A stretch of 64,000 bases of DNA, taken from positions 2,219,753 to 2,283,752 of the forward strand of contig OY969814.1 in the NCBI GenBank assembly GCA_963703345.1, in the 5' to 3' direction. Source of the DNA: an uncultured Chloroflexia bacterium (GTDB lineage Bacteria; Chloroflexota; Dehalococcoidia; DSTF01; JALHUB01). Positions within the stretch are counted from its first letter, which is position 1, and each line of letters starts with the position of its first letter. Under the pieces are notes generated by a model. The model ran no database searches, was not told the origin of the DNA, and saw only the letters and a list, made by a program, of their open reading frames with translations. A program made the translations under genes and the position numbers. This document shows, piece by piece, positions 1-64,000 of this stretch.

Positions 1-3
1 CTG

Positions 4-1329
4 TCACTTACCGGCGGGCCGGTTGCCTTCAGGTTTGGTGGCTCCGGACGACCGCGGAACTGTGAGCTCCGCCATCTGCACGACGCTCAGACCCTGGTAC
101 ACGTAGGCGCGCTCTCCGTGCTGCGACAGGTCGAGCCCCACCTTCTCTTCTTCTTCGGAGACTCTCAGCCCGAACAGGAAGTCGAGCACATACAGGATCG
201 CGAGCGTTGCGACAAGAGAATAGCCCAGAGTGACTGCGACGGCAAGCGCCTGCGCGCCGAACAGTCCCGCGCCGCCGTGAATCAGACCGTTCGCGCCCGC
301 CGCGTTCACGGCGACGGTCGCGAAGAGACCCGTGGCCAGCATGCCCCAGGCGCCGCCGACGCCGTGGACCCCGACGACGTCCAGCGAGTCGTCCAGATGC
401 AGCACGTGGCGCATCTGCACGGCCAGGTAGCAGAATGCACCCGCGCCGACACCTATGGCGATAGCGGGGCCGACGTCGACGAAGCCGCACGCCGGCGTGA
501 TTGCCGCCAGACCGGCCACGGCGCCCGCGCCCACGCCCAGAACGCTCGCCTTCTTCGTCTGCCACCAGCCAAGCAGCAGCCAGGTCAGCGCGCCGGCGGT
601 CGCGGAGACGTGCGTGACGACGAGGGCGTTTACGGCCAGCCCGTTGGCGGCCAGGGCGCTGCCGGCATTGAAGCCGAACCAGCCGAACCAGAGCAAGGCG
701 ACGCCCAGCATCATCATCGATACGTCATGCGGCTCCAACGCCTCCTTGCCGTACTCCAGGCGCCGCCCGTACATGATCGCGGCGACGAGCGCGGCGATGC
801 CTGCGTTGACATGCACGACCGAACCGCCCGCGAAGTCGAGCGTGCCGAAGTCCCGCAGCCAGCCGCCCGGCGCCCACACCCAGTGCGCTATCGGCGCGTA
901 GACCAACAGCGACCAGGCCGCCATGAAGAGCAGGAAGGTGCTGAACTTGGCTCGCTCCGCGAAGGCGCCGGTTATCAGGGCGGGGGTGATTATCGCGAAC
1001 ATCATCTGGAAGACCATGAAGGCTTCGTGCGGTATGGTGGAAGAGTAATCGGGGTTCGGCGATTGGCCGACGTGTCGCAGGAACGTCCAGTCGAAGCCGC
1101 CGATGAGACCCCAGTGATCGGGGCCGAACGCCAGGCTGTAGCCGACCACGACCCACAGCAAGCTGACGATCGCTATGACGACGAAGCTGTGCATGATTGT
1201 GCCGAGAACGTTCTTCTCGCGCACCAATCCGCCGTAAAAGAAGGCCAGGCCCGGCGTCATGAGCATGACTAGAGCCGCGGATATGAGGACCCAGGCAGTG
1301 TCACCGGCGTTGATGACGTTTGTGGGCAT
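4..1329 (-). CDS. amtB: ammonium transporter AmtB (copy 1)
   Basis: GDTAWVL..ALV.LMTPGLAFFYGG, FQMMFAIITPAL, DFAGGSVVH, LWFGWFGFNAGS, DDSLDVVGVHG. Start set at ATG 1329 after GGAGG RBS; the track's upstream extension is promoter DNA. Confidence 0.97.
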   Translation of the reverse strand: MPTNVINAGDTAWVLISAALVMLMTPGLAFFYGGLVREKNVLGTIMHSFVVIAIVSLLWVVVGYSLAFGPDHWGLIGGFDWTFLRHVGQSPNPDYSSTIPHEAFMVFQMMFAIITPALITGAFAERAKFSTFLLFMAAWSLLVYAPIAHWVWAPGGWLRDFGTLDFAGGSVVHVNAGIAALVAAIMYGRRLEYGKEALEPHDVSMMMLGVALLWFGWFGFNAGSALAANGLAVNALVVTHVSATAGALTWLLLGWWQTKKASVLGVGAGAVAGLAAITPACGFVDVGPAIAIGVGAGAFCYLAVQMRHVLHLDDSLDVVGVHGVGGAWGMLATGLFATVAVNAAGANGLIHGGAGLFGAQALAVAVTLGYSLVATLAILYVLDFLFGLRVSEEEEKVGLDLSQHGERAYVYQGLSVVQMAELTVPRSSGATKPEGNRPAGK

Positions 1330-1381
1330 GGTCCTCCACCTCCTCAGGAACGAATCCCTGCTCGGAGTGTAGAGGCCCTCT

Positions 1382-1419
1382 GTTACAATTGCGTTACAAT
1401 CGGATGACGATGCGGTTAC
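1382..1419 (-). promoter_or_regulatory. GlnR-box array upstream of amtB copy 1
   Basis: Minus strand GTAAC-n6-GTCAT-n6-GTAAC-n6-GTAAC (11-bp period), matching the actinobacterial GlnR consensus gTnAc-n6-GaAAc; a GlnR-like gene is adjacent. Confidence 0.8.
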
Positions 1420-1526
1420 GAGGGTGAAATGGGTCACAATGATCCCTCCGCCGCGTTCCATGCCGCTGCAGCTTCACGTCGGCGCTCTATCCTTCAAAGC
1501 GCCGTTGGTCGGATGCTGTCGTTACG

Positions 1527-2894
1527 CTACAAGCCGGGTTTCCGGCCGATCTCCGTCTCTACCTTCCTTCCGACGCCCGTCGCCGGCACCTGCCCGTTGC
1601 TGGCAGCGCCGCGAGGTCGCGGGAGGGTGAGGTCCGCCACTTTCAGCACGCTCAGTCCCTGATAGGCATAGGCGCGCTCTCCGTGCTGCGACAGGTCGAG
1701 ACCCATCTCTTCTTCTTCCTCCGAGACCCGCAGCCCCAGCAGGAGGTCGATGACGCGCAGGATTACGAACGTCGCCACGAGCGAGTAGCCGAGCGTTACG
1801 CCGACCGCCACTGCCTGGGCGCCCAACTGGCCGGGGTTGCCGTGAATAAGGCCGTTCGCGCCCGCCGCGTTCACCGCGACGGTGGCGAAGATGCCGGTGG
1901 CGAGGGCGCCCCAGATGCCGCCGACGCCATGGACCCCCACGACGTCCAGCGTGTCGTCGAGATGCAGCAGGTGGCGCGCCTGCACAGCGAGGTAACAGAA
2001 CGTGCCCGCGCCGATTCCGATCACGATTGCGGGACCAACGTCAACAAAACCCGAGGCCGGCGTAATCGCCACCAGCCCGGCCACGGCGCCCGCCCCCGCG
2101 CCCAGAACGCTGGCCTTCTTAGTCTGCCACCAGCCAATCAGCAGCCACGTCAGCGCGCCGGTCGCGGCCGCGACGTGCGTCACGACCAGCGCGTTAACCG
2201 CAAGACCGTTGGCCGCAAGAGCGCTGCCGGCGTTGAAGCCGAACCAGCCGAACCAGAGCAGCGCTACACCAAGCATCATCATCGATACGTCATGCGGCTC
2301 CAACGCCTCCTTGCCGTACTCCAGGCGCCGCCCGTACATGATCGCGGCGACGAGCGCGGCGATGCCAGCGTTTACGTGCACAACCGTCCCGCCCGCAAAG
2401 TCAAGCGTGCCCAGACTTCGCAGCCAGCCGCCCGGCGCCCATACCCAGTGGGCTATCGGCGCGTAGACAAGGAGCGACCAGGCCGCCATGAAGAGAAGGA
2501 AGGTGCTGAACTTGGCTCGCTCCGCGAAGGCGCCGGTTATCAGGGCGGGGGTGATTATCGCGAACATCATCTGGAAGACCATGAACGCTTCATGCGGTAT
2601 GGTCGAAGAGTAGTCGGGGTTCGGCGCTTGGCCAACGTGCCGCAGGAACGTCCAGTCGAAGCCGCCAATGAGGCCCCAGTGGTCCGGACCAAAGGCTAGG
2701 CTGTAGCCGACCACTACCCACAGGAGGCTGACGATCGCTATAACGACGAAGCTGTGCATTATGGTGCCGAGAACGTTCTTCTCGCGCACGAGGCCGCCAT
2801 AGAAGAAGGCGAGGCCCGGCGTCATGAGCATGACGAGGGCGGCGGAAATCAGTACCCAGGCGGTATCTCCGGGATTGATTGCGTCGGTTGGCAT
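1527..2894 (-). CDS. amtB: ammonium transporter AmtB (copy 2)
   Basis: Same Amt motifs, twin His retained (DFAGGTVVH, VGVHG); AGGAGG RBS. Confidence 0.97.
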   Translation of the reverse strand: MPTDAINPGDTAWVLISAALVMLMTPGLAFFYGGLVREKNVLGTIMHSFVVIAIVSLLWVVVGYSLAFGPDHWGLIGGFDWTFLRHVGQAPNPDYSSTIPHEAFMVFQMMFAIITPALITGAFAERAKFSTFLLFMAAWSLLVYAPIAHWVWAPGGWLRSLGTLDFAGGTVVHVNAGIAALVAAIMYGRRLEYGKEALEPHDVSMMMLGVALLWFGWFGFNAGSALAANGLAVNALVVTHVAAATGALTWLLIGWWQTKKASVLGAGAGAVAGLVAITPASGFVDVGPAIVIGIGAGTFCYLAVQARHLLHLDDTLDVVGVHGVGGIWGALATGIFATVAVNAAGANGLIHGNPGQLGAQAVAVGVTLGYSLVATFVILRVIDLLLGLRVSEEEEEMGLDLSQHGERAYAYQGLSVLKVADLTLPRPRGAASNGQVPATGVGRKVETEIGRKPGL

Positions 2895-2946
2895 GGCCGT
2901 CCTCCTGCTCAGCGATGTCCCTATACCCTGAGTCTAGAGGACGCGT

Positions 2947-2984
2947 GTTGCCGTCGTATTACGCGGCGATGAATTTGCAGTTAC
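2947..2984 (-). promoter_or_regulatory. GlnR-box array upstream of amtB copy 2
   Basis: Minus strand GTAAC-n6-TTCAT-n6-GTAAT-n6-GCAAC; overlaps the regulator's stop codon. Confidence 0.75.
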
Positions 2985-3649
2985 GAAGGGGGATCGGAAG
3001 ATGGGCAGAAGCGGTAGCCGACGTTGCGCACGGTCTCGACGAAAGTGTGGCCGCCGCGCTCGATCTTGCTGCGCAGCCGCCTGATGTGGACGTCAACGGT
3101 GCGCGCGCCGCCGAAGTAGTCGTAGCCCCAGACTTTGTCCAGCAGCGCCTCCCGCGTGTAGACACGGTCCGGGTTGGTGGCGAGAAAGCGGAGCAACTCG
3201 TACTCCTTGAACGTCAGCTCCACGAGCACGCCATCGACGAAGACGCGGTAGCCGGCGAGGTCGATCGATAGCGCGCCCTGGCGCAAAACGTCCGGCGAGT
3301 CGATAAGGCCGTGGCGGTCCAGCATCCGACGAAGTCGCACGGTCAGCTCGTTCGGCCGCAGCGGCAGGAGCGCGAACTCATCGACGGCCGGGTCGAGACG
3401 GGAGACAAGCGCCCGGGGGAGAAGTAGCGCCAGGACGGGCGTCCTATCCGCGCCGTCCGCAGGTCCCGCCAGATTGCCGAGCCCTTCGCCTTCGGAAAGG
3501 TCGACGACGATGGCCGCCGGCGTCGAGAGGTCAAGAACCTGAGCAGCGTCGGCGCGGGCGCGGACCGTCACCTGATAGCCGGCGTCCGCCAGCTCCCGCG
3601 CGAACCCCTTCGCCTGGTCTCCGTCGCCGATAACGAGTATTGCCTGCAT
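2981..3649 (-). CDS. glnR: GlnR-like orphan OmpR-family response regulator
   Basis: wHTH LTFKEYELLRFLA..VWGYDYFGGARTVDVHIRRLR is near-identical to the GlnR signature; atypical receiver domain, no kinase nearby, next to amtB. Start MQAILVIG. Confidence 0.8.
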   Translation of the reverse strand: MQAILVIGDGDQAKGFARELADAGYQVTVRARADAAQVLDLSTPAAIVVDLSEGEGLGNLAGPADGADRTPVLALLLPRALVSRLDPAVDEFALLPLRPNELTVRLRRMLDRHGLIDSPDVLRQGALSIDLAGYRVFVDGVLVELTFKEYELLRFLATNPDRVYTREALLDKVWGYDYFGGARTVDVHIRRLRSKIERGGHTFVETVRNVGYRFCPSSDPPS

Positions 3650-3775
3650 CAACCGTCCTGGTGAATTGTCGGACCGGCATAACACTACCGCAATGGCGCC
3701 GATAGTTCGAGTCCCCTCCGAAGGCGCCGCTCCGCCGCACGATTGAAACGTGACCTGGAATTCCGCTGAGCAGGC

Positions 3776-3810
3776 TTGACAATGACAGGAAATCACGATA
3801 CAGTCGTGAT
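3776..3810 (+). promoter_or_regulatory. sigma70-type promoter with overlapping palindromic operator (probable PadR site)
   Basis: TTGACA(3776)-17-TACAGT(3799); inverted repeat ATCACGA-n5-TCGTGAT (3792-3810) covers the -10. Confidence 0.65.
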
Positions 3811-3847
3811 ATGACGTTGTATATCGAGATACAGAAGGAGAACAGTC

Positions 3848-4366
3848 ATGCAACGACCTCCCTGGTTTGACTTCGAACGACTTCACGGTCGCCTTTTCGA
3901 GAAAGGGGACCTCAAGTACGTGATCCTGCAGTTGCTCAGCGAGCGCCCGGCCCACGGCTACGAAGTGATCAAGGCGCTGGAAGAGCGCTTCGGCGGGATG
4001 TACACGCCCAGCGCCGGCGCCGTCTACCCGACGCTCCAGATGCTGGAAGACATGGGGTACGTAACGTCGGCGGCGCAGGACGGCAAGCGAGTCTACTCGA
4101 TCGCGGATGAGGGGAAGACCTTCTTGGAAGAGCAGAAGGAGACCGTCGAAGGCATACGGCAGCGCACAAGCGCCTGGTGGAACCCGCACCTGCGCGGCGA
4201 GCTGCACGACATGAAGCACGAGTTGCGCGATCTGGCAGGACTGATATTCCGTCGCGGCGGAAAGCCCCTCGGCAACCCGGAGACGATCAAACGTGTGCGC
4301 GCGGTCATCGAGAACGCCCGCAAGGAGATCGAGTCCATTCTCCGCGGACAGGACGCCGGTCAGTAG
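3848..4366 (+). CDS. PadR-family transcriptional regulator
   Basis: GDLKYVILQLL.ERPAHGYEVI..PSAGAVYPTLQMLED. Confidence 0.93.
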   Translation: MQRPPWFDFERLHGRLFEKGDLKYVILQLLSERPAHGYEVIKALEERFGGMYTPSAGAVYPTLQMLEDMGYVTSAAQDGKRVYSIADEGKTFLEEQKETVEGIRQRTSAWWNPHLRGELHDMKHELRDLAGLIFRRGGKPLGNPETIKRVRAVIENARKEIESILRGQDAGQ

Positions 4367-4408
4367 CCGCGGCTTCGCTTAAACTGAGAAGGCGTTATAA
4401 TAGATTCG

Positions 4409-5389
4409 ATGCTTTCTGTTGAAGTTTCGGACCTTCGTAAGAATTTCGGCCCCATCGCGGCCGTCGACGGCGTCAGCTTCGAGGTAGAAGAGGGGGAGGT
4501 CTTCGGCTTCCTCGGCCCGAACGGCGCCGGCAAGACGACGACGATAAACATCCTCTGCACGCTCCTGCGTCCTACGTCCGGCCGGGCGAGGGTGGCGGGC
4601 TACGACGTGCAGACGCAGCGAAACGCCGTCCGCCAGTCGATAGGCCTCGTCTTTCAGGATCCAAGCCTCGATGTCCAGTTGACGGGCCTGGAGAACCTGC
4701 GTTTCCACGCCCACGTCTACAACGTGCCCGGCAGCGAGCGAAACAGCCGCATCGAAGAGGTGCTGCGCGTCGTCGAGCTCTGGGACCGGCGCAACGCCGT
4801 CGTGAAGACGTACTCCGGCGGCATGAAGCGCCGGCTGGAGATTGCGCGCGGCCTAATCCACCATCCGCGCGTGCTCTTCCTGGACGAGCCGACCATCGGC
4901 CTCGACCCGCAGACGCGCGAACACATCTGGACGCACATCCTCCAGCTCCAGCGCGCGCATGGCATCACGCTCTTCATGACGACGCACTACATGGAGGAGG
5001 CGGAGCACTGCCGCCGCATCGCCGTCATCGACCGCGGCAAGATTGTGGCGCTGGACACGCCCGACGCGCTCAAGCGCATGGTCGGCTGCGACATCGTTAG
5101 CCTGCGGACGCCCGACAACGAGAAGGCGGCGGCCGACATCCGCGAGCGTTACGGCCTGGAGCCCCAGAGCCAGGACGGGCGGCTGCGACTGGAGGTGCCG
5201 AACGGCGCGGAGTTCATCCCGAAGGTCGTCCACGAGTTAGCGGTGCCTGTCGAATCGGTCGACCTTCACCGGCCGACGCTGGACGACGTTTTCTTGAAGC
5301 TTACCGGCCACGTGATCCGCGACGACGAAGCGGACCCGCTGGCCACCGCTCGCACGATGGGACGCATGTGGAGAGGAGGACGGCGCTAG
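4409..5389 (+). CDS. ABC exporter ATP-binding subunit (DrrA-like)
   Basis: GPNGAGKTT, YSGGMKRR, LFLDEPT, TTHY. Confidence 0.95.
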   Translation: MLSVEVSDLRKNFGPIAAVDGVSFEVEEGEVFGFLGPNGAGKTTTINILCTLLRPTSGRARVAGYDVQTQRNAVRQSIGLVFQDPSLDVQLTGLENLRFHAHVYNVPGSERNSRIEEVLRVVELWDRRNAVVKTYSGGMKRRLEIARGLIHHPRVLFLDEPTIGLDPQTREHIWTHILQLQRAHGITLFMTTHYMEEAEHCRRIAVIDRGKIVALDTPDALKRMVGCDIVSLRTPDNEKAAADIRERYGLEPQSQDGRLRLEVPNGAEFIPKVVHELAVPVESVDLHRPTLDDVFLKLTGHVIRDDEADPLATARTMGRMWRGGRR

Positions 5390-5390
5390 A

Positions 5391-6239
5391 ATGGCTACTT
5401 ACGCACCAACCATGAACGGCCAGCCGGAGCGATACGCCGGCCTGGAGGCGAACCTCCGCGGCATCTACATAATCTGGTACCGGGACGTCCTCCGCTATTC
5501 TCGCGACCGGGCGCGGATCGTCGCTTCGCTGGGGCAGCCGCTCCTCTTCCTCATCGTCTTTGGCGCCGGCCTAAGCGCGTCGCTGGGAGCCGGACTGACG
5601 CAGCAGCTTGGCAACGTCTCTTACGTGCGCTTCCTCTACCCCGGCATCATCTCGATGGCGGTCCTGTTCACCTCCATCTTCAGCGCCATGTCCATCGTCT
5701 GGGACCGGGAGTTCGGTTTCCTGCGGGAGCTGCTGGTCGCGCCCGTCAGCCGCGCGGCCGTCGTGCTGGGCAAAGCGCTGGGCGGCAGCACAATCGCCAT
5801 GTTCCAGGGCGCGATCCTCATCATCCTGGCGCCCATCATCGGCATTGGGCTCAACCCGCTTCTCATAGTCGAGCTGCTGGCGCTGATGTTCCTCGTCGCC
5901 TTCGCCATCGCCTCCGTCGGCATCCTCATCGCGTCGCGGCTCCAGACCATGGAGTCGTTCCAGATGATCATCAACTTCCTCGTGATGCCGATGTTCTTCC
6001 TGAGCGGCGCCTTCTTCCCGCTACGACAGCTCCCCCGCTGGATGGCGGTTGTGACGCGGCTGGACCCCGTGGCCTACGGCGTCGACCCGCTGCGACGCCT
6101 GCTGCTCGGCTCGAAGCTGGCGCCGGGGATTCAGATCGGCGGCCACCACCTGGGGACGATGGAGGACATCGGCATCCTCGCCGTCTTCGCCGTCGTCATG
6201 CTGCTGCTGGCGATGCGTTCTTTCGAAACGACGGAGTAG
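5391..6239 (+). CDS. ABC-2 type permease (DrrB-like)
   Basis: Six hydrophobic segments, DREFGFLRELLVAPV, FLSGAFFP; follows the ATPase. Confidence 0.93.
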   Translation: MATYAPTMNGQPERYAGLEANLRGIYIIWYRDVLRYSRDRARIVASLGQPLLFLIVFGAGLSASLGAGLTQQLGNVSYVRFLYPGIISMAVLFTSIFSAMSIVWDREFGFLRELLVAPVSRAAVVLGKALGGSTIAMFQGAILIILAPIIGIGLNPLLIVELLALMFLVAFAIASVGILIASRLQTMESFQMIINFLVMPMFFLSGAFFPLRQLPRWMAVVTRLDPVAYGVDPLRRLLLGSKLAPGIQIGGHHLGTMEDIGILAVFAVVMLLLAMRSFETTE

Positions 6240-6251
6240 ACGGGCAGGCCG

Positions 6252-8546
6252 TCACTCCTTCTTCTTCCGCCTTCTCTTGGGCTTCTCCGCTGCCAGCCGC
6301 TCCAGGTTGCGGCGGGCGATCTCAGCGCCCGGGCTGCCGAGCGCTTCGAAGATGGCAAGCGCCTCCTGGTATAGCCCGCGGGCAGCCGGGATGTCGCCCT
6401 CCGCCTCAGCCACGCTGCCAAGCTGGTGCTTGCTCTGGGCAATACCCAGGCGGTCCCCCAGATCCTCCGCTATGGCCAGGCTCTCCTCGTAGAGGCGGCG
6501 GGCCTCAGCGTAGTCGCCCTGCTGATGGGCGAGCCATCCGAGCTGGTGCTTGGTATTGGCGATGCCGGAGCGGTCGCCCAGTTCCTCCTTTATGGCGAGG
6601 CTCCCCTCGTAGAGGCGGCGGGCCTCAGCGTAGTCGCCCTGCTGATGGGCGAGCCATCCGAGCTGGTGCTTGGTATTGGCGATGCCGGAGCGGTCGCCCA
6701 GTTCCTCCTTTATGGCGAGGCTCTCCTCGTAGAGGCGGCGGGCCTCAGCGTAGTCGCCCTCAAGCTGGGCAAGGATGCCGAGCTGATGTTTGGTTTGGGC
6801 GATGCCGGAGCGGTCTCCCAGTTCCTCCTTTGTGGCCAGGCTCTCCTGGTAGAGGCGACGGGCCTCAGCGTAGTCGCCCTCAAGCTGGGCAAGGATGCCG
6901 AGCTGATGTTTGGTTTGGGCGATGCCGGAGCGGTCTCCCAGTTCCTCTTTTGTGGCCAGGCTCTCCTGGTAGAGACGACGGGCCTCAGCGTAGTCGCCCT
7001 GCTGATGGGCGAGCCATCCGAGCTGGTGCTTGCTCTGGGCAATACCCAGGCGATTGCCTAGCTCTTCCTCAATGTCCAGGCTCTCCCCATAGAGGCGGCG
7101 GGCCTCGGCGTAGTCGCCCTGCTGCTGCGCCACCACTCCCAGGTTGTGGGACGAGTCGGCCAACAGAGAGCGGCTTCCGGCGCGCTCGGCTGCCTGATAG
7201 CCCCGCTCCAGCCGCTTCCTCCCCTCGCCCCACAGGCCGCGCAGGTCAAGATACTGCACGAGGGCGATGGCGAAGCAGGCCACCGTCTCCCACTCCTCCG
7301 CCTCCCAGCACCAGTCCATGGCGGCGAGAGCGTTTCCTATCTCCGCGTCAAGCCCGCCAAAGGTTGATGGGTCATACCCAAACAGCGTCACCAACGCCAA
7401 GTAGTAGGCAGCCGCCTTCTGGTAGGGCTCACGGCTCCTGCCCAGGTGATCGCTCGCATAGCGGCGGACAAGCGGGTGGAGGGCGTAGCGTCCCTCCTCC
7501 TGCCGCAAGAGGGAGCGGCGCACTAGCCTGTCCATGCGCTGCGCGTCCGCGGCGGGCGCCACGGCCTGCAGCGCGGCCAGGTCGAAGCTGGGCCCACCGA
7601 AGACGCCGAGCATCGCGAACAGCCCGTGCTCTTCGCGTGACAGCCGCTTGTAGGCCGCGTCCAGCGAAACCCTGATAGCGCGCCCCTTGCGTCTCCTGCC
7701 CCTGAGCACGGACCACGGCGATCCCTTCAGGCCCTCGAGTATCTCCTGAGCGGAGGCATCCTCGAGCTGGGCTCCCGCAAGGGCGACGGCAAAGGGATGG
7801 CCGGCTAGGATCTCAACGATTTTGCGTGCGGGTTCCTGCTCATCCGCCCGCAGCGGTCTGATGGCGGTTCGGCGAAGTATCTCCAGGCACTGGTCGTCGG
7901 TCATGCGTGTCAATTCGACCGCCTGGGGGCCCCGCGGGCGGTGCTGGCTGGTGACCAGGGTAGCGCGGTGGCCCTCGCTGGCGAAGCGAGCGGAGGCGTC
8001 GGGGTTCTCGCAGTTGTCAAGGACGACCAGTATATTGCGCCCGCCGATGGCCGTCCGCAGTGCGCCGACCCTGTCATCGTCGGACTTGGCTTGAGCAACC
8101 TCTGTGGTTCCAAGAGCGCTGCCAACTGTCTCGCACATGGCCCGCAGATCCATGCCCGCCGCATCCACCCACCAGACGCCGTCCGGGAAGCGCTCCCTGA
8201 TCTCCGGCCTGCCTGCGACCTGCATGGCAAGGGACGACTTGCCCATCCCCGGCTCGCCGAACGCGCATACAGCGTGACCGTCGAGGAGGAGGCCTGCTGC
8301 TTCGTCCTCTTTGTCCTGCCTGGGGACGTACTCCTCGGGCGGAGGAGGTGGAACAGTAGCGTCGGGGCTACGCGCCGGGGTGCCAGTCTTCGGTGATCCC
8401 CGGATTTTAGCCCAGGTGAAACCCACCACCGAGCCAAGGAGTCGGGCTATGGGAGTGAACACGACTATTAAGACCAACGCTAGCGCCGCCAAGGCGCCTA
8501 TGCCTAACCACCTCGGATCTGTCAGGCCTATCGCTAGCGGTTCCAT
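6252..8546 (-). CDS. membrane-anchored NB-ARC (STAND) ATPase with C-terminal TPR repeats
   Basis: N-terminal TM helix, GEPGMGKSS Walker A, LVVLDN Walker B, GHPFA (GxP), LHPLVR (MHD-like), ~7 40-aa TPRs. Confidence 0.88.
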   Translation of the reverse strand: MEPLAIGLTDPRWLGIGALAALALVLIVVFTPIARLLGSVVGFTWAKIRGSPKTGTPARSPDATVPPPPPEEYVPRQDKEDEAAGLLLDGHAVCAFGEPGMGKSSLAMQVAGRPEIRERFPDGVWWVDAAGMDLRAMCETVGSALGTTEVAQAKSDDDRVGALRTAIGGRNILVVLDNCENPDASARFASEGHRATLVTSQHRPRGPQAVELTRMTDDQCLEILRRTAIRPLRADEQEPARKIVEILAGHPFAVALAGAQLEDASAQEILEGLKGSPWSVLRGRRRKGRAIRVSLDAAYKRLSREEHGLFAMLGVFGGPSFDLAALQAVAPAADAQRMDRLVRRSLLRQEEGRYALHPLVRRYASDHLGRSREPYQKAAAYYLALVTLFGYDPSTFGGLDAEIGNALAAMDWCWEAEEWETVACFAIALVQYLDLRGLWGEGRKRLERGYQAAERAGSRSLLADSSHNLGVVAQQQGDYAEARRLYGESLDIEEELGNRLGIAQSKHQLGWLAHQQGDYAEARRLYQESLATKEELGDRSGIAQTKHQLGILAQLEGDYAEARRLYQESLATKEELGDRSGIAQTKHQLGILAQLEGDYAEARRLYEESLAIKEELGDRSGIANTKHQLGWLAHQQGDYAEARRLYEGSLAIKEELGDRSGIANTKHQLGWLAHQQGDYAEARRLYEESLAIAEDLGDRLGIAQSKHQLGSVAEAEGDIPAARGLYQEALAIFEALGSPGAEIARRNLERLAAEKPKRRRKKKE
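6361..7140 (-). repeat. near-identical 120-bp tandem coding repeats (TPR units)
   Basis: Units starting 6481, 6601, 6721, 6841, 6961 align in register; 6481-6600 vs 6601-6720 differ by one base. Confidence 0.95.
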
Positions 8547-8973
8547 CACTCGTACCGCATCCTAATGTTCGCCTTCGGACTCTGCGCTTGCGTGTTGGGA
8601 GCGTCATTGTATCACGGAGCGATGGGATCGTCGAGTGCCGCGAGCCCCTTACAACCGCGCCTCGACTCTGCTATCCTGACTCCAGCCCTCGATACCAATC
8701 GCCGGAGCCGCGCCATGCCGCCTTTCAACTACTTCCGCCATCGCTTCGCCGGTCCGCGAACCCGATGTTTTCGCTGCATTTCTGCGCCATCTTCCAGCCT
8801 GCCTGTAGGGATTCACTTCGCTCCCGTCCAGATTCAAAGAAATGACGAAAAAACGATTGAATTCAACTGGTCAATTAAACGCCCGTCGCCTCCCTCTCAA
8901 GGTGCATCTCCTTGCCCCTGCTCCCCGATTCGTCTAACATACTCCTGCAGCCTGGGCACAGGAGTATCCCCCC

Positions 8974-11046
8974 ATGAAAGAGTACAAGACAGAGGATATC
9001 CGTAACGTCGTCCTCATCGGCCACGGCGGCACCGGCAAGACCACCCTCGCCGAGGCCATCCTCTTCGCCGGCGGCGCCATCAACCGCCTCGGCCGCGTCG
9101 AAGACGGCACGACGACCTCCGACTACGACCCCGACGAAATCAAGCGCACGATAAGTATCAACCTGTCGCTCCTTCCCTGCGAGTGGAAGGGCAAGAAGAT
9201 AAACGTCATCGACGCGCCGGGCTACGCGGACTTCGCCGGCGAGATGCGCGCCGCAGTCCAGGCCGCCGACGCCGCCGTCGTCCTCGTCGACGCCTCTGCC
9301 GGCGTCGAGGTGGGCACCGAGACGTCGTGGGCCGCCGCCGACGCGTTGGGCTTGCCCCGCGCGGTGCTCATCGACCGCATGGACCGCGAGAACGCCGACT
9401 TCGCGCAGGCGCTCGGCCAGGTGCAGTCGTTCTTCGGCAAGAAGTGCGTCGCGCTGCAGCTTCCCATCGGCGCCCAGAGCTCGTTCAGCGGCGTCATCGA
9501 CCTGCTGGCTATGAAGGGTTATTCCGGCGAGAAAGGCACGGAGGGCCCCGTGCCCGACTCGCTGTCCGAGCAGGCGACGCGCTACCGCGAGCAGCTCGTG
9601 GAGGCCATCGCGGAGACTGACGACGAGCTGCTGACGAAGTACCTAGACGGCACGGAGCTGACGGCGGAGGAGCTGACGCGCGGCCTGCGCGGCGGCATCG
9701 CATCCGGCGCCGTAGTGCCCGTGCTCGTCGGCGCGGCGGCGAAGAACATTGGCACGGCGCCGCTGCTCGACACGCTCGCCGCCCACTTTCCATCCCCCAA
9801 GGAAAGGTCTCCCATCAAGGCGAAGCACGCATCGACCGACCAGGAGGAGGATCTGAAGGCCGATCCCGCCGGTCCGCTGGCGGCGCTCGTCTTCAAGACG
9901 ACGGCCGACCCCTACGTCGGCAAGCTCACCTACCTGCGCGTCTACTCAGGCGTCCTCAAAGGCGACTCGCAGGCCTGGAACTCGAACCGGTCCACAATGG
10001 AACGCATCGGCCAGCTCTTCGTCGTGCGGGGGAAGGCGCAGGAGCCGATTCCCCAGCTCGTCGCCGGTGACATCGGCGCGCTGTCGAAGCTGGCGGAGAC
10101 GTCAACCGGCGACACCCTGGCGACGAAGGAGAAGCCGCTCGTCCTGCCGCCGATAACCTTCCCGACGCCCGCCTACAGCGCCGCCGTCCACCCGAAGACG
10201 AAGGCGGACCTCGACAAGATGGGCACAGCGTTGAGCCGCATCGTCGAGGAGGACCCGACGCTGCGCGTCCACCGCGACGCCGACACCAACGAGACGATTC
10301 TCTCCGGGCTGGGCGAGCCGCACCTGGAGGTCGCGGTCGAGAAGGTGCAGCGCAAGTTCGGCGTTGGGCTGGAGCTGACGACGCCCAAGGTGCCATACAA
10401 GGAGACGATAACGGCGGCCAGCACTTCGGAGTACACGCACAAGAAGCAGACCGGCGGCCACGGACAGTACGCGCGTGTTGCTATCAAGCTGGAGCCTCTG
10501 CCGCGGGGAAGCGGATTCCAGTTCGAGGACAAGATCGTGGGCGGTGTGGTGCCGAAGACCTACATCCCCGCAGTCGAGAAGGGCGTCCACGAGGCGATGC
10601 AGGAGGGCGTGATCGCCCGTTACCCGCTCGTTGACGTCAAGGTGACGCTTTACGACGGCAAGGAGCACCCCGTCGACTCCTCGGAGATGGCCTTCAAGCT
10701 AGCGGGCTCGGCGGCGCTGAAGCAGGGCGTGAACCAGGGCCGGCCCATCCTCGTCGAGCCGATCATGACCCTTCGCGTCACGGTCCCGGAGGCGAACACC
10801 GGCGACGCCATGGGCGACCTCAACAGCAAGCGGGCGAAGGTGCTGGGGATATCGCCGCAGGAGGGCTACAGCGTCATCGAGGCGCTGGTGCCGCTGGCGG
10901 AGGTGCAGCACTACGCGACGGACTTGCGCTCCATAACGCAGGGCCGCGGCCACTACGACCTGGAGTTCGACCACTACGAAGAAGTGCCGGCGCACCTGGC
11001 GCAGAAGATCATCGACAAGGCGAAAGAGGAAACCAAGTCCTCCTGA
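8974..11046 (+). CDS. fusA: elongation factor G paralog (EF-G2-like)
   Basis: GHGGTGKTT, DAPG, DRMD, HKKQTGGHGQY, VDSSEMAF, LRSITQGRG; not in an str operon and G2 motif RTISI deviates from canonical RGITI. Confidence 0.92.
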   Translation: MKEYKTEDIRNVVLIGHGGTGKTTLAEAILFAGGAINRLGRVEDGTTTSDYDPDEIKRTISINLSLLPCEWKGKKINVIDAPGYADFAGEMRAAVQAADAAVVLVDASAGVEVGTETSWAAADALGLPRAVLIDRMDRENADFAQALGQVQSFFGKKCVALQLPIGAQSSFSGVIDLLAMKGYSGEKGTEGPVPDSLSEQATRYREQLVEAIAETDDELLTKYLDGTELTAEELTRGLRGGIASGAVVPVLVGAAAKNIGTAPLLDTLAAHFPSPKERSPIKAKHASTDQEEDLKADPAGPLAALVFKTTADPYVGKLTYLRVYSGVLKGDSQAWNSNRSTMERIGQLFVVRGKAQEPIPQLVAGDIGALSKLAETSTGDTLATKEKPLVLPPITFPTPAYSAAVHPKTKADLDKMGTALSRIVEEDPTLRVHRDADTNETILSGLGEPHLEVAVEKVQRKFGVGLELTTPKVPYKETITAASTSEYTHKKQTGGHGQYARVAIKLEPLPRGSGFQFEDKIVGGVVPKTYIPAVEKGVHEAMQEGVIARYPLVDVKVTLYDGKEHPVDSSEMAFKLAGSAALKQGVNQGRPILVEPIMTLRVTVPEANTGDAMGDLNSKRAKVLGISPQEGYSVIEALVPLAEVQHYATDLRSITQGRGHYDLEFDHYEEVPAHLAQKIIDKAKEETKSS

Positions 11047-11230
11047 CGCCTCCGCGCGGCGCTGCTCCGTCCTCCAAAGGGCCCACTTCTACCGTTTCAC
11101 CCGTCACTGATACGCGGCTTCACCGGCGACGATTCAGGGAGTGCTCCTATCGCCTGAATAAACATGCTATGATCCGTGCGACCGCCTGCTCCCGCTCGGC
11201 CTGACCTCGACCGTCGAAAGGAGCGCCTCT

Positions 11231-12520
11231 TTGCCCGACACGGCTGTCGCGGCGCTGATACTCGGCCTCACCTATCTCGCGATCGCTTCCGAGCGCGTGA
11301 ACCGGACGGCCGCGGCGCTTGCCGGCGCCGTCGCCATGATCGCCGTCAAGCTCGACGGCTTCGATCAGACCGCCGCCTTCGCCGCCATCGATTTCAACGT
11401 CATCTTCCTGCTGGCCGGCATGATGATCCAGGTCAGCGTCCTCTCGCGCACGGGCGTCTTTGAGTGGCTGGCGACACATGCGGCGGCGATGACCCACGGC
11501 AGCCCGGTGCGCATCCTCATCGCCCTCTCGCTGGCGACGGCAGTGCTGTCGGCGTTGCTGGACAACGTAACGACCGTCGTGCTCATCGCCCCGGTGACGA
11601 TATCCGTGGCCAGCGCGCTACGCATGAAAGCGACGCCGCTCCTCATCTCGGAGGCGATAGCCTCGAACATCGGTGGCAGCGCCACGCTTATCGGCGACCC
11701 CCCGAACATCGTCATCGGCAGCGCCGCTCACCTCGACTTCGTCTCTTTCCTGGTGAACGTGGCGCCCATCATTGTGCTCATCCTTGCCATTTACCTGGCG
11801 GTGGCGCCGCGGCTGTTCTCGTTGCATCTTCTGGAGACCGAGTCACGGCGGAAGCGCATCGAGGAGATGGAGACCAAGACACTCATCCGCGACCCGGCGC
11901 TCCTTCGCCTGTCGGGCGCCGTGCTGGGTCTGACGCTCGTCGGGTTCGGCCTGCACGGCGTCCTCGGCTACCAGCCGGCGACTGTGGCCCTTTTCGGCGC
12001 AGCGATCGTCCTGCTGCTGGGACGGCAGAACGTCCATAACGTGCTTCTGGACGTCGAGTGGTCTACGCTGCTGTTCTTTGTCGGACTGTTCATCGTCATC
12101 GGCGGCACGGAATCCGTGGGGCTGCTGAGCGACGCCGGCGACAGGCTGGCGAGCGCGACGCATGGCAACGCGACGGCAGCTTCGATGGTCGTGCTCTCGT
12201 TTTCGGCGCTGGCGTCGGGCATTATAGACAACATCCCTTGTACGACGGCAATGCTTCCTGTCGTGCGTCAGGTGGGCACGAGCATCGGCGGCGGGGGCGG
12301 CCCGGGCAACGTGCTGTGGTGGTCGCTGTCGCTGGGCGCCTGCCTGGGCGGCAATCTGACGCTAATCGCTGCATCAGCGAACGTGCTGATGGCAAATCTG
12401 GCAGCGAGGGAAGGGGAACGAATCCGCTTCTGGGAGTTCTTCCGTTATGGCGCGCCGGTTACCGTGCTTTCGATTGCCGTCTCGGCGGTGTACTTGTGGT
12501 TGCGCTACCTGCTGTTCTAG
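11231..12520 (+). CDS. ArsB/NhaD (IT superfamily, P-protein-like) ion transporter
   Basis: SALLDNVTT, SNIGGSATLIGDPPN, IDNIP, GACLGGNLTLIAASAN; ~12 TM. Confidence 0.88.
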   Translation: MPDTAVAALILGLTYLAIASERVNRTAAALAGAVAMIAVKLDGFDQTAAFAAIDFNVIFLLAGMMIQVSVLSRTGVFEWLATHAAAMTHGSPVRILIALSLATAVLSALLDNVTTVVLIAPVTISVASALRMKATPLLISEAIASNIGGSATLIGDPPNIVIGSAAHLDFVSFLVNVAPIIVLILAIYLAVAPRLFSLHLLETESRRKRIEEMETKTLIRDPALLRLSGAVLGLTLVGFGLHGVLGYQPATVALFGAAIVLLLGRQNVHNVLLDVEWSTLLFFVGLFIVIGGTESVGLLSDAGDRLASATHGNATAASMVVLSFSALASGIIDNIPCTTAMLPVVRQVGTSIGGGGGPGNVLWWSLSLGACLGGNLTLIAASANVLMANLAAREGERIRFWEFFRYGAPVTVLSIAVSAVYLWLRYLLF

Positions 12521-12527
12521 TTATTTC

Positions 12528-14189
12528 CTAGGCGTCTTTCTTCGTTGCCGGCGGACCGGATTCGCTCGCCGAATTGGGCTTCCACGCCTCCGGCACGTCG
12601 ACGCGCATGTGGTCGCGGCCGAGAAAGTAAGTCAGCCAGGACGACTGCCGCTGAAGCTCCCAGTTCCGCGTGATGACCGGCATGTTGCGCATCTCCTCTT
12701 CGCGGCCCGCCGCCTTCAGCCGGTTATAGACGCGCACGTAGAAGCAATCGCGGTCCGGGTAGACCTCGCACTTGCCGCGGAAGGAGCCGCCGCAGGGGCC
12801 GTTGCGCAGGCCTTTCGGACAGCCCGACTCCGGACAAAGATAGGCCAAGTGCGGCAGCGCGCAGTCGCCGCACTCCTGGCAGCCAACGCCGACTTCTTTC
12901 GACAGCTTCTCGACCCACTGCACGCCGCCTCGGAGGAGTCGATTTCCGTCGGCGACGTGGGCGGCGCGCTGCATGGCGCGAAAGCCTCGCGTGCCGGGCT
13001 GGAAGACGGCGTCGTGGAGGGCGCTCATGGCGCGGAAGTGCAGGCGAGGGCCTCCCTCCGGGTTCGCCAGGCCCTTGCGATCGACGGGCGTCGCGGCGTT
13101 GAGGCCGGTGGCGGCATCGGTCTCGAAATAGTAGAACTGGCGCTCCGCCGGCTCTATCGGATAGACCATCGTCCGCATGTGCTCCTGCCAGTCGGGCTGG
13201 AACTCAGCCGCGCGGTCGATTATCTCCTTCGCCTCCTCCACCTTCAGGCCGAAGCCGCCCAGATGAACGCCCTGGTAGCCGAGCCCGCGCACCACGGCGA
13301 ACATCTTCGCGGCGCGCTCCAGGAAGCGCGGCCGGCCCTCCTTACCCTTGGGAAACGACTCCAAGTAGCGCAGCAGCGCGTCGGGCACGACGGCGCCGGG
13401 CACCTGGTTCGCGTTCATCGTGCGGGCGACGCCGGCGTTGAGAACGTAGACGTTGCCGATGACCGGCACTTCGACGCCTTGCAGGTCGAGGTGCTGCTTC
13501 AGCTCCTGCACCTTGCGCATATCGTAGCCGAGCTGACTGATGACAAAGCGCGCCCCGGCGTTCAGCTTCCGGTGCAGCTTGTAGTACTGCGTCATCTGCT
13601 CGGCCTCCGTCTGCTTGAAAGGCGAGACGCAGGCGCCGACGAAGAAGTCGCAGGCGGGCGCTGGCGCCCCCTTGCGGTCGACATCGACCAGGCCGGCGTT
13701 CATGTCGCCGAGGAGCTTGATGAGCGTGACGGCGTCGAGGTCGAAGGCCGGCTTCGACGCGCCCCAGTAGCCCTCCTTCGGGTAATCGCCTGTCAGCGCG
13801 AGGATGTTCCGCAGGGCCATCCGCTCCAGCGCGTAGCCACGCGAGACGGCGCCGTTGCGCGTGAGGTCCTTGCAGGTGAAGTGGACGATGCAGTCGAGGC
13901 CGACGGCCTGTATCTCTCGCGCCAACTCGTCGGGCATAATGGCGTGGCCGCCGCCGGGGTTGTCGGTAAGGCTCATCGCGTGGATGCGGCCGTCGGCCGC
14001 AAGCTCTTCGGCATCCTTGAGGAGCGTATCGATGCCGCGACCGCTCGGCCCGGCTGCGGGCACCGCCTCCAGCGTCACGACGAACTCGCCGCGTTCCAGC
14101 GCGCTCCGAAAGCGGCTCGGACGCGATGAGGCGTCGATAGCAGATGCGTCAGGAGCTGTATTCGATAGTTCTTCCGCCACGCGCGCCAT
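12528..14189 (-). CDS. metF: methylenetetrahydrofolate reductase MetF with fused C-terminal MetV-like Cys-rich domain
   Basis: SLTDNPGG, VHFTCKD, LALTGDY, ISQLGYD; C-term CQECGDC..CPESGCPKGLRNGPCGGS..CEV..C. Confidence 0.85.
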   Translation of the reverse strand: MARVAEELSNTAPDASAIDASSRPSRFRSALERGEFVVTLEAVPAAGPSGRGIDTLLKDAEELAADGRIHAMSLTDNPGGGHAIMPDELAREIQAVGLDCIVHFTCKDLTRNGAVSRGYALERMALRNILALTGDYPKEGYWGASKPAFDLDAVTLIKLLGDMNAGLVDVDRKGAPAPACDFFVGACVSPFKQTEAEQMTQYYKLHRKLNAGARFVISQLGYDMRKVQELKQHLDLQGVEVPVIGNVYVLNAGVARTMNANQVPGAVVPDALLRYLESFPKGKEGRPRFLERAAKMFAVVRGLGYQGVHLGGFGLKVEEAKEIIDRAAEFQPDWQEHMRTMVYPIEPAERQFYYFETDAATGLNAATPVDRKGLANPEGGPRLHFRAMSALHDAVFQPGTRGFRAMQRAAHVADGNRLLRGGVQWVEKLSKEVGVGCQECGDCALPHLAYLCPESGCPKGLRNGPCGGSFRGKCEVYPDRDCFYVRVYNRLKAAGREEEMRNMPVITRNWELQRQSSWLTYFLGRDHMRVDVPEAWKPNSASESGPPATKKDA

Positions 14190-14241
14190 CCCTTCCGATG
14201 CGCCGGCTCTCGAGGCGGTCTCCTGGCCGTCACCGCCGCAG

Positions 14242-15879
14242 CTAGATGAGACGGATCGTCTGGCCGGAGGAGTCGACCTGCATGAGCTCTGCGGCCGACA
14301 CCCGCGGCAGACCGGGCATCGTAACAATGTTACCACAGAGCATGACGATGAGCCCGGCGCCGGCGCAGAGGCGGACCTCGTTCACGCGGACTTTGAAGTC
14401 GCGGGGAACGCCGCGCAGCTCGGCGTTGTCGGAGAGGGATGCCGGCGTCTTGGCGACGCAGATGGGCAGGTTGCCGGCGCCCAGCATCTCGATCTGCTCG
14501 ATGCCTGCGAGCGCCCGGCGGTCGTACTCAACGCCGGATGCACCATACATCCGGATCGCTATCGTTTCCATCTTTTCGCGCACCGGCAGGTCGAGCGGGT
14601 AGAGAAAGCGCAGCGACGAGGAGCCTTCGTTCGCGACCTTCATGACGCCTTCGGCAAGCTCGACGGCGCCAGCGCTGCCCCCAGCAAAGCCATCGCAGAC
14701 GGTCGCAGCCACGCCCAGCGCCTCGCAGCGTCGCCGCACTTCGTCTAGCTCCGCGTCGGTGTCGTCGGCGAAGCGATTCATGGCGACGATTGGGACGACG
14801 CCGAAGGCGCGCACGTTCTCGACGTGCTTCGCCAAGTTGGCGAAACCGGCGTCCAGCGATCCGTCACCGTGGTACTTGAGAGCGCGCACGGTTGCCACGA
14901 CTACGGCGGCGCTCGGCTCGAGCCCGCCGATGCGACACTTGATGTCGAAGAACTTCTCGGCGCCGAGGTCGGACCCGAAGCCCGCTTCTGCGACAGCATA
15001 TTCAGTCAGCTTGAGCGCCATGCGCGTGGCGAAGAGCGTGTTGCAGCCGTGGGCGACGTTGGCGAAGGCGCCGCCGTGAATGAACGCCGGTGTATGGTCG
15101 ATCGTTTGCACCAGATTGGGCTGAACGGTGTCGCGCAGGAGGATGACCATCGCCGCGTCGCCGCTCAACTGCTCGCAAGTGACCGGCTCTCCCTTAAAGG
15201 TATAGCCGACGATTATTCGTTTGATCCGCTCGTGCAGGTCCGCCGTGTCCTGCGAGAGGCTGAGGATGGTCATGACCTCGGACGCAGGCGTTATGTCGAA
15301 CCCGTCGCGCCGCGGGAAGCCGTTCGCCGTGCCGCCGAGGCCGACGATGATGTCGCGAAGAGCGCGGTCGTTCAGGTCGATGACCCGCTTCCAGGTGACG
15401 CGGCGGGAGTCGATCTGGAGCGAATTGCCGTAGTAGAGGTGGTTATCGATCATGGAGGCGAGGAGGTTGTTCGCCTTCGACACGCCGTACATGTCGCCGG
15501 TGAAGTGGAGGTTGATGTCTTCCGCCGGCACCACCTGGGCGTAGCCGCCGCCGGTCGCGCCGCCCTTCATCCCGAAGTAAGGTCCAAGCGACGGCTCGCG
15601 GATGCAGACGCCGGCCTTCTTGCCGAGGCGGCCTATGGCGTCGGCGAGGCTGATGGCGACGGTGGTCTTCCCTTCGCCGCTGCGGGTGGGGGTGATCGCC
15701 GTGATGAGGATGAGCTTGCCGTCGGGTCTGTCGTGGCGCTCCTGGAGGATGGAGAGCGGAAGCTTGGCGATGTAGCGGCCGTGCGGGTTGATCGTGTCAG
15801 CGTCGAGCCCGAGGGCCCGCGCCACTTCGGCGATCGGCAGCTTCTCGACGCTCTGTTCGATTTCCAGGTTCGTCTTCAC
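14242..15879 (-). CDS. fhs: formate--tetrahydrofolate ligase
   Basis: TAITPTRSGEGKTT, REPSLGP..MKGGATGGGYAQV, INLHFTGD, HGGAFANVAHGCN, TMPGLP; GTG start uncertain. Confidence 0.95.
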   Translation of the reverse strand: MKTNLEIEQSVEKLPIAEVARALGLDADTINPHGRYIAKLPLSILQERHDRPDGKLILITAITPTRSGEGKTTVAISLADAIGRLGKKAGVCIREPSLGPYFGMKGGATGGGYAQVVPAEDINLHFTGDMYGVSKANNLLASMIDNHLYYGNSLQIDSRRVTWKRVIDLNDRALRDIIVGLGGTANGFPRRDGFDITPASEVMTILSLSQDTADLHERIKRIIVGYTFKGEPVTCEQLSGDAAMVILLRDTVQPNLVQTIDHTPAFIHGGAFANVAHGCNTLFATRMALKLTEYAVAEAGFGSDLGAEKFFDIKCRIGGLEPSAAVVVATVRALKYHGDGSLDAGFANLAKHVENVRAFGVVPIVAMNRFADDTDAELDEVRRRCEALGVAATVCDGFAGGSAGAVELAEGVMKVANEGSSSLRFLYPLDLPVREKMETIAIRMYGASGVEYDRRALAGIEQIEMLGAGNLPICVAKTPASLSDNAELRGVPRDFKVRVNEVRLCAGAGLIVMLCGNIVTMPGLPRVSAAELMQVDSSGQTIRLI

Positions 15880-16073
15880 TCTCGGCCCGCCTGTCTCCGG
15901 CAAACGTCGCGTACCAAACGGCATCGGACGCGACGGCTTCGCTTCGTCGCCGTTAGCATACCGCATAGAGAAGGATACGTTATGATTATCGGATAGAGGA
16001 AGGCGCGCCATTCCCCCAGGACGGCGTCGACGGTCGCCCGCGCTTGCGCGACCTGGTTTGCTATAATCGCCCC

Positions 16074-17207
16074 ATGTTGAATCGGCGTTCCCTTTCACTC
16101 GGTTTGGCGGCGCTGGTCGTCCTCTTCGCTGCAGCATGCGGCAGCGGCGGGCAAACGGCGCCACCTTCGCCCACAGTCGCAATCCCCACGGATACTGCCG
16201 TCGCCAGTCCCGAGCAAGTGGCCGCGGCAAGAGCCGTCTTCAGCGTTATCGGCGCCAACGAGCCCGGCTGCTCGGTAGCGGTCGGCGAGGATGGCAACGT
16301 CGTCTGGGCAGAGGGCTTCGGCCTGGCGAACGTAGAGACGGGCGCGCCGATAACGCCGGACACCGTCTTCGACATCGCGTCAACGTCGAAGCAGTTCACC
16401 GCGACGGCGATCCTGTTGCTCGCTCAGGAGGGGAAGGTCGACCTCGACGCTCCGGTGCGACGTTACCTGCCGCAGCTCCCGTCGTGGGCGGACCGCGTGA
16501 CCTTGCGTCAGATGATGCACCACACGGCCGGCATTCCGGAATTCATCGGTCTGCTCGAAATGCGCGGCTTCACGATCAGCTTGCCGACGACCGCGGAAGA
16601 CGCGATGGCGGCGCTGGAAGCGGTCCAGGAGCTCGACTTCGAGCCCGGCACGCGCTTCAACTATTCGAACTCGAACTACTTCCTCTTGTCGCAGGTGGTC
16701 GAAGCCGTTACCGGCCAGACGCTGACGGCGTATCTCCGCGACACTATCTTCGTGCCGCTGGGCCTGAAGGCGGTGATGGACCCCGTCGCCACGATTCCGG
16801 GAAAGGCCGTGCCATACCGCCTGGAGGGCGAAACGTGGATTTCCGACGCGGTACCCTGGGGGCAAACGGGTTTCAGTGGCGTTCAGACCACCCCGAGCGA
16901 GCTCGTGCGCTGGGCCGCTCAGTACTGGGACCCGACCATCGGCGGCGAGCAATTGCTGGCGGCCCGCAGCGAGGGCGCGGTCCCCTATCCGTTCACCGAT
17001 TGGCTGTACGGCGCCGGAATCTTCATCGAGCCGACGGATAGCGGCGGGAAGCTGTTTGAGCATCCCGGCGACTGGGGGGGATACGTGGCGCAGTTGCTCA
17101 TCCTGCCGGAGGAGCGTCTGGCCGTGGCGGTTTCGTGCAATCGCATCGAGTCGGTTGACTCGACTGATCTAGCGCGCAAGGTGATGGCTGCTTGGCGCGG
17201 CGGGTGA
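16074..17207 (+). CDS. beta-lactamase-family serine hydrolase, lipoprotein
   Basis: Lipobox FAAAC, SxxK (STSK), YSN, HPG. Confidence 0.9.
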   Translation: MLNRRSLSLGLAALVVLFAAACGSGGQTAPPSPTVAIPTDTAVASPEQVAAARAVFSVIGANEPGCSVAVGEDGNVVWAEGFGLANVETGAPITPDTVFDIASTSKQFTATAILLLAQEGKVDLDAPVRRYLPQLPSWADRVTLRQMMHHTAGIPEFIGLLEMRGFTISLPTTAEDAMAALEAVQELDFEPGTRFNYSNSNYFLLSQVVEAVTGQTLTAYLRDTIFVPLGLKAVMDPVATIPGKAVPYRLEGETWISDAVPWGQTGFSGVQTTPSELVRWAAQYWDPTIGGEQLLAARSEGAVPYPFTDWLYGAGIFIEPTDSGGKLFEHPGDWGGYVAQLLILPEERLAVAVSCNRIESVDSTDLARKVMAAWRGG

Positions 17208-17287
17208 GGCCGGCGGGGAAAGCAGGTCGGCGAGATGTGCTAAGTGGCGGGCCTTGGGTTGGCCGTTCTTGTGCCGTCGGGAACGCG

Positions 17288-17316
17288 TTGACAGGCGTCG
17301 AGGGCGGCAATAGAAT
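17288..17316 (+). promoter_or_regulatory. native tRNA promoter
   Basis: TTGACA-17-TAGAAT ending 11 bp before the tRNA 5' half. Confidence 0.85.
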
Positions 17317-17327
17317 TGGGAGCGCGA

Positions 17328-17365
17328 GCGGGAATAGCTCAGTTGGTAGAGCATCTGCTTCCCAA
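17328..17365 (+). pseudogene. tRNA-Gly(CCC) 5' half (att site of left island)
   Basis: 38 nt identical to 21830-21867, stopping at the anticodon loop CTTCCCAA. Confidence 0.92.
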
Positions 17366-17513
17366 ACATTTGTTCGCTAACGCTGTCCTTCGAACTCGCA
17401 CACCCTCACCGAAAACCTCACAGTTATCAACTGTTCACGCGCCAGCCGAATAGCGCATAACTGACCGAAACTGGCGGTCGCTGGGCTTCGCGGGCGCGCG
17501 CTTCCTAACCCTG

Positions 17514-17684
17514 CTATGCGGCCCGCGCCCGCTCGTCTGCCGTGAGCAGCCGCTTTCGCAGTCGCAAGCTCTTCGGCGTCACCTCCAGCATCTCGTCCTC
17601 GGCAATCCACTCGAGCGCTTGTTCGAGCGACATTCGCACCACTGGCAAGAGTTGCACGGCGATGTCGGACGTGGACGAGTGCGT
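17514..17684 (-). pseudogene. typA: 3'-terminal fragment of typA/bipA GTPase
   Basis: [41 protein letters not shown] matches the TypA C-terminus; no upstream GTPase domains. Confidence 0.8.
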
Positions 17685-17851
17685 ATCCCATTTTGGGACT
17701 ATGGGGCGGTTCATCGGTCGTTGTTCGAGAGCCGCTTTGCAGCAACAAAACAGTCGCGATACTCCTGCCTAGCCTTCGGGCACGAGCAGGTCAAGCGCCA
17801 CTCGCTTACTTAAATCCCTGCCTCGTGCGCCTGATTCCGCGGGTCCGTCAC

Positions 17852-18913
17852 TCAGTTGGGGCCGGCCTTGAAGGCGACGATCTGTCCGCGCCAGTTGGCG
17901 GACTGGCCCCCGCTTATTGTCCCGCTTGTAGAGTAGGTGCCGGTCGTGTAGACGATCAGGTCAGCGGCGCTGTAGTCGTACTTGTTATTGCCATGGCCAT
18001 AGGTGTCCAGTTCCAGCGTGAACGAGTTCGACCAATCGGTTATGTGGGCGCCGCCGTCGGACGTGGAGCCGACGACGAGCAACTCGACCGACTGTGCGGT
18101 CGTCACGCTGCCCGAAGATGGGCCCCCGTCGTACCCCGTGGCGGAACCTGTCTGGTCCAGCGGGGATACCGTCTTTATTCCGCTGTATTCCAGGAGGCGA
18201 AGGCCGAGATCAGTGGCCGTGCCGACGGTAACGGTGACATTCTTATCGGCTGAGCCGGACGATATCTTGTAGAAGATAGCCTGACTCGGTGTGCCACTCT
18301 CGTTGATGGCACTGGACCAGCCTGAGGGCACGTTGATGACCGTGCTGCCAAGCCCGCCTACGATTGCGACCAGAAGGTGGTTCGCCACCGGGTTTGGCGA
18401 GAACGACGCGGATACGCTTGTCGCACCGCTCGCGTCGCCATCGGCCGTCTGGATTAGAACCGGGAGCTCCGGCACGATCACCGTCCGCTGGTTGCTCGCC
18501 TGGGAGGTCCAGTTGCCGAGCTTGCCTTCGATCTCGTAGCAGTAGTAGCCTGCGGCGCCGGGAGTGTCAGTGTAGCTCGTCGTGCCGACTGTGGTAACCG
18601 TACTGAACGATCCCGGCGGACAGGCGCTTGCCCCGCGGAGGACAATCGACTGATTAGACGGATCGCCCGGCGGCGGCGTCCAGGAGAGGGCCACCGTGCC
18701 CGTCGCGCCGGCGCCAGAGGGAGTGGGTACAGCCAGCGTGGGCGCGCCGAGCGAGTTGTTGCCGAGCACGTTGGTGGGGTTGCCGGTCCCAGCATTGATC
18801 GAAGCATAAGTGAAGGTAATGGCGTTACTGAGCACGACGACTAGTACTACAGTAAGCGCCGTCAGCAATCCCAACAATCGCTTGGCGCTGTTTGTGTTTC
18901 GCCCTGGTGGCAC
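17852..18913 (-). CDS. secreted SipW-type signal protein with FN3-like and beta-rich domains
   Basis: Signal ..ITFTYASINAGTGNPTNVLG; VALSWTPP..YTD..YCYEI FN3-like; Ser/Thr/Gly rich. Confidence 0.7.
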   Translation of the reverse strand: MPPGRNTNSAKRLLGLLTALTVVLVVVLSNAITFTYASINAGTGNPTNVLGNNSLGAPTLAVPTPSGAGATGTVALSWTPPPGDPSNQSIVLRGASACPPGSFSTVTTVGTTSYTDTPGAAGYYCYEIEGKLGNWTSQASNQRTVIVPELPVLIQTADGDASGATSVSASFSPNPVANHLLVAIVGGLGSTVINVPSGWSSAINESGTPSQAIFYKISSGSADKNVTVTVGTATDLGLRLLEYSGIKTVSPLDQTGSATGYDGGPSSGSVTTAQSVELLVVGSTSDGGAHITDWSNSFTLELDTYGHGNNKYDYSAADLIVYTTGTYSTSGTISGGQSANWRGQIVAFKAGPN

Positions 18914-19025
18914 AGCTGTACTCTCTGTGCTAAGTCATATGGCTTAGCTTGCTCCTGACTTGGGATCGGACTCCCGATGAGGGAGGAGTATTCCTCCCCC
19001 TTAGGTTATCGGCGAGTTGTACCTC

Positions 19026-20066
19026 CTATTGAGAGGCGTACCAGACGAGGTCGGTCTGAGATTGGCAGCCCTGGTAGGGATTATCAGCGGTCGTGTCGAG
19101 GTTCACGTTGATTGTGAAGACCGAGCTATCGTTAGCGACCCATTGGTCGGTGGTGCCGCTACCGTTCGTCCCGCCCTTCAAGTGCAACACAGCGCCCGTC
19201 CCGCTGTAGGTCGTGGCGAAGCCGGACAGAGTGCCGTAGCCAGAGCCGCTGGTTGGGTAGATGATCGTGCTGCCCTGCTTGATTTGAAGGTTGAGCTTGG
19301 AGGCGGGATTGGTCGCGGTGCAGAGGGAGGAGCTGCCGGCGGCCTTGCTGGAGTAGTTCGCCGCGTAAATCCCGAACGTGCCCGTCGTGATGCTGCCGAG
19401 GTAGGTGATCGTGACGGTATTGCTCTTGTCCGCCGCGCCGGGAATGAAGTTCGTTGATGACAAGCTGAATATGGTGGCGCAGGTGCCGTTGTTTGTGCCG
19501 GTGCTACAGTTGCTGCCGCTGACCACGGTCCCGGCGACGTTCGTCATGGTGAGTGAGCTGTTCCCGAAAGCGTTGTTGGGGTTGGTGGTCTGGGCGTTGA
19601 AGCTGGCCAGCGAGCGCATTCCGATTGACGCGCCAACGAGCAGAACGATGAAGGCTGTGATGATGAGTCTTGTTCTTGCCAGGGACAGTATCCTGAGGGG
19701 CAAACCATGCCTTTCCCTGCTCCGAGGTCTTTCTGGTTGCTTATCGGATGGCCTTCTGGTTCTTGTTCTGAATAGGATGCCGACTGGAAGGAAAGCGGTG
19801 GGGGCGAGCCTTGCTCTTGTTTGGGATAGTATCCCAATTAGAACGGAAGCCCTGGGGGCGAGCCTTGCTCTTGTTCGAGATAGTGTCTCGAATAGTATCT
19901 CGACTCGAACGGAAGCAGTGAGGATGAGCCTTGCTCTTGTTCGAGATAGTATCCCGACGGGCCGCGGCCGGGGCAAGCCGTATCCCTCGTTGCTCCGAAG
20001 TCTTCTTGACCGCTTGTCATCGGAAGGTCTTCTTTTTCGGGACAGCATCCTGCCTGGCCTGTGCAA
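19026..20066 (-). CDS. TasA/CalY-like fibre subunit with long repetitive basic N-region (start uncertain)
   Basis: SipW-type signal ..GMRSLASFNAQTTNPNNAFG; mature part clearly paralogous to 20704-21387. Confidence 0.72.
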   Translation of the reverse strand: MHRPGRMLSRKRRPSDDKRSRRLRSNEGYGLPRPRPVGILSRTRARLILTASVRVEILFETLSRTRARLAPRASVLIGILSQTRARLAPTAFLPVGILFRTRTRRPSDKQPERPRSRERHGLPLRILSLARTRLIITAFIVLLVGASIGMRSLASFNAQTTNPNNAFGNSSLTMTNVAGTVVSGSNCSTGTNNGTCATIFSLSSTNFIPGAADKSNTVTITYLGSITTGTFGIYAANYSSKAAGSSSLCTATNPASKLNLQIKQGSTIIYPTSGSGYGTLSGFATTYSGTGAVLHLKGGTNGSGTTDQWVANDSSVFTINVNLDTTADNPYQGCQSQTDLVWYASQ

Positions 20067-20089
20067 CTGCGGCAGCCACCCACATGGGC

Positions 20090-20626
20090 TTACCTTGCCC
20101 CTGACCTCCGCGGTAACCTACGGGGCAGCCACACCGGTATGAGCATTGTAAGACCAAGAGCCAGGATGGGCACGTCGATCACAGACAGCGGCCCCAGGCT
20201 CAACGCTCCGACAGACATAAGGTAGCCGATGTAGGGAAAGTGGGATACACAGTGCCAGCCGCTTCCAGTGGCGGGTAGGTTCCAGGGATCAGGAAGGGGA
20301 TTGGCGTCTCCCTTAGTGAAAAACTCGGGACCCTCGGTGGTATCTACAATGTCGACCACCCGGTGGGTTATGAGCTGCTGATGGTCGGGTGGGTAGAATG
20401 TGATGATGTCGCCGACCGCAACCTTGTCCGCGGCGATGGGACGGAGCACAACGATCGAGCCCTTCGGTATAGTTGGGGCCATACTGCCGGAGGCTACCAC
20501 GTCCACTCTGTATGGCAGCACACGCGGACCCACTACCAGAAGCAAGAGCGCAATTACGGCCAGCATCATGACGGCCGCGAGGAAAGCCTTCAGTAGCGCG
20601 TTGGACTTCCTGACAAGCGACCGCAA
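20090..20626 (-). CDS. sipW: signal peptidase I, SipW/archaeal (Ser-His) type
   Basis: SGSMAPTI..G, ITHRVV, TKGDAN..D. Confidence 0.9.
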   Translation of the reverse strand: MRSLVRKSNALLKAFLAAVMMLAVIALLLLVVGPRVLPYRVDVVASGSMAPTIPKGSIVVLRPIAADKVAVGDIITFYPPDHQQLITHRVVDIVDTTEGPEFFTKGDANPLPDPWNLPATGSGWHCVSHFPYIGYLMSVGALSLGPLSVIDVPILALGLTMLIPVWLPRRLPRRSGAR

Positions 20627-20703
20627 CCGTTCCCTCCTCTGAAGGACTATAAGCTAGCGCCACGCCTAATGGGGATGGGGATAACCCTGATTTTTCGCTT
20701 CTG

Positions 20704-21387
20704 CTACTGAGCTGTATACCAGACGAGGTCAGCCTGGGACTGGCAGCCCTCATAGGTATAGTCACCGGTGGTGTCGAGGTTCACGTTAATCGTGAAGACC
20801 GAACTGTCGTTGGGAGCCCATACGTTGACGTCGCCATCGCCATCCGTCCCGCCGGCCAAGTGCAAGAGAGAGCCTGTCCCGGTATAGGTCGCAGCGAAGT
20901 CGGCCAGAGTGCCGTAGCCGGAGCCGCTGACCGGATAGATGATCGTGCTGCCTTGCTCGATCTGAAGGTTGATCTTGGTGGCAGGATCGAGGGCGGTGCA
21001 GAGTGTGGAGCTGCCGGCGCCGTTGCTGGCGTAGTTGTCCGCGTAAAGCCCGAACGTGCCCGACGTGATGTTACCAGTGTAGGTGATCGTGACGGTGTTG
21101 TCCTTGTCCGGGTCCCCAGGAACGAAGGCCGTCGACGCGTCATCGAATATCGTGGCACACGTCCCGTCGTTGGTGCCGGTGGCACAGTTGCTGCCACTTA
21201 TCACGGTCCCGGCAACGTTGGTCATCGACATCTGGGCGTTGCCGAAGACGTTGTCCGGGTTCGTGGTCCGCGCGGTGAAGGTAGCCAGGGTACGAATACC
21301 GATCAACCCTCCGATTAGCAGAACGATGAAAGCCGTGATGGCTAGCCTTGTTCTTGTTCGGGATAGCATGCCGATTGAACCGAGCAT
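20704..21387 (-). CDS. TasA/CalY-like fibre subunit
   Basis: Signal ..GIRTLATFTARTTNPDNVFG; C-term TGDYTYEGCQSQADLVWYTAQ resembles TasA-family ends; adjacent sipW. Confidence 0.75.
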   Translation of the reverse strand: MLGSIGMLSRTRTRLAITAFIVLLIGGLIGIRTLATFTARTTNPDNVFGNAQMSMTNVAGTVISGSNCATGTNDGTCATIFDDASTAFVPGDPDKDNTVTITYTGNITSGTFGLYADNYASNGAGSSTLCTALDPATKINLQIEQGSTIIYPVSGSGYGTLADFAATYTGTGSLLHLAGGTDGDGDVNVWAPNDSSVFTINVNLDTTGDYTYEGCQSQADLVWYTAQ

Positions 21388-21418
21388 TGCGTGTTCCTCT
21401 TTGGTTGGAAGTACTTCT

Positions 21419-21533
21419 AAATGCTTATCGGACGGCCTCTTGTATAACTAAAGTGGTATTCCCGAGGACATATGAAATGTTTATCGGACGGCCTCTTGTA
21501 TAACTAAAGTGGTATTCCCGAGGACATATGAAA
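21419..21533. repeat. 56-bp tandem duplication upstream of fibre operon
   Basis: TTATCGGACGGCCTCTTGTATAACTAAAGTGGTATTCCCGAGGACATATGAAA identical at 21425-21477 and 21481-21533. Confidence 0.95.
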
Positions 21534-21570
21534 GAGAAGGGAGATCGGGACGAGATCGCTCTGGGTGAGG

Positions 21571-21750
21571 CATACCCTGGTCCGCCAGGAATCCCGCCAA
21601 TTGGCGAGCACTCTCCAAGTACGTCTCAATCTCTCGTGGAGATAGGTTCGCCGCTCGTGGGTGACGGGCGAAGCTTTCCACGTTAACAAGCACGTCGCCC
21701 CGTGCTATACTGTCGCTGGTTACAGGCTCGCGCACGGCGTCCCTCATCAT
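21571..21750 (-). pseudogene. N-terminal remnant of tyrosine integrase
   Basis: VESFARHPRAANLSPREIETYLESARQLAGFL resembles the integrase SAM-like N-domain; no catalytic domain; abuts tRNA. Confidence 0.65.
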
Positions 21751-21829
21751 TGCCAGTGCCGGTCTCGGAACCTGTGCCAGGTTATTCAGGCGCTGTTCCA
21801 GTTAGAGGCTGTAGCTAGGTTCGAAACGA

Positions 21830-21905
21830 GCGGGAATAGCTCAGTTGGTAGAGCATCTGCTTCCCAAGCAGAGGGTCGCGGGTTCGAGTCCCGTTTCCCG
21901 CTCCA
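21830..21905 (+). tRNA. tRNA-Gly(CCC)
   Basis: GCGGGAA/TTCCCGC acceptor, GCTC/GAGC D arm, TCTGC-TTCCCAA-GCAGA anticodon arm, GGTTCGAGTCC T loop, encoded CCA. Confidence 0.98.
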
Positions 21906-21932
21906 ACGTTTTTCCAGGTTTCATTAGATATG

Positions 21933-21957
21933 AAGCCGGGCATTTCGCCCGGCTTTT
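21933..21957 (+). terminator. intrinsic terminator after tRNA
   Basis: AAGCCGGGC-ATTTC-GCCCGGCTT followed by T's. Confidence 0.7.
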
Positions 21958-22191
21958 CTCGCCCCTCGGAATGGCCGGTTGTCGCGACCATCTGCTTTCT
22001 GGGCAGAGGGTTTGCGCTCCTCTGCCAGCTTCGGCGGTCTTGGTCTGCCACTCGCCGCTCTCCCAAATACGGATGGAGTATTGGCACGCCATAGCCCTTG
22101 CCCTCACGGCAGCTACCCGCCGGCCTCCGTCAAGACCCGCAGCGAGCCGTCGCATGGTCTCAGTGCCACCGTTTCCTTCCCCAGCGACACA

Positions 22192-22220
22192 TTGACAATC
22201 GCCATCCCGCCAATTAGTCT
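22192..22220 (+). promoter_or_regulatory. sigma70 promoter, probably giving a leaderless druA-like mRNA
   Basis: TTGACA-17-TAGTCT, ATG 7 bp downstream, no SD. Confidence 0.6.
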
Positions 22221-22227
22221 GTGACCG

Positions 22228-23421
22228 ATGCACAATCGCTCTGGTGAGCTCGCCGGGGCGAACTCGAACGCAGCAACTCAAGCTAGTCTCGTCGATCCGG
22301 CGAAGCTCAAACGACAAATTGTTGCCTCTCTCAGGGCGCAGGGATTTCGCATCTGTGGCGGCGAAATCCTGCCCCCGCGCGATCTCGACAAAGCCAAGAT
22401 ACGCGAGCTTCACACCACCGCGGTCTTTCATCGAATCGAGGTTTCCAGAAGAGGACTCGTAGGCCAAGAACCCCGCCTGCTTAGGCGGTTCGCTTCGGGG
22501 ACCAACGTGGACCCGGCAAGCGTTAGGCCGCGCCTCGTCGAAGTGGAGCCGGATTCTGAGGACGAGCTGCTTTTCAGGTATGCTGCTTTGCACTGGAGTA
22601 TCCCTGTCTCTTCCGGATATGGAAGGAGGATCCGATTTCTGGTTGTCAACGAACAGAACCAGAGTCTCATCGGGCTCTTCGGACTGGGCGACCCAGTGTT
22701 CAGTCTCGCCGCCCGCGACGGATGGGTCGGGTGGGACAAAGAGTCGAGGCGCGAGAGGCTCCGCAACGTCATGGATGCTTTCGTGCTGGGTGCTGTCCCG
22801 CCCTACGCGAGTCTATTGTGCGGGAAGCTCGTTGCTATGCTCGTTTGCAGCTCAGAGGTGAGGCGGGCCTTCGAACGCAAATACGGTGGGGCAGAATCCT
22901 TCATAAGCCGCCGACCATCAGACGGTCGGCTCGCCCTTGTGACTACAACCTCAGCGCTGGGCAGGTCTTCACTCTACAGCCGTATCAAGTACTGCGATCG
23001 CGTACTGTACGAGAGTGCCGGTTATACCAGGGGCTCCGGCGAGTTTCACTTTGCCAACGGGCTCTATTCCGCTCTGACCAGCTATGCTCGTCTTCATTGT
23101 CAGCCAAGCGCGAAACATCCTGCATGGGGGATTGGATTCCGTAATCGGCGCGAGGTCGTGAGGAAAGCATTGAGGGAGCTCGGGTTGTCAGCCGAATGGG
23201 TCTACCACGGGGTTCGTCGGGAAGTGTTCGTCGTTCCACTGGCCCAAAACACAAGAGAGTTTCTTCGGGGGGAGCACTCCGAGCTGCTATGGTCTGAACA
23301 ATCAGCCGACGACCTGTTTAAGTGGTTCCGCGAACGGTGGCTGCTGCCCCGTGCCAGTCGCAACTGCTCGTACCGAGATTTCGACCCGCATTCATACGCA
23401 ATATGGAACAACGCGACCTAG
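22228..23421 (+). CDS. DUF4338 / Druantia DruA-like protein
   Basis: WSIPVSSGYGRRIRFLV, LGDPVFSL.ARD.W.GW, GAVPPY..LL.GKLVA, TTSALGRSSLY.R, GYT.GSG.FH. Confidence 0.8.
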   Translation: MHNRSGELAGANSNAATQASLVDPAKLKRQIVASLRAQGFRICGGEILPPRDLDKAKIRELHTTAVFHRIEVSRRGLVGQEPRLLRRFASGTNVDPASVRPRLVEVEPDSEDELLFRYAALHWSIPVSSGYGRRIRFLVVNEQNQSLIGLFGLGDPVFSLAARDGWVGWDKESRRERLRNVMDAFVLGAVPPYASLLCGKLVAMLVCSSEVRRAFERKYGGAESFISRRPSDGRLALVTTTSALGRSSLYSRIKYCDRVLYESAGYTRGSGEFHFANGLYSALTSYARLHCQPSAKHPAWGIGFRNRREVVRKALRELGLSAEWVYHGVRREVFVVPLAQNTREFLRGEHSELLWSEQSADDLFKWFRERWLLPRASRNCSYRDFDPHSYAIWNNAT

Positions 23422-23479
23422 GGATTCGATCTCCAAAACAGGGAAGCGCGAGCATGGATGACCAGCTTTCGCGAGAGAG

Positions 23480-24631
23480 ATGAACGAATCTGAGACTCCG
23501 TTCGCTGACCTGCCCGAGGCCCTGCTTGACGAGATGCTCTCCCAAACAGAGCGGGTCGCCGAAGGCCTGTTGGGGACTTTCAGATCGGTCAACACGCAGC
23601 GGGCAGCTATGCGCGATGCCCTCAAGAGGCTCAACCTTGTCGACAATGAATCGTCTCTGGGTTATCCTCCTCTGCCGACGACCTGCGCGGTCAACGGCTC
23701 CTACGCTATAGAGAGGCTTCTTACCACCGATCTGGTGGCCTGTGCTGCCGTAGCAATCGAGGGTCTGACGCCGCCTTCAGAACAGCGGCATTGGGAGCAG
23801 CCTCGTCACCTCTCGGTCATTCAATCCGAAGTGCATCACGCCGAGACAGCTACCGTCCTTAGAGCTCTGATGCTGGGTCTTGAGTTGACGCTCGCGACAA
23901 GGGCTCCTCATGATGTTGTCATGCTCGACGCCACCCTCACCCTTCCGGTCATCTACTTCAACCAGGCCCTCCACGCTGCGGCTGGCGCGCCGGAGCTTGA
24001 GATATCGAGCGCTTTCCGCCAGCAGGCGGTCGATTTCCTGCGGTGCTACGCCGCGATTCTTCAATCGGAACGTTCCGACCGGGACTTCGTTGGCCTGCCG
24101 AAGTACTCGACGAGGCGCGAGGTTGGCCGACAAGCCGGATGGTCGGACCAACATGACGACAGGGGCCTACTTACACTCATTCTTGATCCTGGGGAGTTCA
24201 CTAGGCCGCTTTCCCTTGAGCAGCCAGCGCAGCCCTGGCATCTAGGTACGGGGACGCTCCCCCCCGATGTACGTGCAGATGCGGAACGCCTGGCTACGGA
24301 GATCGCGGGCCGCCTGGAGCAAGTTCGGATATTTTACTACAAGCCCCACCGATGGTTGCCTGCCGTTAGGGTGGAAGTGCCTTCAAATGTTGCTGAAAAC
24401 CAACACCGCCTGGCTAGGGTGGTCCAAGGAATAAAGCATCAGTGTGCGGCGGCCGGGATGATGGAGCCCTACCCCTTGTACATGGCGGACCGCATGGTAA
24501 AGGCCGTGGCGCGAGCGTTGCCGGCCTTCAGACAGGTGACGACGCAGCGGATTTCCGAGCAGTACGAAGGCGAGATCGCTGAAGTCTTCTTCGGCTTGCA
24601 CGGCTATAGGTCAGAGTCAGGAGTTCAGTAG
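23480..24631 (+). CDS. NurA-domain nuclease
   Basis: AV(N)GS, E..LA, VMLDATL, GLPK, EPYPLYMADRMVK; coupled to HerA. Confidence 0.8.
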   Translation: MNESETPFADLPEALLDEMLSQTERVAEGLLGTFRSVNTQRAAMRDALKRLNLVDNESSLGYPPLPTTCAVNGSYAIERLLTTDLVACAAVAIEGLTPPSEQRHWEQPRHLSVIQSEVHHAETATVLRALMLGLELTLATRAPHDVVMLDATLTLPVIYFNQALHAAAGAPELEISSAFRQQAVDFLRCYAAILQSERSDRDFVGLPKYSTRREVGRQAGWSDQHDDRGLLTLILDPGEFTRPLSLEQPAQPWHLGTGTLPPDVRADAERLATEIAGRLEQVRIFYYKPHRWLPAVRVEVPSNVAENQHRLARVVQGIKHQCAAAGMMEPYPLYMADRMVKAVARALPAFRQVTTQRISEQYEGEIAEVFFGLHGYRSESGVQ

Positions 24632-24633
24632 TG

Positions 24634-26439
24634 ATGGACACCGGTTCTATGGGCCGAAGCATCGACAAACTCATCGATGACTCGGAGCGCCTTGGAGTCG
24701 TCGGCTCGCCTTCATCGACCGCCGAGCTTGCCATGGACGTCCTGGGTGCCGCTGTCAACAGGAAACTCGTCGGGGAGTTGGCTCTTTTCCGTTTCCTCCA
24801 GGACTCTGCCAGGCACTATGCACTCGGCCAGATTACGGAGGTAAAGCTGCGGAATATCTGGCACGAAGATCCAACGATGCGGAGCCTCATCAGGCAACGC
24901 GGGCGCGTCAACGCTGTGAGCGAGCGCCAAGACACGCACCTCGCTCAGATGATTGTGAGCGCCGTGTTCAAAGACGGCGCCAGCTCCGCGACCTATGAGC
25001 CAAGCATAATGGGAACGGTACCCGCGACAGGTACGACGATTCATGTGGTAACAGACCCTATCCTGGAGGAGATTCTACGACCTTACCGCAGGCAGATCTT
25101 TTACCTTGGTCAGGTGTATGGTTCGAAGCCCAAACTGCCTCTATGGTTCAAGCACTTCGACCGAGGACCAGACGGCGCCGGAGAAGCCTATCATCTCGGC
25201 ATTTTTGGCAAGACCGGTTCGGGCAAGTCGGTCCTGGCGAAGATGATTCTGCTCGCCTACGCCCGCTATCCTCAGATGGCTCTTCTCGTAATCGATCCGC
25301 AGGGCGAGTTTGCGCGCGATATCGGTGGTGGGCACACAACGGGTGAATTCCCCTTGCCGTTAGGAGATCTCGTCAGCTCCCGAGGGAAGCCGGTCCGTGT
25401 TCTCACCGTAAAAAACCTTGTCCTCGATAGATGGGAGCTTTTCCGCCGAATTCTCTATGAGTCCCTTTTCTTTGAGCGCTTGACGATTCCGCGGAGCGAG
25501 AACCGAGAACTGGCGTGTGACATCCTTTCGGAGAAGTTGCAGAAAGCCGGGGTGAAGCTCGCTGAGCTTTGGAATCGAACTTCATTCGACCGCGCGTGGA
25601 CTTTGCTTGGTGACCCCGCTGTGCAACGCAATTTCTATCGAACAGACGCGTCTCGCGCCCGCTTCGACGCCGCTCTGCACGAGGCAGATGCTGACGAGTT
25701 CTACAAGGATTACTGGCGCCCGGTGGCAGAGCTATTCCGCGCCGACAGATCCGGAGCCACAACAGTTGAGAGTGCGCTTGGCTCCTTGTTAGATCCGCAG
25801 AAGGATCAGCGTCCGACTCTGGTAGTGGACCTGTCACGCGAACAGGCTTCCGGGATGTTCTGGAATGATACAATCCAGTCCCTAGTCATCAAGCGGCTTC
25901 TGGACGGTCTAGAGGTCACGGCAGAGCACTTCTTCAAGGGCGGAGAAAGCCTGAATGCGTTAGTAGTGATAGACGAAGCACACCGTCTCGCTCCACGAGA
26001 GTTGCCGACAGACGATGAGGCCGCGAAAGCGGTCCGAGGAGTTCTCATTGACGCCGCACGAACAACGAGGAAGTATGGGTTAGGTTGGCTGTTCATCAGC
26101 CAAACCCTCTCGAGTTTGCACACCGAGATACTCCAGCAGCTCCGCATCATGTTCTTCGGCTTCGGCCTCGGCCTCGGCCAGGAGTATCAGTCTCTCAGAC
26201 AGTTGGTGGGCTCGTCCGGCCCCGCCCTTGACCTGTATCAGCTATTCAGAGATCCTCATTCAGCGTTTGACGCAAAGAGTCGCCAGTACTCTTTTATGAC
26301 CATCGGCCCGGTGAGCCCATTGTCATTCTCCGGGAGCCCCCTTTTCTTCAACGCCTTCAACACGGTGGAGGCGTTCGTAGAAGCCAACGAGATGGAAACG
26401 AATCCAAGGCAGGACAGCGGGCAAGAACCTAGAATCTAG
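24634..26439 (+). CDS. HerA-like (DUF87) ATPase/helicase
   Basis: HAS-barrel-like N-term, HLGIFGKTGSGKS, IDPQGEF, VIDEAHRLAP, RKYGLG..ISQ. Confidence 0.9.
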   Translation: MDTGSMGRSIDKLIDDSERLGVVGSPSSTAELAMDVLGAAVNRKLVGELALFRFLQDSARHYALGQITEVKLRNIWHEDPTMRSLIRQRGRVNAVSERQDTHLAQMIVSAVFKDGASSATYEPSIMGTVPATGTTIHVVTDPILEEILRPYRRQIFYLGQVYGSKPKLPLWFKHFDRGPDGAGEAYHLGIFGKTGSGKSVLAKMILLAYARYPQMALLVIDPQGEFARDIGGGHTTGEFPLPLGDLVSSRGKPVRVLTVKNLVLDRWELFRRILYESLFFERLTIPRSENRELACDILSEKLQKAGVKLAELWNRTSFDRAWTLLGDPAVQRNFYRTDASRARFDAALHEADADEFYKDYWRPVAELFRADRSGATTVESALGSLLDPQKDQRPTLVVDLSREQASGMFWNDTIQSLVIKRLLDGLEVTAEHFFKGGESLNALVVIDEAHRLAPRELPTDDEAAKAVRGVLIDAARTTRKYGLGWLFISQTLSSLHTEILQQLRIMFFGFGLGLGQEYQSLRQLVGSSGPALDLYQLFRDPHSAFDAKSRQYSFMTIGPVSPLSFSGSPLFFNAFNTVEAFVEANEMETNPRQDSGQEPRI

Positions 26440-27061
26440 CAGTTTCTGACCCGTGCTCACCGGGGCTTTCTTCCAATGACGCGAGGATCTTGTCGACCAT
26501 GGGCATCAAGTCTCGCCGCAGTTCGTCCCTCGTTCCTTCGTTCTCGATGACGGTCAGCGACAGGTCACCCCGAGCTCGTAGGGCGTCTAAATCGTCATCG
26601 CCATACCATTTCTCCATGTCAACTCGGGAGATGTATCTTGCCCGGTCAACCTGCCCACGCGTGAGGTTGCGTTGCCATGCAATGTCCCACGATGATGAGA
26701 GGTATAGGACAAGCGATTGGTCAATGATCCGTTTCGGAAGACAATCGAACAGGGGTGCGTAGACGTGGCGCGCAACCTCCGCTATCACCAGATCGGCCCG
26801 CTCGGTTTCCAGCTTGGCGTGCAGCCAGTTATCCAACTCCTGCCAGATGGAGTCGTCAGTGATCTCGAATCCCCCGTCTTCAGTGGGGCGATGGCGCCTG
26901 AACGAGGGGTCTTTCTGGACCAAGACCCAGAGTACCGGGAAGTCGTGCATGACTGCTATCTCCCCTTCGAAGCCCCGCAGACGCAGCTCATCGGTCAGGA
27001 TCCTTGTCGCGAGAGACTTGCCAGTGCAGGGACGACCAACGACGAAGACAAACCGTGCCAA
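26429..27061 (-). CDS. P-loop nucleoside/nucleotide kinase-like protein
   Basis: VVGRPCTGKS, LYL....IAWQRNLTR lid motif, VIENEG; TTG start after AAGGAG (alternative GTG 27097). Confidence 0.72.
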   Translation of the reverse strand: MARFVFVVGRPCTGKSLATRILTDELRLRGFEGEIAVMHDFPVLWVLVQKDPSFRRHRPTEDGGFEITDDSIWQELDNWLHAKLETERADLVIAEVARHVYAPLFDCLPKRIIDQSLVLYLSSSWDIAWQRNLTRGQVDRARYISRVDMEKWYGDDDLDALRARGDLSLTVIENEGTRDELRRDLMPMVDKILASLEESPGEHGSETARF

Positions 27062-27115
27062 AGCCCCTCTCCTTGAACTGGCACTGACGAGCGTCACAAC
27101 GCCACGTCAACTCGG

Positions 27116-27973
27116 TTACGACCGCCCCCGCCTTCCCCACACGGCTATGGAGAGTGCTGCAAGCGACAAAACGAGCGAAAAAAAGGATACCGCTAGCGCG
27201 GTCATTGGCCAACCACCCAGTATATCGCCTTCCGGTTTGATAACTGGGGCTATTGCGACGACAGCTAGGGCCGCTATGACCGCGGCCAGCACCGCCACCA
27301 CAATCGTGATGAAGGTGATCGACTGCGCTCTGAGTTCGTCACTTTGCCTTGTCACGCGCGCTCCGAGTTCGTCACTTTGCCTTGTCACCCTCTCGACGTT
27401 CTCGACCATCTCGCGGGGAAAACTCCGCAGCCGATGAAGATCAAAATCCCCCAGAGAATCTCGGCCCTGCTTCATCGGTATGCTGATTCCTTTCCTGAAC
27501 GGGGTGGTCTTGACGAAATCCATCGCGAAAAGCTCTTTGCGATAATCGAGAACTACTTCGCGATCGGCCAGATTATATACTGGTGCGAACAGTTCTCCTG
27601 ACCATCCCGGGTCAACCTGAAGAGCTCCCACCCATAGCAAGCCCTCATAAACGCTCGACACTTTCAGAGCCCATCGTGCTATCAAGAATCTTGGCAGGTT
27701 CAACTTCTCGTAAGTACTGACAATCGCCATTTGATAAGGAGCGATTTTAAGGGGAGCGTTTTCGGCTATTACCACATCGACTCCACCCAGACGAGCGTGA
27801 CTTCCCAGCGTTAGGTTGTATCTTGCTGCTCGCAGGTGTTCCTGGTGGAATGGATCGATGAGCGGCGGGACTACTTTGGTGGAGTAGTATTCGATCTCGT
27901 CAGATAGGAGCACCGCTCCGTGCCATCCCCCCCGGCTCTTTCGCTGGTCTTCTTCAAGGATGTCTTCCTGCAT
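27116..27973 (-). CDS. dCTP deaminase/dUTPase-fold domain (catalytic residues lost) + coiled coil + two C-terminal TM helices
   Basis: LLSDEI, IDPF, AARYNLTLG, STYEKLNLP, VDPGWSG...YN; hydrophobic ITFITIVVAVLAAVIAALAVV and MTALAVSFFSLVLSLAALSIAVW. Confidence 0.82.
   Translation of the reverse strand: MQEDILEEDQRKSRGGWHGAVLLSDEIEYYSTKVVPPLIDPFHQEHLRAARYNLTLGSHARLGGVDVVIAENAPLKIAPYQMAIVSTYEKLNLPRFLIARWALKVSSVYEGLLWVGALQVDPGWSGELFAPVYNLADREVVLDYRKELFAMDFVKTTPFRKGISIPMKQGRDSLGDFDLHRLRSFPREMVENVERVTRQSDELGARVTRQSDELRAQSITFITIVVAVLAAVIAALAVVAIAPVIKPEGDILGGWPMTALAVSFFSLVLSLAALSIAVWGRRGRS
27332..27388 (-). repeat. 33-bp-period coding duplication (RVTRQSDEL x2) in linker
   Basis: GAGTTCGTCACTTTGCCTTGTCAC at 27332 and 27365. 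Confidence 0.9.
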
Positions 27974-28327
27974 GGATCCCTCCAGTAAGCGCGGTTCAGA
28001 GTAACGGACCCAACCCGAGGTTCATATTCGATGAGTCCGCGACAAAGCGCTTGACCCCGACGCGAAAACCAGTTGACGGCCTCCTCCCAAGGAGCCGTCC
28101 AGCCTCTTCCGGAGGCAAACGATGCCCGCTCAATCTTGGGCCGGTGCTGCGGTGCGATGCGGTTGCGATATCGACAGACCGTTGAAAGAGGGCTCCAGGC
28201 TACGTGCGCCGGGCGCCGCGATGGTAGGTGAGAACCCCTCTCGTTCTCTCAACACGGTGTGGGCAAGTCTATGCCGCCTGTCGACGATTTCCACTGCAGG
28301 GCCGACCGATTGCGAAGACAAAGCGTT

Positions 28328-29272
28328 TCAAACTGGGGCCGGAACGCTATTCGGCGGACTCATCTCCTTTGCGGGCATTGACTTTATCGCTTCGCCACAA
28401 CCGCCATCGCAGCCGTTGTCCGGTACGTGGTTTGCCTCAAAGCAGCTAGGGCACACCATTTGGCCATTGCGAGTGTAGACGCGGCGCATAAGATTCGCCA
28501 GGGTCAGCTCTTCGCCAATCAGCCTATCCAATAGTCCGTCCTCTACCATTGCCCTGCCCAACTTATTGATTCCCTCTGCTCGAATGCCTACTTTCCGAAG
28601 GATCGAGCAGCTCCACGACACCACATCGGCCAACTCCTCGATCATGTGAGCGCGATGACGATCGATCTCTTTGCTACCTTCTGCGGGAGCATCGCAGAGT
28701 ATGCGTATATCTTCCGCAACCTCGGCGACCTCCTCTAGGTAATGAAACCCGATGTCGCTGTCTAGACGCAGCTGGTCATCCTTGTCGAAGATCTCCTTGA
28801 AGAGGCCCTCAAGGTCACAAAGGGTCTTGGGCACGTGCCCCTTGGATTTCTTTCTATTTCTGGTCAACTGGTCAGCGACGTGTTCTTTGTCAAGAGGGCC
28901 TCTTAGTGACGCGCATTGGCAGCCAGGGCTCAGGCAATGGGGACAGATCAGCGGATATTTGTAGAACGCAATCGTCCCAAGGCCGTCAAGCGCTCCCAAA
29001 TGCGGATCGGTAATAGGCTCGAATGAGGCTGGAACCTGCTCCTTCTGGCCGAGCTTCCTTACAAAGATAGTCAGCCAACACCAGGCTTGCGCTAAGCCTA
29101 CTAGTTGGGCCGAAAGGACCTCCTCGCGAATCCCTTCTCCTACCGCTGCCGCATGCTCTGCGACCTTCAACCAGATTCGCTCCAGGGATCGCTTTCCGGC
29201 CAACTCCCCGTAGAGTGACCAAAGCCCATCTGCCCAGGCATCAAGGTTGTCGTCGTCAGGAGCAGTAACCAT
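28328..29272 (-). CDS. tandem MazG-like nucleotide pyrophosphohydrolase with Cys clusters
   Basis: Second domain LEEVAEVAE..IEELADVVSW; first degenerate VAEHAAAVGE..GLAQAWCW; CPHC...CQC and CPSC...C...C. Confidence 0.78.
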   Translation of the reverse strand: MVTAPDDDNLDAWADGLWSLYGELAGKRSLERIWLKVAEHAAAVGEGIREEVLSAQLVGLAQAWCWLTIFVRKLGQKEQVPASFEPITDPHLGALDGLGTIAFYKYPLICPHCLSPGCQCASLRGPLDKEHVADQLTRNRKKSKGHVPKTLCDLEGLFKEIFDKDDQLRLDSDIGFHYLEEVAEVAEDIRILCDAPAEGSKEIDRHRAHMIEELADVVSWSCSILRKVGIRAEGINKLGRAMVEDGLLDRLIGEELTLANLMRRVYTRNGQMVCPSCFEANHVPDNGCDGGCGEAIKSMPAKEMSPPNSVPAPV

Positions 29273-30347
29273 AGGAGAATACTCCTCTTCTCTTGCCCGC
29301 TACCTCAGGGGCGTGCGTCGTCCGTCGATCAACCAACTCTTCATTTGTGGGACCCGTTCCGATAAACACCACCGGGACCCCTAGTTCCCCCTCAATTTCT
29401 CGAGCAAATCGGCGCGCACTTTCGGTGAGGTTCGCAAAATCAGTCTGCCCCTTGTTCTCGAAATCAATGTAGTCCACCCCGTGAACGGCAATAGCCGTAG
29501 GTCGATTCACCGCCGCCGCCCGTTTCACAAGGGCGAGGTCGAAAGTCGCCACTCGCCTGGGGTTCTTGGTGACAGTAGTCAACTCCATTATTGGATAGGG
29601 ATACCCGCTCAACTCCCTCAGTCGATCCCAGGAGATCTCGTCACCGATCTCGCCGGAATTGCCGGCGACCCTTATTGGGAAAGTGCGGACCGCCATGATT
29701 ACATCGTCGACGGCCAACGGACTCAATCCAACCTCGCCTAGAAATGACGCTGCCGTAGTGTCGCGGCTCGTGCAATATGGGAACTGAGCCGTGTGGTAAA
29801 GCGAGAGGCCATAACCTTGAGTGCCTTCTACTAAGGTTTTCGCCCCGCGATCGACCGCACTGTTGACTTCGTCGGCGACGTCCGTGAGAAATAGACGCAG
29901 CTCGGGCACGTCTTTAGCGAGTCTGAAAGATTCGTCGCGAAGAGCCCTGCGAGCGACGGCTGAACCTGTCCCGGACAACGTCGAGCCGCATCTCTCCCTG
30001 AGAAGGGTGCGTGTCTCAGCAGCCCGGTCAGTCTCCTCAATGATGCCCGTGTTTCGATCGATGCCAATTCTGTCCGGGCGCACGCCGAACGTCGCTAACT
30101 CATCAAAGAACACGCCAACATCCAGCAAACCGCCAGCAGCAATCAATAGCCGGGTCCTGGAGTTTACAAGTCCGGCCGGGATGCTCCGCAGTTGAATTCT
30201 CTTGCCGCCCATGTCAACGGTGTGGCCGGAGTTGGGTCCGCCGCAGCGCACTACGTATTCGACATCATCAGTCATACTCAGGTGGGAGCAGATTTTGCCC
30301 TTGCCCTCTCCTCCGTATTGAGCGCCCACGATCACCGTCACGCCCAT
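29256..30347 (-). CDS. divergent short-type adenylosuccinate synthetase homolog (PurA/PurZ-like)
   Basis: GAQYGGEGKGK, GPNSGHTV, EGTQG..LS, PYCTSRD, RTFPIRVAGNSG, TTVTKNPRRV, IGTGP. Confidence 0.9.
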   Translation of the reverse strand: MGVTVIVGAQYGGEGKGKICSHLSMTDDVEYVVRCGGPNSGHTVDMGGKRIQLRSIPAGLVNSRTRLLIAAGGLLDVGVFFDELATFGVRPDRIGIDRNTGIIEETDRAAETRTLLRERCGSTLSGTGSAVARRALRDESFRLAKDVPELRLFLTDVADEVNSAVDRGAKTLVEGTQGYGLSLYHTAQFPYCTSRDTTAASFLGEVGLSPLAVDDVIMAVRTFPIRVAGNSGEIGDEISWDRLRELSGYPYPIMELTTVTKNPRRVATFDLALVKRAAAVNRPTAIAVHGVDYIDFENKGQTDFANLTESARRFAREIEGELGVPVVFIGTGPTNEELVDRRTTHAPEVAGKRRGVFSYGYCS

Positions 30348-31921
30348 TGCAGACCTCCTGAGACACTCGTCTCTTTGGCTCGCGGCATTCGAACGCCTTC
30401 ATGATGATTCGGCGCTGTCGGCACGATTAGATAGCCTTCATCGTCGTTGCCCAGCGCTTCGTAGTCACCCGCAAGATAGAAATAACCGACGATGGCCGAG
30501 GTTATTGCATCCAGTTCATCATGACTAAGCGACTGATCAGCAAGCGGCCCCGTTATCCCAAAGTCGAGGAGCGACATCCTAAGCTCCTCTCTCCCTGTAC
30601 TCTTCCGCGGTATTCGAAGAATGTCTTGGGCGGCCCCGGGGAAGCTCTCGATGACTTCAAGACCCTGTTGCCGCAATCTGTTCGCCAGCGTGATGCCCCG
30701 ATTCGTCAAAGCGATCATTGTCGGCAATTGACACCAGAACACGGAGATCCCGCGCTGCTTGAGCTCCAGCTCCGAGTGCCGGTAGATCTTCCGAATGCCC
30801 CCGTCCGTGGGTGCAGGCAAATTGAGCGGAGAGTCAATAGATACTACGTCGGGTTTTGCCTGCAGCGTCAGTTCCACGAGGTCATCGTCCGTTCGCACCA
30901 CTTTGGTCGTTGCGTGTCTGCCTTTGAGCAGCGCCCAGCCCGTCGGCCGCTTTGGTGATGCGGCGAGATCAATGCCGACTATCCCGCGCTCTGTTCCAGT
31001 CTTTCGGAGAAGCGACAGTATGCGGTGCTTCCGGGGAGGGGTGACAGCTCGTCCGGAAGCCAACGGGGCGAGGGCCATACGGAGTGCCTCTTCGACTTGG
31101 GTGGCCGTCATGTCCATGCCGACAATTGGCCCGGGTGGCTCACTTGGGCTGCTGCTCAGCAAACGGCGACTTGCCTCCGAGTATGCGAAGTTTAGCAGTT
31201 GAACAAGGTTGACGGTATCCCACATGTTGTAGCGCACTAGTTGTTCGAAAGCGGACTGCTGGCCACGCTTATACGCGAACCAAAGGGCGGCGGCCTGCCT
31301 TCCTGTAATGGCCTGAGATTCCGCATCTCTGGTGAGACCGAGCGCCTGCTCGATGCGCTTGAGGCCTCCCCGTAGCTCGAGGCGGGCGAGAAGAAAACGT
31401 AGATCCACATGAACCAAGGGTAGATCAAGCTTCGGGTAGGCGGACCGCAAGAAGGGGATGTCGAACTGGCTCCCATTGAATGTCACCAGGATCCCGAAAC
31501 GACGCACTGCGTCAGGGAAGCGCTCCAAGTTGACGCCCTGGACGAAGCATTCGTAGCCTTCCTTGCTGTACAGACCTACCATGGTCAGTTCGTCGTAATA
31601 GCGACTGAGCCCAGTCGTCTCGACGTCAAGGAAAGCAATGCGGTCAGAGAACTCGCGAACTAGGCGCCATCGTTCGCCAGATGGGAACAGCGGAGCAAAG
31701 TAGTCCAAACGACGGTGATCGAGAGCCTGCTTTGACTCGCGGAGCCCCGACAGCAGTCGGCGCGAAGGCCCGACCAGGCGCTCGGTCGAAATCGGGGCGG
31801 GATTCAGCGGACGGTCAACCCAAGCGAAGTAGTCCGACCAGGAATGGATTCCCTGGGACCACAGTCGCTGCTCGGTTCGCCTGCCGACTCCGTGTAGGTG
31901 GCTGAAGGTATTGGTGAGCAT
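30338..31921 (-). CDS. HhH + YprB-like RNase_H_2 (DEDD) exonuclease fused to DUF429 (RNase H-fold) domain
   Basis: HLHGVGRRTE, AFLDVETTGL, TFNGSQFDIPFL, HVDL, GGLK.IE, YN.WD; C-term GIDLAAS, IDSPL, IESFPG, DELDA. Confidence 0.82.
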   Translation of the reverse strand: MLTNTFSHLHGVGRRTEQRLWSQGIHSWSDYFAWVDRPLNPAPISTERLVGPSRRLLSGLRESKQALDHRRLDYFAPLFPSGERWRLVREFSDRIAFLDVETTGLSRYYDELTMVGLYSKEGYECFVQGVNLERFPDAVRRFGILVTFNGSQFDIPFLRSAYPKLDLPLVHVDLRFLLARLELRGGLKRIEQALGLTRDAESQAITGRQAAALWFAYKRGQQSAFEQLVRYNMWDTVNLVQLLNFAYSEASRRLLSSSPSEPPGPIVGMDMTATQVEEALRMALAPLASGRAVTPPRKHRILSLLRKTGTERGIVGIDLAASPKRPTGWALLKGRHATTKVVRTDDDLVELTLQAKPDVVSIDSPLNLPAPTDGGIRKIYRHSELELKQRGISVFWCQLPTMIALTNRGITLANRLRQQGLEVIESFPGAAQDILRIPRKSTGREELRMSLLDFGITGPLADQSLSHDELDAITSAIVGYFYLAGDYEALGNDDEGYLIVPTAPNHHEGVRMPRAKETSVSGGLQWA

Positions 31922-32139
31922 CCTGCGACGGTTATTCTACGCGAGGCCCGACTCGCGTGCTAGCCTTCGCCGACGACATACGCGTGCGGGGGCCCTCTTA
32001 CACAACCACGTCGTGTGCTGCCGCCGGGCATTCTGTACTCTACCATCATGCAAGGAGTCATCATTACCATTCTGTCCGCCAGGAATTTGCCAGTCACGTC
32101 CCGTTACCCTACCATTGGCGGTTGAAAGGTTGACGTTGG

Positions 32140-33618
32140 ATGACAGATTCCGACCCTTCAACGCATTGGCCGAGCCACATCTCGCCTCTTGAGTTCCGGT
32201 ACCTGCCTTCTGGGGACCCGAGAAGCGAACGAGTCAGGCAGTATCTCACTGAAGAAGCCTATGTCCGCTATCTCACCAGGGTCGAGTCCGAGCTGGCAAG
32301 GGCACTTGGTAGGCTGGGGGTATGCCCTCAGGAAGTTGCGGATTCTATTTCGAGGGCAGCTGATGCTGTCAGCGCCGTGGAAGTGTACCACGAAGAGCGC
32401 ACTACAGGTCATCAGATCCCGGCCCTGGTAAACTGCATACGTCGAAGGGTTCCCCCCGATGCGGCGAATTTCGTTCACCTTTTTGCCACGTCGTCTGACA
32501 TCATGGACACCGCGAACGCCTTACGCTACAAAGAATTCGCCAGGGACGTTCTGCTCGTTGACCTCATTCGGCTGGAGCGAACGCTTATCGAACTAGCCGA
32601 GATGCACGCTAGCACAAGACAGGTGGGCAGAACTCATGGGATGTTTGCTGAACCCTTGACATTTGGCTTCGCGCTAGCGTTCTACGTTGATCGGCTCGGC
32701 AATCGAATCCGCAGCATTAATGACGCTCGGAACAACCTACGAGGCAAACTCTCCGGCGCAGTGGGGGCCTACAATTCGATGTCGCTTGCGTTCCCGGACG
32801 ACCCTACGGTTCTGGAATCCGACGTTCTGGGCCACCTGGGCTTGCAGCCCTCAGACACTCGCATTTCAACGCAGATTGTTCAACCTGAATACTTGACAGA
32901 CTTCGTTTATTCGGTCGTGACGTGTCATTCCGTGATCGCGAATCTCGCCGATGACATGAGACACTTACACAGAAGCGAAATCGCGGAGGTGCGAGAACGT
33001 AGTGGCGAGGGCCGGGTGGGCTCTTCAACAATGCCTCGCAAGATCAACCCCCAGTCCTTCGAGACCGTAAAGAGCATGTGGAAGGTGACGATGCCGCGCC
33101 TCACTACCGTGTTGCTCGATCAGATATCCGAGCATCAGCGAGACTTGACGAACTCGGCCTCGATGCGCTTCATGCCCGAGATTCTGGCGGCTGTCGATTT
33201 CTCAGTTTGTCTTCTTGGCGACGCAATGCAGCGTCTGGAAGTAGGGGTTGACAGCATGAAGTCGAACCTCGCCTCTGCCTCGCGGGAGACCGTAGCAGAG
33301 CCGCTCTACATCTTGCTCGCGCTCAACGGCTGCCCGAACGGTTTCGCGAAAGCGCGCGACCTGGTAGGCCAATCTATCGCTACTGGTGTGCCGGTGTTAG
33401 ACCTTTGCGAGGTTGATGAAGATGTGCGTCCGATCCTCGCCCGACTGCGCCAGGAACATGTTGCTATCCTTCAGGACCCGAGCCTCTATGTGGGAGACGC
33501 GGTGAGGAGAGGCAACGAAACGTGCGCCCTCTGGCGCGCCCAAGTCAACCGGCTAGAGGCCGCATTGCAGCGAGAAAGAGCGGAGCGTTCGGCTTCGTCT
33601 CTTGGGCCGAGGCTGTGA
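32140..33618 (+). CDS. purB: adenylosuccinate lyase homolog (accessory PurB)
   Basis: ISPLEFRY, HLFATSSD, GRTHG..AEP.TFG, SGAVG, STQI, GSSTMPRKINP, QRDLTNSASMR. Confidence 0.88.
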   Translation: MTDSDPSTHWPSHISPLEFRYLPSGDPRSERVRQYLTEEAYVRYLTRVESELARALGRLGVCPQEVADSISRAADAVSAVEVYHEERTTGHQIPALVNCIRRRVPPDAANFVHLFATSSDIMDTANALRYKEFARDVLLVDLIRLERTLIELAEMHASTRQVGRTHGMFAEPLTFGFALAFYVDRLGNRIRSINDARNNLRGKLSGAVGAYNSMSLAFPDDPTVLESDVLGHLGLQPSDTRISTQIVQPEYLTDFVYSVVTCHSVIANLADDMRHLHRSEIAEVRERSGEGRVGSSTMPRKINPQSFETVKSMWKVTMPRLTTVLLDQISEHQRDLTNSASMRFMPEILAAVDFSVCLLGDAMQRLEVGVDSMKSNLASASRETVAEPLYILLALNGCPNGFAKARDLVGQSIATGVPVLDLCEVDEDVRPILARLRQEHVAILQDPSLYVGDAVRRGNETCALWRAQVNRLEAALQRERAERSASSLGPRL

Positions 33619-33699
33619 CGCGTGACCCTATGCTTCGGAGACAAATACTCTACTGGACTCGTCGGCCGTGTGCTGGCAGCGGAGCATTGCGCGCTGTTT

Positions 33700-34317
33700 T
33701 TAGGATGACGTTTTGCGGCCGCTCGTGGTGCCCGTTCTCTCGTCGGCAAGAATCTTCGCCCACTGCTCTTTGGACTCTTTCTCGCCGTAAGGCCACTCCG
33801 CGAAGGTGAGAACCAGGACCACTATCGTGTAAACCATCCCGAGAGCGATGACGCTTACAAAACCCTCCCTGGGATTGGGCTTAAGGTCGAAGGCTACCTG
33901 TACCAGAAATGGCAGCGCACCCGCTGCGATTCCTAGAAGGAGGAAGACCATAGCTTGCGCTCCTGAATATGCACGTATGGCTACGCGTCGCCGGAGCTTG
34001 CGGTATATCTCCCATCGCTGTTCCCATTGTGACTGGCCAGTCGCAGAGAGATAAGCAGTGATCACTCGTAATTGGACCTTCAGTGCCTGGTGCAGGCAAA
34101 ACAGCGCTAGAAGAACAAGCAAGAGCAGAAGAGAGATACCGTAGGTAATCCATCCAACATCGCTGGCTGTCGCATTAGCCTTCTCCACTATCCAGCCGGC
34201 GCCGACGCCGAAAATCGTAACTGCCAGGATGGTTATGAGAAGCCTCTGATTCACTATTTGATTGACCTCGCCGTGAAGCTTCGTGGCATCGAGTTTCTCA
34301 CCTTCTTCTGTCTGCAC
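33700..34317 (-). CDS. four-TM membrane protein
   Basis: GTG start after AGGAGG; four hydrophobic helices; overlaps the Nudix stop. Confidence 0.75.
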   Translation of the reverse strand: MQTEEGEKLDATKLHGEVNQIVNQRLLITILAVTIFGVGAGWIVEKANATASDVGWITYGISLLLLLVLLALFCLHQALKVQLRVITAYLSATGQSQWEQRWEIYRKLRRRVAIRAYSGAQAMVFLLLGIAAGALPFLVQVAFDLKPNPREGFVSVIALGMVYTIVVLVLTFAEWPYGEKESKEQWAKILADERTGTTSGRKTSS

Positions 34318-35290
34318 GACGCGGCCTCCTGTGTGTCGAGTCCTGGCCGGAATACTTCCCCATTTCTCTCTCAAGGGCAGCAAGTGATGTCGCATTACCG
34401 AAACAGCGGGACATCGCAAGCAAGAGGCGATATCTCGACGTCGGGTGCCAGCGGTAACCGCGTCGTGTCTGCACAATTAGACGTGCCACGTTGGTCGGCA
34501 GAAGAGGGACGAATCGCAGACGTTTCAACTCTGCTCTACTACGGTCCCTTCGTTTTCTCCACGACGTCATAAGATCGCCAGACGAGAAGGCCGTCTTTAG
34601 ATAGGCTACGATTGCAGGATTGGCTATCGCCGATTCGATGACCACGGCGAGGAGCGCACAATCGCTTGGTTCGGCACCTGCAGGAAAGAGTTCCTCGTTT
34701 ACGCCTCGCGCTGCCGCTGCGTGAAATGCTGCATCCCCATAGGCCAAATCCTCAGGCGAAAGTTGCTCTTCAAAGGAGGCACACCAATGGAGTGGGTGGT
34801 ATTCTACCCACTCGCTCCTCTGGGCAAGCACTAGCATTTCATCCGCGGTCTCCACGATGCCGTGAATGCTGACAATGTTTGGAGTTGAGGCGGTTTTGGA
34901 TTCGACGAGGGTCCGGATAAGCTCAAGCCGCGAGCCTATCCCCCCGTTCGACCTGAGATACTCGTGAATCGGTTGCACCTCGGACCATTCGGTGGCTTGG
35001 ACACTGAGACGAATCTTCTCCCCCTGAGACGTGTAGGTTCGAAGCGACAGTTTGCGTTCGCTAATCTCGTCACGGTGATGTTCAAGCCATGAATCTCTGA
35101 GTGCACGCCAACTATCCGAGATACCTCCTACTCTGCGTTGAATTCTGACACGCGTGTCTCGAATTTCCCACCCTGGCGATAGGCTTGGCGCTCTAGTCCC
35201 TTCGATTGCTCCATCCACGATCAGCTGGGGCATAGGAATTTGGGTCGCCCTGCCGCCGCTCGGGACTGCGTAGAATTCCTGAAAATCCAT
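34298..35290 (-). CDS. divergent Nudix-fold protein
   Basis: IHGIVETAD..LVLAQRS..V.YHP..W.ASFEE, degenerate Nudix box AAARGVNEEL. Confidence 0.68.
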   Translation of the reverse strand: MDFQEFYAVPSGGRATQIPMPQLIVDGAIEGTRAPSLSPGWEIRDTRVRIQRRVGGISDSWRALRDSWLEHHRDEISERKLSLRTYTSQGEKIRLSVQATEWSEVQPIHEYLRSNGGIGSRLELIRTLVESKTASTPNIVSIHGIVETADEMLVLAQRSEWVEYHPLHWCASFEEQLSPEDLAYGDAAFHAAAARGVNEELFPAGAEPSDCALLAVVIESAIANPAIVAYLKTAFSSGDLMTSWRKRRDRSRAELKRLRFVPLLPTNVARLIVQTRRGYRWHPTSRYRLLLAMSRCFGNATSLAALEREMGKYSGQDSTHRRPRRADRRR

Positions 35291-35296
35291 CGCAGT

Positions 35297-36667
35297 TCAG
35301 GAGAGATTCGTCGGTCGAATGCTATGAGCATCCATGCGTCGTGCCGCCTTTGTGATTGTGTTGATTACGCCTGCCCGATATTGCCCTCTAGTCCATTGGG
35401 CCAAGGCCTGATATCCGCCGACTAGTGCGGGAACGCTCTGTCCTACTTCATTATGCGAAATCATCGGAGCGACGGCCGCAGCCAACAGAGCCCAGGCCGG
35501 GATTGACCGAGGAGTAGAATTCGTCAATTTCTTCTCCCAAGCTCGCTCCAGCGCTGTCGCGTGCTCGCGAATTGCGTCCTCTAGTTGCTCTTCATGCCTG
35601 TCATCCTCGTGCCATCGTGCCAACGCTTCTTGATAGCGCTGGCGCGTAAGATCCGTTTCCTGGAACACTAGCGTCACTTTAGGCCACTCCAACTCCAGCG
35701 GATCCCATTTGAACAATCCCGCGACTCCCTTGAGCCAAAGACGATTCGAGGAAGACTCCCTCTGATTCTCATCGAATGGGTACAAGGCGTCGCAGGGCCT
35801 ATCCAGGAAGAGGCTTACCGGCACTGAATCTGGCAGAGCCCCGACCGAAGCACCATCGGGAGCCAGCGTACGTTGCACGGCCGCATTCCACGCGTGAATA
35901 ACCGTGTTCCTTATAGCTCTATATGTTGGGGCATCAAGTCCATCCCTGTGCTCCTCAAGACAGGTCATGACCGCCGACCGAATCCCACGATCTGGCACAT
36001 TGTCGTCGATGAACTTTTTCGTGCTATGGACCACCGTCCAGCTACTCACCCCTAGTTCTTCCGGCCCGCGAGCGTACAACTCTTCCAAAATGTCGTACAT
36101 TGTAACCGGGGCCCGAGTCTTTGCTCGCTTCGTCGCCGAGGTTTCGTCCCGGGAGAAGTACTCAATGGCCCTTAGCGGTCCCGACAACCTCGGGTCCAGG
36201 TCGCCAATACCTCTTGGATACGGCTCAACAAGCATCCTCTCAAGGTCAATACTCCCCGACGACAGCAAGAGGTCGGCAAATCGTGTTATGGGTTGAGCCG
36301 TTCCAAGCGAGGATGAGATCCAGCCAGGCTTGAGCGTCCGCCTCAGTCCCCAGGTCGCGATCCCAAAGTTCCCCAAGGCTCGACCGGTCTTGTCGGGATT
36401 TGCCACGAGTTCGAAAGGTGAGAATTGCGAATCCCGTGCCAAGCGCGCCAGCTCCTCGGGTAGGGCGTCATCCACGAAAAGTGCTTGCACAACGGGACTG
36501 TCGAACAGATGCACATCATTGAGCACGAGCGTGTTCCCGAAGAGCATATGGAGCCTAACGATTCTCTGGGCATTCTCCTTAAGTTGCTGAACGTTCGGTT
36601 GCGGAAGTCCATGCCAAGATTGGGGACGGAAATACTCCCCATCGAACCACTGAGCATAGCGACGCAT
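35297..36667 (-). CDS. hypothetical protein (456 aa)
   Basis: Long ORF, GGAGAAGG RBS, 6 bp from the Nudix gene. Confidence 0.75.
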   Translation of the reverse strand: MRRYAQWFDGEYFRPQSWHGLPQPNVQQLKENAQRIVRLHMLFGNTLVLNDVHLFDSPVVQALFVDDALPEELARLARDSQFSPFELVANPDKTGRALGNFGIATWGLRRTLKPGWISSSLGTAQPITRFADLLLSSGSIDLERMLVEPYPRGIGDLDPRLSGPLRAIEYFSRDETSATKRAKTRAPVTMYDILEELYARGPEELGVSSWTVVHSTKKFIDDNVPDRGIRSAVMTCLEEHRDGLDAPTYRAIRNTVIHAWNAAVQRTLAPDGASVGALPDSVPVSLFLDRPCDALYPFDENQRESSSNRLWLKGVAGLFKWDPLELEWPKVTLVFQETDLTRQRYQEALARWHEDDRHEEQLEDAIREHATALERAWEKKLTNSTPRSIPAWALLAAAVAPMISHNEVGQSVPALVGGYQALAQWTRGQYRAGVINTITKAARRMDAHSIRPTNLS

Positions 36668-36789
36668 CGACCTTCTCCCAACGGATCATCGAGCCGCGTT
36701 CGGGTGGATTTTCGTTGTCCACCTGGACAAGCCCTCAATGACACTACCTGAGACGGCCCGAGCGGCCGGCCCAGACGCCTGGCAGTAGC

Positions 36790-37524
36790 TCAACCCCGCA
36801 CTCCAGAAAGAGATGCGATGATTTCCTCTTGTCCCCAATTAGGATCGATAGTCGGGACAATTCTGCCACTCTCGCCTTTTACGTACGGGCCCAAAGTCTT
36901 CCTGTGCTCCTCTGGGCAGAAAACCACCGCCACGTTGTCGAGAAGGAAACCGAAGTCCCCGCGGTGTCGCCACTCGCGCTCCCACCAAAACTCCTTCTTC
37001 GAGTTGCGCCACGTACCCATGCCCTCGACGAACGGAGCGATACCAGCGATAGGCTGGTCTGAGAATCGCTCACCTTCTGCGGCTTGTCTGACCAATTCCC
37101 AGACGTTCTCCGTTAGCCATTCGTGACCGCCGGTCATATCGACGTACCAAACAGGATTCACGCCCAGCTCGCGCGCCTTTCGCTTGGTGAATGCCAGTCC
37201 GAAGGGTTCGAGCTGATTGCGTCAACCCTTGATCGGACACACGAAGCTCCATGCTTGCTCCAGAGGTGCCTCAGTGAAACACACTACCCGCTGGGACTTC
37301 AACGCCGTTTGGTGGTCTTTCGGACGTAGCTTCCCTTGGCGGAGAACCTTCTCTAGCTGAATGACGGCCGCGCCCATGGGAGTACGTGCGAGCAGCGTCT
37401 GATTAGCAAGAATGCTCTGTAGGTTCTCTAGCGCCGCCTTGCCGTTCCCTTGCCGTGTCCAGTGAATAACGAAGGTGGACAGATCGGTGCGCCGGCGCAA
37501 CAATTCCTCGATCTCCCATTCCAT
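36790..37524 (-). pseudogene. AbiGi-like protein interrupted by in-frame TGA
   Basis: HWTR..VCFTEAPL..IKG*RNQLEPFGLAF.K..GVNPVWY..WEREWR; both track ORFs share one frame, TGA at 37222-37224. Confidence 0.72.
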
Positions 37525-37976
37525 GGATCCGCTCGTCTCCTAATGGTTGCCCGGGATGTCGGTATTCTCCCCTCTCGAAAGCAGATCGTCAAGACCCGAT
37601 GTTGATCGCTTTGAGGCTTGCCGCGCGCGCGGCGTTTGGTTCGCCGATATCGTTCTCGACCGCAATGAAATACTTGGAGATATGTCCTAGAGCTGGCCAT
37701 CCCAAATGAGTGGTGGTGGATGGGTACGAATGGGTTGACGAAGGCAAGGGGTATCGGCGTTCTTGATACCGACCGATGTCGTCAACGGCTACGGAATCAG
37801 GCGGCCCCACGACCACCCGCTTGCAGAGTGCACGACGCGCGCGTCGTGTCGCTAAAAGAGCCACCAGCCGTGGCGCCTCCGACGCCCTGCCGACTCTTGG
37901 GCAGCTCGAACGTTGGGTTCTTGCGGCGGTCTGAGTGAATGGACATGGCCCAATTCTCCTATATACTATTTCCAAG

Positions 37977-38681
37977 ATGAAGGAGCAGCCCGACGTTGCG
38001 ACTCCCTTTGCATCAGCAACAACTGATGAGTTCCTGGACTGGTGGAACGGATCCCGCCAAGCGATCCATCAGTGGCTGGAGAAGCAGTCGTCCCCGCTTG
38101 CAGAACTGTATTTCGGAGCAGGCCGCCTTCTTTGTGAAAAGACGCCAGGATGGACTCGGTTCGTCGGTCATGCAGTGCGGGAAATAGTCAACCGGCTTCC
38201 CACTGCAATCTGCGGCGAAGTGGGCGGAGGTCGTCTTGAATATCCTAAACGCGTCGAAGCGATCGCGGTTGTGTGGCCGAGGGCAAACCTAGGGCTTGCA
38301 GAAGCACAGATAGATTACAGCGGTACGGGTGTCGTCAGAACGCTTCCCTTGCCAGTTTGGAGGGAGGTTGATCAGTTGATCCAGGATCATCGGGGCGTGC
38401 CGACTCGCAATCGAGAGCGCGCCCTGAAAATGCTACAGGTGTTGGTGCCAGAATCGTCGCCTGGCGGCGGACAGATGGCCCTGGCAGCGGGCAGGTGGGT
38501 AGAGATTGGGCGTTGGGCGGAGGGACGAGCCCACGATCAAACGCGCTGCGACGAGGAACACAACGACGGCGAAATCATTGGACAGTTCGAGGCCCTGGAA
38601 AGAATCATACTCAGTGTCACCCGGCCATTCTTCCAGAATAAGGACGACCTAGATGAGCTCCTGGAACAAACCAACGCCTGA
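37977..38681 (+). CDS. hypothetical protein, possible HEPN-like domain
   Basis: LY.GA..LL, GHAVREIVNRLP, RAH; start uncertain. Confidence 0.6.
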   Translation: MKEQPDVATPFASATTDEFLDWWNGSRQAIHQWLEKQSSPLAELYFGAGRLLCEKTPGWTRFVGHAVREIVNRLPTAICGEVGGGRLEYPKRVEAIAVVWPRANLGLAEAQIDYSGTGVVRTLPLPVWREVDQLIQDHRGVPTRNRERALKMLQVLVPESSPGGGQMALAAGRWVEIGRWAEGRAHDQTRCDEEHNDGEIIGQFEALERIILSVTRPFFQNKDDLDELLEQTNA

Positions 38682-41448
38682 ACAGGTCGAGCGGGTCCTC
38701 CAGCTGATTACACGACCGGCTGAATTCCGGTATTTCCTAGACCGGCTAAACAATCCACTGTGGCTTCCCGTTTTCTACAAACGCGGACTCTTCGAGACAC
38801 CCCCTGGCCCCATCTTGGATGAGGCGGAGGGTACAATGCAATTCCCCTCGTGGCCGCTTTCAGAGTTCCTCGCTCGGGTCGCGCATAATGTCGATGATGC
38901 GAAACTGCTCTCGGCAATAGCACACCAAATCGCGCCTGCAGACAACTTTCGTGTGCAACTTAACGTACTGGCAGTAACTCTAGTCCTCCCAGCCCGAACT
39001 TCTGCAAAGTTTGTGCGCTATGCGCAAGATTGGCTAACTGGTTGGCATGGAGGTGTCGTAGACATGCTGGCACCTCAGCTTGGTTGTTGGCTGGAGCATT
39101 TGGCGCAAGGCAGTGAAGCAATGGCGGCAGAGCGCCTGGCCCGGCAAGTATTGTTCTTGAGCTCGGCGGATGGGGAACGCGTTGGTTGGTTGCACGATCT
39201 TGTCGGTCGTCTACGCCCTCACTGGTATGGTGAATTCCTCAAGAAATTCCCTGCGCTTGTTCGCGCGACTCCCGAAAGGGCACTTTCGGTGCTTCTCGAC
39301 GTGCTGGACAATGCCCTGAAGCTTTCAAGAGACGGAGAACAGCAGACAGAATCTGGATGCCTTGAGGATTATTCGACAACATGGCGTAACAATATTGCCC
39401 GAGGCGAGGCTTGGTCGACCGAGGACTACCGGCACCACTTGATCGACGCCCTGCAGGCAGCTATGCCGCTGCTGCTGGTGAGGGCCGAGGCGAGCGTTGA
39501 GGCCACGGTACGGCGGCTGGAAGAAAAGCGTTGGGTCACCTTCCACCGAATCGCTCTGGATGCTTTGTCGCGGGCACCGCTTCCCGAATCGCTAGATTCC
39601 ACTCGATCACGCTTGCTCGACCAGTCGCGTCTGCAGGATAGTTCACTCCGTCGCGAGTATGACGGCCTCCTCGCCGCACGCTTCAATGCACTCGACACTC
39701 CAGAACAGGAAGCACTTCTTCAGCTCATTGACCTGGGTCCTCGCCATTATGATGCAGCTCAGTCGACAAAGGAGGGGGACGAGTTATGGAGATACGGACG
39801 TTTGCGTTTAATCGCCCCCCATCTGGATACGAAGCACAGCAAGAGTCTTAAGCGCTTTGAGACCAAATTTGCAGCGTTCGAGAAGACCGAAAGTGCCCTA
39901 GTCTCCGGCTGGGTAACGGATCCCAGCCCTCTAGATGCTGCGCAGCTAGCGAACATGCCAGTGCCGGAGGTAATTAGCTTCCTGCGAGCATGGGAACCTC
40001 CGACATCAGGTTTTCCCAGGCCGACTCGACGCGCGCTTGCACTCCAGATTGAGAAGGCAATTCAGAACGAGCCGCGACGTTTCATAGAAGCGGCGGAAGG
40101 GTTCGCGGGCGTTCACCTTGAATATCAGGCGTTCATTTTGCGGGCGATCGCGTCCGCTGTTGAGGGGGGATACGTCCCGCAGTGGACACCGTTGCTTGGC
40201 CTTTGCACGGCCATAGTGGAGAGAGACGAGTCTAACAATGAGCTAAAGCGTGCTTTGTTGCGCGTCATCGAGACGGGATTCAATTCAGGCGGTGCCGAGC
40301 TTCCCATCACGGCCCGGGAGATAGGTTGGCGAATTATCAGCCATCTTGCTCGCGACCCTAATCCAGATCCAGACGATGAACGGTCTTTCGCGTCCCCGGC
40401 ACTCGATCCCATCACGATCGCCATTAATAGCGTACGCGGCGTTGCCGTCGAGGCCGTTGTCAAGTACGCGCTTTGGGTCTCTCGCGCGACGTTGGCAGCG
40501 ACTACGGCTGCTCGAAGCTTCGATAGCATGCCAGAAGCGCGCGAAGTGCTTGAGGAACGACTCGATTACGCTATTGAACGAACGATCGCTGTTCGCTCCG
40601 TATTTGGCCGGTTTCTGCCGCAACTCTTCTGGCTCGACCCTGAATGGACCCGTGAACGTATTCAGCAGATACTCCCGACTGACCCGGAACTTACCGAACT
40701 GCGAGACGCAGCATGGGAGTCGTTCGTGCTCGTCACGCCTGTTTACTCAGACCTGTTCAAAGCGCTGCGAACTCAGTACGAAGATGCAGTGCAGCGGCTA
40801 GAGACCCCTCGATTCGAGTGGCGCCTTCTCGGGGATCCCCTCGTATCACTTGGTCGTCACCTCGTCACGCTGTACGGCAGAGGCATGTTGCCGCTCGACG
40901 ACAAGTTAATGCGAACTCTCTTTTCAGGACTGAATGCAGAGAGGAGAGAAGGCGTTCTCACTTTCGTAGGACAGGCACTTCGCGGCGAAGAGGAGATCCG
41001 GGTTGATATCTTGTCGCGCTACCAAGCACTCTGGGAATGGCGGCGTCACGAGATTGAACTCGGACGGGGAGACTCCAGCGAGCTGCGCGCGTTCGTCTGG
41101 TGGTTTTCATCAAATCGCTTCGATGATCAGTGGGCGGTCGCTCAGCTCACGCACGCTTTGTCTCTCACGCCTTGTGAGAACCTGCTTCCGGAGGTCGCTC
41201 AGCGTCTCGCCCGTGCCACGGCGGTTCCAACCTTGGACCTCGTTAAAGCATTGGAGCAGGTAGTAATTAGCGACAGATGGGGCGTCATCTCAATGTATGA
41301 GGGGAGCGCTAGAGAGATTATTAGGCGTGCCCTTGAAGGGGGAGGCGAGGCACGAGTGCGCGCCATGGGTCTTATAGATAGACTCGCACGGTCAGGTTAC
41401 TTCGGCTTCACGGATCTGGTCGGAAGACCGCCACGTCAAACGAGCTGA
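38653..41448 (+). CDS. large all-helical hypothetical protein (931 aa)
   Basis: Long ORF, YFL..L.NP.WL..GLF..PP..WP, AINSVRG.A; overlaps upstream gene by 29 bp. Confidence 0.8.
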   Translation: MSSWNKPTPEQVERVLQLITRPAEFRYFLDRLNNPLWLPVFYKRGLFETPPGPILDEAEGTMQFPSWPLSEFLARVAHNVDDAKLLSAIAHQIAPADNFRVQLNVLAVTLVLPARTSAKFVRYAQDWLTGWHGGVVDMLAPQLGCWLEHLAQGSEAMAAERLARQVLFLSSADGERVGWLHDLVGRLRPHWYGEFLKKFPALVRATPERALSVLLDVLDNALKLSRDGEQQTESGCLEDYSTTWRNNIARGEAWSTEDYRHHLIDALQAAMPLLLVRAEASVEATVRRLEEKRWVTFHRIALDALSRAPLPESLDSTRSRLLDQSRLQDSSLRREYDGLLAARFNALDTPEQEALLQLIDLGPRHYDAAQSTKEGDELWRYGRLRLIAPHLDTKHSKSLKRFETKFAAFEKTESALVSGWVTDPSPLDAAQLANMPVPEVISFLRAWEPPTSGFPRPTRRALALQIEKAIQNEPRRFIEAAEGFAGVHLEYQAFILRAIASAVEGGYVPQWTPLLGLCTAIVERDESNNELKRALLRVIETGFNSGGAELPITAREIGWRIISHLARDPNPDPDDERSFASPALDPITIAINSVRGVAVEAVVKYALWVSRATLAATTAARSFDSMPEAREVLEERLDYAIERTIAVRSVFGRFLPQLFWLDPEWTRERIQQILPTDPELTELRDAAWESFVLVTPVYSDLFKALRTQYEDAVQRLETPRFEWRLLGDPLVSLGRHLVTLYGRGMLPLDDKLMRTLFSGLNAERREGVLTFVGQALRGEEEIRVDILSRYQALWEWRRHEIELGRGDSSELRAFVWWFSSNRFDDQWAVAQLTHALSLTPCENLLPEVAQRLARATAVPTLDLVKALEQVVISDRWGVISMYEGSAREIIRRALEGGGEARVRAMGLIDRLARSGYFGFTDLVGRPPRQTS

Positions 41449-41564
41449 AGTCAGCTTCTGGCGAATAAACAGAAAGGTACGATGGATTGCCCTCTATCAC
41501 ACTACGCCTAGCCCGCTGGCGTCAGGGGCGGAGTGCAAAAAGCGCATGGACTAGCGCTCTGCGC

Positions 41565-41966
41565 CTAATCCCCGTGTCGGTTGGGACACGCCTCGGGAGT
41601 CGTCCCCGCTTCCGCCAAGAAGCCCTTCTTGCAGATGGTGCAGAACCATCGCACCTTTCCCTCCGGGACACCCTTCTGGTTCGGAACTCTCACGATCAGT
41701 CGCTTGCCCCTAGCCGTCTTCGCCTCGCCTGACTCCACCACCGGCCCGGGAACATCGCTTTCCAACGACCAGAACCTCCAGCCATTGCAGGCTACGCCGC
41801 CCATCACTGCACTCCCGGCTGCTGAAGGGCTCTTGAACTCCCGGCCGTCCGCCAACCGGTAGCGCACACCCTGGTCGCTACTCACGACCTCCGCCGTATA
41901 CCTTTCTCCCTTGTACCCCGCCACCAGGCGGGTACCCACTACCAGATTCCGATTCTCGATTGCCAT
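41565..41966 (-). CDS. RAMA/DUF2924-like DNA-binding protein with C-terminal Zn ribbon
   Basis: YKG..Y.AEV, DGREFKSPSAAG..V.G..CNGWRFW; CTIC..CP..H. Confidence 0.7.
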   Translation of the reverse strand: MAIENRNLVVGTRLVAGYKGERYTAEVVSSDQGVRYRLADGREFKSPSAAGSAVMGGVACNGWRFWSLESDVPGPVVESGEAKTARGKRLIVRVPNQKGVPEGKVRWFCTICKKGFLAEAGTTPEACPNRHGD

Positions 41967-42149
41967 TTGCGGCACCTCCTTTCAAGGTGACGCATACATC
42001 ACTCTGCTTTGGCGCCAAGTCAACCCGGTTCTCCAGAGATAAAGGCAAAACGAGGAGAATTCGCCCCGATAGCCCCCTCTCACGCTTGACTTCGTGCGCC
42101 GTCAGAGTGATGTATGTCCATACCAGAATCGCGCGGTCGGGAGGACGCA

Positions 42150-43169
42150 GTGACCAAGAGAAACGAAGACGGCAGTAGCGACAAGGAGGACCTTCAGACC
42201 CTCGTTGACCTCTATCTCCTCCGTTGCCAGGTCGAAGGCAAGTCGCCCAACACCCTGAAGGCCTACGCCTGGACCATGAGACGTTTTGTGGAAGTAGCTC
42301 GTCAGGAGGGATTCGCCGGCCCTGTTCGCCAGATCACGCCAGTTCACCTCTACAGCTACCTTGGCCGCTTCTCGAATCTCTCCGCCGAATCGAGGCACCG
42401 CTATCATCGCGAGGTCTCCTTCTTCTTCAGTTGGCTGGAGTCGATGGGGTACGTAGACCGTTCCGCCTTCGCCCAGATCAAGAAGGTGAAGCTGCCGCAG
42501 CGGATCATCCAGCCCTTCTCTCAAGAGGACGTGCGCAAGCTGCTCGCGCTATGCGACGACTCTCCCGTCGGTCGACGCGATCGAGCGATGCTTCTGGTGA
42601 TGCTCGACACGGGCGTCAGGGTTAGTGAGCTGGTTCACCTAAACTTGGCAGATGTCGATCTAGAAACAGGCCGCACTCGGGTCCTTCACGGCAAGGGCAA
42701 CAAGCAGCGGGTGGTAGCCTTCGGTGACGGATGCAAGGACGGTCTATTGAGCTACCTCGAGGCGAGAGGATACGAGCCTGGCCCGCTGTTCGTGGCGGTG
42801 ACGGGACATCGAAGGCTGCACCTGGGCGTCGGGCTCCAGCCGAATGGAGTGAAGCAGATGTTACGGCGCTTGGGCAGGAGGGCGGGTCTGCCCAAGGTCC
42901 ATGCTCACCGCTTCCGTCACACCTTCGCCACCTGGGCCATCGAGCAACACGCACGAGAGCTGGATGTCCAGTACTTGCTGGGGCATTCGACCCCCGACAT
43001 GGTCAGACGATACTCGTCTACGTATAATTCGGAACAGGCTGCTCGCGCTCACGCGGCCTTCAGCCCGGCAGACTGGCTGGGGCGCGCTGGCCTCCTCACT
43101 CATTCGCGCTCAATGCCCTGCCTCTCCCCGTCGTCAAGGCCCATCCTTGCCCCCGATCGCTTGAGCTAG
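42150..43169 (+). CDS. tyrosine recombinase/integrase
   Basis: DTGVRVSE, GKGNKQR, HRFRHTFA, LLGH, RRY; full R-K-H-R-H-Y set. Confidence 0.93.
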   Translation: MTKRNEDGSSDKEDLQTLVDLYLLRCQVEGKSPNTLKAYAWTMRRFVEVARQEGFAGPVRQITPVHLYSYLGRFSNLSAESRHRYHREVSFFFSWLESMGYVDRSAFAQIKKVKLPQRIIQPFSQEDVRKLLALCDDSPVGRRDRAMLLVMLDTGVRVSELVHLNLADVDLETGRTRVLHGKGNKQRVVAFGDGCKDGLLSYLEARGYEPGPLFVAVTGHRRLHLGVGLQPNGVKQMLRRLGRRAGLPKVHAHRFRHTFATWAIEQHARELDVQYLLGHSTPDMVRRYSSTYNSEQAARAHAAFSPADWLGRAGLLTHSRSMPCLSPSSRPILAPDRLS

Positions 43170-43427
43170 AACGCCCCAGCAACCAAGCGCACGTCTGTCT
43201 CTCGCGGTCCTGTCGATGAGGGCTCCTCGACCCCCATCCACGGCGGCAAACTCCTCGATCACGCACTCCGCTGGCGGTCAACCATATTAATGCGGAAGAA
43301 GGCGCGTGGGAAGCAGGGCAGCAGATCTACTGGCAAATGTGGCCAATGTGAATCTGTAAGAACGGCTATTGGCTTCCGGTCGACCATATAGCTGGCAGCA
43401 GATTACACAACACGCACGGAGGCGACG

Positions 43428-44693
43428 ATGAAGAAGAATTCTCCTGAAACAGCGCGCAAGCCCCAGGACGCGCTGGAAATCACGCACGTTCGGATCGAAG
43501 ACCTGAGCTTGGCCAGCTACAATCCCCGTCGCATCGCGCCGGGCGAACTGGCGAAACTGAAGAAATCGATCGACCGGTTCGGGATCGTGGAGCCCATCGT
43601 AGCACGCAGGGACGGAACGATAGTGGGCGGCCACCAACGCTACGAGGCCGCGCGGCAGCTTGGCATCGAAAGGGTGCCCACCGTCTTCGTGGACATTAGC
43701 GACAATGAGGCCAAGCTGCTGAACCTCGCGCTAAACAAGATCTCCGGCGAGTGGGATACGATGCGGCTGGCCTCGCTCCTCTCGGAGTTGCGAACGCTTC
43801 CCACCACCGAACTGGAGCTCAGCGGCTTCTTGAAGGACGAGACCACTGCCATCATCCGCGCCCTCGACTGGGGACGCCGTTTCAGTCCGGACAACGTCCC
43901 CGACCCACCCGAGGTACCTACCGCCAAGCCGGGCGACCTCTGGCGGCTAGGCGACCACTTCCTCCTTTGCGCTGACTCCACCGATCCCGACGCTGTCCAG
44001 CGCCTTCTGTCGGGCAGAAGCGTCAACCTGCTGCTGACGGACCCGCCGTATGGCATCTCTTATGACCCCGGAGAACGGCCGGGAGCTCGAACCCCGGCAG
44101 GCAAGATCGAGGGTGACAGCCTGCCGGATGAGGACTACAGGGCACTCCTTGAAGGTTCGCTCAAGATCGCCTTCGCTGCCGCATCAGGGGGCGCACCTGC
44201 CTACGTGTTCCACGCGAGCACCCAGGCCGACATAGCTCTCGCCGCATTCAGGGCTGCGGGGTGGCGTCTCTCGGCTTGCCTCATATGGGTGAAGGCCGCG
44301 CCTACCTTCGGCCGCGGCGACTATCACTGGCAGCACGAGCCGATTCTGTACGGATGGAAGCCGGGCGGCCACCACCACTGGTTCGGAGGACGCTCCGAGT
44401 CCACCGTGTGGCAGATCGGGACGGGAAAGGCCTTGCCGGATTCCCGCGACGGCCATCATCTTCATCCCAATCAGAAACCGGTCGTGCTCCTCGAACGGGC
44501 CATCTCCAACAGCTCTCGCCCCGGCGACACCGTCTTCGACCCCTTCGTCGGCAGCGGCTCGACCGTTGTCGCCTGCGAGCGACTGGCTCGCCGTTGCCTT
44601 GCGATCGAGATCGAACCACGGTTCGTGGATTTGGCTGTCCGGCGATGGCAGCAGTATTCCGGCCAAGCACCGGAGCTAGTTAGGAGAGCATGA
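43428..44693 (+). CDS. ParB-like N-domain + N6/N4 DNA methyltransferase (phage type)
   Basis: YNPR, SIDRFG.VEPI, GGHQR; TDPPY, HPNQKPV, DPFVGSGST. Confidence 0.92.
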   Translation: MKKNSPETARKPQDALEITHVRIEDLSLASYNPRRIAPGELAKLKKSIDRFGIVEPIVARRDGTIVGGHQRYEAARQLGIERVPTVFVDISDNEAKLLNLALNKISGEWDTMRLASLLSELRTLPTTELELSGFLKDETTAIIRALDWGRRFSPDNVPDPPEVPTAKPGDLWRLGDHFLLCADSTDPDAVQRLLSGRSVNLLLTDPPYGISYDPGERPGARTPAGKIEGDSLPDEDYRALLEGSLKIAFAAASGGAPAYVFHASTQADIALAAFRAAGWRLSACLIWVKAAPTFGRGDYHWQHEPILYGWKPGGHHHWFGGRSESTVWQIGTGKALPDSRDGHHLHPNQKPVVLLERAISNSSRPGDTVFDPFVGSGSTVVACERLARRCLAIEIEPRFVDLAVRRWQQYSGQAPELVRRA

Positions 44694-44695
44694 TC

Positions 44696-46666
44696 ATGTC
44701 GCGCGGAGGCAGGAGGCCAAACTCGGGCGCGAAGAAGGGATGCAGTCGCGCCAGCATCAATCCGGCGAAGATCCAGGAGCGACGGGACCACGTCTACGAG
44801 CTGTCCCTGCTCTACCCGCGGCCGAAGGAGATCTTAAGGGCGCTCGAGCAGGAGAGGCCCGACCTTCTAGAGGGACTTAAGCGCCCCGTCGAAACCATCG
44901 CGCGAGACCTCAAGGTGAGACGCCGGGAGTACGCGGACATGCTTGGGGAGCGCAAAGCCGAGGAGGTCCGGGCCGAGCATGTCACGATGAAGATGAAGCT
45001 GTTGCGGATGGCCCTGGGCATCGGCGAGCAACTGCCTGTAGCTGCGCGCCTAGGCGTGATAAGGGAGGCCAGCCGACTCGTTGACGACATCGCAGTTGGG
45101 CATGGCCTGCCACTTGGGCGGCCATTTGGTTCGGGCCAGGCCGAAGTAGTAACGCTAGCCGATGCGCCAGCGGCGGGTGGCCTCACTGACCCCCTCACCT
45201 TTGCCATCGCCCCCCGCTTCTGCGGTCTCTCTGACATTCCAACCCTGTTCCCGATGCAGTACAAGGTGCTAAAGGAGTTCATGTCGACTAGGGCGCGGTA
45301 TCGCGTGCTCGTGCTCGTGTGCGGGATGCGCTCCGGCAAGGGCGTCCTGGGCTCGATCATCGCCTGGTACGCCGCCCACGAGCTCCTCGCCATGGAAGAC
45401 CCCCAGGCTTTTCTGGGACTGGCACCGAACCAGGAGATTCAGATACTCAACGTGGCTGCGAGCCGGGCGCAAGCGAAGAACAACGTCTTCAAACACATCG
45501 CTGATCGCCTGAACAGCGGCGGCGAGTGGTTCGCGGAGATTCGCAAACAGGCGAAGATCACGGGCCTCGAGATCCGTCTTCCCAAGAACATCGTTATCCG
45601 CTGCGGCCACAGCAAGGCCAGCACTCTTGTCGGGGCCACGTCATACGTGGTGATCCTCGACGAACTAGCGCGCTTCAAAGACACGGATGGACGAGACAAC
45701 GCGGACGAGGTCTATGAGAAACTGAGCGCGACAACGGCCACTTTCCCGGAGCGGGCTAGAATCCTCGTGCTGACAAGCCCCCAGTGGGAAGCGGACAAGA
45801 GCATGAGGCTACTTGAGGAGGCGCTCACGATCGACGAGGAAGACCGACCTTTGTACCCGCACATGTACGCTCTTCAGATGGCAACCTGGGAAGCGAACCG
45901 GAATCTTGAGCAACAGGATCTCTGGGAGCGCTTCGCCGGCGCCGCCAACCCGACGGCGTTCTGGCGAGATTTCGGCGCGCGGCCACCGCGTGCGGTCCAA
46001 GCTTACTATCCCGACCCTGACCGCTGGGTTCGTCAGGCCGATCCCGAACGTCAGCATCCCTTCGATGAACACGGTCGCATGGCCGATTGGTTCAGACCGT
46101 GCTGCGATAGCAGGCGCTTTGTCCACGTTGACCTGGGTCTTAGCCGTGACGCCTGCGGCTTTGCCATGGCTCACAAGCCCGTCCCCGGCTGCCCGTGCTA
46201 CCAGGGGAAGGGCGCGGCGTCCAACCCCAAGGCCAAGAAGGTTGTCCTGGACCTTTGCGGCGCCTTCCGCCCGGGGCCATCGGGCGAGATCAGCTTTGAG
46301 TCCGTCCGCCAACTCATCCGCGACCTCCAGGACCGCGGCTTCAACATCAAGGGCGGCGGCGTCACCTTCGACGGCTGGCAGTCGGTCGACTCACAGCAAA
46401 CGCTGAAGAGGGAGGGCTACCGCACTGCCACCCTCTCAGTCGATCGAGACCTCGTGGCCCATGACACCTTGCAGGAGCTAATCAATACCGACCAGCTCTC
46501 GTTCTATGAACTTCCGGTCCTCATCAAGGAAGCGGGGCAACTCCAACTCCGCAAGGGAAGCAAAGTGGACCACCCGGCCGGGGGCTCCAAGGATGTCGTC
46601 GATGCGGTGGCCGGGGCGGTGTTCCAAGCCTACAGGAAGGGCGGACGCATGGCCTTCGTCGGTTGA
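44696..46666 (+). CDS. terminase large subunit with TerS-like N-terminal extension
   Basis: N-term RGGRRPNSG; GMRSGKG Walker A, ILDELARF Walker B, HVDLG...D, DGWQS, KVDHP..GSKDVVDAVAG nuclease. Confidence 0.82.
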   Translation: MSRGGRRPNSGAKKGCSRASINPAKIQERRDHVYELSLLYPRPKEILRALEQERPDLLEGLKRPVETIARDLKVRRREYADMLGERKAEEVRAEHVTMKMKLLRMALGIGEQLPVAARLGVIREASRLVDDIAVGHGLPLGRPFGSGQAEVVTLADAPAAGGLTDPLTFAIAPRFCGLSDIPTLFPMQYKVLKEFMSTRARYRVLVLVCGMRSGKGVLGSIIAWYAAHELLAMEDPQAFLGLAPNQEIQILNVAASRAQAKNNVFKHIADRLNSGGEWFAEIRKQAKITGLEIRLPKNIVIRCGHSKASTLVGATSYVVILDELARFKDTDGRDNADEVYEKLSATTATFPERARILVLTSPQWEADKSMRLLEEALTIDEEDRPLYPHMYALQMATWEANRNLEQQDLWERFAGAANPTAFWRDFGARPPRAVQAYYPDPDRWVRQADPERQHPFDEHGRMADWFRPCCDSRRFVHVDLGLSRDACGFAMAHKPVPGCPCYQGKGAASNPKAKKVVLDLCGAFRPGPSGEISFESVRQLIRDLQDRGFNIKGGGVTFDGWQSVDSQQTLKREGYRTATLSVDRDLVAHDTLQELINTDQLSFYELPVLIKEAGQLQLRKGSKVDHPAGGSKDVVDAVAGAVFQAYRKGGRMAFVG

Positions 46667-46777
46667 CCCCAATGCGCTGGTGCTGCCTGATGCCGCCCAC
46701 GCCGCCGTGGTCTTGGCAACGCTCACTAATACGAGTATTCTTTAGCCCAACCAGTTCCACAGCACGAGAGGATCTCT

Positions 46778-49700
46778 GTGTCTACTCTCCGCCTTGTTCC
46801 TTTCGGACACCCGGCAACCAGCGCTCTCCAAGAGGCCATCGCGGCCGCGAAGGGCAGCGATCCGCTGCAACCCGTAACTGTCGCTGTTCCCTCCAACTAC
46901 GCCGGGCTTTCCTTGAGGAGACGTCTGGGTGCATTGGACGGCGGTCTCGTCAACGTCGGTTTCATCGTCTTTTCGCGCGTGGTGGAGTTGCTGGGCTCAC
47001 CGGCTCTTGCATCAACAGGGAAGCGGCCACTGACGCCTCCAGTGCGCGCCGAGGCAGTCCGTGCGTCGCTTGCCGCCGAGCCGGGCATCTTTGCCGCGGT
47101 CGAAGGGCACACCTCAACCGAGCGCAGTCTCGAGACCACCTTCCGTGAGCTAAGGCGCGCCCCCGAAGAGTCGTTGGACCTTATCGCAGCGCAGAACGCC
47201 CGCGCGGCACATGTTGTGCGCCTCTACCGAGATTTTCGGCGCAGTACAGAAGCCTACTTTGATGACGAGGATTTGGGATTCGCGGCGGCAGGGGCTGTTG
47301 ACGCAGCGCCGCTCGCCCTTAGAGACATTGGGCACGTTATCCTCTTTCTCCCCCGCCGTCTGTCCCCTGGTGAGAGCGCCCTGGTCGACGCCCTCGCCGG
47401 GGAGGGCCTTCTCTCCGCACTTATTGGTCTTAGCGGCGAGGGCGACATTGATGCCCCGGCCCACCAGATGTCGGCCCGCCTGGCTACGCAGCTTGGACCG
47501 TTGCAGGAAGAGGAACCCGCCGAACGCGAAGGAGATTCGCGGATCGTCCTGGTGACGGACGCGGAAGAGGAAGTACGCACGGCACTGCGCCTGATCTCCG
47601 AGCGGCTCGCGGCCGGCACGCCGCTTTACCGCACCGCCGTCCTCTACCGGGCGGCGCAGCCGTATGCGCTCCTCGCCCAGGAGCAGTTCCGGGCCGCCGG
47701 CGTCCCCTTCAACGGCCCTGGCGTGCGCACGCTGGCGCAGACCGTAACCGGCCGAACGTTACTGGGCCTCTTCCGAGTTCGTGAGTCCGGCTTCCGCCGC
47801 GAAGTTTTGGCTGATTGGCTATGCGGTGCGCCTGTGCTGGAGGAGCGAGACGGCAGCCCCGCTCCTGCCCAGCGCTGGGACCTGATCTCACGGTCTGCCG
47901 GCGTCGTTCGTGGCGTCGAACAGTGGCGCGACCGTCTCGCTCGTTACGTACGTTCACTTCGCAGCGAACGAGAGAACCTGGAAGAGCGGGAAAACGCCAG
48001 CGAAGGGAAACTCCGCTACATCGAGTCCGAGATCGGCTACACCGAGCGCCTCGCCCACTTCATCGATGGACTGGCCGCGGACCTCGCCTATTCCGGCCCG
48101 CCTACCTGGCCAGGCTTCGCTGCCTGGGCACGCGGACTGGTCGAACGCTACCTGGGTGGCGAGGGTCACCGCCGCGACTGGCCCGAAGAGGAGATTGAGG
48201 CGCACCGCTCTGTGATGGCGGGACTGGAGGCGCTGGGCGAACTCGCTGCTCTGCGGCCACAGATCGACGAGCCGACATTTCGCCGGGCCCTGGAGAGGGA
48301 CCTGGAGGCGTCGGCAGGGCGCGTAGGTCGCTTTGGCGAAGGCGTGTTCATTGGCCGCCTAGCTGATGCTAGGGGCTGCGAGTTCGACACAGCGTTCGTC
48401 CTTGGCATGAGCGAAGGGCTGCTACCGCCGCGCGGGAAGGACGACCCCCTCATACCGGACCGTGAGCGGTTGGAGTCGGGTGAGGACGTACCTCTGCGCA
48501 CTGCGCGTCTCGACGAAGAGCGGCGCGACTATCTCGCTGCCCTCGCCTCCGCGAGGGAGCGGATCCTCATCTTCCCGCGAGCCGACATGCGGGGCCAGCG
48601 CGGAAAGATGCCTGCCCCTTGGCTCTTACAGGAGGCCTCGCGACTGGAAGGCAAACCACTGTACAGCTCGGACCTCCTCAATCCGCCGGCACGCCCCTGG
48701 CTTGCGGTGGTTCCATCTTTCCAGTCGGCTATTGGCGGAGGCCCTGAGCCGGGCTCGCCTCAAGAATATGACCTTCGCAGCATCTTCCACTGGCGCCAGG
48801 CAGGGCACCGCCTTCTTGACCACTATCTGATCAAGGCTGATCTCACCCTTCGCGGCGGTCTGGAGGCCGACATTGAGCGGCAATCCGAGCGGTTTACGCG
48901 TTGGGACGGCTCCGTCGGACCTGGGCTGGCGGCCGTTCCATCCGCGGAACGGCCGATCTCCGCTAGCGCCCTCCAGAACTGGTCGTCCTGCCCCTTCGGT
49001 TACTTCCTGGGTAACGTTCTCCGAGTAGCTGAGACGGAGCGGCCGGAGGACACGCTGACGATCAGTGCCGCCGACCGGGGGACGGTGATCCACAGGGCCC
49101 TGGAGCGCTTTCTGCGTGATGCGCCGTCTCCTGAGTCACCCACCGAATCGTGGAGCGACGAGGCCCGGGCTCTCCTGCACAGGATCGGCGAGGAGTGCTG
49201 TGATGAGGCGGAGGCCGAGGGCCTCACCGGCAGCCCCCTGCTATGGAGGCTGGAACGGGCACGCATACTGCGTGACCTCGACGGCTTCCTGGCCGCAGAT
49301 GAAGAGATGAGAGCCGAGTTGGGTGTGCTGCCCCTCGCTGTTGAGGTCTCCTTTGGACTTGCGGAGCCGGGTTCGAAAGAGGCGGCCCGAGTCGAGTTGA
49401 AGGACGGCAGGAGGATCGCCCTCCGGGGCAAGATCGACCGCGTGGATCGGGCATCGGACGGCTCTCGGTTGGTTGTTATCGATTACAAGAGCGGCTCGTC
49501 AACCGCCTACCGAGAGCTCCGCAAGGACCCGGTCAAACGGGGTCAGCTGCTGCAATTGCCGCTCTATGCAGTCGCCGCCGGCAGCGCCTACGGCGACTTG
49601 CCGGTCACGGCTTACTACTGGTTTGCGACCGAGCAGTACTCGTATGAACGCATGGGATACCCGGTCGATGACGATGTCATGACCCGTTTCAGAGAGGTCC

Positions 49701-49897
49701 TTGGCGTAATCCTGAATGGCATTAGCGCCGGTCTCTTTCCGTCTCATCCGGGGCAGTGGCGCTTCGAAAACTTCGAAAGCTGTCGTTTCTGCCCTTATGA
49801 CATGATGTGCGCAAGGCAACGTGACCGGGTGTGGGAACGAAAGCGCGGTGCGCCTGAGCTCAGCGCCTATGCTCAGATGGCGGAGGGCAACGACTGA
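46778..49897 (+). CDS. addB: AddB/RexB-like inactive helicase + PD-(D/E)XK nuclease with Fe-S cysteines
   Basis: VAVPSN, SASAL..W..CPF.YF, RGKIDRVD, IDYKSG, LQLPLY, CRFCPY..C. Confidence 0.85.
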   Translation: MSTLRLVPFGHPATSALQEAIAAAKGSDPLQPVTVAVPSNYAGLSLRRRLGALDGGLVNVGFIVFSRVVELLGSPALASTGKRPLTPPVRAEAVRASLAAEPGIFAAVEGHTSTERSLETTFRELRRAPEESLDLIAAQNARAAHVVRLYRDFRRSTEAYFDDEDLGFAAAGAVDAAPLALRDIGHVILFLPRRLSPGESALVDALAGEGLLSALIGLSGEGDIDAPAHQMSARLATQLGPLQEEEPAEREGDSRIVLVTDAEEEVRTALRLISERLAAGTPLYRTAVLYRAAQPYALLAQEQFRAAGVPFNGPGVRTLAQTVTGRTLLGLFRVRESGFRREVLADWLCGAPVLEERDGSPAPAQRWDLISRSAGVVRGVEQWRDRLARYVRSLRSERENLEERENASEGKLRYIESEIGYTERLAHFIDGLAADLAYSGPPTWPGFAAWARGLVERYLGGEGHRRDWPEEEIEAHRSVMAGLEALGELAALRPQIDEPTFRRALERDLEASAGRVGRFGEGVFIGRLADARGCEFDTAFVLGMSEGLLPPRGKDDPLIPDRERLESGEDVPLRTARLDEERRDYLAALASARERILIFPRADMRGQRGKMPAPWLLQEASRLEGKPLYSSDLLNPPARPWLAVVPSFQSAIGGGPEPGSPQEYDLRSIFHWRQAGHRLLDHYLIKADLTLRGGLEADIERQSERFTRWDGSVGPGLAAVPSAERPISASALQNWSSCPFGYFLGNVLRVAETERPEDTLTISAADRGTVIHRALERFLRDAPSPESPTESWSDEARALLHRIGEECCDEAEAEGLTGSPLLWRLERARILRDLDGFLAADEEMRAELGVLPLAVEVSFGLAEPGSKEAARVELKDGRRIALRGKIDRVDRASDGSRLVVIDYKSGSSTAYRELRKDPVKRGQLLQLPLYAVAAGSAYGDLPVTAYYWFATEQYSYERMGYPVDDDVMTRFREVLGVILNGISAGLFPSHPGQWRFENFESCRFCPYDMMCARQRDRVWERKRGAPELSAYAQMAEGND

Positions 49898-52800
49898 TGG
49901 CCGAAGCTCTCCCCTTGCAGCCCTCTGATCAGGTGCAACGAGACCGCATTCTGACTGATCTTGATAGCACTCTGTTCGTCGAGGCCGGCGCCGGAACGGG
50001 CAAGACTTCATCGCTGGTCGGCCGCATCGTTAGGCTCGTGGCAACGGGCCGGACGGACATGAGGCGCGTTGCGGCCATTACTTTCACGGAAAAGGCCGCC
50101 GCCGAGTTGCGCGACCGGGTGCGCGAAGAGATGGAGAAGGCGGCGCGCGACGAGGGCCTGCCCGATGACGAAGCGGCCCGAATCAGGGAGGCGATAACCG
50201 AGATTGATGCCGCAGCCATCGAGACGCTACACGGTTTCGCCCAGAGGATATTGACCACTTACCCGCTTGAGGCTGGGCTTCCTCCGGCAGTGAGCGTCCA
50301 AGACGAGGTCGTCTCGTCAATCGCCTTCCAAGAGCGCTGGCGTGACTACCTGGACAACCTGCTGGAGAACCCCGCTCTAGAGGAGGTCCTAGTTCGTGCC
50401 TACGTCTTAGGGCTCGATCTTGGTGAGTTGCGCACGCTGGCGCTTGCCCTGCACAGGAACTGGGACCGAGTTGAGGACGTCGACCTGGCGGCGCCGGCGC
50501 TGCCTCCGGTTGATACAGAGGCCGTTCTCGCTGCATTGGACGAGGCCTGCGGGATCCAGGCTTGCTGCGTCGACTCGAGCGACTTCCTCTACCAGCACCT
50601 GGACTGGATGAAGACCTACCGAGCGCGTCTGCAAGGAGCAGAAGATCCGTTGGACGCGCTGCGAATACTGGCTGAGCCGCGCAAGCTAAGCCACACAAAA
50701 GGACGGAAATCTAGCTGGCAGGGGATCACGCCTGACGAGATCAAGGCGATGCTGACTGAGGCTCAGGATTCACGCCAGGCGCTTCTCGACGAGCAACGTG
50801 CGGCCGTCCTGGAGGCGCTTCTTGTCGAGCTGCGAGGGTTCGTTCTTTCCCACGCCGAGGAGCGCCAGCACGAGGGGCAACTGGAGTTTCACGACCTTCT
50901 AGTTTTGGCCCGCGACCTTCTGCGGCACCACCCATCGGTGCGCCGGGCGTTGCGGGCGCAGTTCTCTCACCTGCTCATCGACGAGTTTCAAGACACGGAC
51001 CCCATCCAGATTGAACTGGCCGTCCTCCTCGCCTGCGGCGAGAGCGAGAGTGCTCCGTCCGATTGGCGCGAGGCGGAGGTTGAGGAGGGCCGCCTGTTCT
51101 TCGTCGGCGACCCGAAACAGTCGATTTACCGTTTCCGACGCGCGGACATCACCCTTTACAGACGGGTGCAGGAGAAGTTCTCGGACCGCACTATCTACCT
51201 CACCCAGAACTTCCGGTCGTGCCCATCAGTCATCGACTGGGTGAACGGCATCTTCGGCACATTGATTGGAGAGGGTGACCCCGAGGGGCAGGCCCCCTAC
51301 ATAGCCCTTGATTGCAGCTGGGAGGCCGATAGCGAGTCTCCCACCGTGCGCCTCCTCGGCGAGCCAAGCGACGAGAACGTCCCCGTGATACGCCGGCGAG
51401 AGGCGCAGGAAATCGCCGCCGTAATCCGGCAGGCAAGCGCCGAAGGCTGGCCAGTGACCGGGCGGGACGAGCAGGGAGCGCGAGAAGTCCGTCCTACCTG
51501 CTACGCTGACATCGCCATCCTGTTGCCCACTCGCGCCAGCCTACAGTTGCTCGAACGGGCTCTGGACGAATCGGGAATCCCTTACCGTGTTGAGAGCCAA
51601 GACCTTCTCTACGATACGCAGGAGGTGCGCGACCTCTTGGCGATACTTCGGTCGATCGATGACCCGACAGATGAGGTCGCGCTCGTGACCGCGCTCCGGA
51701 CCCCCGCCTTCGCCTGCGCAGACGACGACCTTCTCCGTTACTCCCAAGCAGGCGGCCGCTGGGATTATCGGCAACAGCCGCCGAATATCCTCGGGAGCGA
51801 CCACCCTGTCATCTCGGCGATGACCGCCTTGAATGGGCTCCACAACCAGCGCTGGTGGCAGCCGCTAAACGAGGTCGTCGAGGCAGTGATCCGAGAGCGG
51901 AAACTATTTCAACTGGCTTTCGCGCACGGACGGCCCCGAGAGCGCTGGCAGCGGCTGCGATTCGTCCTCGATCAGTCGCGCGCCTTTGCCGAGGCGGGTG
52001 GTGCAACACTGCGACAGTTTGTCGAGTGGGCTGAATTGCAGGCTGAGGAGGGGATGCGCGTCGTCGAGACCGTCGTACCAGAGGCCGACGACGATGCCGT
52101 ACGCATCCTAACCGTCCACGCCTCCAAGGGGCTCGAATTCCCAATCGTTATCCTGGCGGGCCTCAATTCGACTCCTCGAGGTGGCAGGCCCGGGCCAAAG
52201 GTGCTGTGGGGATCAGAGGGGCAACCGGAAGTTCAGCTGGGTTCTGCCAACGCCCGCTTTCAGACGCCAGGATTCGAGCAGCTCGACGCTGGCGAACAGC
52301 GGATGGACGAGTACGAGAAAGTGCGTCTCCTTTACGTTGCAGCCACTCGTGCGCGCGATCACCTCGTTGTCAGTCTCCACCACAAAAGTGGAACGCAGTG
52401 TGCGGCGTCGACCCTCGAAACGCTCTGCGAAGGTATCCCAACTCTCTGGGCGAAGGCGAAGCTTCCTTCCTTGCCACCCACACCGCCAGGTGAGGGTCGC
52501 TCGTACGAATTCGATGATAGTCCTGAAAAGAGAGCGCACTGGCTCGAGGGACGTGAGTCACGCATCGCATCGCTCCGGCGGGCGCCTGTCTATGCTGCGA
52601 CAGCCATCTCCCGCGAGCTGACCGCATCCGAAGACCCAAACTTGAAAAAGGACGCTCCGGTAGAGGAGATCCCGCCATGGCGGCGGGGGCGCGCTGGCAC
52701 CTCGATGGGAAGGGCCGTTCACGCAGTCCTTCAGAGCATTGACCTAGCAACAGGTGAAGGGCTCGCGGGCGCCGCGGCAGCCCAGGCAGCAGCAGAAGGT

Positions 52801-53232
52801 ATCTCGAACCGTTCCGGTGAGATCGCCGCGGCAGTGCGAACCGCGCTGGACACCACAACTGTGCAGGAGGCGGTCAGGTCGGGACGCTACTGGCGCGAGG
52901 TCTACATCGCCGCTCCAGTCGATGGAGCTCTCGTTGAGGGGTTCATCGATCTTCTTTTCGAGACGCCCGAAGGCTTCGTCATCGTCGACTACAAGACCGA
53001 CCGCGTCCCGAGCGAGGCTGAGTTAGACGCTGCTCTTCACCACTATCGTCTCCAGGGCGCGGCATACGCCCTCATGCTTACCGAGACGTTGGCCCGGCCT
53101 GTTGCCGCCTGCCGCTTCGTGTTCGTATCGCCGGCACGATCTCTGGAGCGCGAAGTACCCGACTTAAAGGTCGCCATTGGCGAAGCAAGAGCGTTGGTCG
53201 CCAAGGGTACAGCGGCAGCCGCCACCAATTGA
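49897..53232 (+). CDS. addA: AddA/RexA-like UvrD helicase-nuclease
   Basis: AGAGTGKT, ITFTEKAA.E, IDEFQDT, VGDPKQSIYRFR, TVHASKGLEF, LYVAATRA, GFIDL..VDYKTD. Confidence 0.9.
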   Translation: MAEALPLQPSDQVQRDRILTDLDSTLFVEAGAGTGKTSSLVGRIVRLVATGRTDMRRVAAITFTEKAAAELRDRVREEMEKAARDEGLPDDEAARIREAITEIDAAAIETLHGFAQRILTTYPLEAGLPPAVSVQDEVVSSIAFQERWRDYLDNLLENPALEEVLVRAYVLGLDLGELRTLALALHRNWDRVEDVDLAAPALPPVDTEAVLAALDEACGIQACCVDSSDFLYQHLDWMKTYRARLQGAEDPLDALRILAEPRKLSHTKGRKSSWQGITPDEIKAMLTEAQDSRQALLDEQRAAVLEALLVELRGFVLSHAEERQHEGQLEFHDLLVLARDLLRHHPSVRRALRAQFSHLLIDEFQDTDPIQIELAVLLACGESESAPSDWREAEVEEGRLFFVGDPKQSIYRFRRADITLYRRVQEKFSDRTIYLTQNFRSCPSVIDWVNGIFGTLIGEGDPEGQAPYIALDCSWEADSESPTVRLLGEPSDENVPVIRRREAQEIAAVIRQASAEGWPVTGRDEQGAREVRPTCYADIAILLPTRASLQLLERALDESGIPYRVESQDLLYDTQEVRDLLAILRSIDDPTDEVALVTALRTPAFACADDDLLRYSQAGGRWDYRQQPPNILGSDHPVISAMTALNGLHNQRWWQPLNEVVEAVIRERKLFQLAFAHGRPRERWQRLRFVLDQSRAFAEAGGATLRQFVEWAELQAEEGMRVVETVVPEADDDAVRILTVHASKGLEFPIVILAGLNSTPRGGRPGPKVLWGSEGQPEVQLGSANARFQTPGFEQLDAGEQRMDEYEKVRLLYVAATRARDHLVVSLHHKSGTQCAASTLETLCEGIPTLWAKAKLPSLPPTPPGEGRSYEFDDSPEKRAHWLEGRESRIASLRRAPVYAATAISRELTASEDPNLKKDAPVEEIPPWRRGRAGTSMGRAVHAVLQSIDLATGEGLAGAAAAQAAAEGISNRSGEIAAAVRTALDTTTVQEAVRSGRYWREVYIAAPVDGALVEGFIDLLFETPEGFVIVDYKTDRVPSEAELDAALHHYRLQGAAYALMLTETLARPVAACRFVFVSPARSLEREVPDLKVAIGEARALVAKGTAAAATN

Positions 53233-53251
53233 CGAAGGGAATGAGAACAAG

Positions 53252-53557
53252 ATGAACCGCACTTATCCGGTAAAGCAGGGGTGCCCGAGAGATCAAGTTG
53301 AGGAGCTCATTGACCAGCTGCTCTCGAGGTACGAGCATGGGCGAGCCAATTCGACCAAAGAGCTTCCATCGGCCCTGCGCAAGGATCTCGCGGACTCGGA
53401 CTATCGATCCATAACCGCAAAGACATATGCTCAGCTTTCCCGCTGGTGTTATCCCGAACGGTGGTCGGATCGGGAGATGTACGTTCGAAGAATCGCCGTG
53501 AGGCTAAGTGAGATGCTGTTTGGCGAGGTCATCCCCCGCGTCCAAGGTTCTCGCTGA
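53252..53557 (+). CDS. small hypothetical protein
   Basis: ORF filling the gap between addA and the NACHT gene. Confidence 0.5.
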   Translation: MNRTYPVKQGCPRDQVEELIDQLLSRYEHGRANSTKELPSALRKDLADSDYRSITAKTYAQLSRWCYPERWSDREMYVRRIAVRLSEMLFGEVIPRVQGSR

Positions 53558-53576
53558 TGACGGTGGCAAAACCACA

Positions 53577-56500
53577 ATGATCGAGATTGTGCAGATCGGC
53601 GTTGTAGGTGGACTCGAGATCTTCGGACAGAGGGGCGAGCAACGACCTCCCACTCTGCTCGTGCTGGTGCACGGATGGCGGGGCAACACCACGACCACCT
53701 GGGGGAATACCAAGAACCTCCTCCTAAAAGAGTTCCACGACGCCTGCGACGTAGCTCTCTTCGCCTACGGAACCGGGCTGTGGCGCTGGGGAGGGAAGGG
53801 GGTCAAGGACCTCTGCGACCAGCTTTCGGGCGCCATTCGTGGTGCCGCCACGGCATACAGCTATCAACAGGTGGGCGTTGCTGGACACAGCTTGGGAGGG
53901 CTGGTGGCAGCGCAGGTCGTGGAGAGACTCCTCAGGGAAGGTGGCGAGCCCACGGCCACCGGGCTGCTCTGCGTTGGCACACCGTGGAAGGGTGTGCTGA
54001 CTACCTGGCCATTCTTCTTGGGGAGCGGCCAATTGCACGACCTCAGGCCTAGCAGTACCGCGGTGAAGAAGTCCAACGAAGCATGGGAGTACGCGGGGCG
54101 CTTCGTGCGGCCTGTCCTTGGGCGAGGCCGTGGGGATTCATTCGAGTCGGCTCCCACGGCGACCGCTTCACAGCCAACACCCGACCTCAGCGGTGCCAGG
54201 ACCTACTGGACCTACGTCACACATGGCGGTGCCTGTGCCGCTCGTGACGAGGATGACGAGAAACTAAAGCCGTTCCAGGATTTCGCTGAGGAAGCTTCGA
54301 AGGCGTCCACGCTCCGCTATCTTCGTGCCCTGGAGAAGAACCTCGAGGACTGGCGAATCCACCCGATATCCACCGGCTCAGCCGAAAACCTGTACGAGCA
54401 ACAGAGTGCATCACCGTGGAAAGCGACGACGCCGGATGACCCTGAGCAGCCAACGGCCGCTGGACCGAGCCGGCGTCGGGACGGGTGGGCAGAAAGCGAC
54501 AGGCTGGACGATGTTCTTTATCTGCTCGACTCCAATCAGCGCTGTGTCTGCCTAACTGGCGAAGGAGGTGCCGGAAAGACGACCTCCATAACCGAGCTCG
54601 CCCGCCTCGCCACTGAGAGAGCGCTGAACGCGCCCCGTGGGGCTGCCATCCCCGTCGTGTTGCGCCTAGGACCAGAAGCAATCGGAGACTGCAGGCGAGA
54701 ATTGCCCGATATGCTTGCGGCGTTAGCTGGCTGCGTTCAGGTCGCTGATGAGAATCAGCGCTGGTGCCGCGACCAGACGGAGAACGATCTGCCCGGCCGG
54801 CTCATTCTCCTGGTGGACGGGCTGGACGAAGCGCATAAGAGCCAAAGGGACTTGGTGGACCAGCTTTCGCGGACTGTCTCTCATGCCGGGGGCGGAGCGA
54901 TCCTTGCCGGACGCCCGGAATCGGTCTCTAGGGATCTGGATTTCACAGTCCTCCGGCTCGACGCGCTGGATCCGGAGCGCGTCGAACGCATTGTGCACCG
55001 ACAACTGGGGAACCACGAGAGGGCATTTCTGAAGTGGATCCCGGCCGGTTTTCAACCCTTTCTGGCCAACCCGGGCCAGCTCGAAATGACGATGTGGTTT
55101 TGGCATAGAGGGGGCCACGAGGAGAGGCCGCCGACGACGCTGGGGGAACTCTACGAGCGTGCCCTGCCCTATTGCCTTGGGAGACCTCGCGGGGCAACAA
55201 CACCCCCGCCCACGAGCGATGAAGATAGGCGGAGGTGGCACGAGTGCGCCGCGCGCGCCAAGACTGTGCTGCCTATCCGCGCCTTCGCAGACCTAGAGGC
55301 AATCACTGGCGGGTCGACGCCGCCCGGTCTCGACCCCGGCAGCCTGGATTTGACCGACGGAGACTGCGAATTGCTCCAGAATGGCGGGATTATTGGGCAG
55401 AGCACCCGAAGGGACGGCACGAGAGCCTGGGGCTTCGCCTCCGCGCGCTGGCGTGAGTTCTTTGCCTCTCTCGAGCTGCGGCGGCTGGCGGAGGTCGGTG
55501 AGTGGCTAGGCGACGTCGCTCGGCCAACGTGGCTGAACGTCTGGCGGATGGCCGCTACGCCGGAGAGCAACGCAGTTGAGCGAGCCGCAGAGGCTCTCTC
55601 GCCATTGCTTCAGACAGTTGTCGCCGTTTCGAGGGGATCGTTTGCCGCGGATCAGACGGTGGCGGACATCGGCTGGAGGCAAAGACGGCTACTGGCAGAC
55701 GTGCTGCAAGACACCCCTGGCTACGCAGCGCTTATCATCCTCCTCCGACTATCTGAGGACTGGATCCACGCGAGCGCGACCGCCATCGAGGCGCTCAAGG
55801 GGACGACAGACCGCCTGGCTCTCGCGGCCATCATCCGCTTATGCGAGCATCCGCACTACTCTGTGCGCGCGAATGCCGCGCTGACGCTTCAAGGGACTAC
55901 AGATCCTGACGCTCTCGCTTGCCTCCTCCGACTTTGCGAGGATACGGAAAGGGCGGTGCGAAGCGCCGTCGCCCGCGCTCTTCAAGGAACGAAGGACGCC
56001 GCCGCGCTGGCTGCCCTCCTCTCGCTATGCGAGGATACCGATCTCGAGGTGCGCAAGACTGTCGCCTTGTCGCTTCACGGAACGACCGAACCCACCCTTG
56101 TCGCTGCCCTCATCCGACTTTCCGACGATCCGAAGACCGAGGTGCGGGAGGCCGCCGCGCAGGCTCTTCGAGGAACGACAGACCGCGACGCCCTCGCTGC
56201 CCTCCTCCGACTCTGCGAGGACACGAATGAACGCGTGCGCTGGGACGCTGCCTCGGCGCTTCGGGGGACGACGGACACTAGCGTTCTCGCTGCCCTAGTC
56301 CGACTCTGCGAGCAGAGGGAGGGCTCTATACGCGAGTCTGCCGTTTATGCGTTACGGGCGACGAGAGAGTCGGTCGCTCTGGCTGCGCTCGTTCGCCTTT
56401 GCGAGGACGCGGAAAGGGGTGTGCGTCGCATTGCTGCCTCGGGGCTTGAAGGGACGACAGACCCCGCAGCTCTCGGTGCCCTCCTCCGACTCTGCGAGGA

Positions 56501-57428
56501 CACAGCGAGCGATGTGCGCGAAGCCGCGGCCTCGGCGCTTGCAGGCACAACGAACACCGCAGCTCTCGCTGCCCTCATCCGGCTATGCGAGCATGGAGAG
56601 AGCGACGCGCGTTTGGCTGCGGCGCTGGCTCTCGAAGGGACGACAGACCCAACTGCATTCGCTGCCCTCCTTCGACTGTGCGAGCACGGAGAGAGCGGCG
56701 CACGCGTCGCCGCTACCCTGGCGCTGTGGGGGACGACAGATACCACCGCCATCGTCGCCCTCATTCGACGGTGCAGCGATACGGAGCGTGACGTAAGGGA
56801 GGCCGCTCTCTGGACGCTTCAGGGCACGACAGATCCCGCCGCTATCCCTGCCTTCGTCCGACTGTGCGACGATACGGACAGCACAGTTCGCTGTCTCGCC
56901 GCCGAGGCGCTTAAGGGGACAACCGACCGCGCCGCTCTCGCTGCCCTGGTCCGACTATGCGAAGATACGGAGAGCGACGTGCGCTGGGTCGCCGCCGAGG
57001 CGCTTAAGGGGACGACCGACCGCGCCGCTCTCGCTGCCCTGGTCCGATCATGCGAAGATATTGAGAACAACGTCCGCTGGGCTGCCGCCGAGGCGCTTGA
57101 GGGAACGACCGACCGCGCCGCTCTCGCCGCCATGATCCGACTATGCAAAAACACGGATGCCACCACACGTCATACCGCTGCACTGGCGCTGAGAGGTACG
57201 CGGGACCCCGCCGCTCTCGCCGCCCTTGTTCGACTATGCGAGGATACGGAGAGCAACATACGCGAACTAGCTGCCTCTGCGCTACGTTCGGCGCCGCCTG
57301 AGTCGGGGGTGGCCCAACTCTTGTTGGCGTGGCATTGGAAGGAAGACCACCGGTCCGAAGTCGAGCATCTTCTTTTTGCACGCGTGCTCCCCGAGGATGT
57401 ACCGTTCGCCGAGTGGCCGGGTGGATAG
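53577..57428 (+). CDS. alpha/beta-hydrolase + NACHT NTPase + HEAT-repeat (NLR-like) protein
   Basis: LVHGW.G, GHSLGG, GTPWKG; GEGGAGKT, LLVDGLDE; ~16 31-aa HEAT units. Confidence 0.88.
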   Translation: MIEIVQIGVVGGLEIFGQRGEQRPPTLLVLVHGWRGNTTTTWGNTKNLLLKEFHDACDVALFAYGTGLWRWGGKGVKDLCDQLSGAIRGAATAYSYQQVGVAGHSLGGLVAAQVVERLLREGGEPTATGLLCVGTPWKGVLTTWPFFLGSGQLHDLRPSSTAVKKSNEAWEYAGRFVRPVLGRGRGDSFESAPTATASQPTPDLSGARTYWTYVTHGGACAARDEDDEKLKPFQDFAEEASKASTLRYLRALEKNLEDWRIHPISTGSAENLYEQQSASPWKATTPDDPEQPTAAGPSRRRDGWAESDRLDDVLYLLDSNQRCVCLTGEGGAGKTTSITELARLATERALNAPRGAAIPVVLRLGPEAIGDCRRELPDMLAALAGCVQVADENQRWCRDQTENDLPGRLILLVDGLDEAHKSQRDLVDQLSRTVSHAGGGAILAGRPESVSRDLDFTVLRLDALDPERVERIVHRQLGNHERAFLKWIPAGFQPFLANPGQLEMTMWFWHRGGHEERPPTTLGELYERALPYCLGRPRGATTPPPTSDEDRRRWHECAARAKTVLPIRAFADLEAITGGSTPPGLDPGSLDLTDGDCELLQNGGIIGQSTRRDGTRAWGFASARWREFFASLELRRLAEVGEWLGDVARPTWLNVWRMAATPESNAVERAAEALSPLLQTVVAVSRGSFAADQTVADIGWRQRRLLADVLQDTPGYAALIILLRLSEDWIHASATAIEALKGTTDRLALAAIIRLCEHPHYSVRANAALTLQGTTDPDALACLLRLCEDTERAVRSAVARALQGTKDAAALAALLSLCEDTDLEVRKTVALSLHGTTEPTLVAALIRLSDDPKTEVREAAAQALRGTTDRDALAALLRLCEDTNERVRWDAASALRGTTDTSVLAALVRLCEQREGSIRESAVYALRATRESVALAALVRLCEDAERGVRRIAASGLEGTTDPAALGALLRLCEDTASDVREAAASALAGTTNTAALAALIRLCEHGESDARLAAALALEGTTDPTAFAALLRLCEHGESGARVAATLALWGTTDTTAIVALIRRCSDTERDVREAALWTLQGTTDPAAIPAFVRLCDDTDSTVRCLAAEALKGTTDRAALAALVRLCEDTESDVRWVAAEALKGTTDRAALAALVRSCEDIENNVRWAAAEALEGTTDRAALAAMIRLCKNTDATTRHTAALALRGTRDPAALAALVRLCEDTESNIRELAASALRSAPPESGVAQLLLAWHWKEDHRSEVEHLLFARVLPEDVPFAEWPGG
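55780..57290 (+). repeat. 93-bp coding tandem repeats (HEAT units)
   Basis: Recurrent ..GCTCTCGCTGCCCTCCTCCGACT(C/A)TGCGAGGA.. encoding AL.GTTD.AALAAL.RLCED. Confidence 0.9.
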
Positions 57429-57620
57429 CGTGAATCGCGCTGTAGCGGCGAGGCATATCTGGCGGCGCCAGCCTCGCGACGAGGGATGGCCCAGCGTACC
57501 TGAGTGATGCCTACCAGTTCATGCGGCTTCGTGCCGTGTGGTGCGCCGTATCTTTGAAAAACACCCAGATTCGTTTTGAAATGCCGTATGAAAAGACGCC
57601 CTGTCGGGCGCCACCCTATC

Positions 57621-57666
57621 CTTCCCAAGCAGGTTGTCGCGGGTTCGAGTCCCGTTTCCCGCTCCA
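57621..57666 (+). pseudogene. tRNA-Gly 3' half (attR of right island)
   Basis: CTTCCCAAGCAG-gtt-GTCGCGGGTTCGAGTCCCGTTTCCCGCTCCA, 43/46 identical to 21860-21905. Confidence 0.92.
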
Positions 57667-58109
57667 TTACTTTCCCTTGGTCTGATACTCAACGAGACTA
57701 CGGTCTGGTTTCCCCTCCGGTCGGACCGATCTCAGCCTGGTTAGTCGATTGAGCTAGACTGATCTACCCTTCGGCCTCACACCGTACACCCTACAACGGC
57801 GATCGCCAAGGAGCGTGAGATAGCGTGACGTAGCGTGCATGGCCGTGATCACCACGGCCGTCTCGTCACTCGGTCAGACGGCCGAGCCTACTAGGAACTC
57901 TTCATCGACTTAGAAGACTCCGGCGGAGGTTCCCCTCGTCTAGAGAAGAAAAAGACAAGGGTTTAGGTGGTCTAGCCAGATTTCGGACACCTGGTCGCCA
58001 GATTCGAATTCGTGGACTCCTGAATGGTATTCAGGAAGGGCAAATCCCAGTAGTTCTGGGGGGCCGAATTAGGCTCTGGAAGGAATGACGCGGACCTCTG
58101 GAAGGAGGC

Positions 58110-58158
58110 GGAACATCGTGAGGGATTCGAACCCTCGACTCCCGGATTAAAAGTCAGA
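58110..58158 (-). pseudogene. degenerate tRNA-Lys(TTT)-like 3' fragment
   Basis: Minus: TCTGA-CTTTTAA-TCCGG-GAGTC-GAGGG-TTCGAAT-CCCTC; no D arm or acceptor partner. Confidence 0.6.
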
Positions 58159-58406
58159 GCCTGTGCCGCGGAGCCTTCAGGTCCGACCCCAGATTCGAAT
58201 TCCGCCGTCTTGACCGCCTGGACCGACTGAATTCTTGTCTAGTCCAGTGCTCGGGTTCAAGGGCCCTCCGGAGAACCGGATTCGACACAGGAATTGTACG
58301 TGCTCCGTCCCATCATTTCAACGCCGGCCGTCGATGAACATGGCGAGAGAGATACCGAGTGTGAGGTATCAGTCCAGGAAGCTCAGTCTCTAAACGGCAG
58401 AATCGG

Positions 58407-58841
58407 TCAGGCATCGTTCTTGAGCTCATTCAGCCATTGGATGATTCTGCTCTTTATCTCTTCTCGAACCTTGCGGGTCTGTTCGAGTCTTTCATCCCAT
58501 GTGCCTTCAAAACCAGCCGGATCGGCAAAGGGCCAGTGCAACCTTTGGGTCAACCCTGGAAAAACGGGGCACTTCGCTGCGGCTTCATCGCAGACGGTGA
58601 CCACATGGGTGTAAAGCTTGCCCTGCGCGAACAGCTCAAACACGCTCTGGGGCTTGTTGCCACTGATGTCCAGGCCGACTTCCCGCATGACTTCCACAGC
58701 CAGCGGATTTAGTGTTGTCGGTTCCAGGCCGGCACTTTCGACTTCAAAGCTATCGCCGGCAAGTTCCTTCAGGAAGGCCTCGGCCATCTGGCTGCGGGCA
58801 CTATTGTGTTCGCATATGAACAACACGCGTTTTCTATTCAT
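58407..58841 (-). CDS. arsC: arsenate reductase (thioredoxin-coupled, LMW-PTP fold)
   Basis: VLFICEHNSARSQMAE, VTVCD...CP.FPG, HWPFADP. Confidence 0.92.
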   Translation of the reverse strand: MNRKRVLFICEHNSARSQMAEAFLKELAGDSFEVESAGLEPTTLNPLAVEVMREVGLDISGNKPQSVFELFAQGKLYTHVVTVCDEAAAKCPVFPGLTQRLHWPFADPAGFEGTWDERLEQTRKVREEIKSRIIQWLNELKNDA

Positions 58842-58932
58842 CGTGCTCCTCCATTGTTCGATCCGTCGGCGGCCCGTACCCCAGTGCGCTGCGGCGACGC
58901 ACCGCACTGCAAGAGAGTCTCGAGGCTTCGCT

Positions 58933-59034
58933 TCAGGCCTCTGCTGTGCGGCCCACTCTAGCGAGCGCTGACCCGTCGCTAGCGAAGAAGAACTCGGCTG
59001 CTACGACGGCTGGGATTATCACTCCGAACCTCAT
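58933..59034 (-). pseudogene. deletion-scar mini-ORF ending in an acr3 C-terminal remnant
   Basis: MRFGVIIP..EFFFASDGSALARVGR vs acr3 end [16 protein letters not shown] at 63943-63990. Confidence 0.6.
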
Positions 59035-59201
59035 GTCTTCCGCTCCCTTTCAAGAATCTGTTTCTGCTGATTTGATCATAACATTCCTCTCGGAGGTTTG
59101 CCGAAACCTGACCAGGGGCTGCGGTGAGAGTAACGGCTTCCGGGGCCTATTGACCGATCCGACCGGGGACTATACAATATATTAACGGAGGGCCATATAT
59201 T

Positions 59202-59585
59202 ATGAGCACGAAGATGGCGACAGAAAGCAGCGCGGCTGAGGATGTTCAGGGAATAGGGCTGGCCGAGTACCTCCGCCTCCTCGGCGAAGACAACCGGCTG
59301 CGTATCTTCTCTCTGCTGGCGAAGACGGAGCTCTGTGTGTGCGAGATCGAGGACCTGCTGGGGCTTTCGCAATCGCTCGTCTCGAATCATCTCGCCGTAC
59401 TTCGACGCGTTGGACTCGTCGAGAGCCGGCGCGATGACGAGGATGGCCGCTGGATATTCTATCGCGCCAATCTTGAGGTAGCCACCGTTCTCCGCGAGCG
59501 CCTGTCCGCGCTTCTGGACGTGCGGCCGTCAACGGGCGATCGGCGAAGAGCCGAGCAGGTCTGCCGGCTGAGGCCATCACGATGA
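59202..59585 (+). CDS. arsR: ArsR/SmtB repressor
   Basis: NRLRIF.LL..ELCVCEI..LSQS.VS.HL..LR..GLV, GRWIFY. Confidence 0.92.
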   Translation: MSTKMATESSAAEDVQGIGLAEYLRLLGEDNRLRIFSLLAKTELCVCEIEDLLGLSQSLVSNHLAVLRRVGLVESRRDDEDGRWIFYRANLEVATVLRERLSALLDVRPSTGDRRRAEQVCRLRPSR

Positions 59586-59671
59586 TGAATGATAACATCA
59601 GTCTGCCTCGATATATTGCCTCAAGCGGCCTTCATGAGCGGGGCATCTCGGCCTAAACAGGAGGAGTCACA

Positions 59672-60124
59672 ATGGACGACGAGTTCCTGGAGACGACGGT
59701 CGACAAGTTCACCTTTCGAGTGAAGCGCAACTGCTGGTATTCAGCGGAAGGCGTGTGGGTCCAGCCCGAAGGTGACAGGACGCGCCTGGGGCTGACCGAC
59801 TATCTTCAGCAGTCGAGCGGCGACATGGCGTTCGTGGAAGTTCGCCCTTTAGGCACGGAACTGAAGGGCGGCGATGAGCTGGCTAGCGTCGAGACGATGA
59901 AAGTGCAGATGGAAGTGGCTTCTCCGCTCAGCGGAACCGTCGTCGAGGTCAACGAGCGCCTGGAAACGAACCCCGAACTGGTCAACGAAGACCCCTACGG
60001 CGAGGGCTGGCTCGCGGTCGTGGCGCCGAGCGCCTGGGAGGTGGAGCGCGCCTCCCTGTTGAGCGATGAGCAATATCTCGAAGCGGTGCGCGGAAGAGCG
60101 CTGAAGGAGTTGGGCAAGCAATGA
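59672..60124 (+). CDS. gcvH: glycine cleavage H-like lipoyl carrier
   Basis: GLTDY.Q..GD..FV, VETMK (lipoyl Lys), SPLSG.V.EVN..L...PELVN.DPYGEGWL. Confidence 0.88.
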   Translation: MDDEFLETTVDKFTFRVKRNCWYSAEGVWVQPEGDRTRLGLTDYLQQSSGDMAFVEVRPLGTELKGGDELASVETMKVQMEVASPLSGTVVEVNERLETNPELVNEDPYGEGWLAVVAPSAWEVERASLLSDEQYLEAVRGRALKELGKQ

Positions 60125-60546
60125 GCAATAATCAGGAGTCCGAAATCATCATCCTCCCATGCAGCGGCATCGGCAAGGCGTTTGGCAGCGTGGGCCGTGA
60201 AGCGGCATACGTCGTCAGCGAGGAGCTACGCGCCGGTTGTGCGGCTACCCTTTGCCTCTCTCTGCTGACCCTCGGCGACGAAGAGGCGAAGCGCCGCGTC
60301 CGCGAGCACCCGACTATCACAATCGACGGCTGCCCCAAGGCCTGCGCCCGGGTCAATGTCGAAAAGTCGGGCGGCAAGCCGGCGGCCACCTTCCGCGTCT
60401 TCGACGTCTTCCGAAAGCATAAGGAGCTGAAGACACAGCGAGTATCCGACATCGGCGAGGCCGGTGACAAGATGGCCCGCATCCTGGCCGAGGAGATCGC
60501 GCAGAAGGTCGACGAGCTCCGAAAAGAGGGAGAATCAGATGCCTGA
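60121..60546 (+). CDS. DGC-domain putative Zn-binding protein
   Basis: PCSG, TLCL, IDGCPKACA. Confidence 0.82.
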   Translation: MSNNQESEIIILPCSGIGKAFGSVGREAAYVVSEELRAGCAATLCLSLLTLGDEEAKRRVREHPTITIDGCPKACARVNVEKSGGKPAATFRVFDVFRKHKELKTQRVSDIGEAGDKMARILAEEIAQKVDELRKEGESDA

Positions 60547-61276
60547 CCTGCCCCAGAAGAAAGTCGGAATCATTGCCTGTAGCGGCGAGGAGTTGCCGTG
60601 CGGAACGGCGACGCGCGAGGCGGCGCTGCTCGTCCTCGAGCGACTGCGCCCGCAAAAGACGGTCACCCTTTGCCTGCCCCTGTTCCTGGCGGGAGAGGAG
60701 CGCGAGCGCGCCTTCGCCCGCTTCTTCCCGACGATAGCCGTAGACGGTTGCGACAAGCGTTGCGCCGCCAGGGCCACCGCTCTCTACAGCGCGGAGCCGG
60801 CAGCGAGCATCGTGGTCGACGAACTGCAATCGCAATTGGGGTTGCCGCCCGCCCGCCGCGTCCGCGGTCTTGATGAGGCGCGCGCCGATCTCGTGCAGGC
60901 AACCGCCCGGGCTATCGCGCAGCAGGTCGACCGGCTGCTTGCGAAGCAGCCCGCCACCGTTCGCGCGGCGCAGCCCGAGAGCGCAGGCAATGAAGAACCG
61001 GCAGAGGTCACGTGCTCCTGCGGCAGCGACATACCGGTGCAACGGATCGGCGTAGATGGTGAGACCTTCGAGGTCGTCGCGCTGCCAGCGATCTTCGACC
61101 TGATCTCCGAACAGGGTCTGTCTCCTGACGAAGAGGTCACCGCCGATGCCCTCCTGGAGCACACTCGCATCTATAACGCTATTCCGGCGGAGAAGGAGAC
61201 CGCCATCCGGCAGGCCCTGCTGCTCGCCTATCGCAACTTCTGCGCTGAGCGCGGCGCGAGGGCGGAGAGGAGATAG
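60539..61276 (+). CDS. DGC-domain protein with C-terminal extension
   Basis: ACSGE, TLCL, VDGCDKRCA, CSCG; coupled to the upstream DGC gene. Confidence 0.8.
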   Translation: MPDLPQKKVGIIACSGEELPCGTATREAALLVLERLRPQKTVTLCLPLFLAGEERERAFARFFPTIAVDGCDKRCAARATALYSAEPAASIVVDELQSQLGLPPARRVRGLDEARADLVQATARAIAQQVDRLLAKQPATVRAAQPESAGNEEPAEVTCSCGSDIPVQRIGVDGETFEVVALPAIFDLISEQGLSPDEEVTADALLEHTRIYNAIPAEKETAIRQALLLAYRNFCAERGARAERR

Positions 61277-61278
61277 GC

Positions 61279-61725
61279 ATGTCGCCGGTGACCAGAGCAA
61301 CCTACCACGCCGATGTCAGTTGGACGGGCGGTCATCGCGGGGAGCTTCGCTGCGGCAACGGCCCCGTGCTTCCCTTTTCGGCGCCGCCGGATGCCCACGG
61401 CGAGAAGAATGTGCTCACGCCTGAGGACGCCTTCGTTGCCGGCGTCAACATGTGCATCATGCTCATGTTTCTCTGGGCTTGCGAGCGGTTCCACATCGCC
61501 CTCAAGAGCTACGAGTGCGGGGGAGAGGGGACGAAGCTGGTGACTCTCGACAGGACGGAGACGTTCGAGCGCGTGGTGCTGCGGCCTCGAATCGTCGCGC
61601 AGGGCGGCGAGGCCGAACGCCGGCGTCTCGAACGGGCGGTCGAGTCGGCCCGGAAGTACAGCCTGCTGGCGAGCTCGATTAACAGCGAGCTTGTCATCGA
61701 GCCGGATATCGTGATGGTGCCTTGA
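61279..61725 (+). CDS. OsmC/Ohr-family protein
   Basis: FSAPP..HG....PED.F......C; second Cys position reads KYS. Confidence 0.82.
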   Translation: MSPVTRATYHADVSWTGGHRGELRCGNGPVLPFSAPPDAHGEKNVLTPEDAFVAGVNMCIMLMFLWACERFHIALKSYECGGEGTKLVTLDRTETFERVVLRPRIVAQGGEAERRRLERAVESARKYSLLASSINSELVIEPDIVMVP

Positions 61726-61783
61726 AGGCAATAACAAATGATAGGGCCGCGATTCTTGTGCCCTATGCGGAAGGAGCGAAGAC

Positions 61784-62047
61784 ATGCTCAGAGTGAAGGT
61801 ACTTGGACCAGGGTGCGAGAACTGCGCTCGTCTGAAGGCCACGGCCGCGGAGGCGCTTGAGGCCCTGGGCGCCGAGGCAACGCTGGAGTACGTGACCGAT
61901 CGGGCAGAGTTCGCGAAATACAACCTCATGATGACGCCCGGGCTCGTGGTCAACGAGAAGCTGGTCTCCGCCGGTCGCGTCCCGGCCAAGGACGAGGTGA
62001 TGACGCTTATCGCCAACGTGCTCGCGGCTGAAGGAACGGTTTCGTGA
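61784..62047 (+). CDS. small redox-active disulfide (thioredoxin-like, MTH895 type) protein
   Basis: KVLGPGCENC, MTPGLVVN..LVSAGRVP. Confidence 0.88.
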   Translation: MLRVKVLGPGCENCARLKATAAEALEALGAEATLEYVTDRAEFAKYNLMMTPGLVVNEKLVSAGRVPAKDEVMTLIANVLAAEGTVS

Positions 62048-62077
62048 GGACTCATTTGGAATCTGGCGAATATCGCG

Positions 62078-62416
62078 ATGCCTGACCCGAGATTTACCCA
62101 ACCCTGGCATGGCGTGCCGCGGGACGAGGTAGACTGGCATCCCATCGTCGACGACGGGCTTTGCGACGGCTGCGGGGTCTGCGTTACCGGCTGCGGCAGG
62201 GGCGTCTTCCGATTCGATTACGAACGAGAGAAGGCGGTGGTCTTGGAGCCGCTGCACTGCATGGTCGGCTGCGTGACCTGCGCCAACGTCTGCCCGCGAG
62301 GGGCGGTCTCATTCCCCGCCCTCGATGGTCTGCGAAAGCTCATAGAAGCGCGAGGGGTGATGATAACGGCTCGACAAGAACTGGCCGAAGGACGGGGTCG
62401 CCTTTCCGTTCAGTAG
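62078..62416 (+). CDS. 2x[4Fe-4S] ferredoxin
   Basis: [11 protein letters not shown] and [13 protein letters not shown]. Confidence 0.88.
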
Positions 62417-62435
62417 CACAGGTAGGACACAAGAA

Positions 62436-62909
62436 ATGAGCCCGACGGATACAAAAGATGAAGCGGGAAAGAGGACGAAGGTGCTCTTCGTCTGCACACA
62501 CAACGCAGCCCGCAGCCAGATGGCGGAGGGTCTCCTGCGTCACCTCGGCGGCGACGCTTTCGAGGCCTACAGCGCTGGGACGGAGCCGGGCGAACTGCAC
62601 CCTCTCGCCGTCGAAGCGATGACGGGGATAGGCATCGATATCAACGGCCAGCGCGCGAAGTCGGTCGACGAGTTCGTGCAGCAGCCGTTCGATTACGTCA
62701 TCACGCTCTGCGACGACGCCCGTGAGTCGTGCCCGTTCTTCCCGAACGCGGCCGCCAGGTTGCACTGGAGCTTTCCCGATCCCTCGACCGCCGAAGGGAC
62801 ACATGAGGAGCGGCTGGCCGTCTTCCGGCAGGTGCGCGACGGCATCCGCGACCGCATCCAAGAACTAATCGCTACCACAACGAAAGAGAAGTCGAATGAC
62901 CAGCGCTGA
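62436..62909 (+). CDS. arsC: arsenate reductase (LMW-PTP fold)
   Basis: [36 protein letters not shown]. Confidence 0.93.
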
Positions 62910-64000
62910 AATCGCCGAACCGCGTCCCGCAGTGGCCGGAAGGCTGTCCATTCTCGACAGGTTCATTGCCCTCTGGATCATACTCACCATGGCCGTCGGC
63001 GTGGCGCTGGGCAAGCTCTTCCCCAATGTCGCCGACGGCATCAACTCCGCCAGCATCGGCACTACGTCCATCCCTATTGCCATCGGCCTGCTCTGGATGA
63101 TGTACCCGGTCCTGGCAAAGGTCCGCTACGAGGAGTTGGGAAAGGTGGCGACGGCCTGGAAGGTGTTCAGCGTCTCGCTGGTGCAGAACTGGATCGTGGG
63201 GCCTATCCTTATGTTCGCCCTCGCCTGGCTCCTCCTGCCCGACCAGCCGGAGTACCGCACCGGGCTGATCCTCGTCGGGCTGGCGCGATGCATCGCCATG
63301 GTGCTCATCTGGAACATGCTGGCGGAGGGCGATAACGAGTACGCGGCGGTGCTGGTGGCCCTCAACTCCGTCTTTCAGGTGCTTTTCTACTCCCTGTACG
63401 CTTACTTCTTCGTCACGGTTGCCAGCTCCTGGTTCGGCGGCGGCTCCGTGGTCCACATCGGCTTCTGGGAGGTGGCGAGGAGCGTCCTCATCTTCCTCGG
63501 CATCCCGCTGGTGGCCGGCATGGTCACGCGGTACGTCGGCATCCGGCGCAAGGGCCGCGAGTGGTACGAGGGCGTACTGATGCCGAAGCTGGGCCCGACG
63601 GCCATCATCGGCCTGCTGTTCACGATTGTCGTGATGTTCGCCCTCAAGGGCGAGTACATTGTGGACGTGCCCCTTGACGTGCTGCGGATAGCGATACCGC
63701 TGCTGCTGTACTTCGTCATCATGTTCACTGTCTCGTTCCTCATGTCCTGGCGGCTACGCTTCCGCTACCCAGAGACGGCCACGCTCTCGTTCACGGCAGC
63801 CAGCAACAACTTCGAGCTGGCGATTGCCGTCGCGATCGGCGTCTTCGGCATCGAGTCGGGCCAAGCGCTGGCGGCAGTGGTGGGGCCGCTGATCGAGGTG
63901 CCAGTGCTCATCGCGCTGGTGTACGTGGCGCTGTGGGCGCGCAAGTTCTTCTTCGCCGCAGACGGCTCGGCGCTGACTAAAGTGCGCCGCCCCGCAGCGA
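62896..64000 (+). CDS. acr3: ACR3-family arsenite efflux permease (runs off window end)
   Basis: My translation: [62 protein letters not shown]; absent from ORF track because no stop in window. Confidence 0.95.

Follow-up and report, generated by a model that had tools for sequence, protein, structure and literature searches.

Genes and features of the locus

The window (the whole 64,000-nucleotide stretch of DNA analysed) carries the six genes listed in Table 1, and a check of its open reading frames bore out both the positions that an earlier note on this DNA had given for them and the overlaps of 10 bp and 17 bp that it had described along the nuclease, PurA* and MazG genes. Its claim of a tRNA-bounded island also stands: a tRNA-Gly(CCC) gene is present, its 3' end recurs as a 46-bp copy, and the GC content is lowered to 0.55–0.59 over about 19–43 kb, against 0.644 for the genome. 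As for the flanking genes, DruA and HerA were confirmed, and the island also carries a Dsr1-like protein, but the label Abi-like gained no support: this neighbour has an in-frame TGA and gave no noteworthy match in family profile searches, and AbiGi-like is a presumptive label for it. PADLOC returned no match for the PurA*, Dcd-TM, MazG, kinase or PurB of the window. The MazG and Dcd-TM genes are separated by a 354-bp gap, which makes it uncertain that the minus-strand run is a single transcript. A low-depth DNA run, which may be the source sample rather than an independent one, covers 29 of 30 bins and spans this gap; no RNA sequencing runs are listed for the locus, and a scan of it for promoters and terminators gave signals at no more than chance level.

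Table 1. Positions, strands and supporting matches of the features discussed
Feature	Position	Strand	Support or remark
RNase_H_2 + DUF429 two-domain nuclease	30338-31921	-	Pfam RNase_H_2 E 3.5e-29, DUF429 E 2.3e-6
Short PurZ0-type PurA paralogue (PurA*)	29256-30347	-	Pfam Adenylsucc_synt E 3.8e-46
Tandem MazG-like NTP pyrophosphatase with Cys clusters	28328-29272	-	Profile against structures
Dcd-fold/2TM protein (Dcd-TM)	27116-27973	-	Pfam DCD E 3.1e-7
NMP-kinase-fold P-loop protein	26429-27097	-	Start may be TTG at 27061
Second adenylosuccinate lyase (PurB), divergent	32140-33618	+	Pfam Lyase_1 E 5e-34
tRNA-Gly(CCC), left island end	21830-21905	+	
46-bp copy of tRNA-Gly 3' end, likely right attachment site	57621-57666	+	93.5% identical
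Host canonical purA	C1:102572-103540		

A synthetase of the PurZ0 type

The earlier note had described the PurA of the locus as divergent and PurZ-like, and its residues agree: Gly13 in place of Asp13, Y11, R221, I225, T257 and D292 make up the PurZ0 signature, alongside an insertion after V227. F/Y11, S/G13, R221, I225 and T257 are common to PurA*, PurZ0 and PurZ, whereas host PurA has W, D, K, T and G at these positions; D292 is shared with PurZ0. Among 141 cellular relatives, position 13 is Ser in 110 and Gly in 31, a count that is partly fixed by the construction of the search pattern; in a pattern-free alignment (A1) it is Gly or Ser in 25/25 among the matches listed. T257 is kept in 136 of the 141. 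An aspartate in the NTP-base loop denotes GTP as the donor, and D292 is present in 141/141 relatives and in Archimedes PurZ0, the corresponding residue being Gln or Asn in the PurZ of S-2L and phiVC8.

Scored against family models, PurA* reaches 346.5 bits with PRK04293, below 368, and 212.7 bits with the PurZ model NF038379, below the curated cut-off of 300, and it is without the ATP-type Gln/Asn. The Arg303-equivalent residue is Lys or Arg in 130/141 relatives and Asn in the window PurA*, so that the sugar specificity of this enzyme is uncertain. In a quick tree, with long branches and no canonical archaeal short PurA, the cassette enzymes stand apart (SH-aLRT 91) from a group of PurZ0 and PurZ (94), and the two unite at 99 against host PurA. 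S14, F12 and T262 are credited with accommodating dGMP (bioRxiv 10.1101/2025.10.22.683976); F/Y12 and T262, in phiVC8 numbering, correspond to Y11 and T257 of PurA*. The reaction predicted for PurA* from its residues is dGMP + Asp + GTP -> dSMP.

That these might be the only purA and purB of the genome was named in the earlier note as a case against its idea; purA, purB and dcd each have a separate housekeeping copy in the genome. A housekeeping purine role was rejected in view of Gly13 in PurA*, the host's own canonical purA and the presence of another PurA in 9 of 10 hosts tested.

Composition and spread of the cassette

The genes do co-occur elsewhere, across phyla, and the conserved unit is smaller than six genes: a PurZ0-type synthetase and Dcd-TM, usually accompanied by the double nuclease and a nucleotide kinase. 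Dcd-TM adjoins PurA* in 121 of the 139 loci that have at least 900 bp downstream of PurA*; an AAA-ATPase protein, never found together with Dcd-TM, takes its slot in 9/139, and neither effector is present in another 9/139. The 55 genome loci examined with 4.5 kb of flanking sequence contain Dcd-TM in 51 cases, the nuclease in 38, an RlmJ-like protein in 15 and any kinase in 40, and the nuclease and the RlmJ-like protein never share a locus. Two slots are therefore swapped, one between Dcd-TM and the AAA-ATPase protein and the other between the nuclease and the RlmJ-like methyltransferase. Linked genes for a synthase and a sensor-effector, with the effector swappable, are a feature of anti-phage systems of the nucleotide-signalling kind, and slot swapping fits such a signal-effector design.

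The hosts belong to Chloroflexota, Acidobacteriota, Nitrospirota, Bacillota and the archaea. The cassette is patchy: it was found in 4 of 401 genomes of the host's class, with PurA* and Dcd-TM adjacent in each, and in 0 of 3 genomes of the same genus. A divergent HTH gene flanks 44 loci, one variant carries a PolX/PHP-DUF429-kinase fusion, and many Acidobacteriota loci sit among housekeeping genes. These last surroundings would suit a role outside defence, in purine salvage, DNA-damage clean-up or the making of a nucleoside secondary metabolite, as would the relatedness of the exonuclease to the repair enzyme MrfB and the presence, on a Rhizobium plasmid, of a short PurA with PurB among the genes of a 7-deazapurine-type biosynthetic cluster. 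We hold such a role to be quite improbable: the PurA of the Rhizobium cluster retains Asp13 and falls outside the group of the cassette enzymes, the hosts have their own purA, and a patchy spread over two domains combined with slot swapping is unlike core metabolism. A prophage Z-cluster was also rejected, there being no recurring phage gene cluster around the cellular loci.

Enrichment of defence genes near the cassette is modest. In Chloroflexota loci, 19/145 neighbours match PADLOC against 6/144 control proteins, the control coming from one genome (p 0.011); counted by locus against a control likewise from one genome, 8/18 against 2/18 have a defence match (p 0.06), two of the counted proteins being housekeeping ones, which leaves 6/18. 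In other phyla 13/144 neighbours match (p 0.15, control again from one genome).

Nuclease, kinase, PurB and MazG

The nuclease, a usual core part, joins a YprB/MrfB-like DEDDy exonuclease (RNase_H_2) to an RNase H-like DUF429 domain. Its active sites (D99, E101, D154, Y231, D235 and D318, D363, E425, D471) are matched in 87/87 relatives, its best PDB match is MrfB (8un9, E 4.2e-8), and it is predicted to act as a source of dNMPs. The RlmJ-like protein that replaces it has an amino-methyltransferase fold by fold search; a sequence search of the PDB found nothing. This replacement, seen in 15 loci, is no obvious supplier of dGMP, an observation that counts against the reading that we prefer below.

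The alternation of nuclease and amino-methyltransferase fold in one slot, like the PolX/PHP-DUF429-kinase fusion, could also be explained if host DNA carried 2-aminoadenine (Z) or a methylated derivative of it and the nuclease cut unmarked DNA. This self-marking is in our view very improbable, as the most constant partner is a membrane protein, the methyltransferase loci are without the nuclease, and the recurring neighbours of the cellular loci include no DatZ-/DpoZ-like cluster.

The window kinase has no Pfam match above cut-off. It matches the family of cassette kinases in hhalign (91.7%), is 21% identical to the usual cassette kinase and, judging by these alignments, is a distant stand-in for it, not an orthologue; elsewhere its slot is filled by a gene of the deoxynucleoside kinase family. 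PurB, which the earlier note took for a dedicated core part, is present in 5 of 160 loci and is optional. The window copy has the motifs GRTH and GSSTMPRKINP and is 43–47% identical to the PurBs of two archaeal cassettes and 33% to the host PurB. For phage PurZ, the remaining steps to dZTP are carried out by enzymes of the host (PMC8342488), which would explain why PurB and the kinase are optional.

In the case of MazG, the Pfam score of 17.7 bits is below the cut-off of 22, although a family profile matches each half of the tandem to MazG-type structures, and the acidic metal motif is kept in the C-terminal half. It has no close homologue, the best representative being 33–38% identical. A family profile run on open reading frames matched none of those in the 245 further loci, many of which are short, so that this means not found rather than absent; at E 1e-15 the family occurs in 1 of 401 phylum genomes, its own. 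With the window alone matched among these loci, MazG was rejected as a core part: it is a local addition, and the notion of it as a standing threshold component is not supported.

Dcd-TM as a putative receptor

Dcd-TM consists of a dCTP-deaminase/dUTPase-fold domain, a long helix and two membrane helices, with hydrophobic segments beginning at residues 224 and 260; its AlphaFold model has a pLDDT of 88.6, and its best Foldseek match is 8y1w (E 9.6e-13). Ser111, Arg115 and Glu138 (E. coli numbering) are the residues of dCTP deaminase, and in the window protein they are replaced by V105, Y109 and P131. The same loss of the motif II Ser and of Arg115, with Pro for Glu138, is found in 123/123 relatives, and 121/123 have a C-terminal hydrophobic segment, in line with the dead, membrane-fused Dcd that had been claimed. 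The TIGR02274 score is 40.2 bits against 92.8. With respect to the dUTPase motifs, the motif III Asp (D121) is kept, and the Ser of motif II (R-S-S) and motif V (RGxxGFGS) are absent. The VDPG aspartate is retained in 109/123 relatives and the closest structures, in which the deaminase Glu is also gone, were deposited as dUTPases, so that hydrolase activity is still conceivable; the activity that we predict is that of an inactive nucleotide receptor and membrane effector. Proteins of the Dcd/dUTPase fold, to which the Foldseek match assigns Dcd-TM, form homotrimers whose nucleotide sites lie between the subunits. The fold is normally pyrimidine-binding; trimeric dUTPase folds can accept purine dNTPs, as in DutZ (PMC12884076). 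An origin of Dcd-TM from phage DutZ is not favoured, since host Dcd scores 42 bits with the family profile, above three phage Dut at 22–33.

A retained VDPG Asp would also suit a hydrolase: Dcd-TM could be a membrane-anchored dNTP pyrophosphatase like DutZ, and no sensor, in a pathway that drains dGTP and dATP and floods the cell with dZTP, stalling or corrupting phage replication. Phage PurZ0-type loci contain an intact dUTPase-fold gene (18/80 viral loci), whose enzyme hydrolyses dATP and dGTP (PMC12884076); the Z-cluster is described as toxic in bacteria (PMC8342488); and MazG lies beside PurA* in the window as MazZ does in S-2L. Such nucleotide poisoning is nonetheless rather unlikely, as GRSS and motif V are intact in phage Dut, which carry no membrane segment, whereas the cassette proteins have lost both motifs, and the swap for an unrelated AAA-ATPase (9 loci) better suits an effector slot than a hydrolase.

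A proposed signalling pathway

We propose that this mobile cassette, likely anti-phage, would turn dGMP into a Z nucleotide, likely dZTP, that triggers Dcd-TM, and we give this reading an even chance. During infection the DEDDy/DUF429 nuclease would degrade DNA and free dGMP, to which the MazG of the window might add dGMP from dGTP, unless it clears the signal. PurA*, with aspartate and GTP, would then form N6-succino-2-amino-dAMP, PurB of the cassette or of the host would release dZMP, and cassette, host or phage kinases would make dZTP. dZTP would bind the inactive Dcd/dUTPase-fold trimer, whose membrane helices would then disrupt the membrane, so that the infected cell is arrested or dies. 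After dZTP, the next most likely signal is the succinylated intermediate. Points against this reading are the modest enrichment of defence genes, the conceivable hydrolase activity of Dcd-TM, the pyrimidine preference of its fold, the loci with the RlmJ-like protein, the 9/139 loci with neither effector and the uncertain sugar specificity of PurA*. Of the nucleotide-signalling scheme in the earlier note, co-occurrence, the PurZ0 signature, the dead membrane-fused Dcd and slot swapping speak for it; the MazG threshold and PurB as core are not supported.

The same anatomy would serve an inverse arrangement, in which a constant Z nucleotide holds Dcd-TM off and its destruction or consumption by phage enzymes frees the effector. 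Panoptes-type systems likewise set a 2TM effector beside a synthase that is constitutively active, and the divergent HTH gene beside many loci (44) agrees with such a guard. We regard it as unlikely: a nuclease as the usual input better suits a substrate made in infection, and constitutive dZTP is expected to enter host DNA (PMC8342488).

Returning to the triggered pathway, a wider claim, which we advance tentatively as slightly more apt to be wrong than right, is that in bacteria and archaea alike the Z base serves as an immune messenger, made as dZTP by a PurZ0-type enzyme from the dGMP of DNA breakdown, and that dead Dcd/dUTPase trimers with membrane helices form a new receptor class, which would also be paired with other nucleotide enzymes in undescribed systems and may fire on the dZTP of Z-genome phages. 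If true, an undescribed antiviral alarm would rest on a base that has until now been seen as a trick of phages, and dITP would be joined by a second base-modified dNTP messenger, with a new fold for its receptor; the cellular Ser/Gly13 relatives of PurZ, which appear in print solely as basal branches (PMC12884076), would acquire a function, and the phage Z-genome pathway would be linked in its origin to conflict between hosts and viruses.

Relation to known systems

No description of the cassette was found in the literature searched, as far as its available text goes, and the one reference to a sister operon is in a preprint; two comparative-genomics papers make no mention of PurA or adenylosuccinate. 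Several known systems invite comparison: (i) Archaeal short PurA (PRK04293) and ToyG/ToyF-type pairs share the short PurA architecture and give the best NCBIfam score, but PurA* has lost Asp13, has the PurZ-type T257, I225 and R221, falls below the family cut-off and is an extra copy in addition to the housekeeping gene. (ii) The 2TM effectors of CBASS, Pycsar and Panoptes are nucleotide-binding domains fused to membrane helices beside a nucleotide-making enzyme. The cassette also places a putative nucleotide-binding domain fused to membrane helices beside a nucleotide enzyme, but it is without a cyclase or nucleotidyltransferase. (iii) One sentence in the available text of a preprint describes a PUA-Calcineurin-HAD neighbourhood with adenylosuccinate synthetase, read there as making N6-succinyl-AMP (bioRxiv 10.64898/2026.01.15.699771). 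This too ties an adenylosuccinate-synthetase operon to a predicted modified-nucleotide sensor, and going by that sentence it probably corresponds to our loci with a kinase-PurA* fusion and DUF7002 near Pua-like/metallophosphoesterase genes (L003, L005), which differ in having another PurA* branch and no Dcd-TM or DUF429 nuclease. (iv) Phage Z-clusters (PurZ0 with DutZ/DmtZ; PurZ with MazZ/DatZ) have in common with the cassette a PurZ0-type active site and a dUTPase-fold or MazG-like gene adjoining the synthetase. However, the cassette is cellular, lies outside prophage contexts and has no DpoZ-/DatZ-like recurring neighbour; its dUTPase-fold partner is Dcd-type, membrane-fused and without GRSS and motif V; and its synthetase has the GTP-type Asp where PurZ has the ATP-type Gln/Asn. 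(v) In Kongming (KomABC), a catalytically dead sanitising enzyme is the sensor of dITP (10.1101/2024.12.20.629578, in the text available). The logic is alike, with a base-modifying enzyme acting on a dNMP, kinases leading to the triphosphate and, as receptor, a nucleotide-sanitising enzyme that has lost its catalysis, the version in the cassette being predicted. The two share no proteins, and none of the six window proteins is an adenosine deaminase, a HAM1-like sensor or a SIR2 effector: the cassette has a PurZ0-type synthetase where Kongming has an adenosine deaminase, the Dcd/dUTPase fold in place of HAM1 and membrane helices in place of SIR2, and it usually encodes its own nuclease and kinase.

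The cassette and its island

The six ORFs of the earlier note lie where it placed them, with overlaps of 10 and 17 bp, and Pfam and NCBIfam recovered RNase_H_2 plus DUF429 (the nuclease), a short adenylosuccinate synthetase (PurA*), a dCTP-deaminase-like domain (in Dcd-TM, which continues into membrane helices) and adenylosuccinate lyase (PurB). The MazG and kinase labels fell below family cut-offs and are backed by profile searches. The proposed tRNA-bounded island was likewise found as a low-GC stretch (0.55-0.59 vs 0.644 for the genome) starting at tRNA-Gly(CCC), with a 46-bp copy of the tRNA 3' end downstream; several further 46-bp copies are scattered across the genome, and a 41-bp copy of the 5' half suggests that a second element integrated upstream. 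A PADLOC scan placed the expected DruA and HerA-like ATPase, and also a Dsr1-like protein, within this island, with none of the remaining Druantia genes in view around the DruA-HerA stretch; among the six cassette proteins it matched the nuclease alone, over partial length (PDC-S44, E 2.9e-10). Beyond PurB, the 330-aa protein is presumably NUDIX-like, and we take the product of the broken frame to resemble AbiGi-type proteins. The cassette's PurA*, PurB and Dcd-TM are not the genome's only such proteins: separate purA, purB and dcd-like genes occur elsewhere, 29%, 33% and 32% identical to the window proteins.

Features of the window and of the compared loci (L-numbers)
Feature	Location	Strand	Remark
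Kinase	window 26429-27097	-	
Dcd-TM	window 27116-27973	-	
MazG	window 28328-29272	-	
PurA*	window 29256-30347	-	
Nuclease	window 30338-31921	-	
PurB	window 32140-33618	+	
tRNA-Gly(CCC)	window 21830-21905		
46-bp tRNA 3'-end copy	window 57621-57666		
41-bp tRNA 5'-half copy	window 17328-17368		
DruA, NurA-like gene, HerA-like ATPase	window 22228-26439	+	NurA-like gene below cut-off
Three genes without convincing family match	window 33700-36667	-	membrane protein (258-aa ORF), 330-aa protein, 456-aa protein
Frame broken by a single in-frame TGA	window 36790-37524	-	without family match
RlmJ-like 260-aa protein	L015:11962-12747 and 18 similar loci		no Pfam match; DPDNG motif; in nuclease slot in many Chloroflexota loci
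~700-aa protein, unknown N-terminal domain plus AAA ATPase	L084:9756-11921; L136, L154, L155, L156, L160		in Dcd-TM slot
Second Dcd-TM gene, convergent or tandem	L015, L021, L023, L024, L059, L064		
Dcd-TM without PurA*	L277:3792-4985; L278:6717-7529; L281:6222-7034; L280:6088-6711		more distant relatives
Loci with Cas1-family or dnaN/gyrB-like neighbours	L057, L120, L127, L141, L143, L144; L047, L071, L079, L132, L138, L139		
Sister module	L289-L293; plasmid loci L003-L005		NMP-kinase::PurA* fusion plus DUF7002
Rhizobium plasmid cluster	L002:5401-16722		

A synthetase of the PurZ0 type

Aligned with phiVC8 PurZ, S-2L PurZ, Archimedes PurZ0 and host PurA, the window PurA* is, by its sequence, of the PurZ0 type: it carries Y11, G13, R221, I225 and T257 where host PurA has W, D, K, T and G, and a short insertion follows V227. 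Position 13 is Ser in 110 and Gly in 31 of 141 near-complete cellular relatives, a count that is partly by construction because this position belonged to one search pattern. R221 (invariant), I225 (140/141) and T257 (136/141) lie outside that pattern, and in a pattern-free alignment all 25 rows printed have G or S at position 13. Asp at the 292 position selects GTP; D292 is invariant in the 141 relatives, as in PurZ0 and unlike the Gln/Asn of ATP-using PurZ. In a quick tree of 109 rows the cassette enzymes form a group separate from the majority of phage enzymes, with support that is not strong (SH-aLRT 91); all of these together are set off from host and biosynthetic PurA (99). Four archaeal Ser/Gly sequences are placed basal to PurZ and PurZ0 in section 24 of PMC12884076, which gives no function for them. 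The folE-purA-purB-queE-IMPDH-nitrile hydratase-queC-queD cluster of a Rhizobium plasmid resembles a 7-deazapurine nucleoside pathway; its PurA retains Asp13.

PurA* is paired with a candidate receptor

A PurA* profile built from 50 homologues yielded 416 relatives in GTDB genomes, 233 in viral contigs and 524 in a part-scan of metagenomes, and loci were fetched for the best 80 of each. The co-occurrence that the earlier note called for was found, MazG excepted: in cellular and metagenomic loci of these best-80 sets with at least 900 bp downstream, Dcd-TM adjoins PurA* in 121 of 139, the ~700-aa AAA-ATPase protein replaces it in 9, both are never present and neither is found in 9. A downstream, same-strand Dcd-TM begins within 200 bp of PurA* in 119/122 loci. 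Of 55 genome loci with 4.5-kb flanks (25 of the 80 were dropped as too short), 51 carry Dcd-TM, 40 a kinase, 38 the nuclease and 15 the 260-aa protein, the last two never together. Among the hosts are Chloroflexota, Acidobacteriota, Nitrospirota, Bacillota, Verrucomicrobiota, Planctomycetota and several lineages of archaea, and 9 of 10 hosts tested have another PurA. Even sampling of the host class found a close PurA* in 4 of 401 genomes (its own counted), with Dcd-TM beside each, the other three not being new evidence of linkage because they are apparently the same contigs as loci already fetched; none was found in three genomes of the host's genus.

The AlphaFold model of Dcd-TM (pLDDT 88.6) predicts a beta domain of the Dcd/dUTPase kind, a helix of 60 residues that leads into the first membrane segment, and a further helix; in structure it best matches dUTPases of the Thermococcus type and Dcd enzymes. 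The C-terminal part carries one to three hydrophobic segments in 121 of 123 relatives. Across these 123, the motif-II Ser is V/I/T, the Arg115 position Y/H and the Glu138 position Pro throughout, and motif V is missing in the window protein as well as in the four relatives checked; because these residues are gone, deamination is, as judged from the residues, lost and hydrolysis probably so. Of the inactive, membrane-fused Dcd proposed earlier, the lost deaminase residues and the predicted helices stand, and the VDPG Asp, retained in 109/123, is the main gap in calling it dead. Phage loci of the PurZ0 type often have a gene for a soluble dUTPase-fold protein in which GRSS and motif V are preserved (18/80 viral loci). 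Such DutZ enzymes hydrolyse dATP and dGTP (PMC12884076, section 20), so the dUTPase fold can take purines.

Some loci hold a second Dcd-TM gene. Where PurA* is missing, more distant Dcd-TM proteins were also seen: as a fusion with guanylate kinase, with a DNA methylase and an HD protein alongside; following thymidylate kinase; or following radical-SAM and uracil-glycosylase-like genes, with Mrr adjacent. This pairing with other enzymes suggests a reusable module, and such loci are possibly further systems sharing the receptor class.

Variable parts

The PurA* partners of the AAA-ATPase protein form one branch (SH-aLRT 99); a PHP-DUF429-like-kinase fusion is also present in two of its loci (L084 and L156). 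Both acidic active sites of the nuclease are intact in 87/87 relatives, and its N-domain is related to exonuclease MrfB. The 260-aa protein has a fold like that of the amino-methyltransferase RlmJ (model pLDDT 90.6; Foldseek E 1.3e-4; Z 10.9, rmsd 4.4, 211 residues) and may methylate the signal; the mechanism we prefer leaves this swap unexplained. Kinases belong to an NMP-kinase-like or a deoxynucleoside-kinase family, or are fused to the nuclease or PurA*; that of the window is 21% identical to the usual one and has two homologues only, both on short contigs.

Two proposed components are not regular parts of the cassette. PurB, taken for a dedicated part, is optional, lying within 4.5 kb of PurA* in 5/160 loci; the window PurB shares 43-47% identity with the PurBs of two archaeal cassettes vs 33% with host PurB, so a cassette-linked lineage exists. 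Since this link recurs, a desuccinylated nucleotide of 2-aminoadenine (Z) is favoured as end product. One cassette lies directly behind a housekeeping-type purB. MazG was found at none of the 245 other PurA* loci scanned, many of them short; in the window it breaks up the usual PurA*-Dcd-TM adjacency and looks like a local insertion. Its tandem family (264 representatives) has an invariant acidic motif in the second half, and it parallels phage MazZ, which, as PMC8342488 describes, converts dGTP to dGMP and so feeds PurZ.

Defence context and proposed mechanism

Neighbouring proteins up to 5 kb away were searched with PADLOC at a threshold of E 1e-10. Matches numbered 19/145 at 18 Chloroflexota loci (random draw from 154), 13/144 at 30 loci of other phyla (from 208) and 6/144 in 18 stretches of the host's own genome that served as control (from 170; Fisher p 0.011 and 0.15, respectively, against control). 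With generic hits removed by hand, 14 Chloroflexota proteins stand against 2 (p 0.003), or 8/18 against 2/18 by locus (p 0.06); two of the 14 are a competence protein and a cytidine-deaminase-family protein, leaving 12 in 6 loci, and the p values predate their removal. Clear defence neighbours include type I restriction genes, DrmD, Ppl, Gabija-like, Argonaute and PglX. Defence-island proximity lends modest support, since a single genome supplied the control and related loci are not independent data points. A divergent HTH gene precedes many Acidobacteriota cassettes, which otherwise stand by themselves. Cassettes of this type are often beside a Cas1-family gene or genes reading as dnaN/gyrB (labels from sequence reading), neighbourhoods that suggest insertion hot spots. 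We consider some defence role likely, and a role outside defence improbable.

What was observed is the gene set, its distribution, the residues and the slot swaps. In the mechanism we prefer, DNA broken down by the nuclease during infection would yield dGMP, which PurA* and PurB would turn into dZMP; kinases would raise this to dZTP, and dZTP binding would switch on Dcd-TM at the membrane. Host enzymes complete the dZTP pathway for phage PurZ (PMC8342488), so PurB or the kinase can be missing. On such direct activation of Dcd-TM our judgement is evenly balanced. The Z nucleotide might instead act as a poison, which we think unlikely; inverse signalling is less probable than poisoning, though slightly more probable than a non-defence role, and marking of the cell's own DNA is the least probable of all.

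Relation to known systems

Full-text literature searches found no system with this gene set; most subscription papers lay outside reach, and a prior computational mention is possible. One sentence of a preprint (10.64898/2026.01.15.699771, section 5) states that an operon linked to PUA-like immune domains codes for adenylosuccinate synthetase; going by that sentence, this is probably the plasmid-borne sister module, in which a kinase-PurA* fusion is joined by DUF7002. On two rhizobial plasmids that module lies near a Pua-like/metallophosphoesterase gene; an IrrE/M78 peptidase gene precedes it in five Dehalococcoidia-class genomes, and it is sometimes accompanied by the RlmJ-like protein or PurB. 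The cassette is predicted to signal through a base-modified nucleotide, and both the predicted signal and the predicted receptor fold would be new. In Kongming a dead HAM1 pyrophosphatase senses dITP (10.1101/2024.12.20.629578); the logic proposed for the cassette is the same, but the two have no proteins in common.

What the first reader, a model, noticed from the sequence alone, without database searches (positions are those of the whole stretch)
27116..27973. dCTP-deaminase fold stripped of catalytic residues and fused to two TM helices
Seen: E. coli Dcd RSSLAR aligns to KVSSVY (S111->V, R115->Y) and DPGWSGCIVLEFYN to DPGWSGELFAPVYN (E138->P), while the nucleotide-binding DPGWSG is intact. 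A coiled-coil linker with a fresh 33-bp duplication and two TM helices follow. Established: S111, R115 and E138 are needed for deamination; the fold is a trimer binding dNTPs at subunit interfaces. Inference: a dNTP-gated membrane effector, analogous to sensor-TM effectors of CBASS/Pycsar.
Basis: partly seen in the sequence, partly recalled or inferred. Interest (0 to 1): 0.8.

Follow-up and report, generated by a model that had tools for sequence, protein, structure and literature searches.

The report
Dead dUTPase-fold membrane sensor beside PurZ
A conserved family of bacterial and archaeal membrane proteins keeps the nucleotide-binding pocket of a dUTPase-type enzyme but has lost its catalytic residues and almost always sits beside a gene resembling the phage Z-base synthase, so it likely senses a home-made Z-type nucleotide and would damage the cell membrane to stop a phage.

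Summary
ORF 27116-27973(-) encodes a dCTP-deaminase/dUTPase fold, a long helix and two hydrophobic helices. The substitutions are family-wide: Y for R115 and P for E138 in 263 of 263 homologues, V/I for S111 in 256. The dUTPase Mg-Asp, motif IV Gln and motif V are also gone; the deoxyribose-binding Asp and aromatic stay. The nearest solved structures are archaeal dUTPases that already lack E138, and the 33-bp duplication is private to this copy. The decisive context is new: 64 of 68 genomic loci carry an extra adenylosuccinate-synthetase homologue with the PurZ-type Ser/Gly at Asp13 (59 of 59), plus nucleotide kinases and either an exonuclease-DUF429 or an RlmJ-like methyltransferase; PurB is rare (2 of 68). 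The cassette is patchy, here inside a tRNA-Gly integrated element beside DruA, and often near other defence genes. Best reading (0.55): dGMP released during infection is turned into a Z-type nucleotide that gates this membrane effector. It would work like Kongming or Metis II but is a member of neither. Ligand, oligomer, toxicity and defence are untested; I found no description of it in the searchable literature.

The parts
27116..27973 (-). Catalytically altered dCTP-deaminase/dUTPase-fold protein with helical stalk and two predicted TM helices (285 aa); proposed sensor-effector
27494..27925 (-). dUTPase/Dcd jelly-roll domain (about aa 17-160)
27647..27664 (-). Altered motif II, aa 104-109 (Dcd R110-R115): V105 and invariant Y109
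27581..27613 (-). Motif III D121 to P131: retained Asp and aromatic W124, invariant Pro at the Dcd E138 position
27325..27390 (-). 33-bp (11-codon) tandem duplication in the helical stalk; private to this copy
27245..27319 (-). Predicted TM helix 1 (about aa 219-243)
27140..27211 (-). Predicted TM helix 2 (about aa 255-278), followed by a basic tail
   Evidence: sequence
29256..30347 (-). PurZ0-like adenylosuccinate-synthetase homologue (Gly at Asp13, PIRV, GTP-type Asp); proposed signal synthase; core partner
30338..31921 (-). RNase_H_2 (exonuclease-like) fused to DUF429; frequent partner (34 of 68 loci)
28328..29272 (-). MazG-like pyrophosphohydrolase (weak Pfam match, E 0.0045); same slot in 3 of 80 metagenome loci
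26429..27097 (-). P-loop nucleotide-kinase-like ORF; weak match (E 0.0012) to the cassette kinase profile
32140..33618 (+). Extra adenylosuccinate lyase (PurB), divergent from the operon; optional partner (2 of 68 and 3 of 80 loci)
21875..57666 (.). Integrated element between the tRNA-Gly 3' end and its 31-bp direct repeat; also carries DruA, NurA-HerA, a Dsr1-like protein and a tyrosine integrase

Best explanation
This protein keeps the deoxyribose-binding residues of the dUTPase/dCTP-deaminase fold, lacks its catalytic residues, ends in two predicted membrane helices, and is likely the ligand-gated killing effector of an undescribed anti-phage cassette whose PurZ0-like partner would make the activating Z-type (2-aminoadenine) deoxynucleotide. 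Steps: (1, inferred) infection raises dGMP, normally scarce, through host-DNA breakdown, helped where present by the cassette exonuclease, MazG-like enzyme or deoxynucleoside kinase; (2, inferred from active-site residues) the PurZ0-like enzyme condenses dGMP with aspartate using GTP; (3, inferred) cassette or host PurB and kinases give dZMP/dZDP/dZTP, possibly methylated where the RlmJ-like enzyme is present; (4, inferred from the fold) the nucleotide binds at subunit interfaces of a homotrimer and is not turned over; (5, inferred by analogy) the signal passes along the stalk helix to the TM helices, which disturb the membrane and abort infection. Shown here: residue pattern, architecture, gene coupling, patchy mobile distribution. 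The exact ligand (succinyl precursor, mono-, di- or triphosphate, methylated form) is open.
For: Catalytic loss is fixed across 263 homologues: Y109 263/263, P131 263/263, V/I105 256/263; motif I Asp only 15/263; motif IV Gln 1/263; motif V pattern 0/263; retained D121 261/263 and aromatic 124 263/263; new invariants R100, W101, W114, D152 (motif roles from passages of PMC1802613). 245 of 263 have >=2 hydrophobic segments after the domain. PurA-like gene within 10 kb in 64 of 68 genome loci, the four misses at contig ends; 26 of 31 metagenome contigs >=5 kb; 39 of 54 full-length pairs adjacent on one strand. Partner has Ser (47) or Gly (12) at Asp13 in 59 of 59 sequences covering the site and PurZ-type Ile in PIRV 62/62, while four host housekeeping copies have Asp; Ser there marks PurZ. 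Host has its own PurA, Dcd and PurB elsewhere. Patchy: 6 of 301 class genomes at E<=1e-25, two of them distant types, 0 of 12 same-family genomes; none in viral contigs or phage records. Integrated element with DruA etc.. PADLOC E<=1e-40 hits in flanks: 17 of 175 proteins, 9 of 20 loci, versus 4 of 237 proteins, 4 of 20 control windows. The synthase also occurs with other partners (10 of 14 loci found from the synthase side lack this effector), the pattern of a signal enzyme with exchangeable effectors. Precedent: KomB, a dead house-cleaning pyrophosphatase used as dITP sensor; MisC, a TM effector gated by m6dAMP.
Against: No binding, activity, toxicity or phage data. The PurZ-like activity is inferred; the partner is below both NCBIfam cut-offs (archaeal PurA 346.5/368, PurZ 212.7/300) and this window's copy has Gly, not Ser. 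dUTPase folds do get re-tuned to purine dNTPs beside PurZ0 (DutZ), and Arg at the motif II position survives in 139 of 263. At locus level the defence enrichment is modest (9/20 vs 4/20) and 11 of 20 loci had no hit; loci are not independent. Solo copies exist (L155, 12 kb, no synthase) and distant DCD-TM proteins occur without the synthase (L076, L077, L191). TM helices show few conserved polar residues. No fusion of this domain to another effector type was found (weak searches). The roles of the RlmJ-like methyltransferase and DUF7002 are unexplained.
Confidence: 0.55

Rival explanations
1. Membrane-anchored enzyme with re-built chemistry, like phage DutZ: it hydrolyses dATP/dGTP (or removes dZTP) to feed or balance the PurZ0-like pathway, and the cassette marks or poisons DNA with Z bases.
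For: DutZ accompanies all 98 PurZ0 phage genomes and hydrolyses dATP and dGTP (PMC12884076 sections 20 and 24). Motif III Asp retained 261/263; new invariant R100, D152, Y109 could be a new active site. Nearest structures are dUTPases.
Against: Motif I Asp, motif II Ser, motif IV Gln and motif V are all lost, and motif V loss alone cost >=1e5-fold in kcat in one dUTPase. A pool enzyme needs no TM helices. This window already has a MazG-like gene for dGMP supply. No Z-selective polymerase among recurrent neighbours.
Confidence: 0.2
2. Sensor-TM effector, but of canonical pool imbalance (dTTP, dUTP, dGMP) with the PurZ-like enzyme acting as a drain or threshold setter rather than signal maker.
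For: Dcd structures bind dTTP and dUTP (PDB titles). Distant DCD-TM proteins pair with guanylate or thymidylate kinases, UDG or methylases without any PurZ-like gene. Solo copies exist.
Against: Near-obligate coupling of this subfamily to the S/G13 synthase (64 of 68) and pocket residues remodelled to large invariant W/Y/P suggest a non-canonical ligand (inference).
Confidence: 0.12
3. Secondary-metabolite cassette: synthase, kinase, methyltransferase make a 2-aminoadenine nucleoside/nucleotide antimetabolite, and the DCD-TM protein is its binding, export or self-protection component.
For: PurA/PurB homologues do occur in a deazapurine-nucleoside-type cluster on Rhizobium plasmids (L186). RlmJ-like methyltransferase in 31 of 68 loci.
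Against: That cluster's PurA keeps Asp13 and has no DCD-TM. Two TM helices is small for an exporter; neighbours are RM, DRT4, Shedu, Hma, integrases rather than biosynthetic genes.
Confidence: 0.08
4. Ordinary or decaying dCTP deaminase.
For: Automatic names in JGI records say 'deoxycytidine triphosphate deaminase'.
Against: Invariant replacements across 263 proteins and several phyla; host has a canonical Dcd elsewhere; far below TIGR02274 cut-off.
Confidence: 0.02

Closest known systems
Kongming (KomA-KomB-KomC; bioRxiv 10.1101/2024.12.20.629578, passages read)
   Same: Base-modifying enzyme acts on a dNMP, kinases phosphorylate it, and a catalytically dead house-cleaning pyrophosphatase fold is the proposed sensor; variants carry kinases or SAM methyltransferases.
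   Different: Synthase is PurZ0-like, not adenosine deaminase; sensor is dUTPase fold, not HAM1; effector is TM helices fused in cis, not SIR2; predicted signal Z-type, not dITP.
Type II Metis (MisB-MisC; bioRxiv 10.1101/2025.11.05.686725, passages read)
   Same: TM effector gated by a modified deoxy-mononucleotide linked to host-DNA breakdown; a nucleotidase as safety valve (YfbR-like HD gene beside the S. medicae locus L185).
   Different: MisC has three TM helices and no annotated domain; its ligand m6dAMP comes from pre-methylated DNA, no synthase is needed; no HAD MisB found here.
Phage Z-genome pathway, PurZ0/PurZ with DutZ or MazZ (PMC12884076 sections 19, 20, 24; PMC8342488 passages)
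   Same: Ser/Gly at Asp13, PIRV motif, a dUTPase-fold neighbour, MazG-like or HD neighbours; four archaeal S/G sequences basal to PurZ were noted there.
   Different: Cellular, not viral (0 hits in IMG/VR scan and phage records for the DCD-TM); dUTPase fold is dead and membrane-bound; no DpoZ; adds exonuclease-DUF429 or RlmJ-like methyltransferase.
Thermococcales dUTPase P45 (PDB 8y1w, 9ln0, 9ln3) and dCTP deaminase Dcd (1xs1)
   Same: Same jelly-roll fold (Foldseek E 7e-13, TM 0.87 on target), motif III.
   Different: Motifs I, II, IV, V altered or absent; stalk and two TM helices added.
CBASS / Pycsar sensor-TM effectors (recalled, not read here)
   Same: Nucleotide-binding domain joined to two TM helices.
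   Different: No cyclase or cyclic-nucleotide-binding domain; PADLOC gives no match for this protein.

Membership tests
dCTP deaminase (Dcd) | Trimeric dUTPase-like jelly-roll fold | tested here: met
   Fold met; the trimer itself was not modelled
dCTP deaminase (Dcd) | Catalytic S111, R115, E138 (E138 mutants seen in PDB titles; S111/R115 roles recalled) | tested here: not met
   V/I, Y, P in 256, 263, 263 of 263
Trimeric dUTPase / DutZ | Motif III Asp and aromatic for deoxyribose | tested here: met
   D 261/263; W/Y/F 263/263
Trimeric dUTPase / DutZ | Motif I Asp, motif II Arg-Ser, motif IV Gln, motif V | tested here: not met
   Asp 15/263; Arg 139/263 but Ser 0/263; Gln 1/263; motif V pattern 0/263
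Trimeric dUTPase / DutZ | dNTP pyrophosphatase activity | not testable with these tools
   needs assay
Kongming | KomA adenosine deaminase, HAM1 KomB, SIR2 KomC | tested here: not met
   None among window ORFs or recurrent neighbour clusters scanned with Pfam
Kongming | Dead house-cleaning fold as sensor of a base-modified dNTP (works-like feature) | tested here: inconclusive
   Dead fold shown; binding untested
Type II Metis | MisB HAD phosphatase plus 3-TM MisC without annotated domain | tested here: not met
   No HAD among recurrent neighbours scanned; effector has a DCD domain and mostly 2 TM (165 of 263); no direct MisC sequence comparison was made
CBASS / Pycsar | CD-NTase or PycC cyclase in the operon | tested here: not met
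   No such hit in window or recurrent neighbours
PurZ0 (partner gene) | Ser (or Gly) at PurA Asp13; Ile in PIRV; GTP-type Asp (role recalled) | tested here: met
   59/59, 62/62, 62/62
PurZ0 (partner gene) | NCBIfam PurZ model cut-off | tested here: not met
   212.7 vs 300 bits; archaeal PurA model 346.5 vs 368
PurZ0 (partner gene) | dGMP + Asp + GTP -> dSMP activity | not testable with these tools
   needs assay

The most novel reading that the evidence does not exclude
Bacteria and archaea use the Z base, known so far as phage DNA camouflage, as an immune second messenger: a cellular PurZ0-like clade converts infection-released dGMP into a 2-aminoadenine nucleotide that gates exchangeable effectors, this dead dUTPase-TM protein being the first, DUF7002 and others the alternatives. 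Phage PurZ may then descend from, or be sensed by, this immune enzyme family.
Probability: 0.4. Interest if true: 0.92.

Novelty: new variant of a known kind. Interest (0 to 1): 0.76.

Why it matters
It would add a new signal chemistry (Z-type nucleotide), a new sensor fold (dUTPase/Dcd) and a new synthase class to nucleotide-signalling immunity, give a function to the cellular Ser/Gly13 'PurA' sequences that sit at the base of the PurZ tree, and bear on where phage Z-genome synthesis came from. It is directly testable with two or three genes, and cultured carriers exist (Rhodopseudomonas rhenobacensis L052, Bradyrhizobium ivorense L055, Sinorhizobium medicae plasmid L185).

Tried and rejected
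A second structural search (VIA wide) could not be run. PADLOC for the ORF itself: no match. Viral contigs: 14 pattern hits, none a relative; phage records: none; plasmids: 2 weak hits. Searches for longer fused forms: none (weak). Domain tree: 4 of 22 branches supported, one row mis-cut and one duplicated; not used. Identity correlation between synthase and effector (rho 0.47, 0/999 permutations) is expected from joint inheritance and was not counted as co-evolution. Sequencing runs: no RNA holder listed. Earlier scan findings: nothing. Sequence search of the methyltransferase-like partner and DUF7002 against PDB found nothing; only the fold search placed the former with RlmJ. DarT-likeness of DUF7002 is my recall from a motif and was not confirmed. 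PurB as core component: rejected (2 of 68). Duplication as a family feature: rejected. Literature: ten full-text searches gave no description of this cassette; I judged most listed papers from title and abstract start only; two 2026 reviews had no PurZ or dUTPase mention in 'find' passes; PMC12697855 was irrelevant. Subscription papers and all supplements were not seen; the PurZ0 paper (ref. 12 of PMC12884076) or defence-candidate tables could list these loci.

Full report
Observation. The ORF at 27116-27973 on the minus strand encodes 285 aa. Pfam calls a dCTP-deaminase-like domain at aa 39-153. AlphaFold2 with 120 homologues gives pLDDT 90.9: a jelly roll, a continuous helix 185-240 and a second helix 255-282; hydropathy peaks start at 224 and 260. 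The 33-bp duplication is real (24 nt exact, 31 of 33) but absent from the two nearest homologues; stalk length varies across the family (10th-90th percentile 58-78 residues), so it is incidental.

Is it dead? The closest solved proteins are Thermococcales dUTPases, which have Met at E138, so the right test is the dUTPase motif set. Passages of PMC1802613 assign the Mg-Asp to motif I, phosphate contacts to motifs II and IV, deoxyribose stacking to motif III, and show motif V is essential. In 263 homologues (all proteins returned; 432 and 4966 hits existed, only the listed best were available): motif I Asp 15, motif II Arg 139 but Ser 0 (V/I 256), motif IV Gln 1, motif V pattern 0; motif III Asp 261 and aromatic 263; Y109, P131, R100, W101, W114, G116, N134, D152, F153 invariant. 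So both chemistries are lost while the sugar site is kept and the pocket is rebuilt under strong selection. 245 of 263 have two or more hydrophobic segments after the domain; most of the rest look truncated. That S111 and R115 are catalytic in Dcd is recalled; one search found no paper for it.

Gene context. A GTDB scan gave 68 loci from Dehalococcoidia, Acidobacteriota, Alphaproteobacteria, Clostridia, Deltaproteobacteria, WOR-3 and five archaeal records; two loci share a contig, so they are not all independent. 64 of 68 carry a PurA-like gene within 10 kb, and the four misses lie at contig ends; 50 of 80 metagenome loci, 26 of 31 of those >=5 kb. Other partners among the 68: small P-loop kinase 39, RNase_H_2-DUF429 34, an unannotated protein 31, deoxynucleoside kinase 12, DUF7002 7, PurB 2. 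The unannotated protein folds like the adenine-N6 methyltransferase RlmJ (E 3e-5, TM about 0.45). Nuclease and methyltransferase rarely co-occur (both 5, nuclease only 29, methyltransferase only 26, neither 8; lineage-confounded). This window's version has nuclease, synthase, MazG-like gene, effector, kinase and a divergent PurB.

The partner. All 59 sequences covering the site have Ser (47) or Gly (12) at PurA Asp13, all 62 have Ile in the PIRV motif and the Asp that aligns with the GTP-type Asp of archaeal PurA; four host housekeeping copies have Asp13. [quoted passage not shown] The protein falls below both NCBIfam cut-offs, so it is PurZ0-like, not a filed member. The host has separate canonical PurA, Dcd and PurB. 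Searching from the synthase side, 4 of 14 new loci carry the DCD-TM gene; the eight kinase-fused synthases lack it and five of them have DUF7002; plasmid and Chloroflexota examples agree. The effector needs the synthase; the synthase has other partners.

Defence setting. The cassette lies in a 35.8-kb element between tRNA-Gly and a 31-bp repeat of its 3' end, with lower GC, DruA, NurA-HerA, a Dsr1-like protein without scored sirtuin part, and an integrase. It is found in 6 of 301 class genomes (four true members including this one, two distant types) and 0 of 12 same-family genomes searched; not in viral contigs or phage records. PADLOC at E<=1e-40 hit 17 of 175 flanking proteins in 9 of 20 selected full-length Dehalococcoidia loci (type I and IIG RM, DRT4, Ppl, Hma, Shedu, an SspH-like ATPase; 2 of 6 hand-added ORFs also hit, in a locus already positive) versus 4 of 237 proteins in 4 of 20 control windows from this genome and class relatives (two lone methylases, a cysteine desulfurase, a partial Mad3). 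The enrichment is clear per protein, modest per locus, and 11 of 20 loci had none.

Mechanism. Most likely (0.55) a signal-and-effector pair. dGMP is scarce in healthy cells (own knowledge; phages supply it with MazZ) and would rise when DNA is degraded; the synthase would turn it into the succinyl precursor, PurB and kinases into dZMP to dZTP; the dead dUTPase fold would bind the product and drive its TM helices to disturb the membrane. Precedents read in passages: Kongming, where a dead HAM1 senses dITP, and type II Metis, where a TM protein senses m6dAMP. Every step after the gene anatomy is inferred, and the oligomer was not modelled. The main rival (0.2) is a DutZ-like pool enzyme; it fits the company but not the lost motifs or the membrane anchor. 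Counter-observations: a solo copy, distant DCD-TM proteins with guanylate or thymidylate kinase, methylase or UDG and no synthase, few conserved polar TM residues, unexplained methyltransferase and DUF7002.

Novelty. It works like Kongming and Metis II but fails their membership tests, and those of Dcd, dUTPase and CBASS/Pycsar. Ten literature searches and PADLOC gave no description; subscription papers and supplements were not seen. Verdict: real, widespread, a new variant of modified-nucleotide signalling with probably new signal chemistry; interest 0.76.

Noticed in passing
L228, L229, L230, L231, L239, L198, L188-L190: Kinase-fused Ser13 PurZ0-like synthase with DUF7002, often with an IrrE-like peptidase, YfbR-like HD protein, an unknown 452-aa protein or a Pua-metallophosphoesterase, without the DCD-TM gene: a sister cassette with a possible alternative effector.
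   Followed up: partly
L197:39-3998: Nucleoside-deoxyribosyltransferase fused to thymidylate kinase, then Ser13 synthase, then an AAA-ATPase protein; recalls the phage DmtZ-PurZ0 pairing in a cellular genome.
   Followed up: partly
L012:10849-11634 and 30 other loci: Unannotated protein family with RlmJ-like amino-methyltransferase fold (DPDN motif), nearly exclusive with the exonuclease-DUF429 partner.
   Followed up: partly
L076:3792-8968; L077:8939-10941; L191:4774-8483; L187:4484-6075: Distant DCD-TM proteins with altered catalytic motifs in other cassettes: guanylate-kinase fusion with DNA methylase and HD protein; thymidylate kinase; UDG with thymidylate-synthase-like and MazG-like genes (last two labels from my reading of the sequence); SAM methyltransferase.
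   Followed up: partly
L007, L012, L017, L019, L034, L052, L055: Two DCD-TM paralogues at one locus, often a longer 3-4-TM form facing the operon.
   Followed up: no
window 22228-26439: DruA followed by NurA and HerA without other Druantia genes.
   Followed up: no
window 33700-36667 (-): Three-gene run with no family match: 456-aa unknown, 330-aa protein that looks NUDIX-like by eye, 258-aa multi-TM protein; not found in the 68 related loci; possibly another defence cassette.
   Followed up: partly
window 36790-37524 (-): Two short ORFs (100 and 123 aa) that may be halves of one broken gene.
   Followed up: no
window 37935-41448 (+): 248-aa unknown plus 931-aa protein matching the non-sirtuin part of Dsr1.
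   Followed up: no
window 42114-46666: Tyrosine integrase, ParB-methylase and terminase-like ATPase inside the same integrated element.
   Followed up: no
window 17328-17365: A second copy of the 5' 38 bp of tRNA-Gly, suggesting another insertion to the left (17328-21830) carrying pilin-like and signal-peptidase-like ORFs.
   Followed up: no
L186:6375-14722: Rhizobium plasmid cluster with FolE, QueC/D/E, Asp13 PurA, PurB, IMP dehydrogenase and nitrile hydratase: looks like deazapurine-nucleoside biosynthesis.
   Followed up: no
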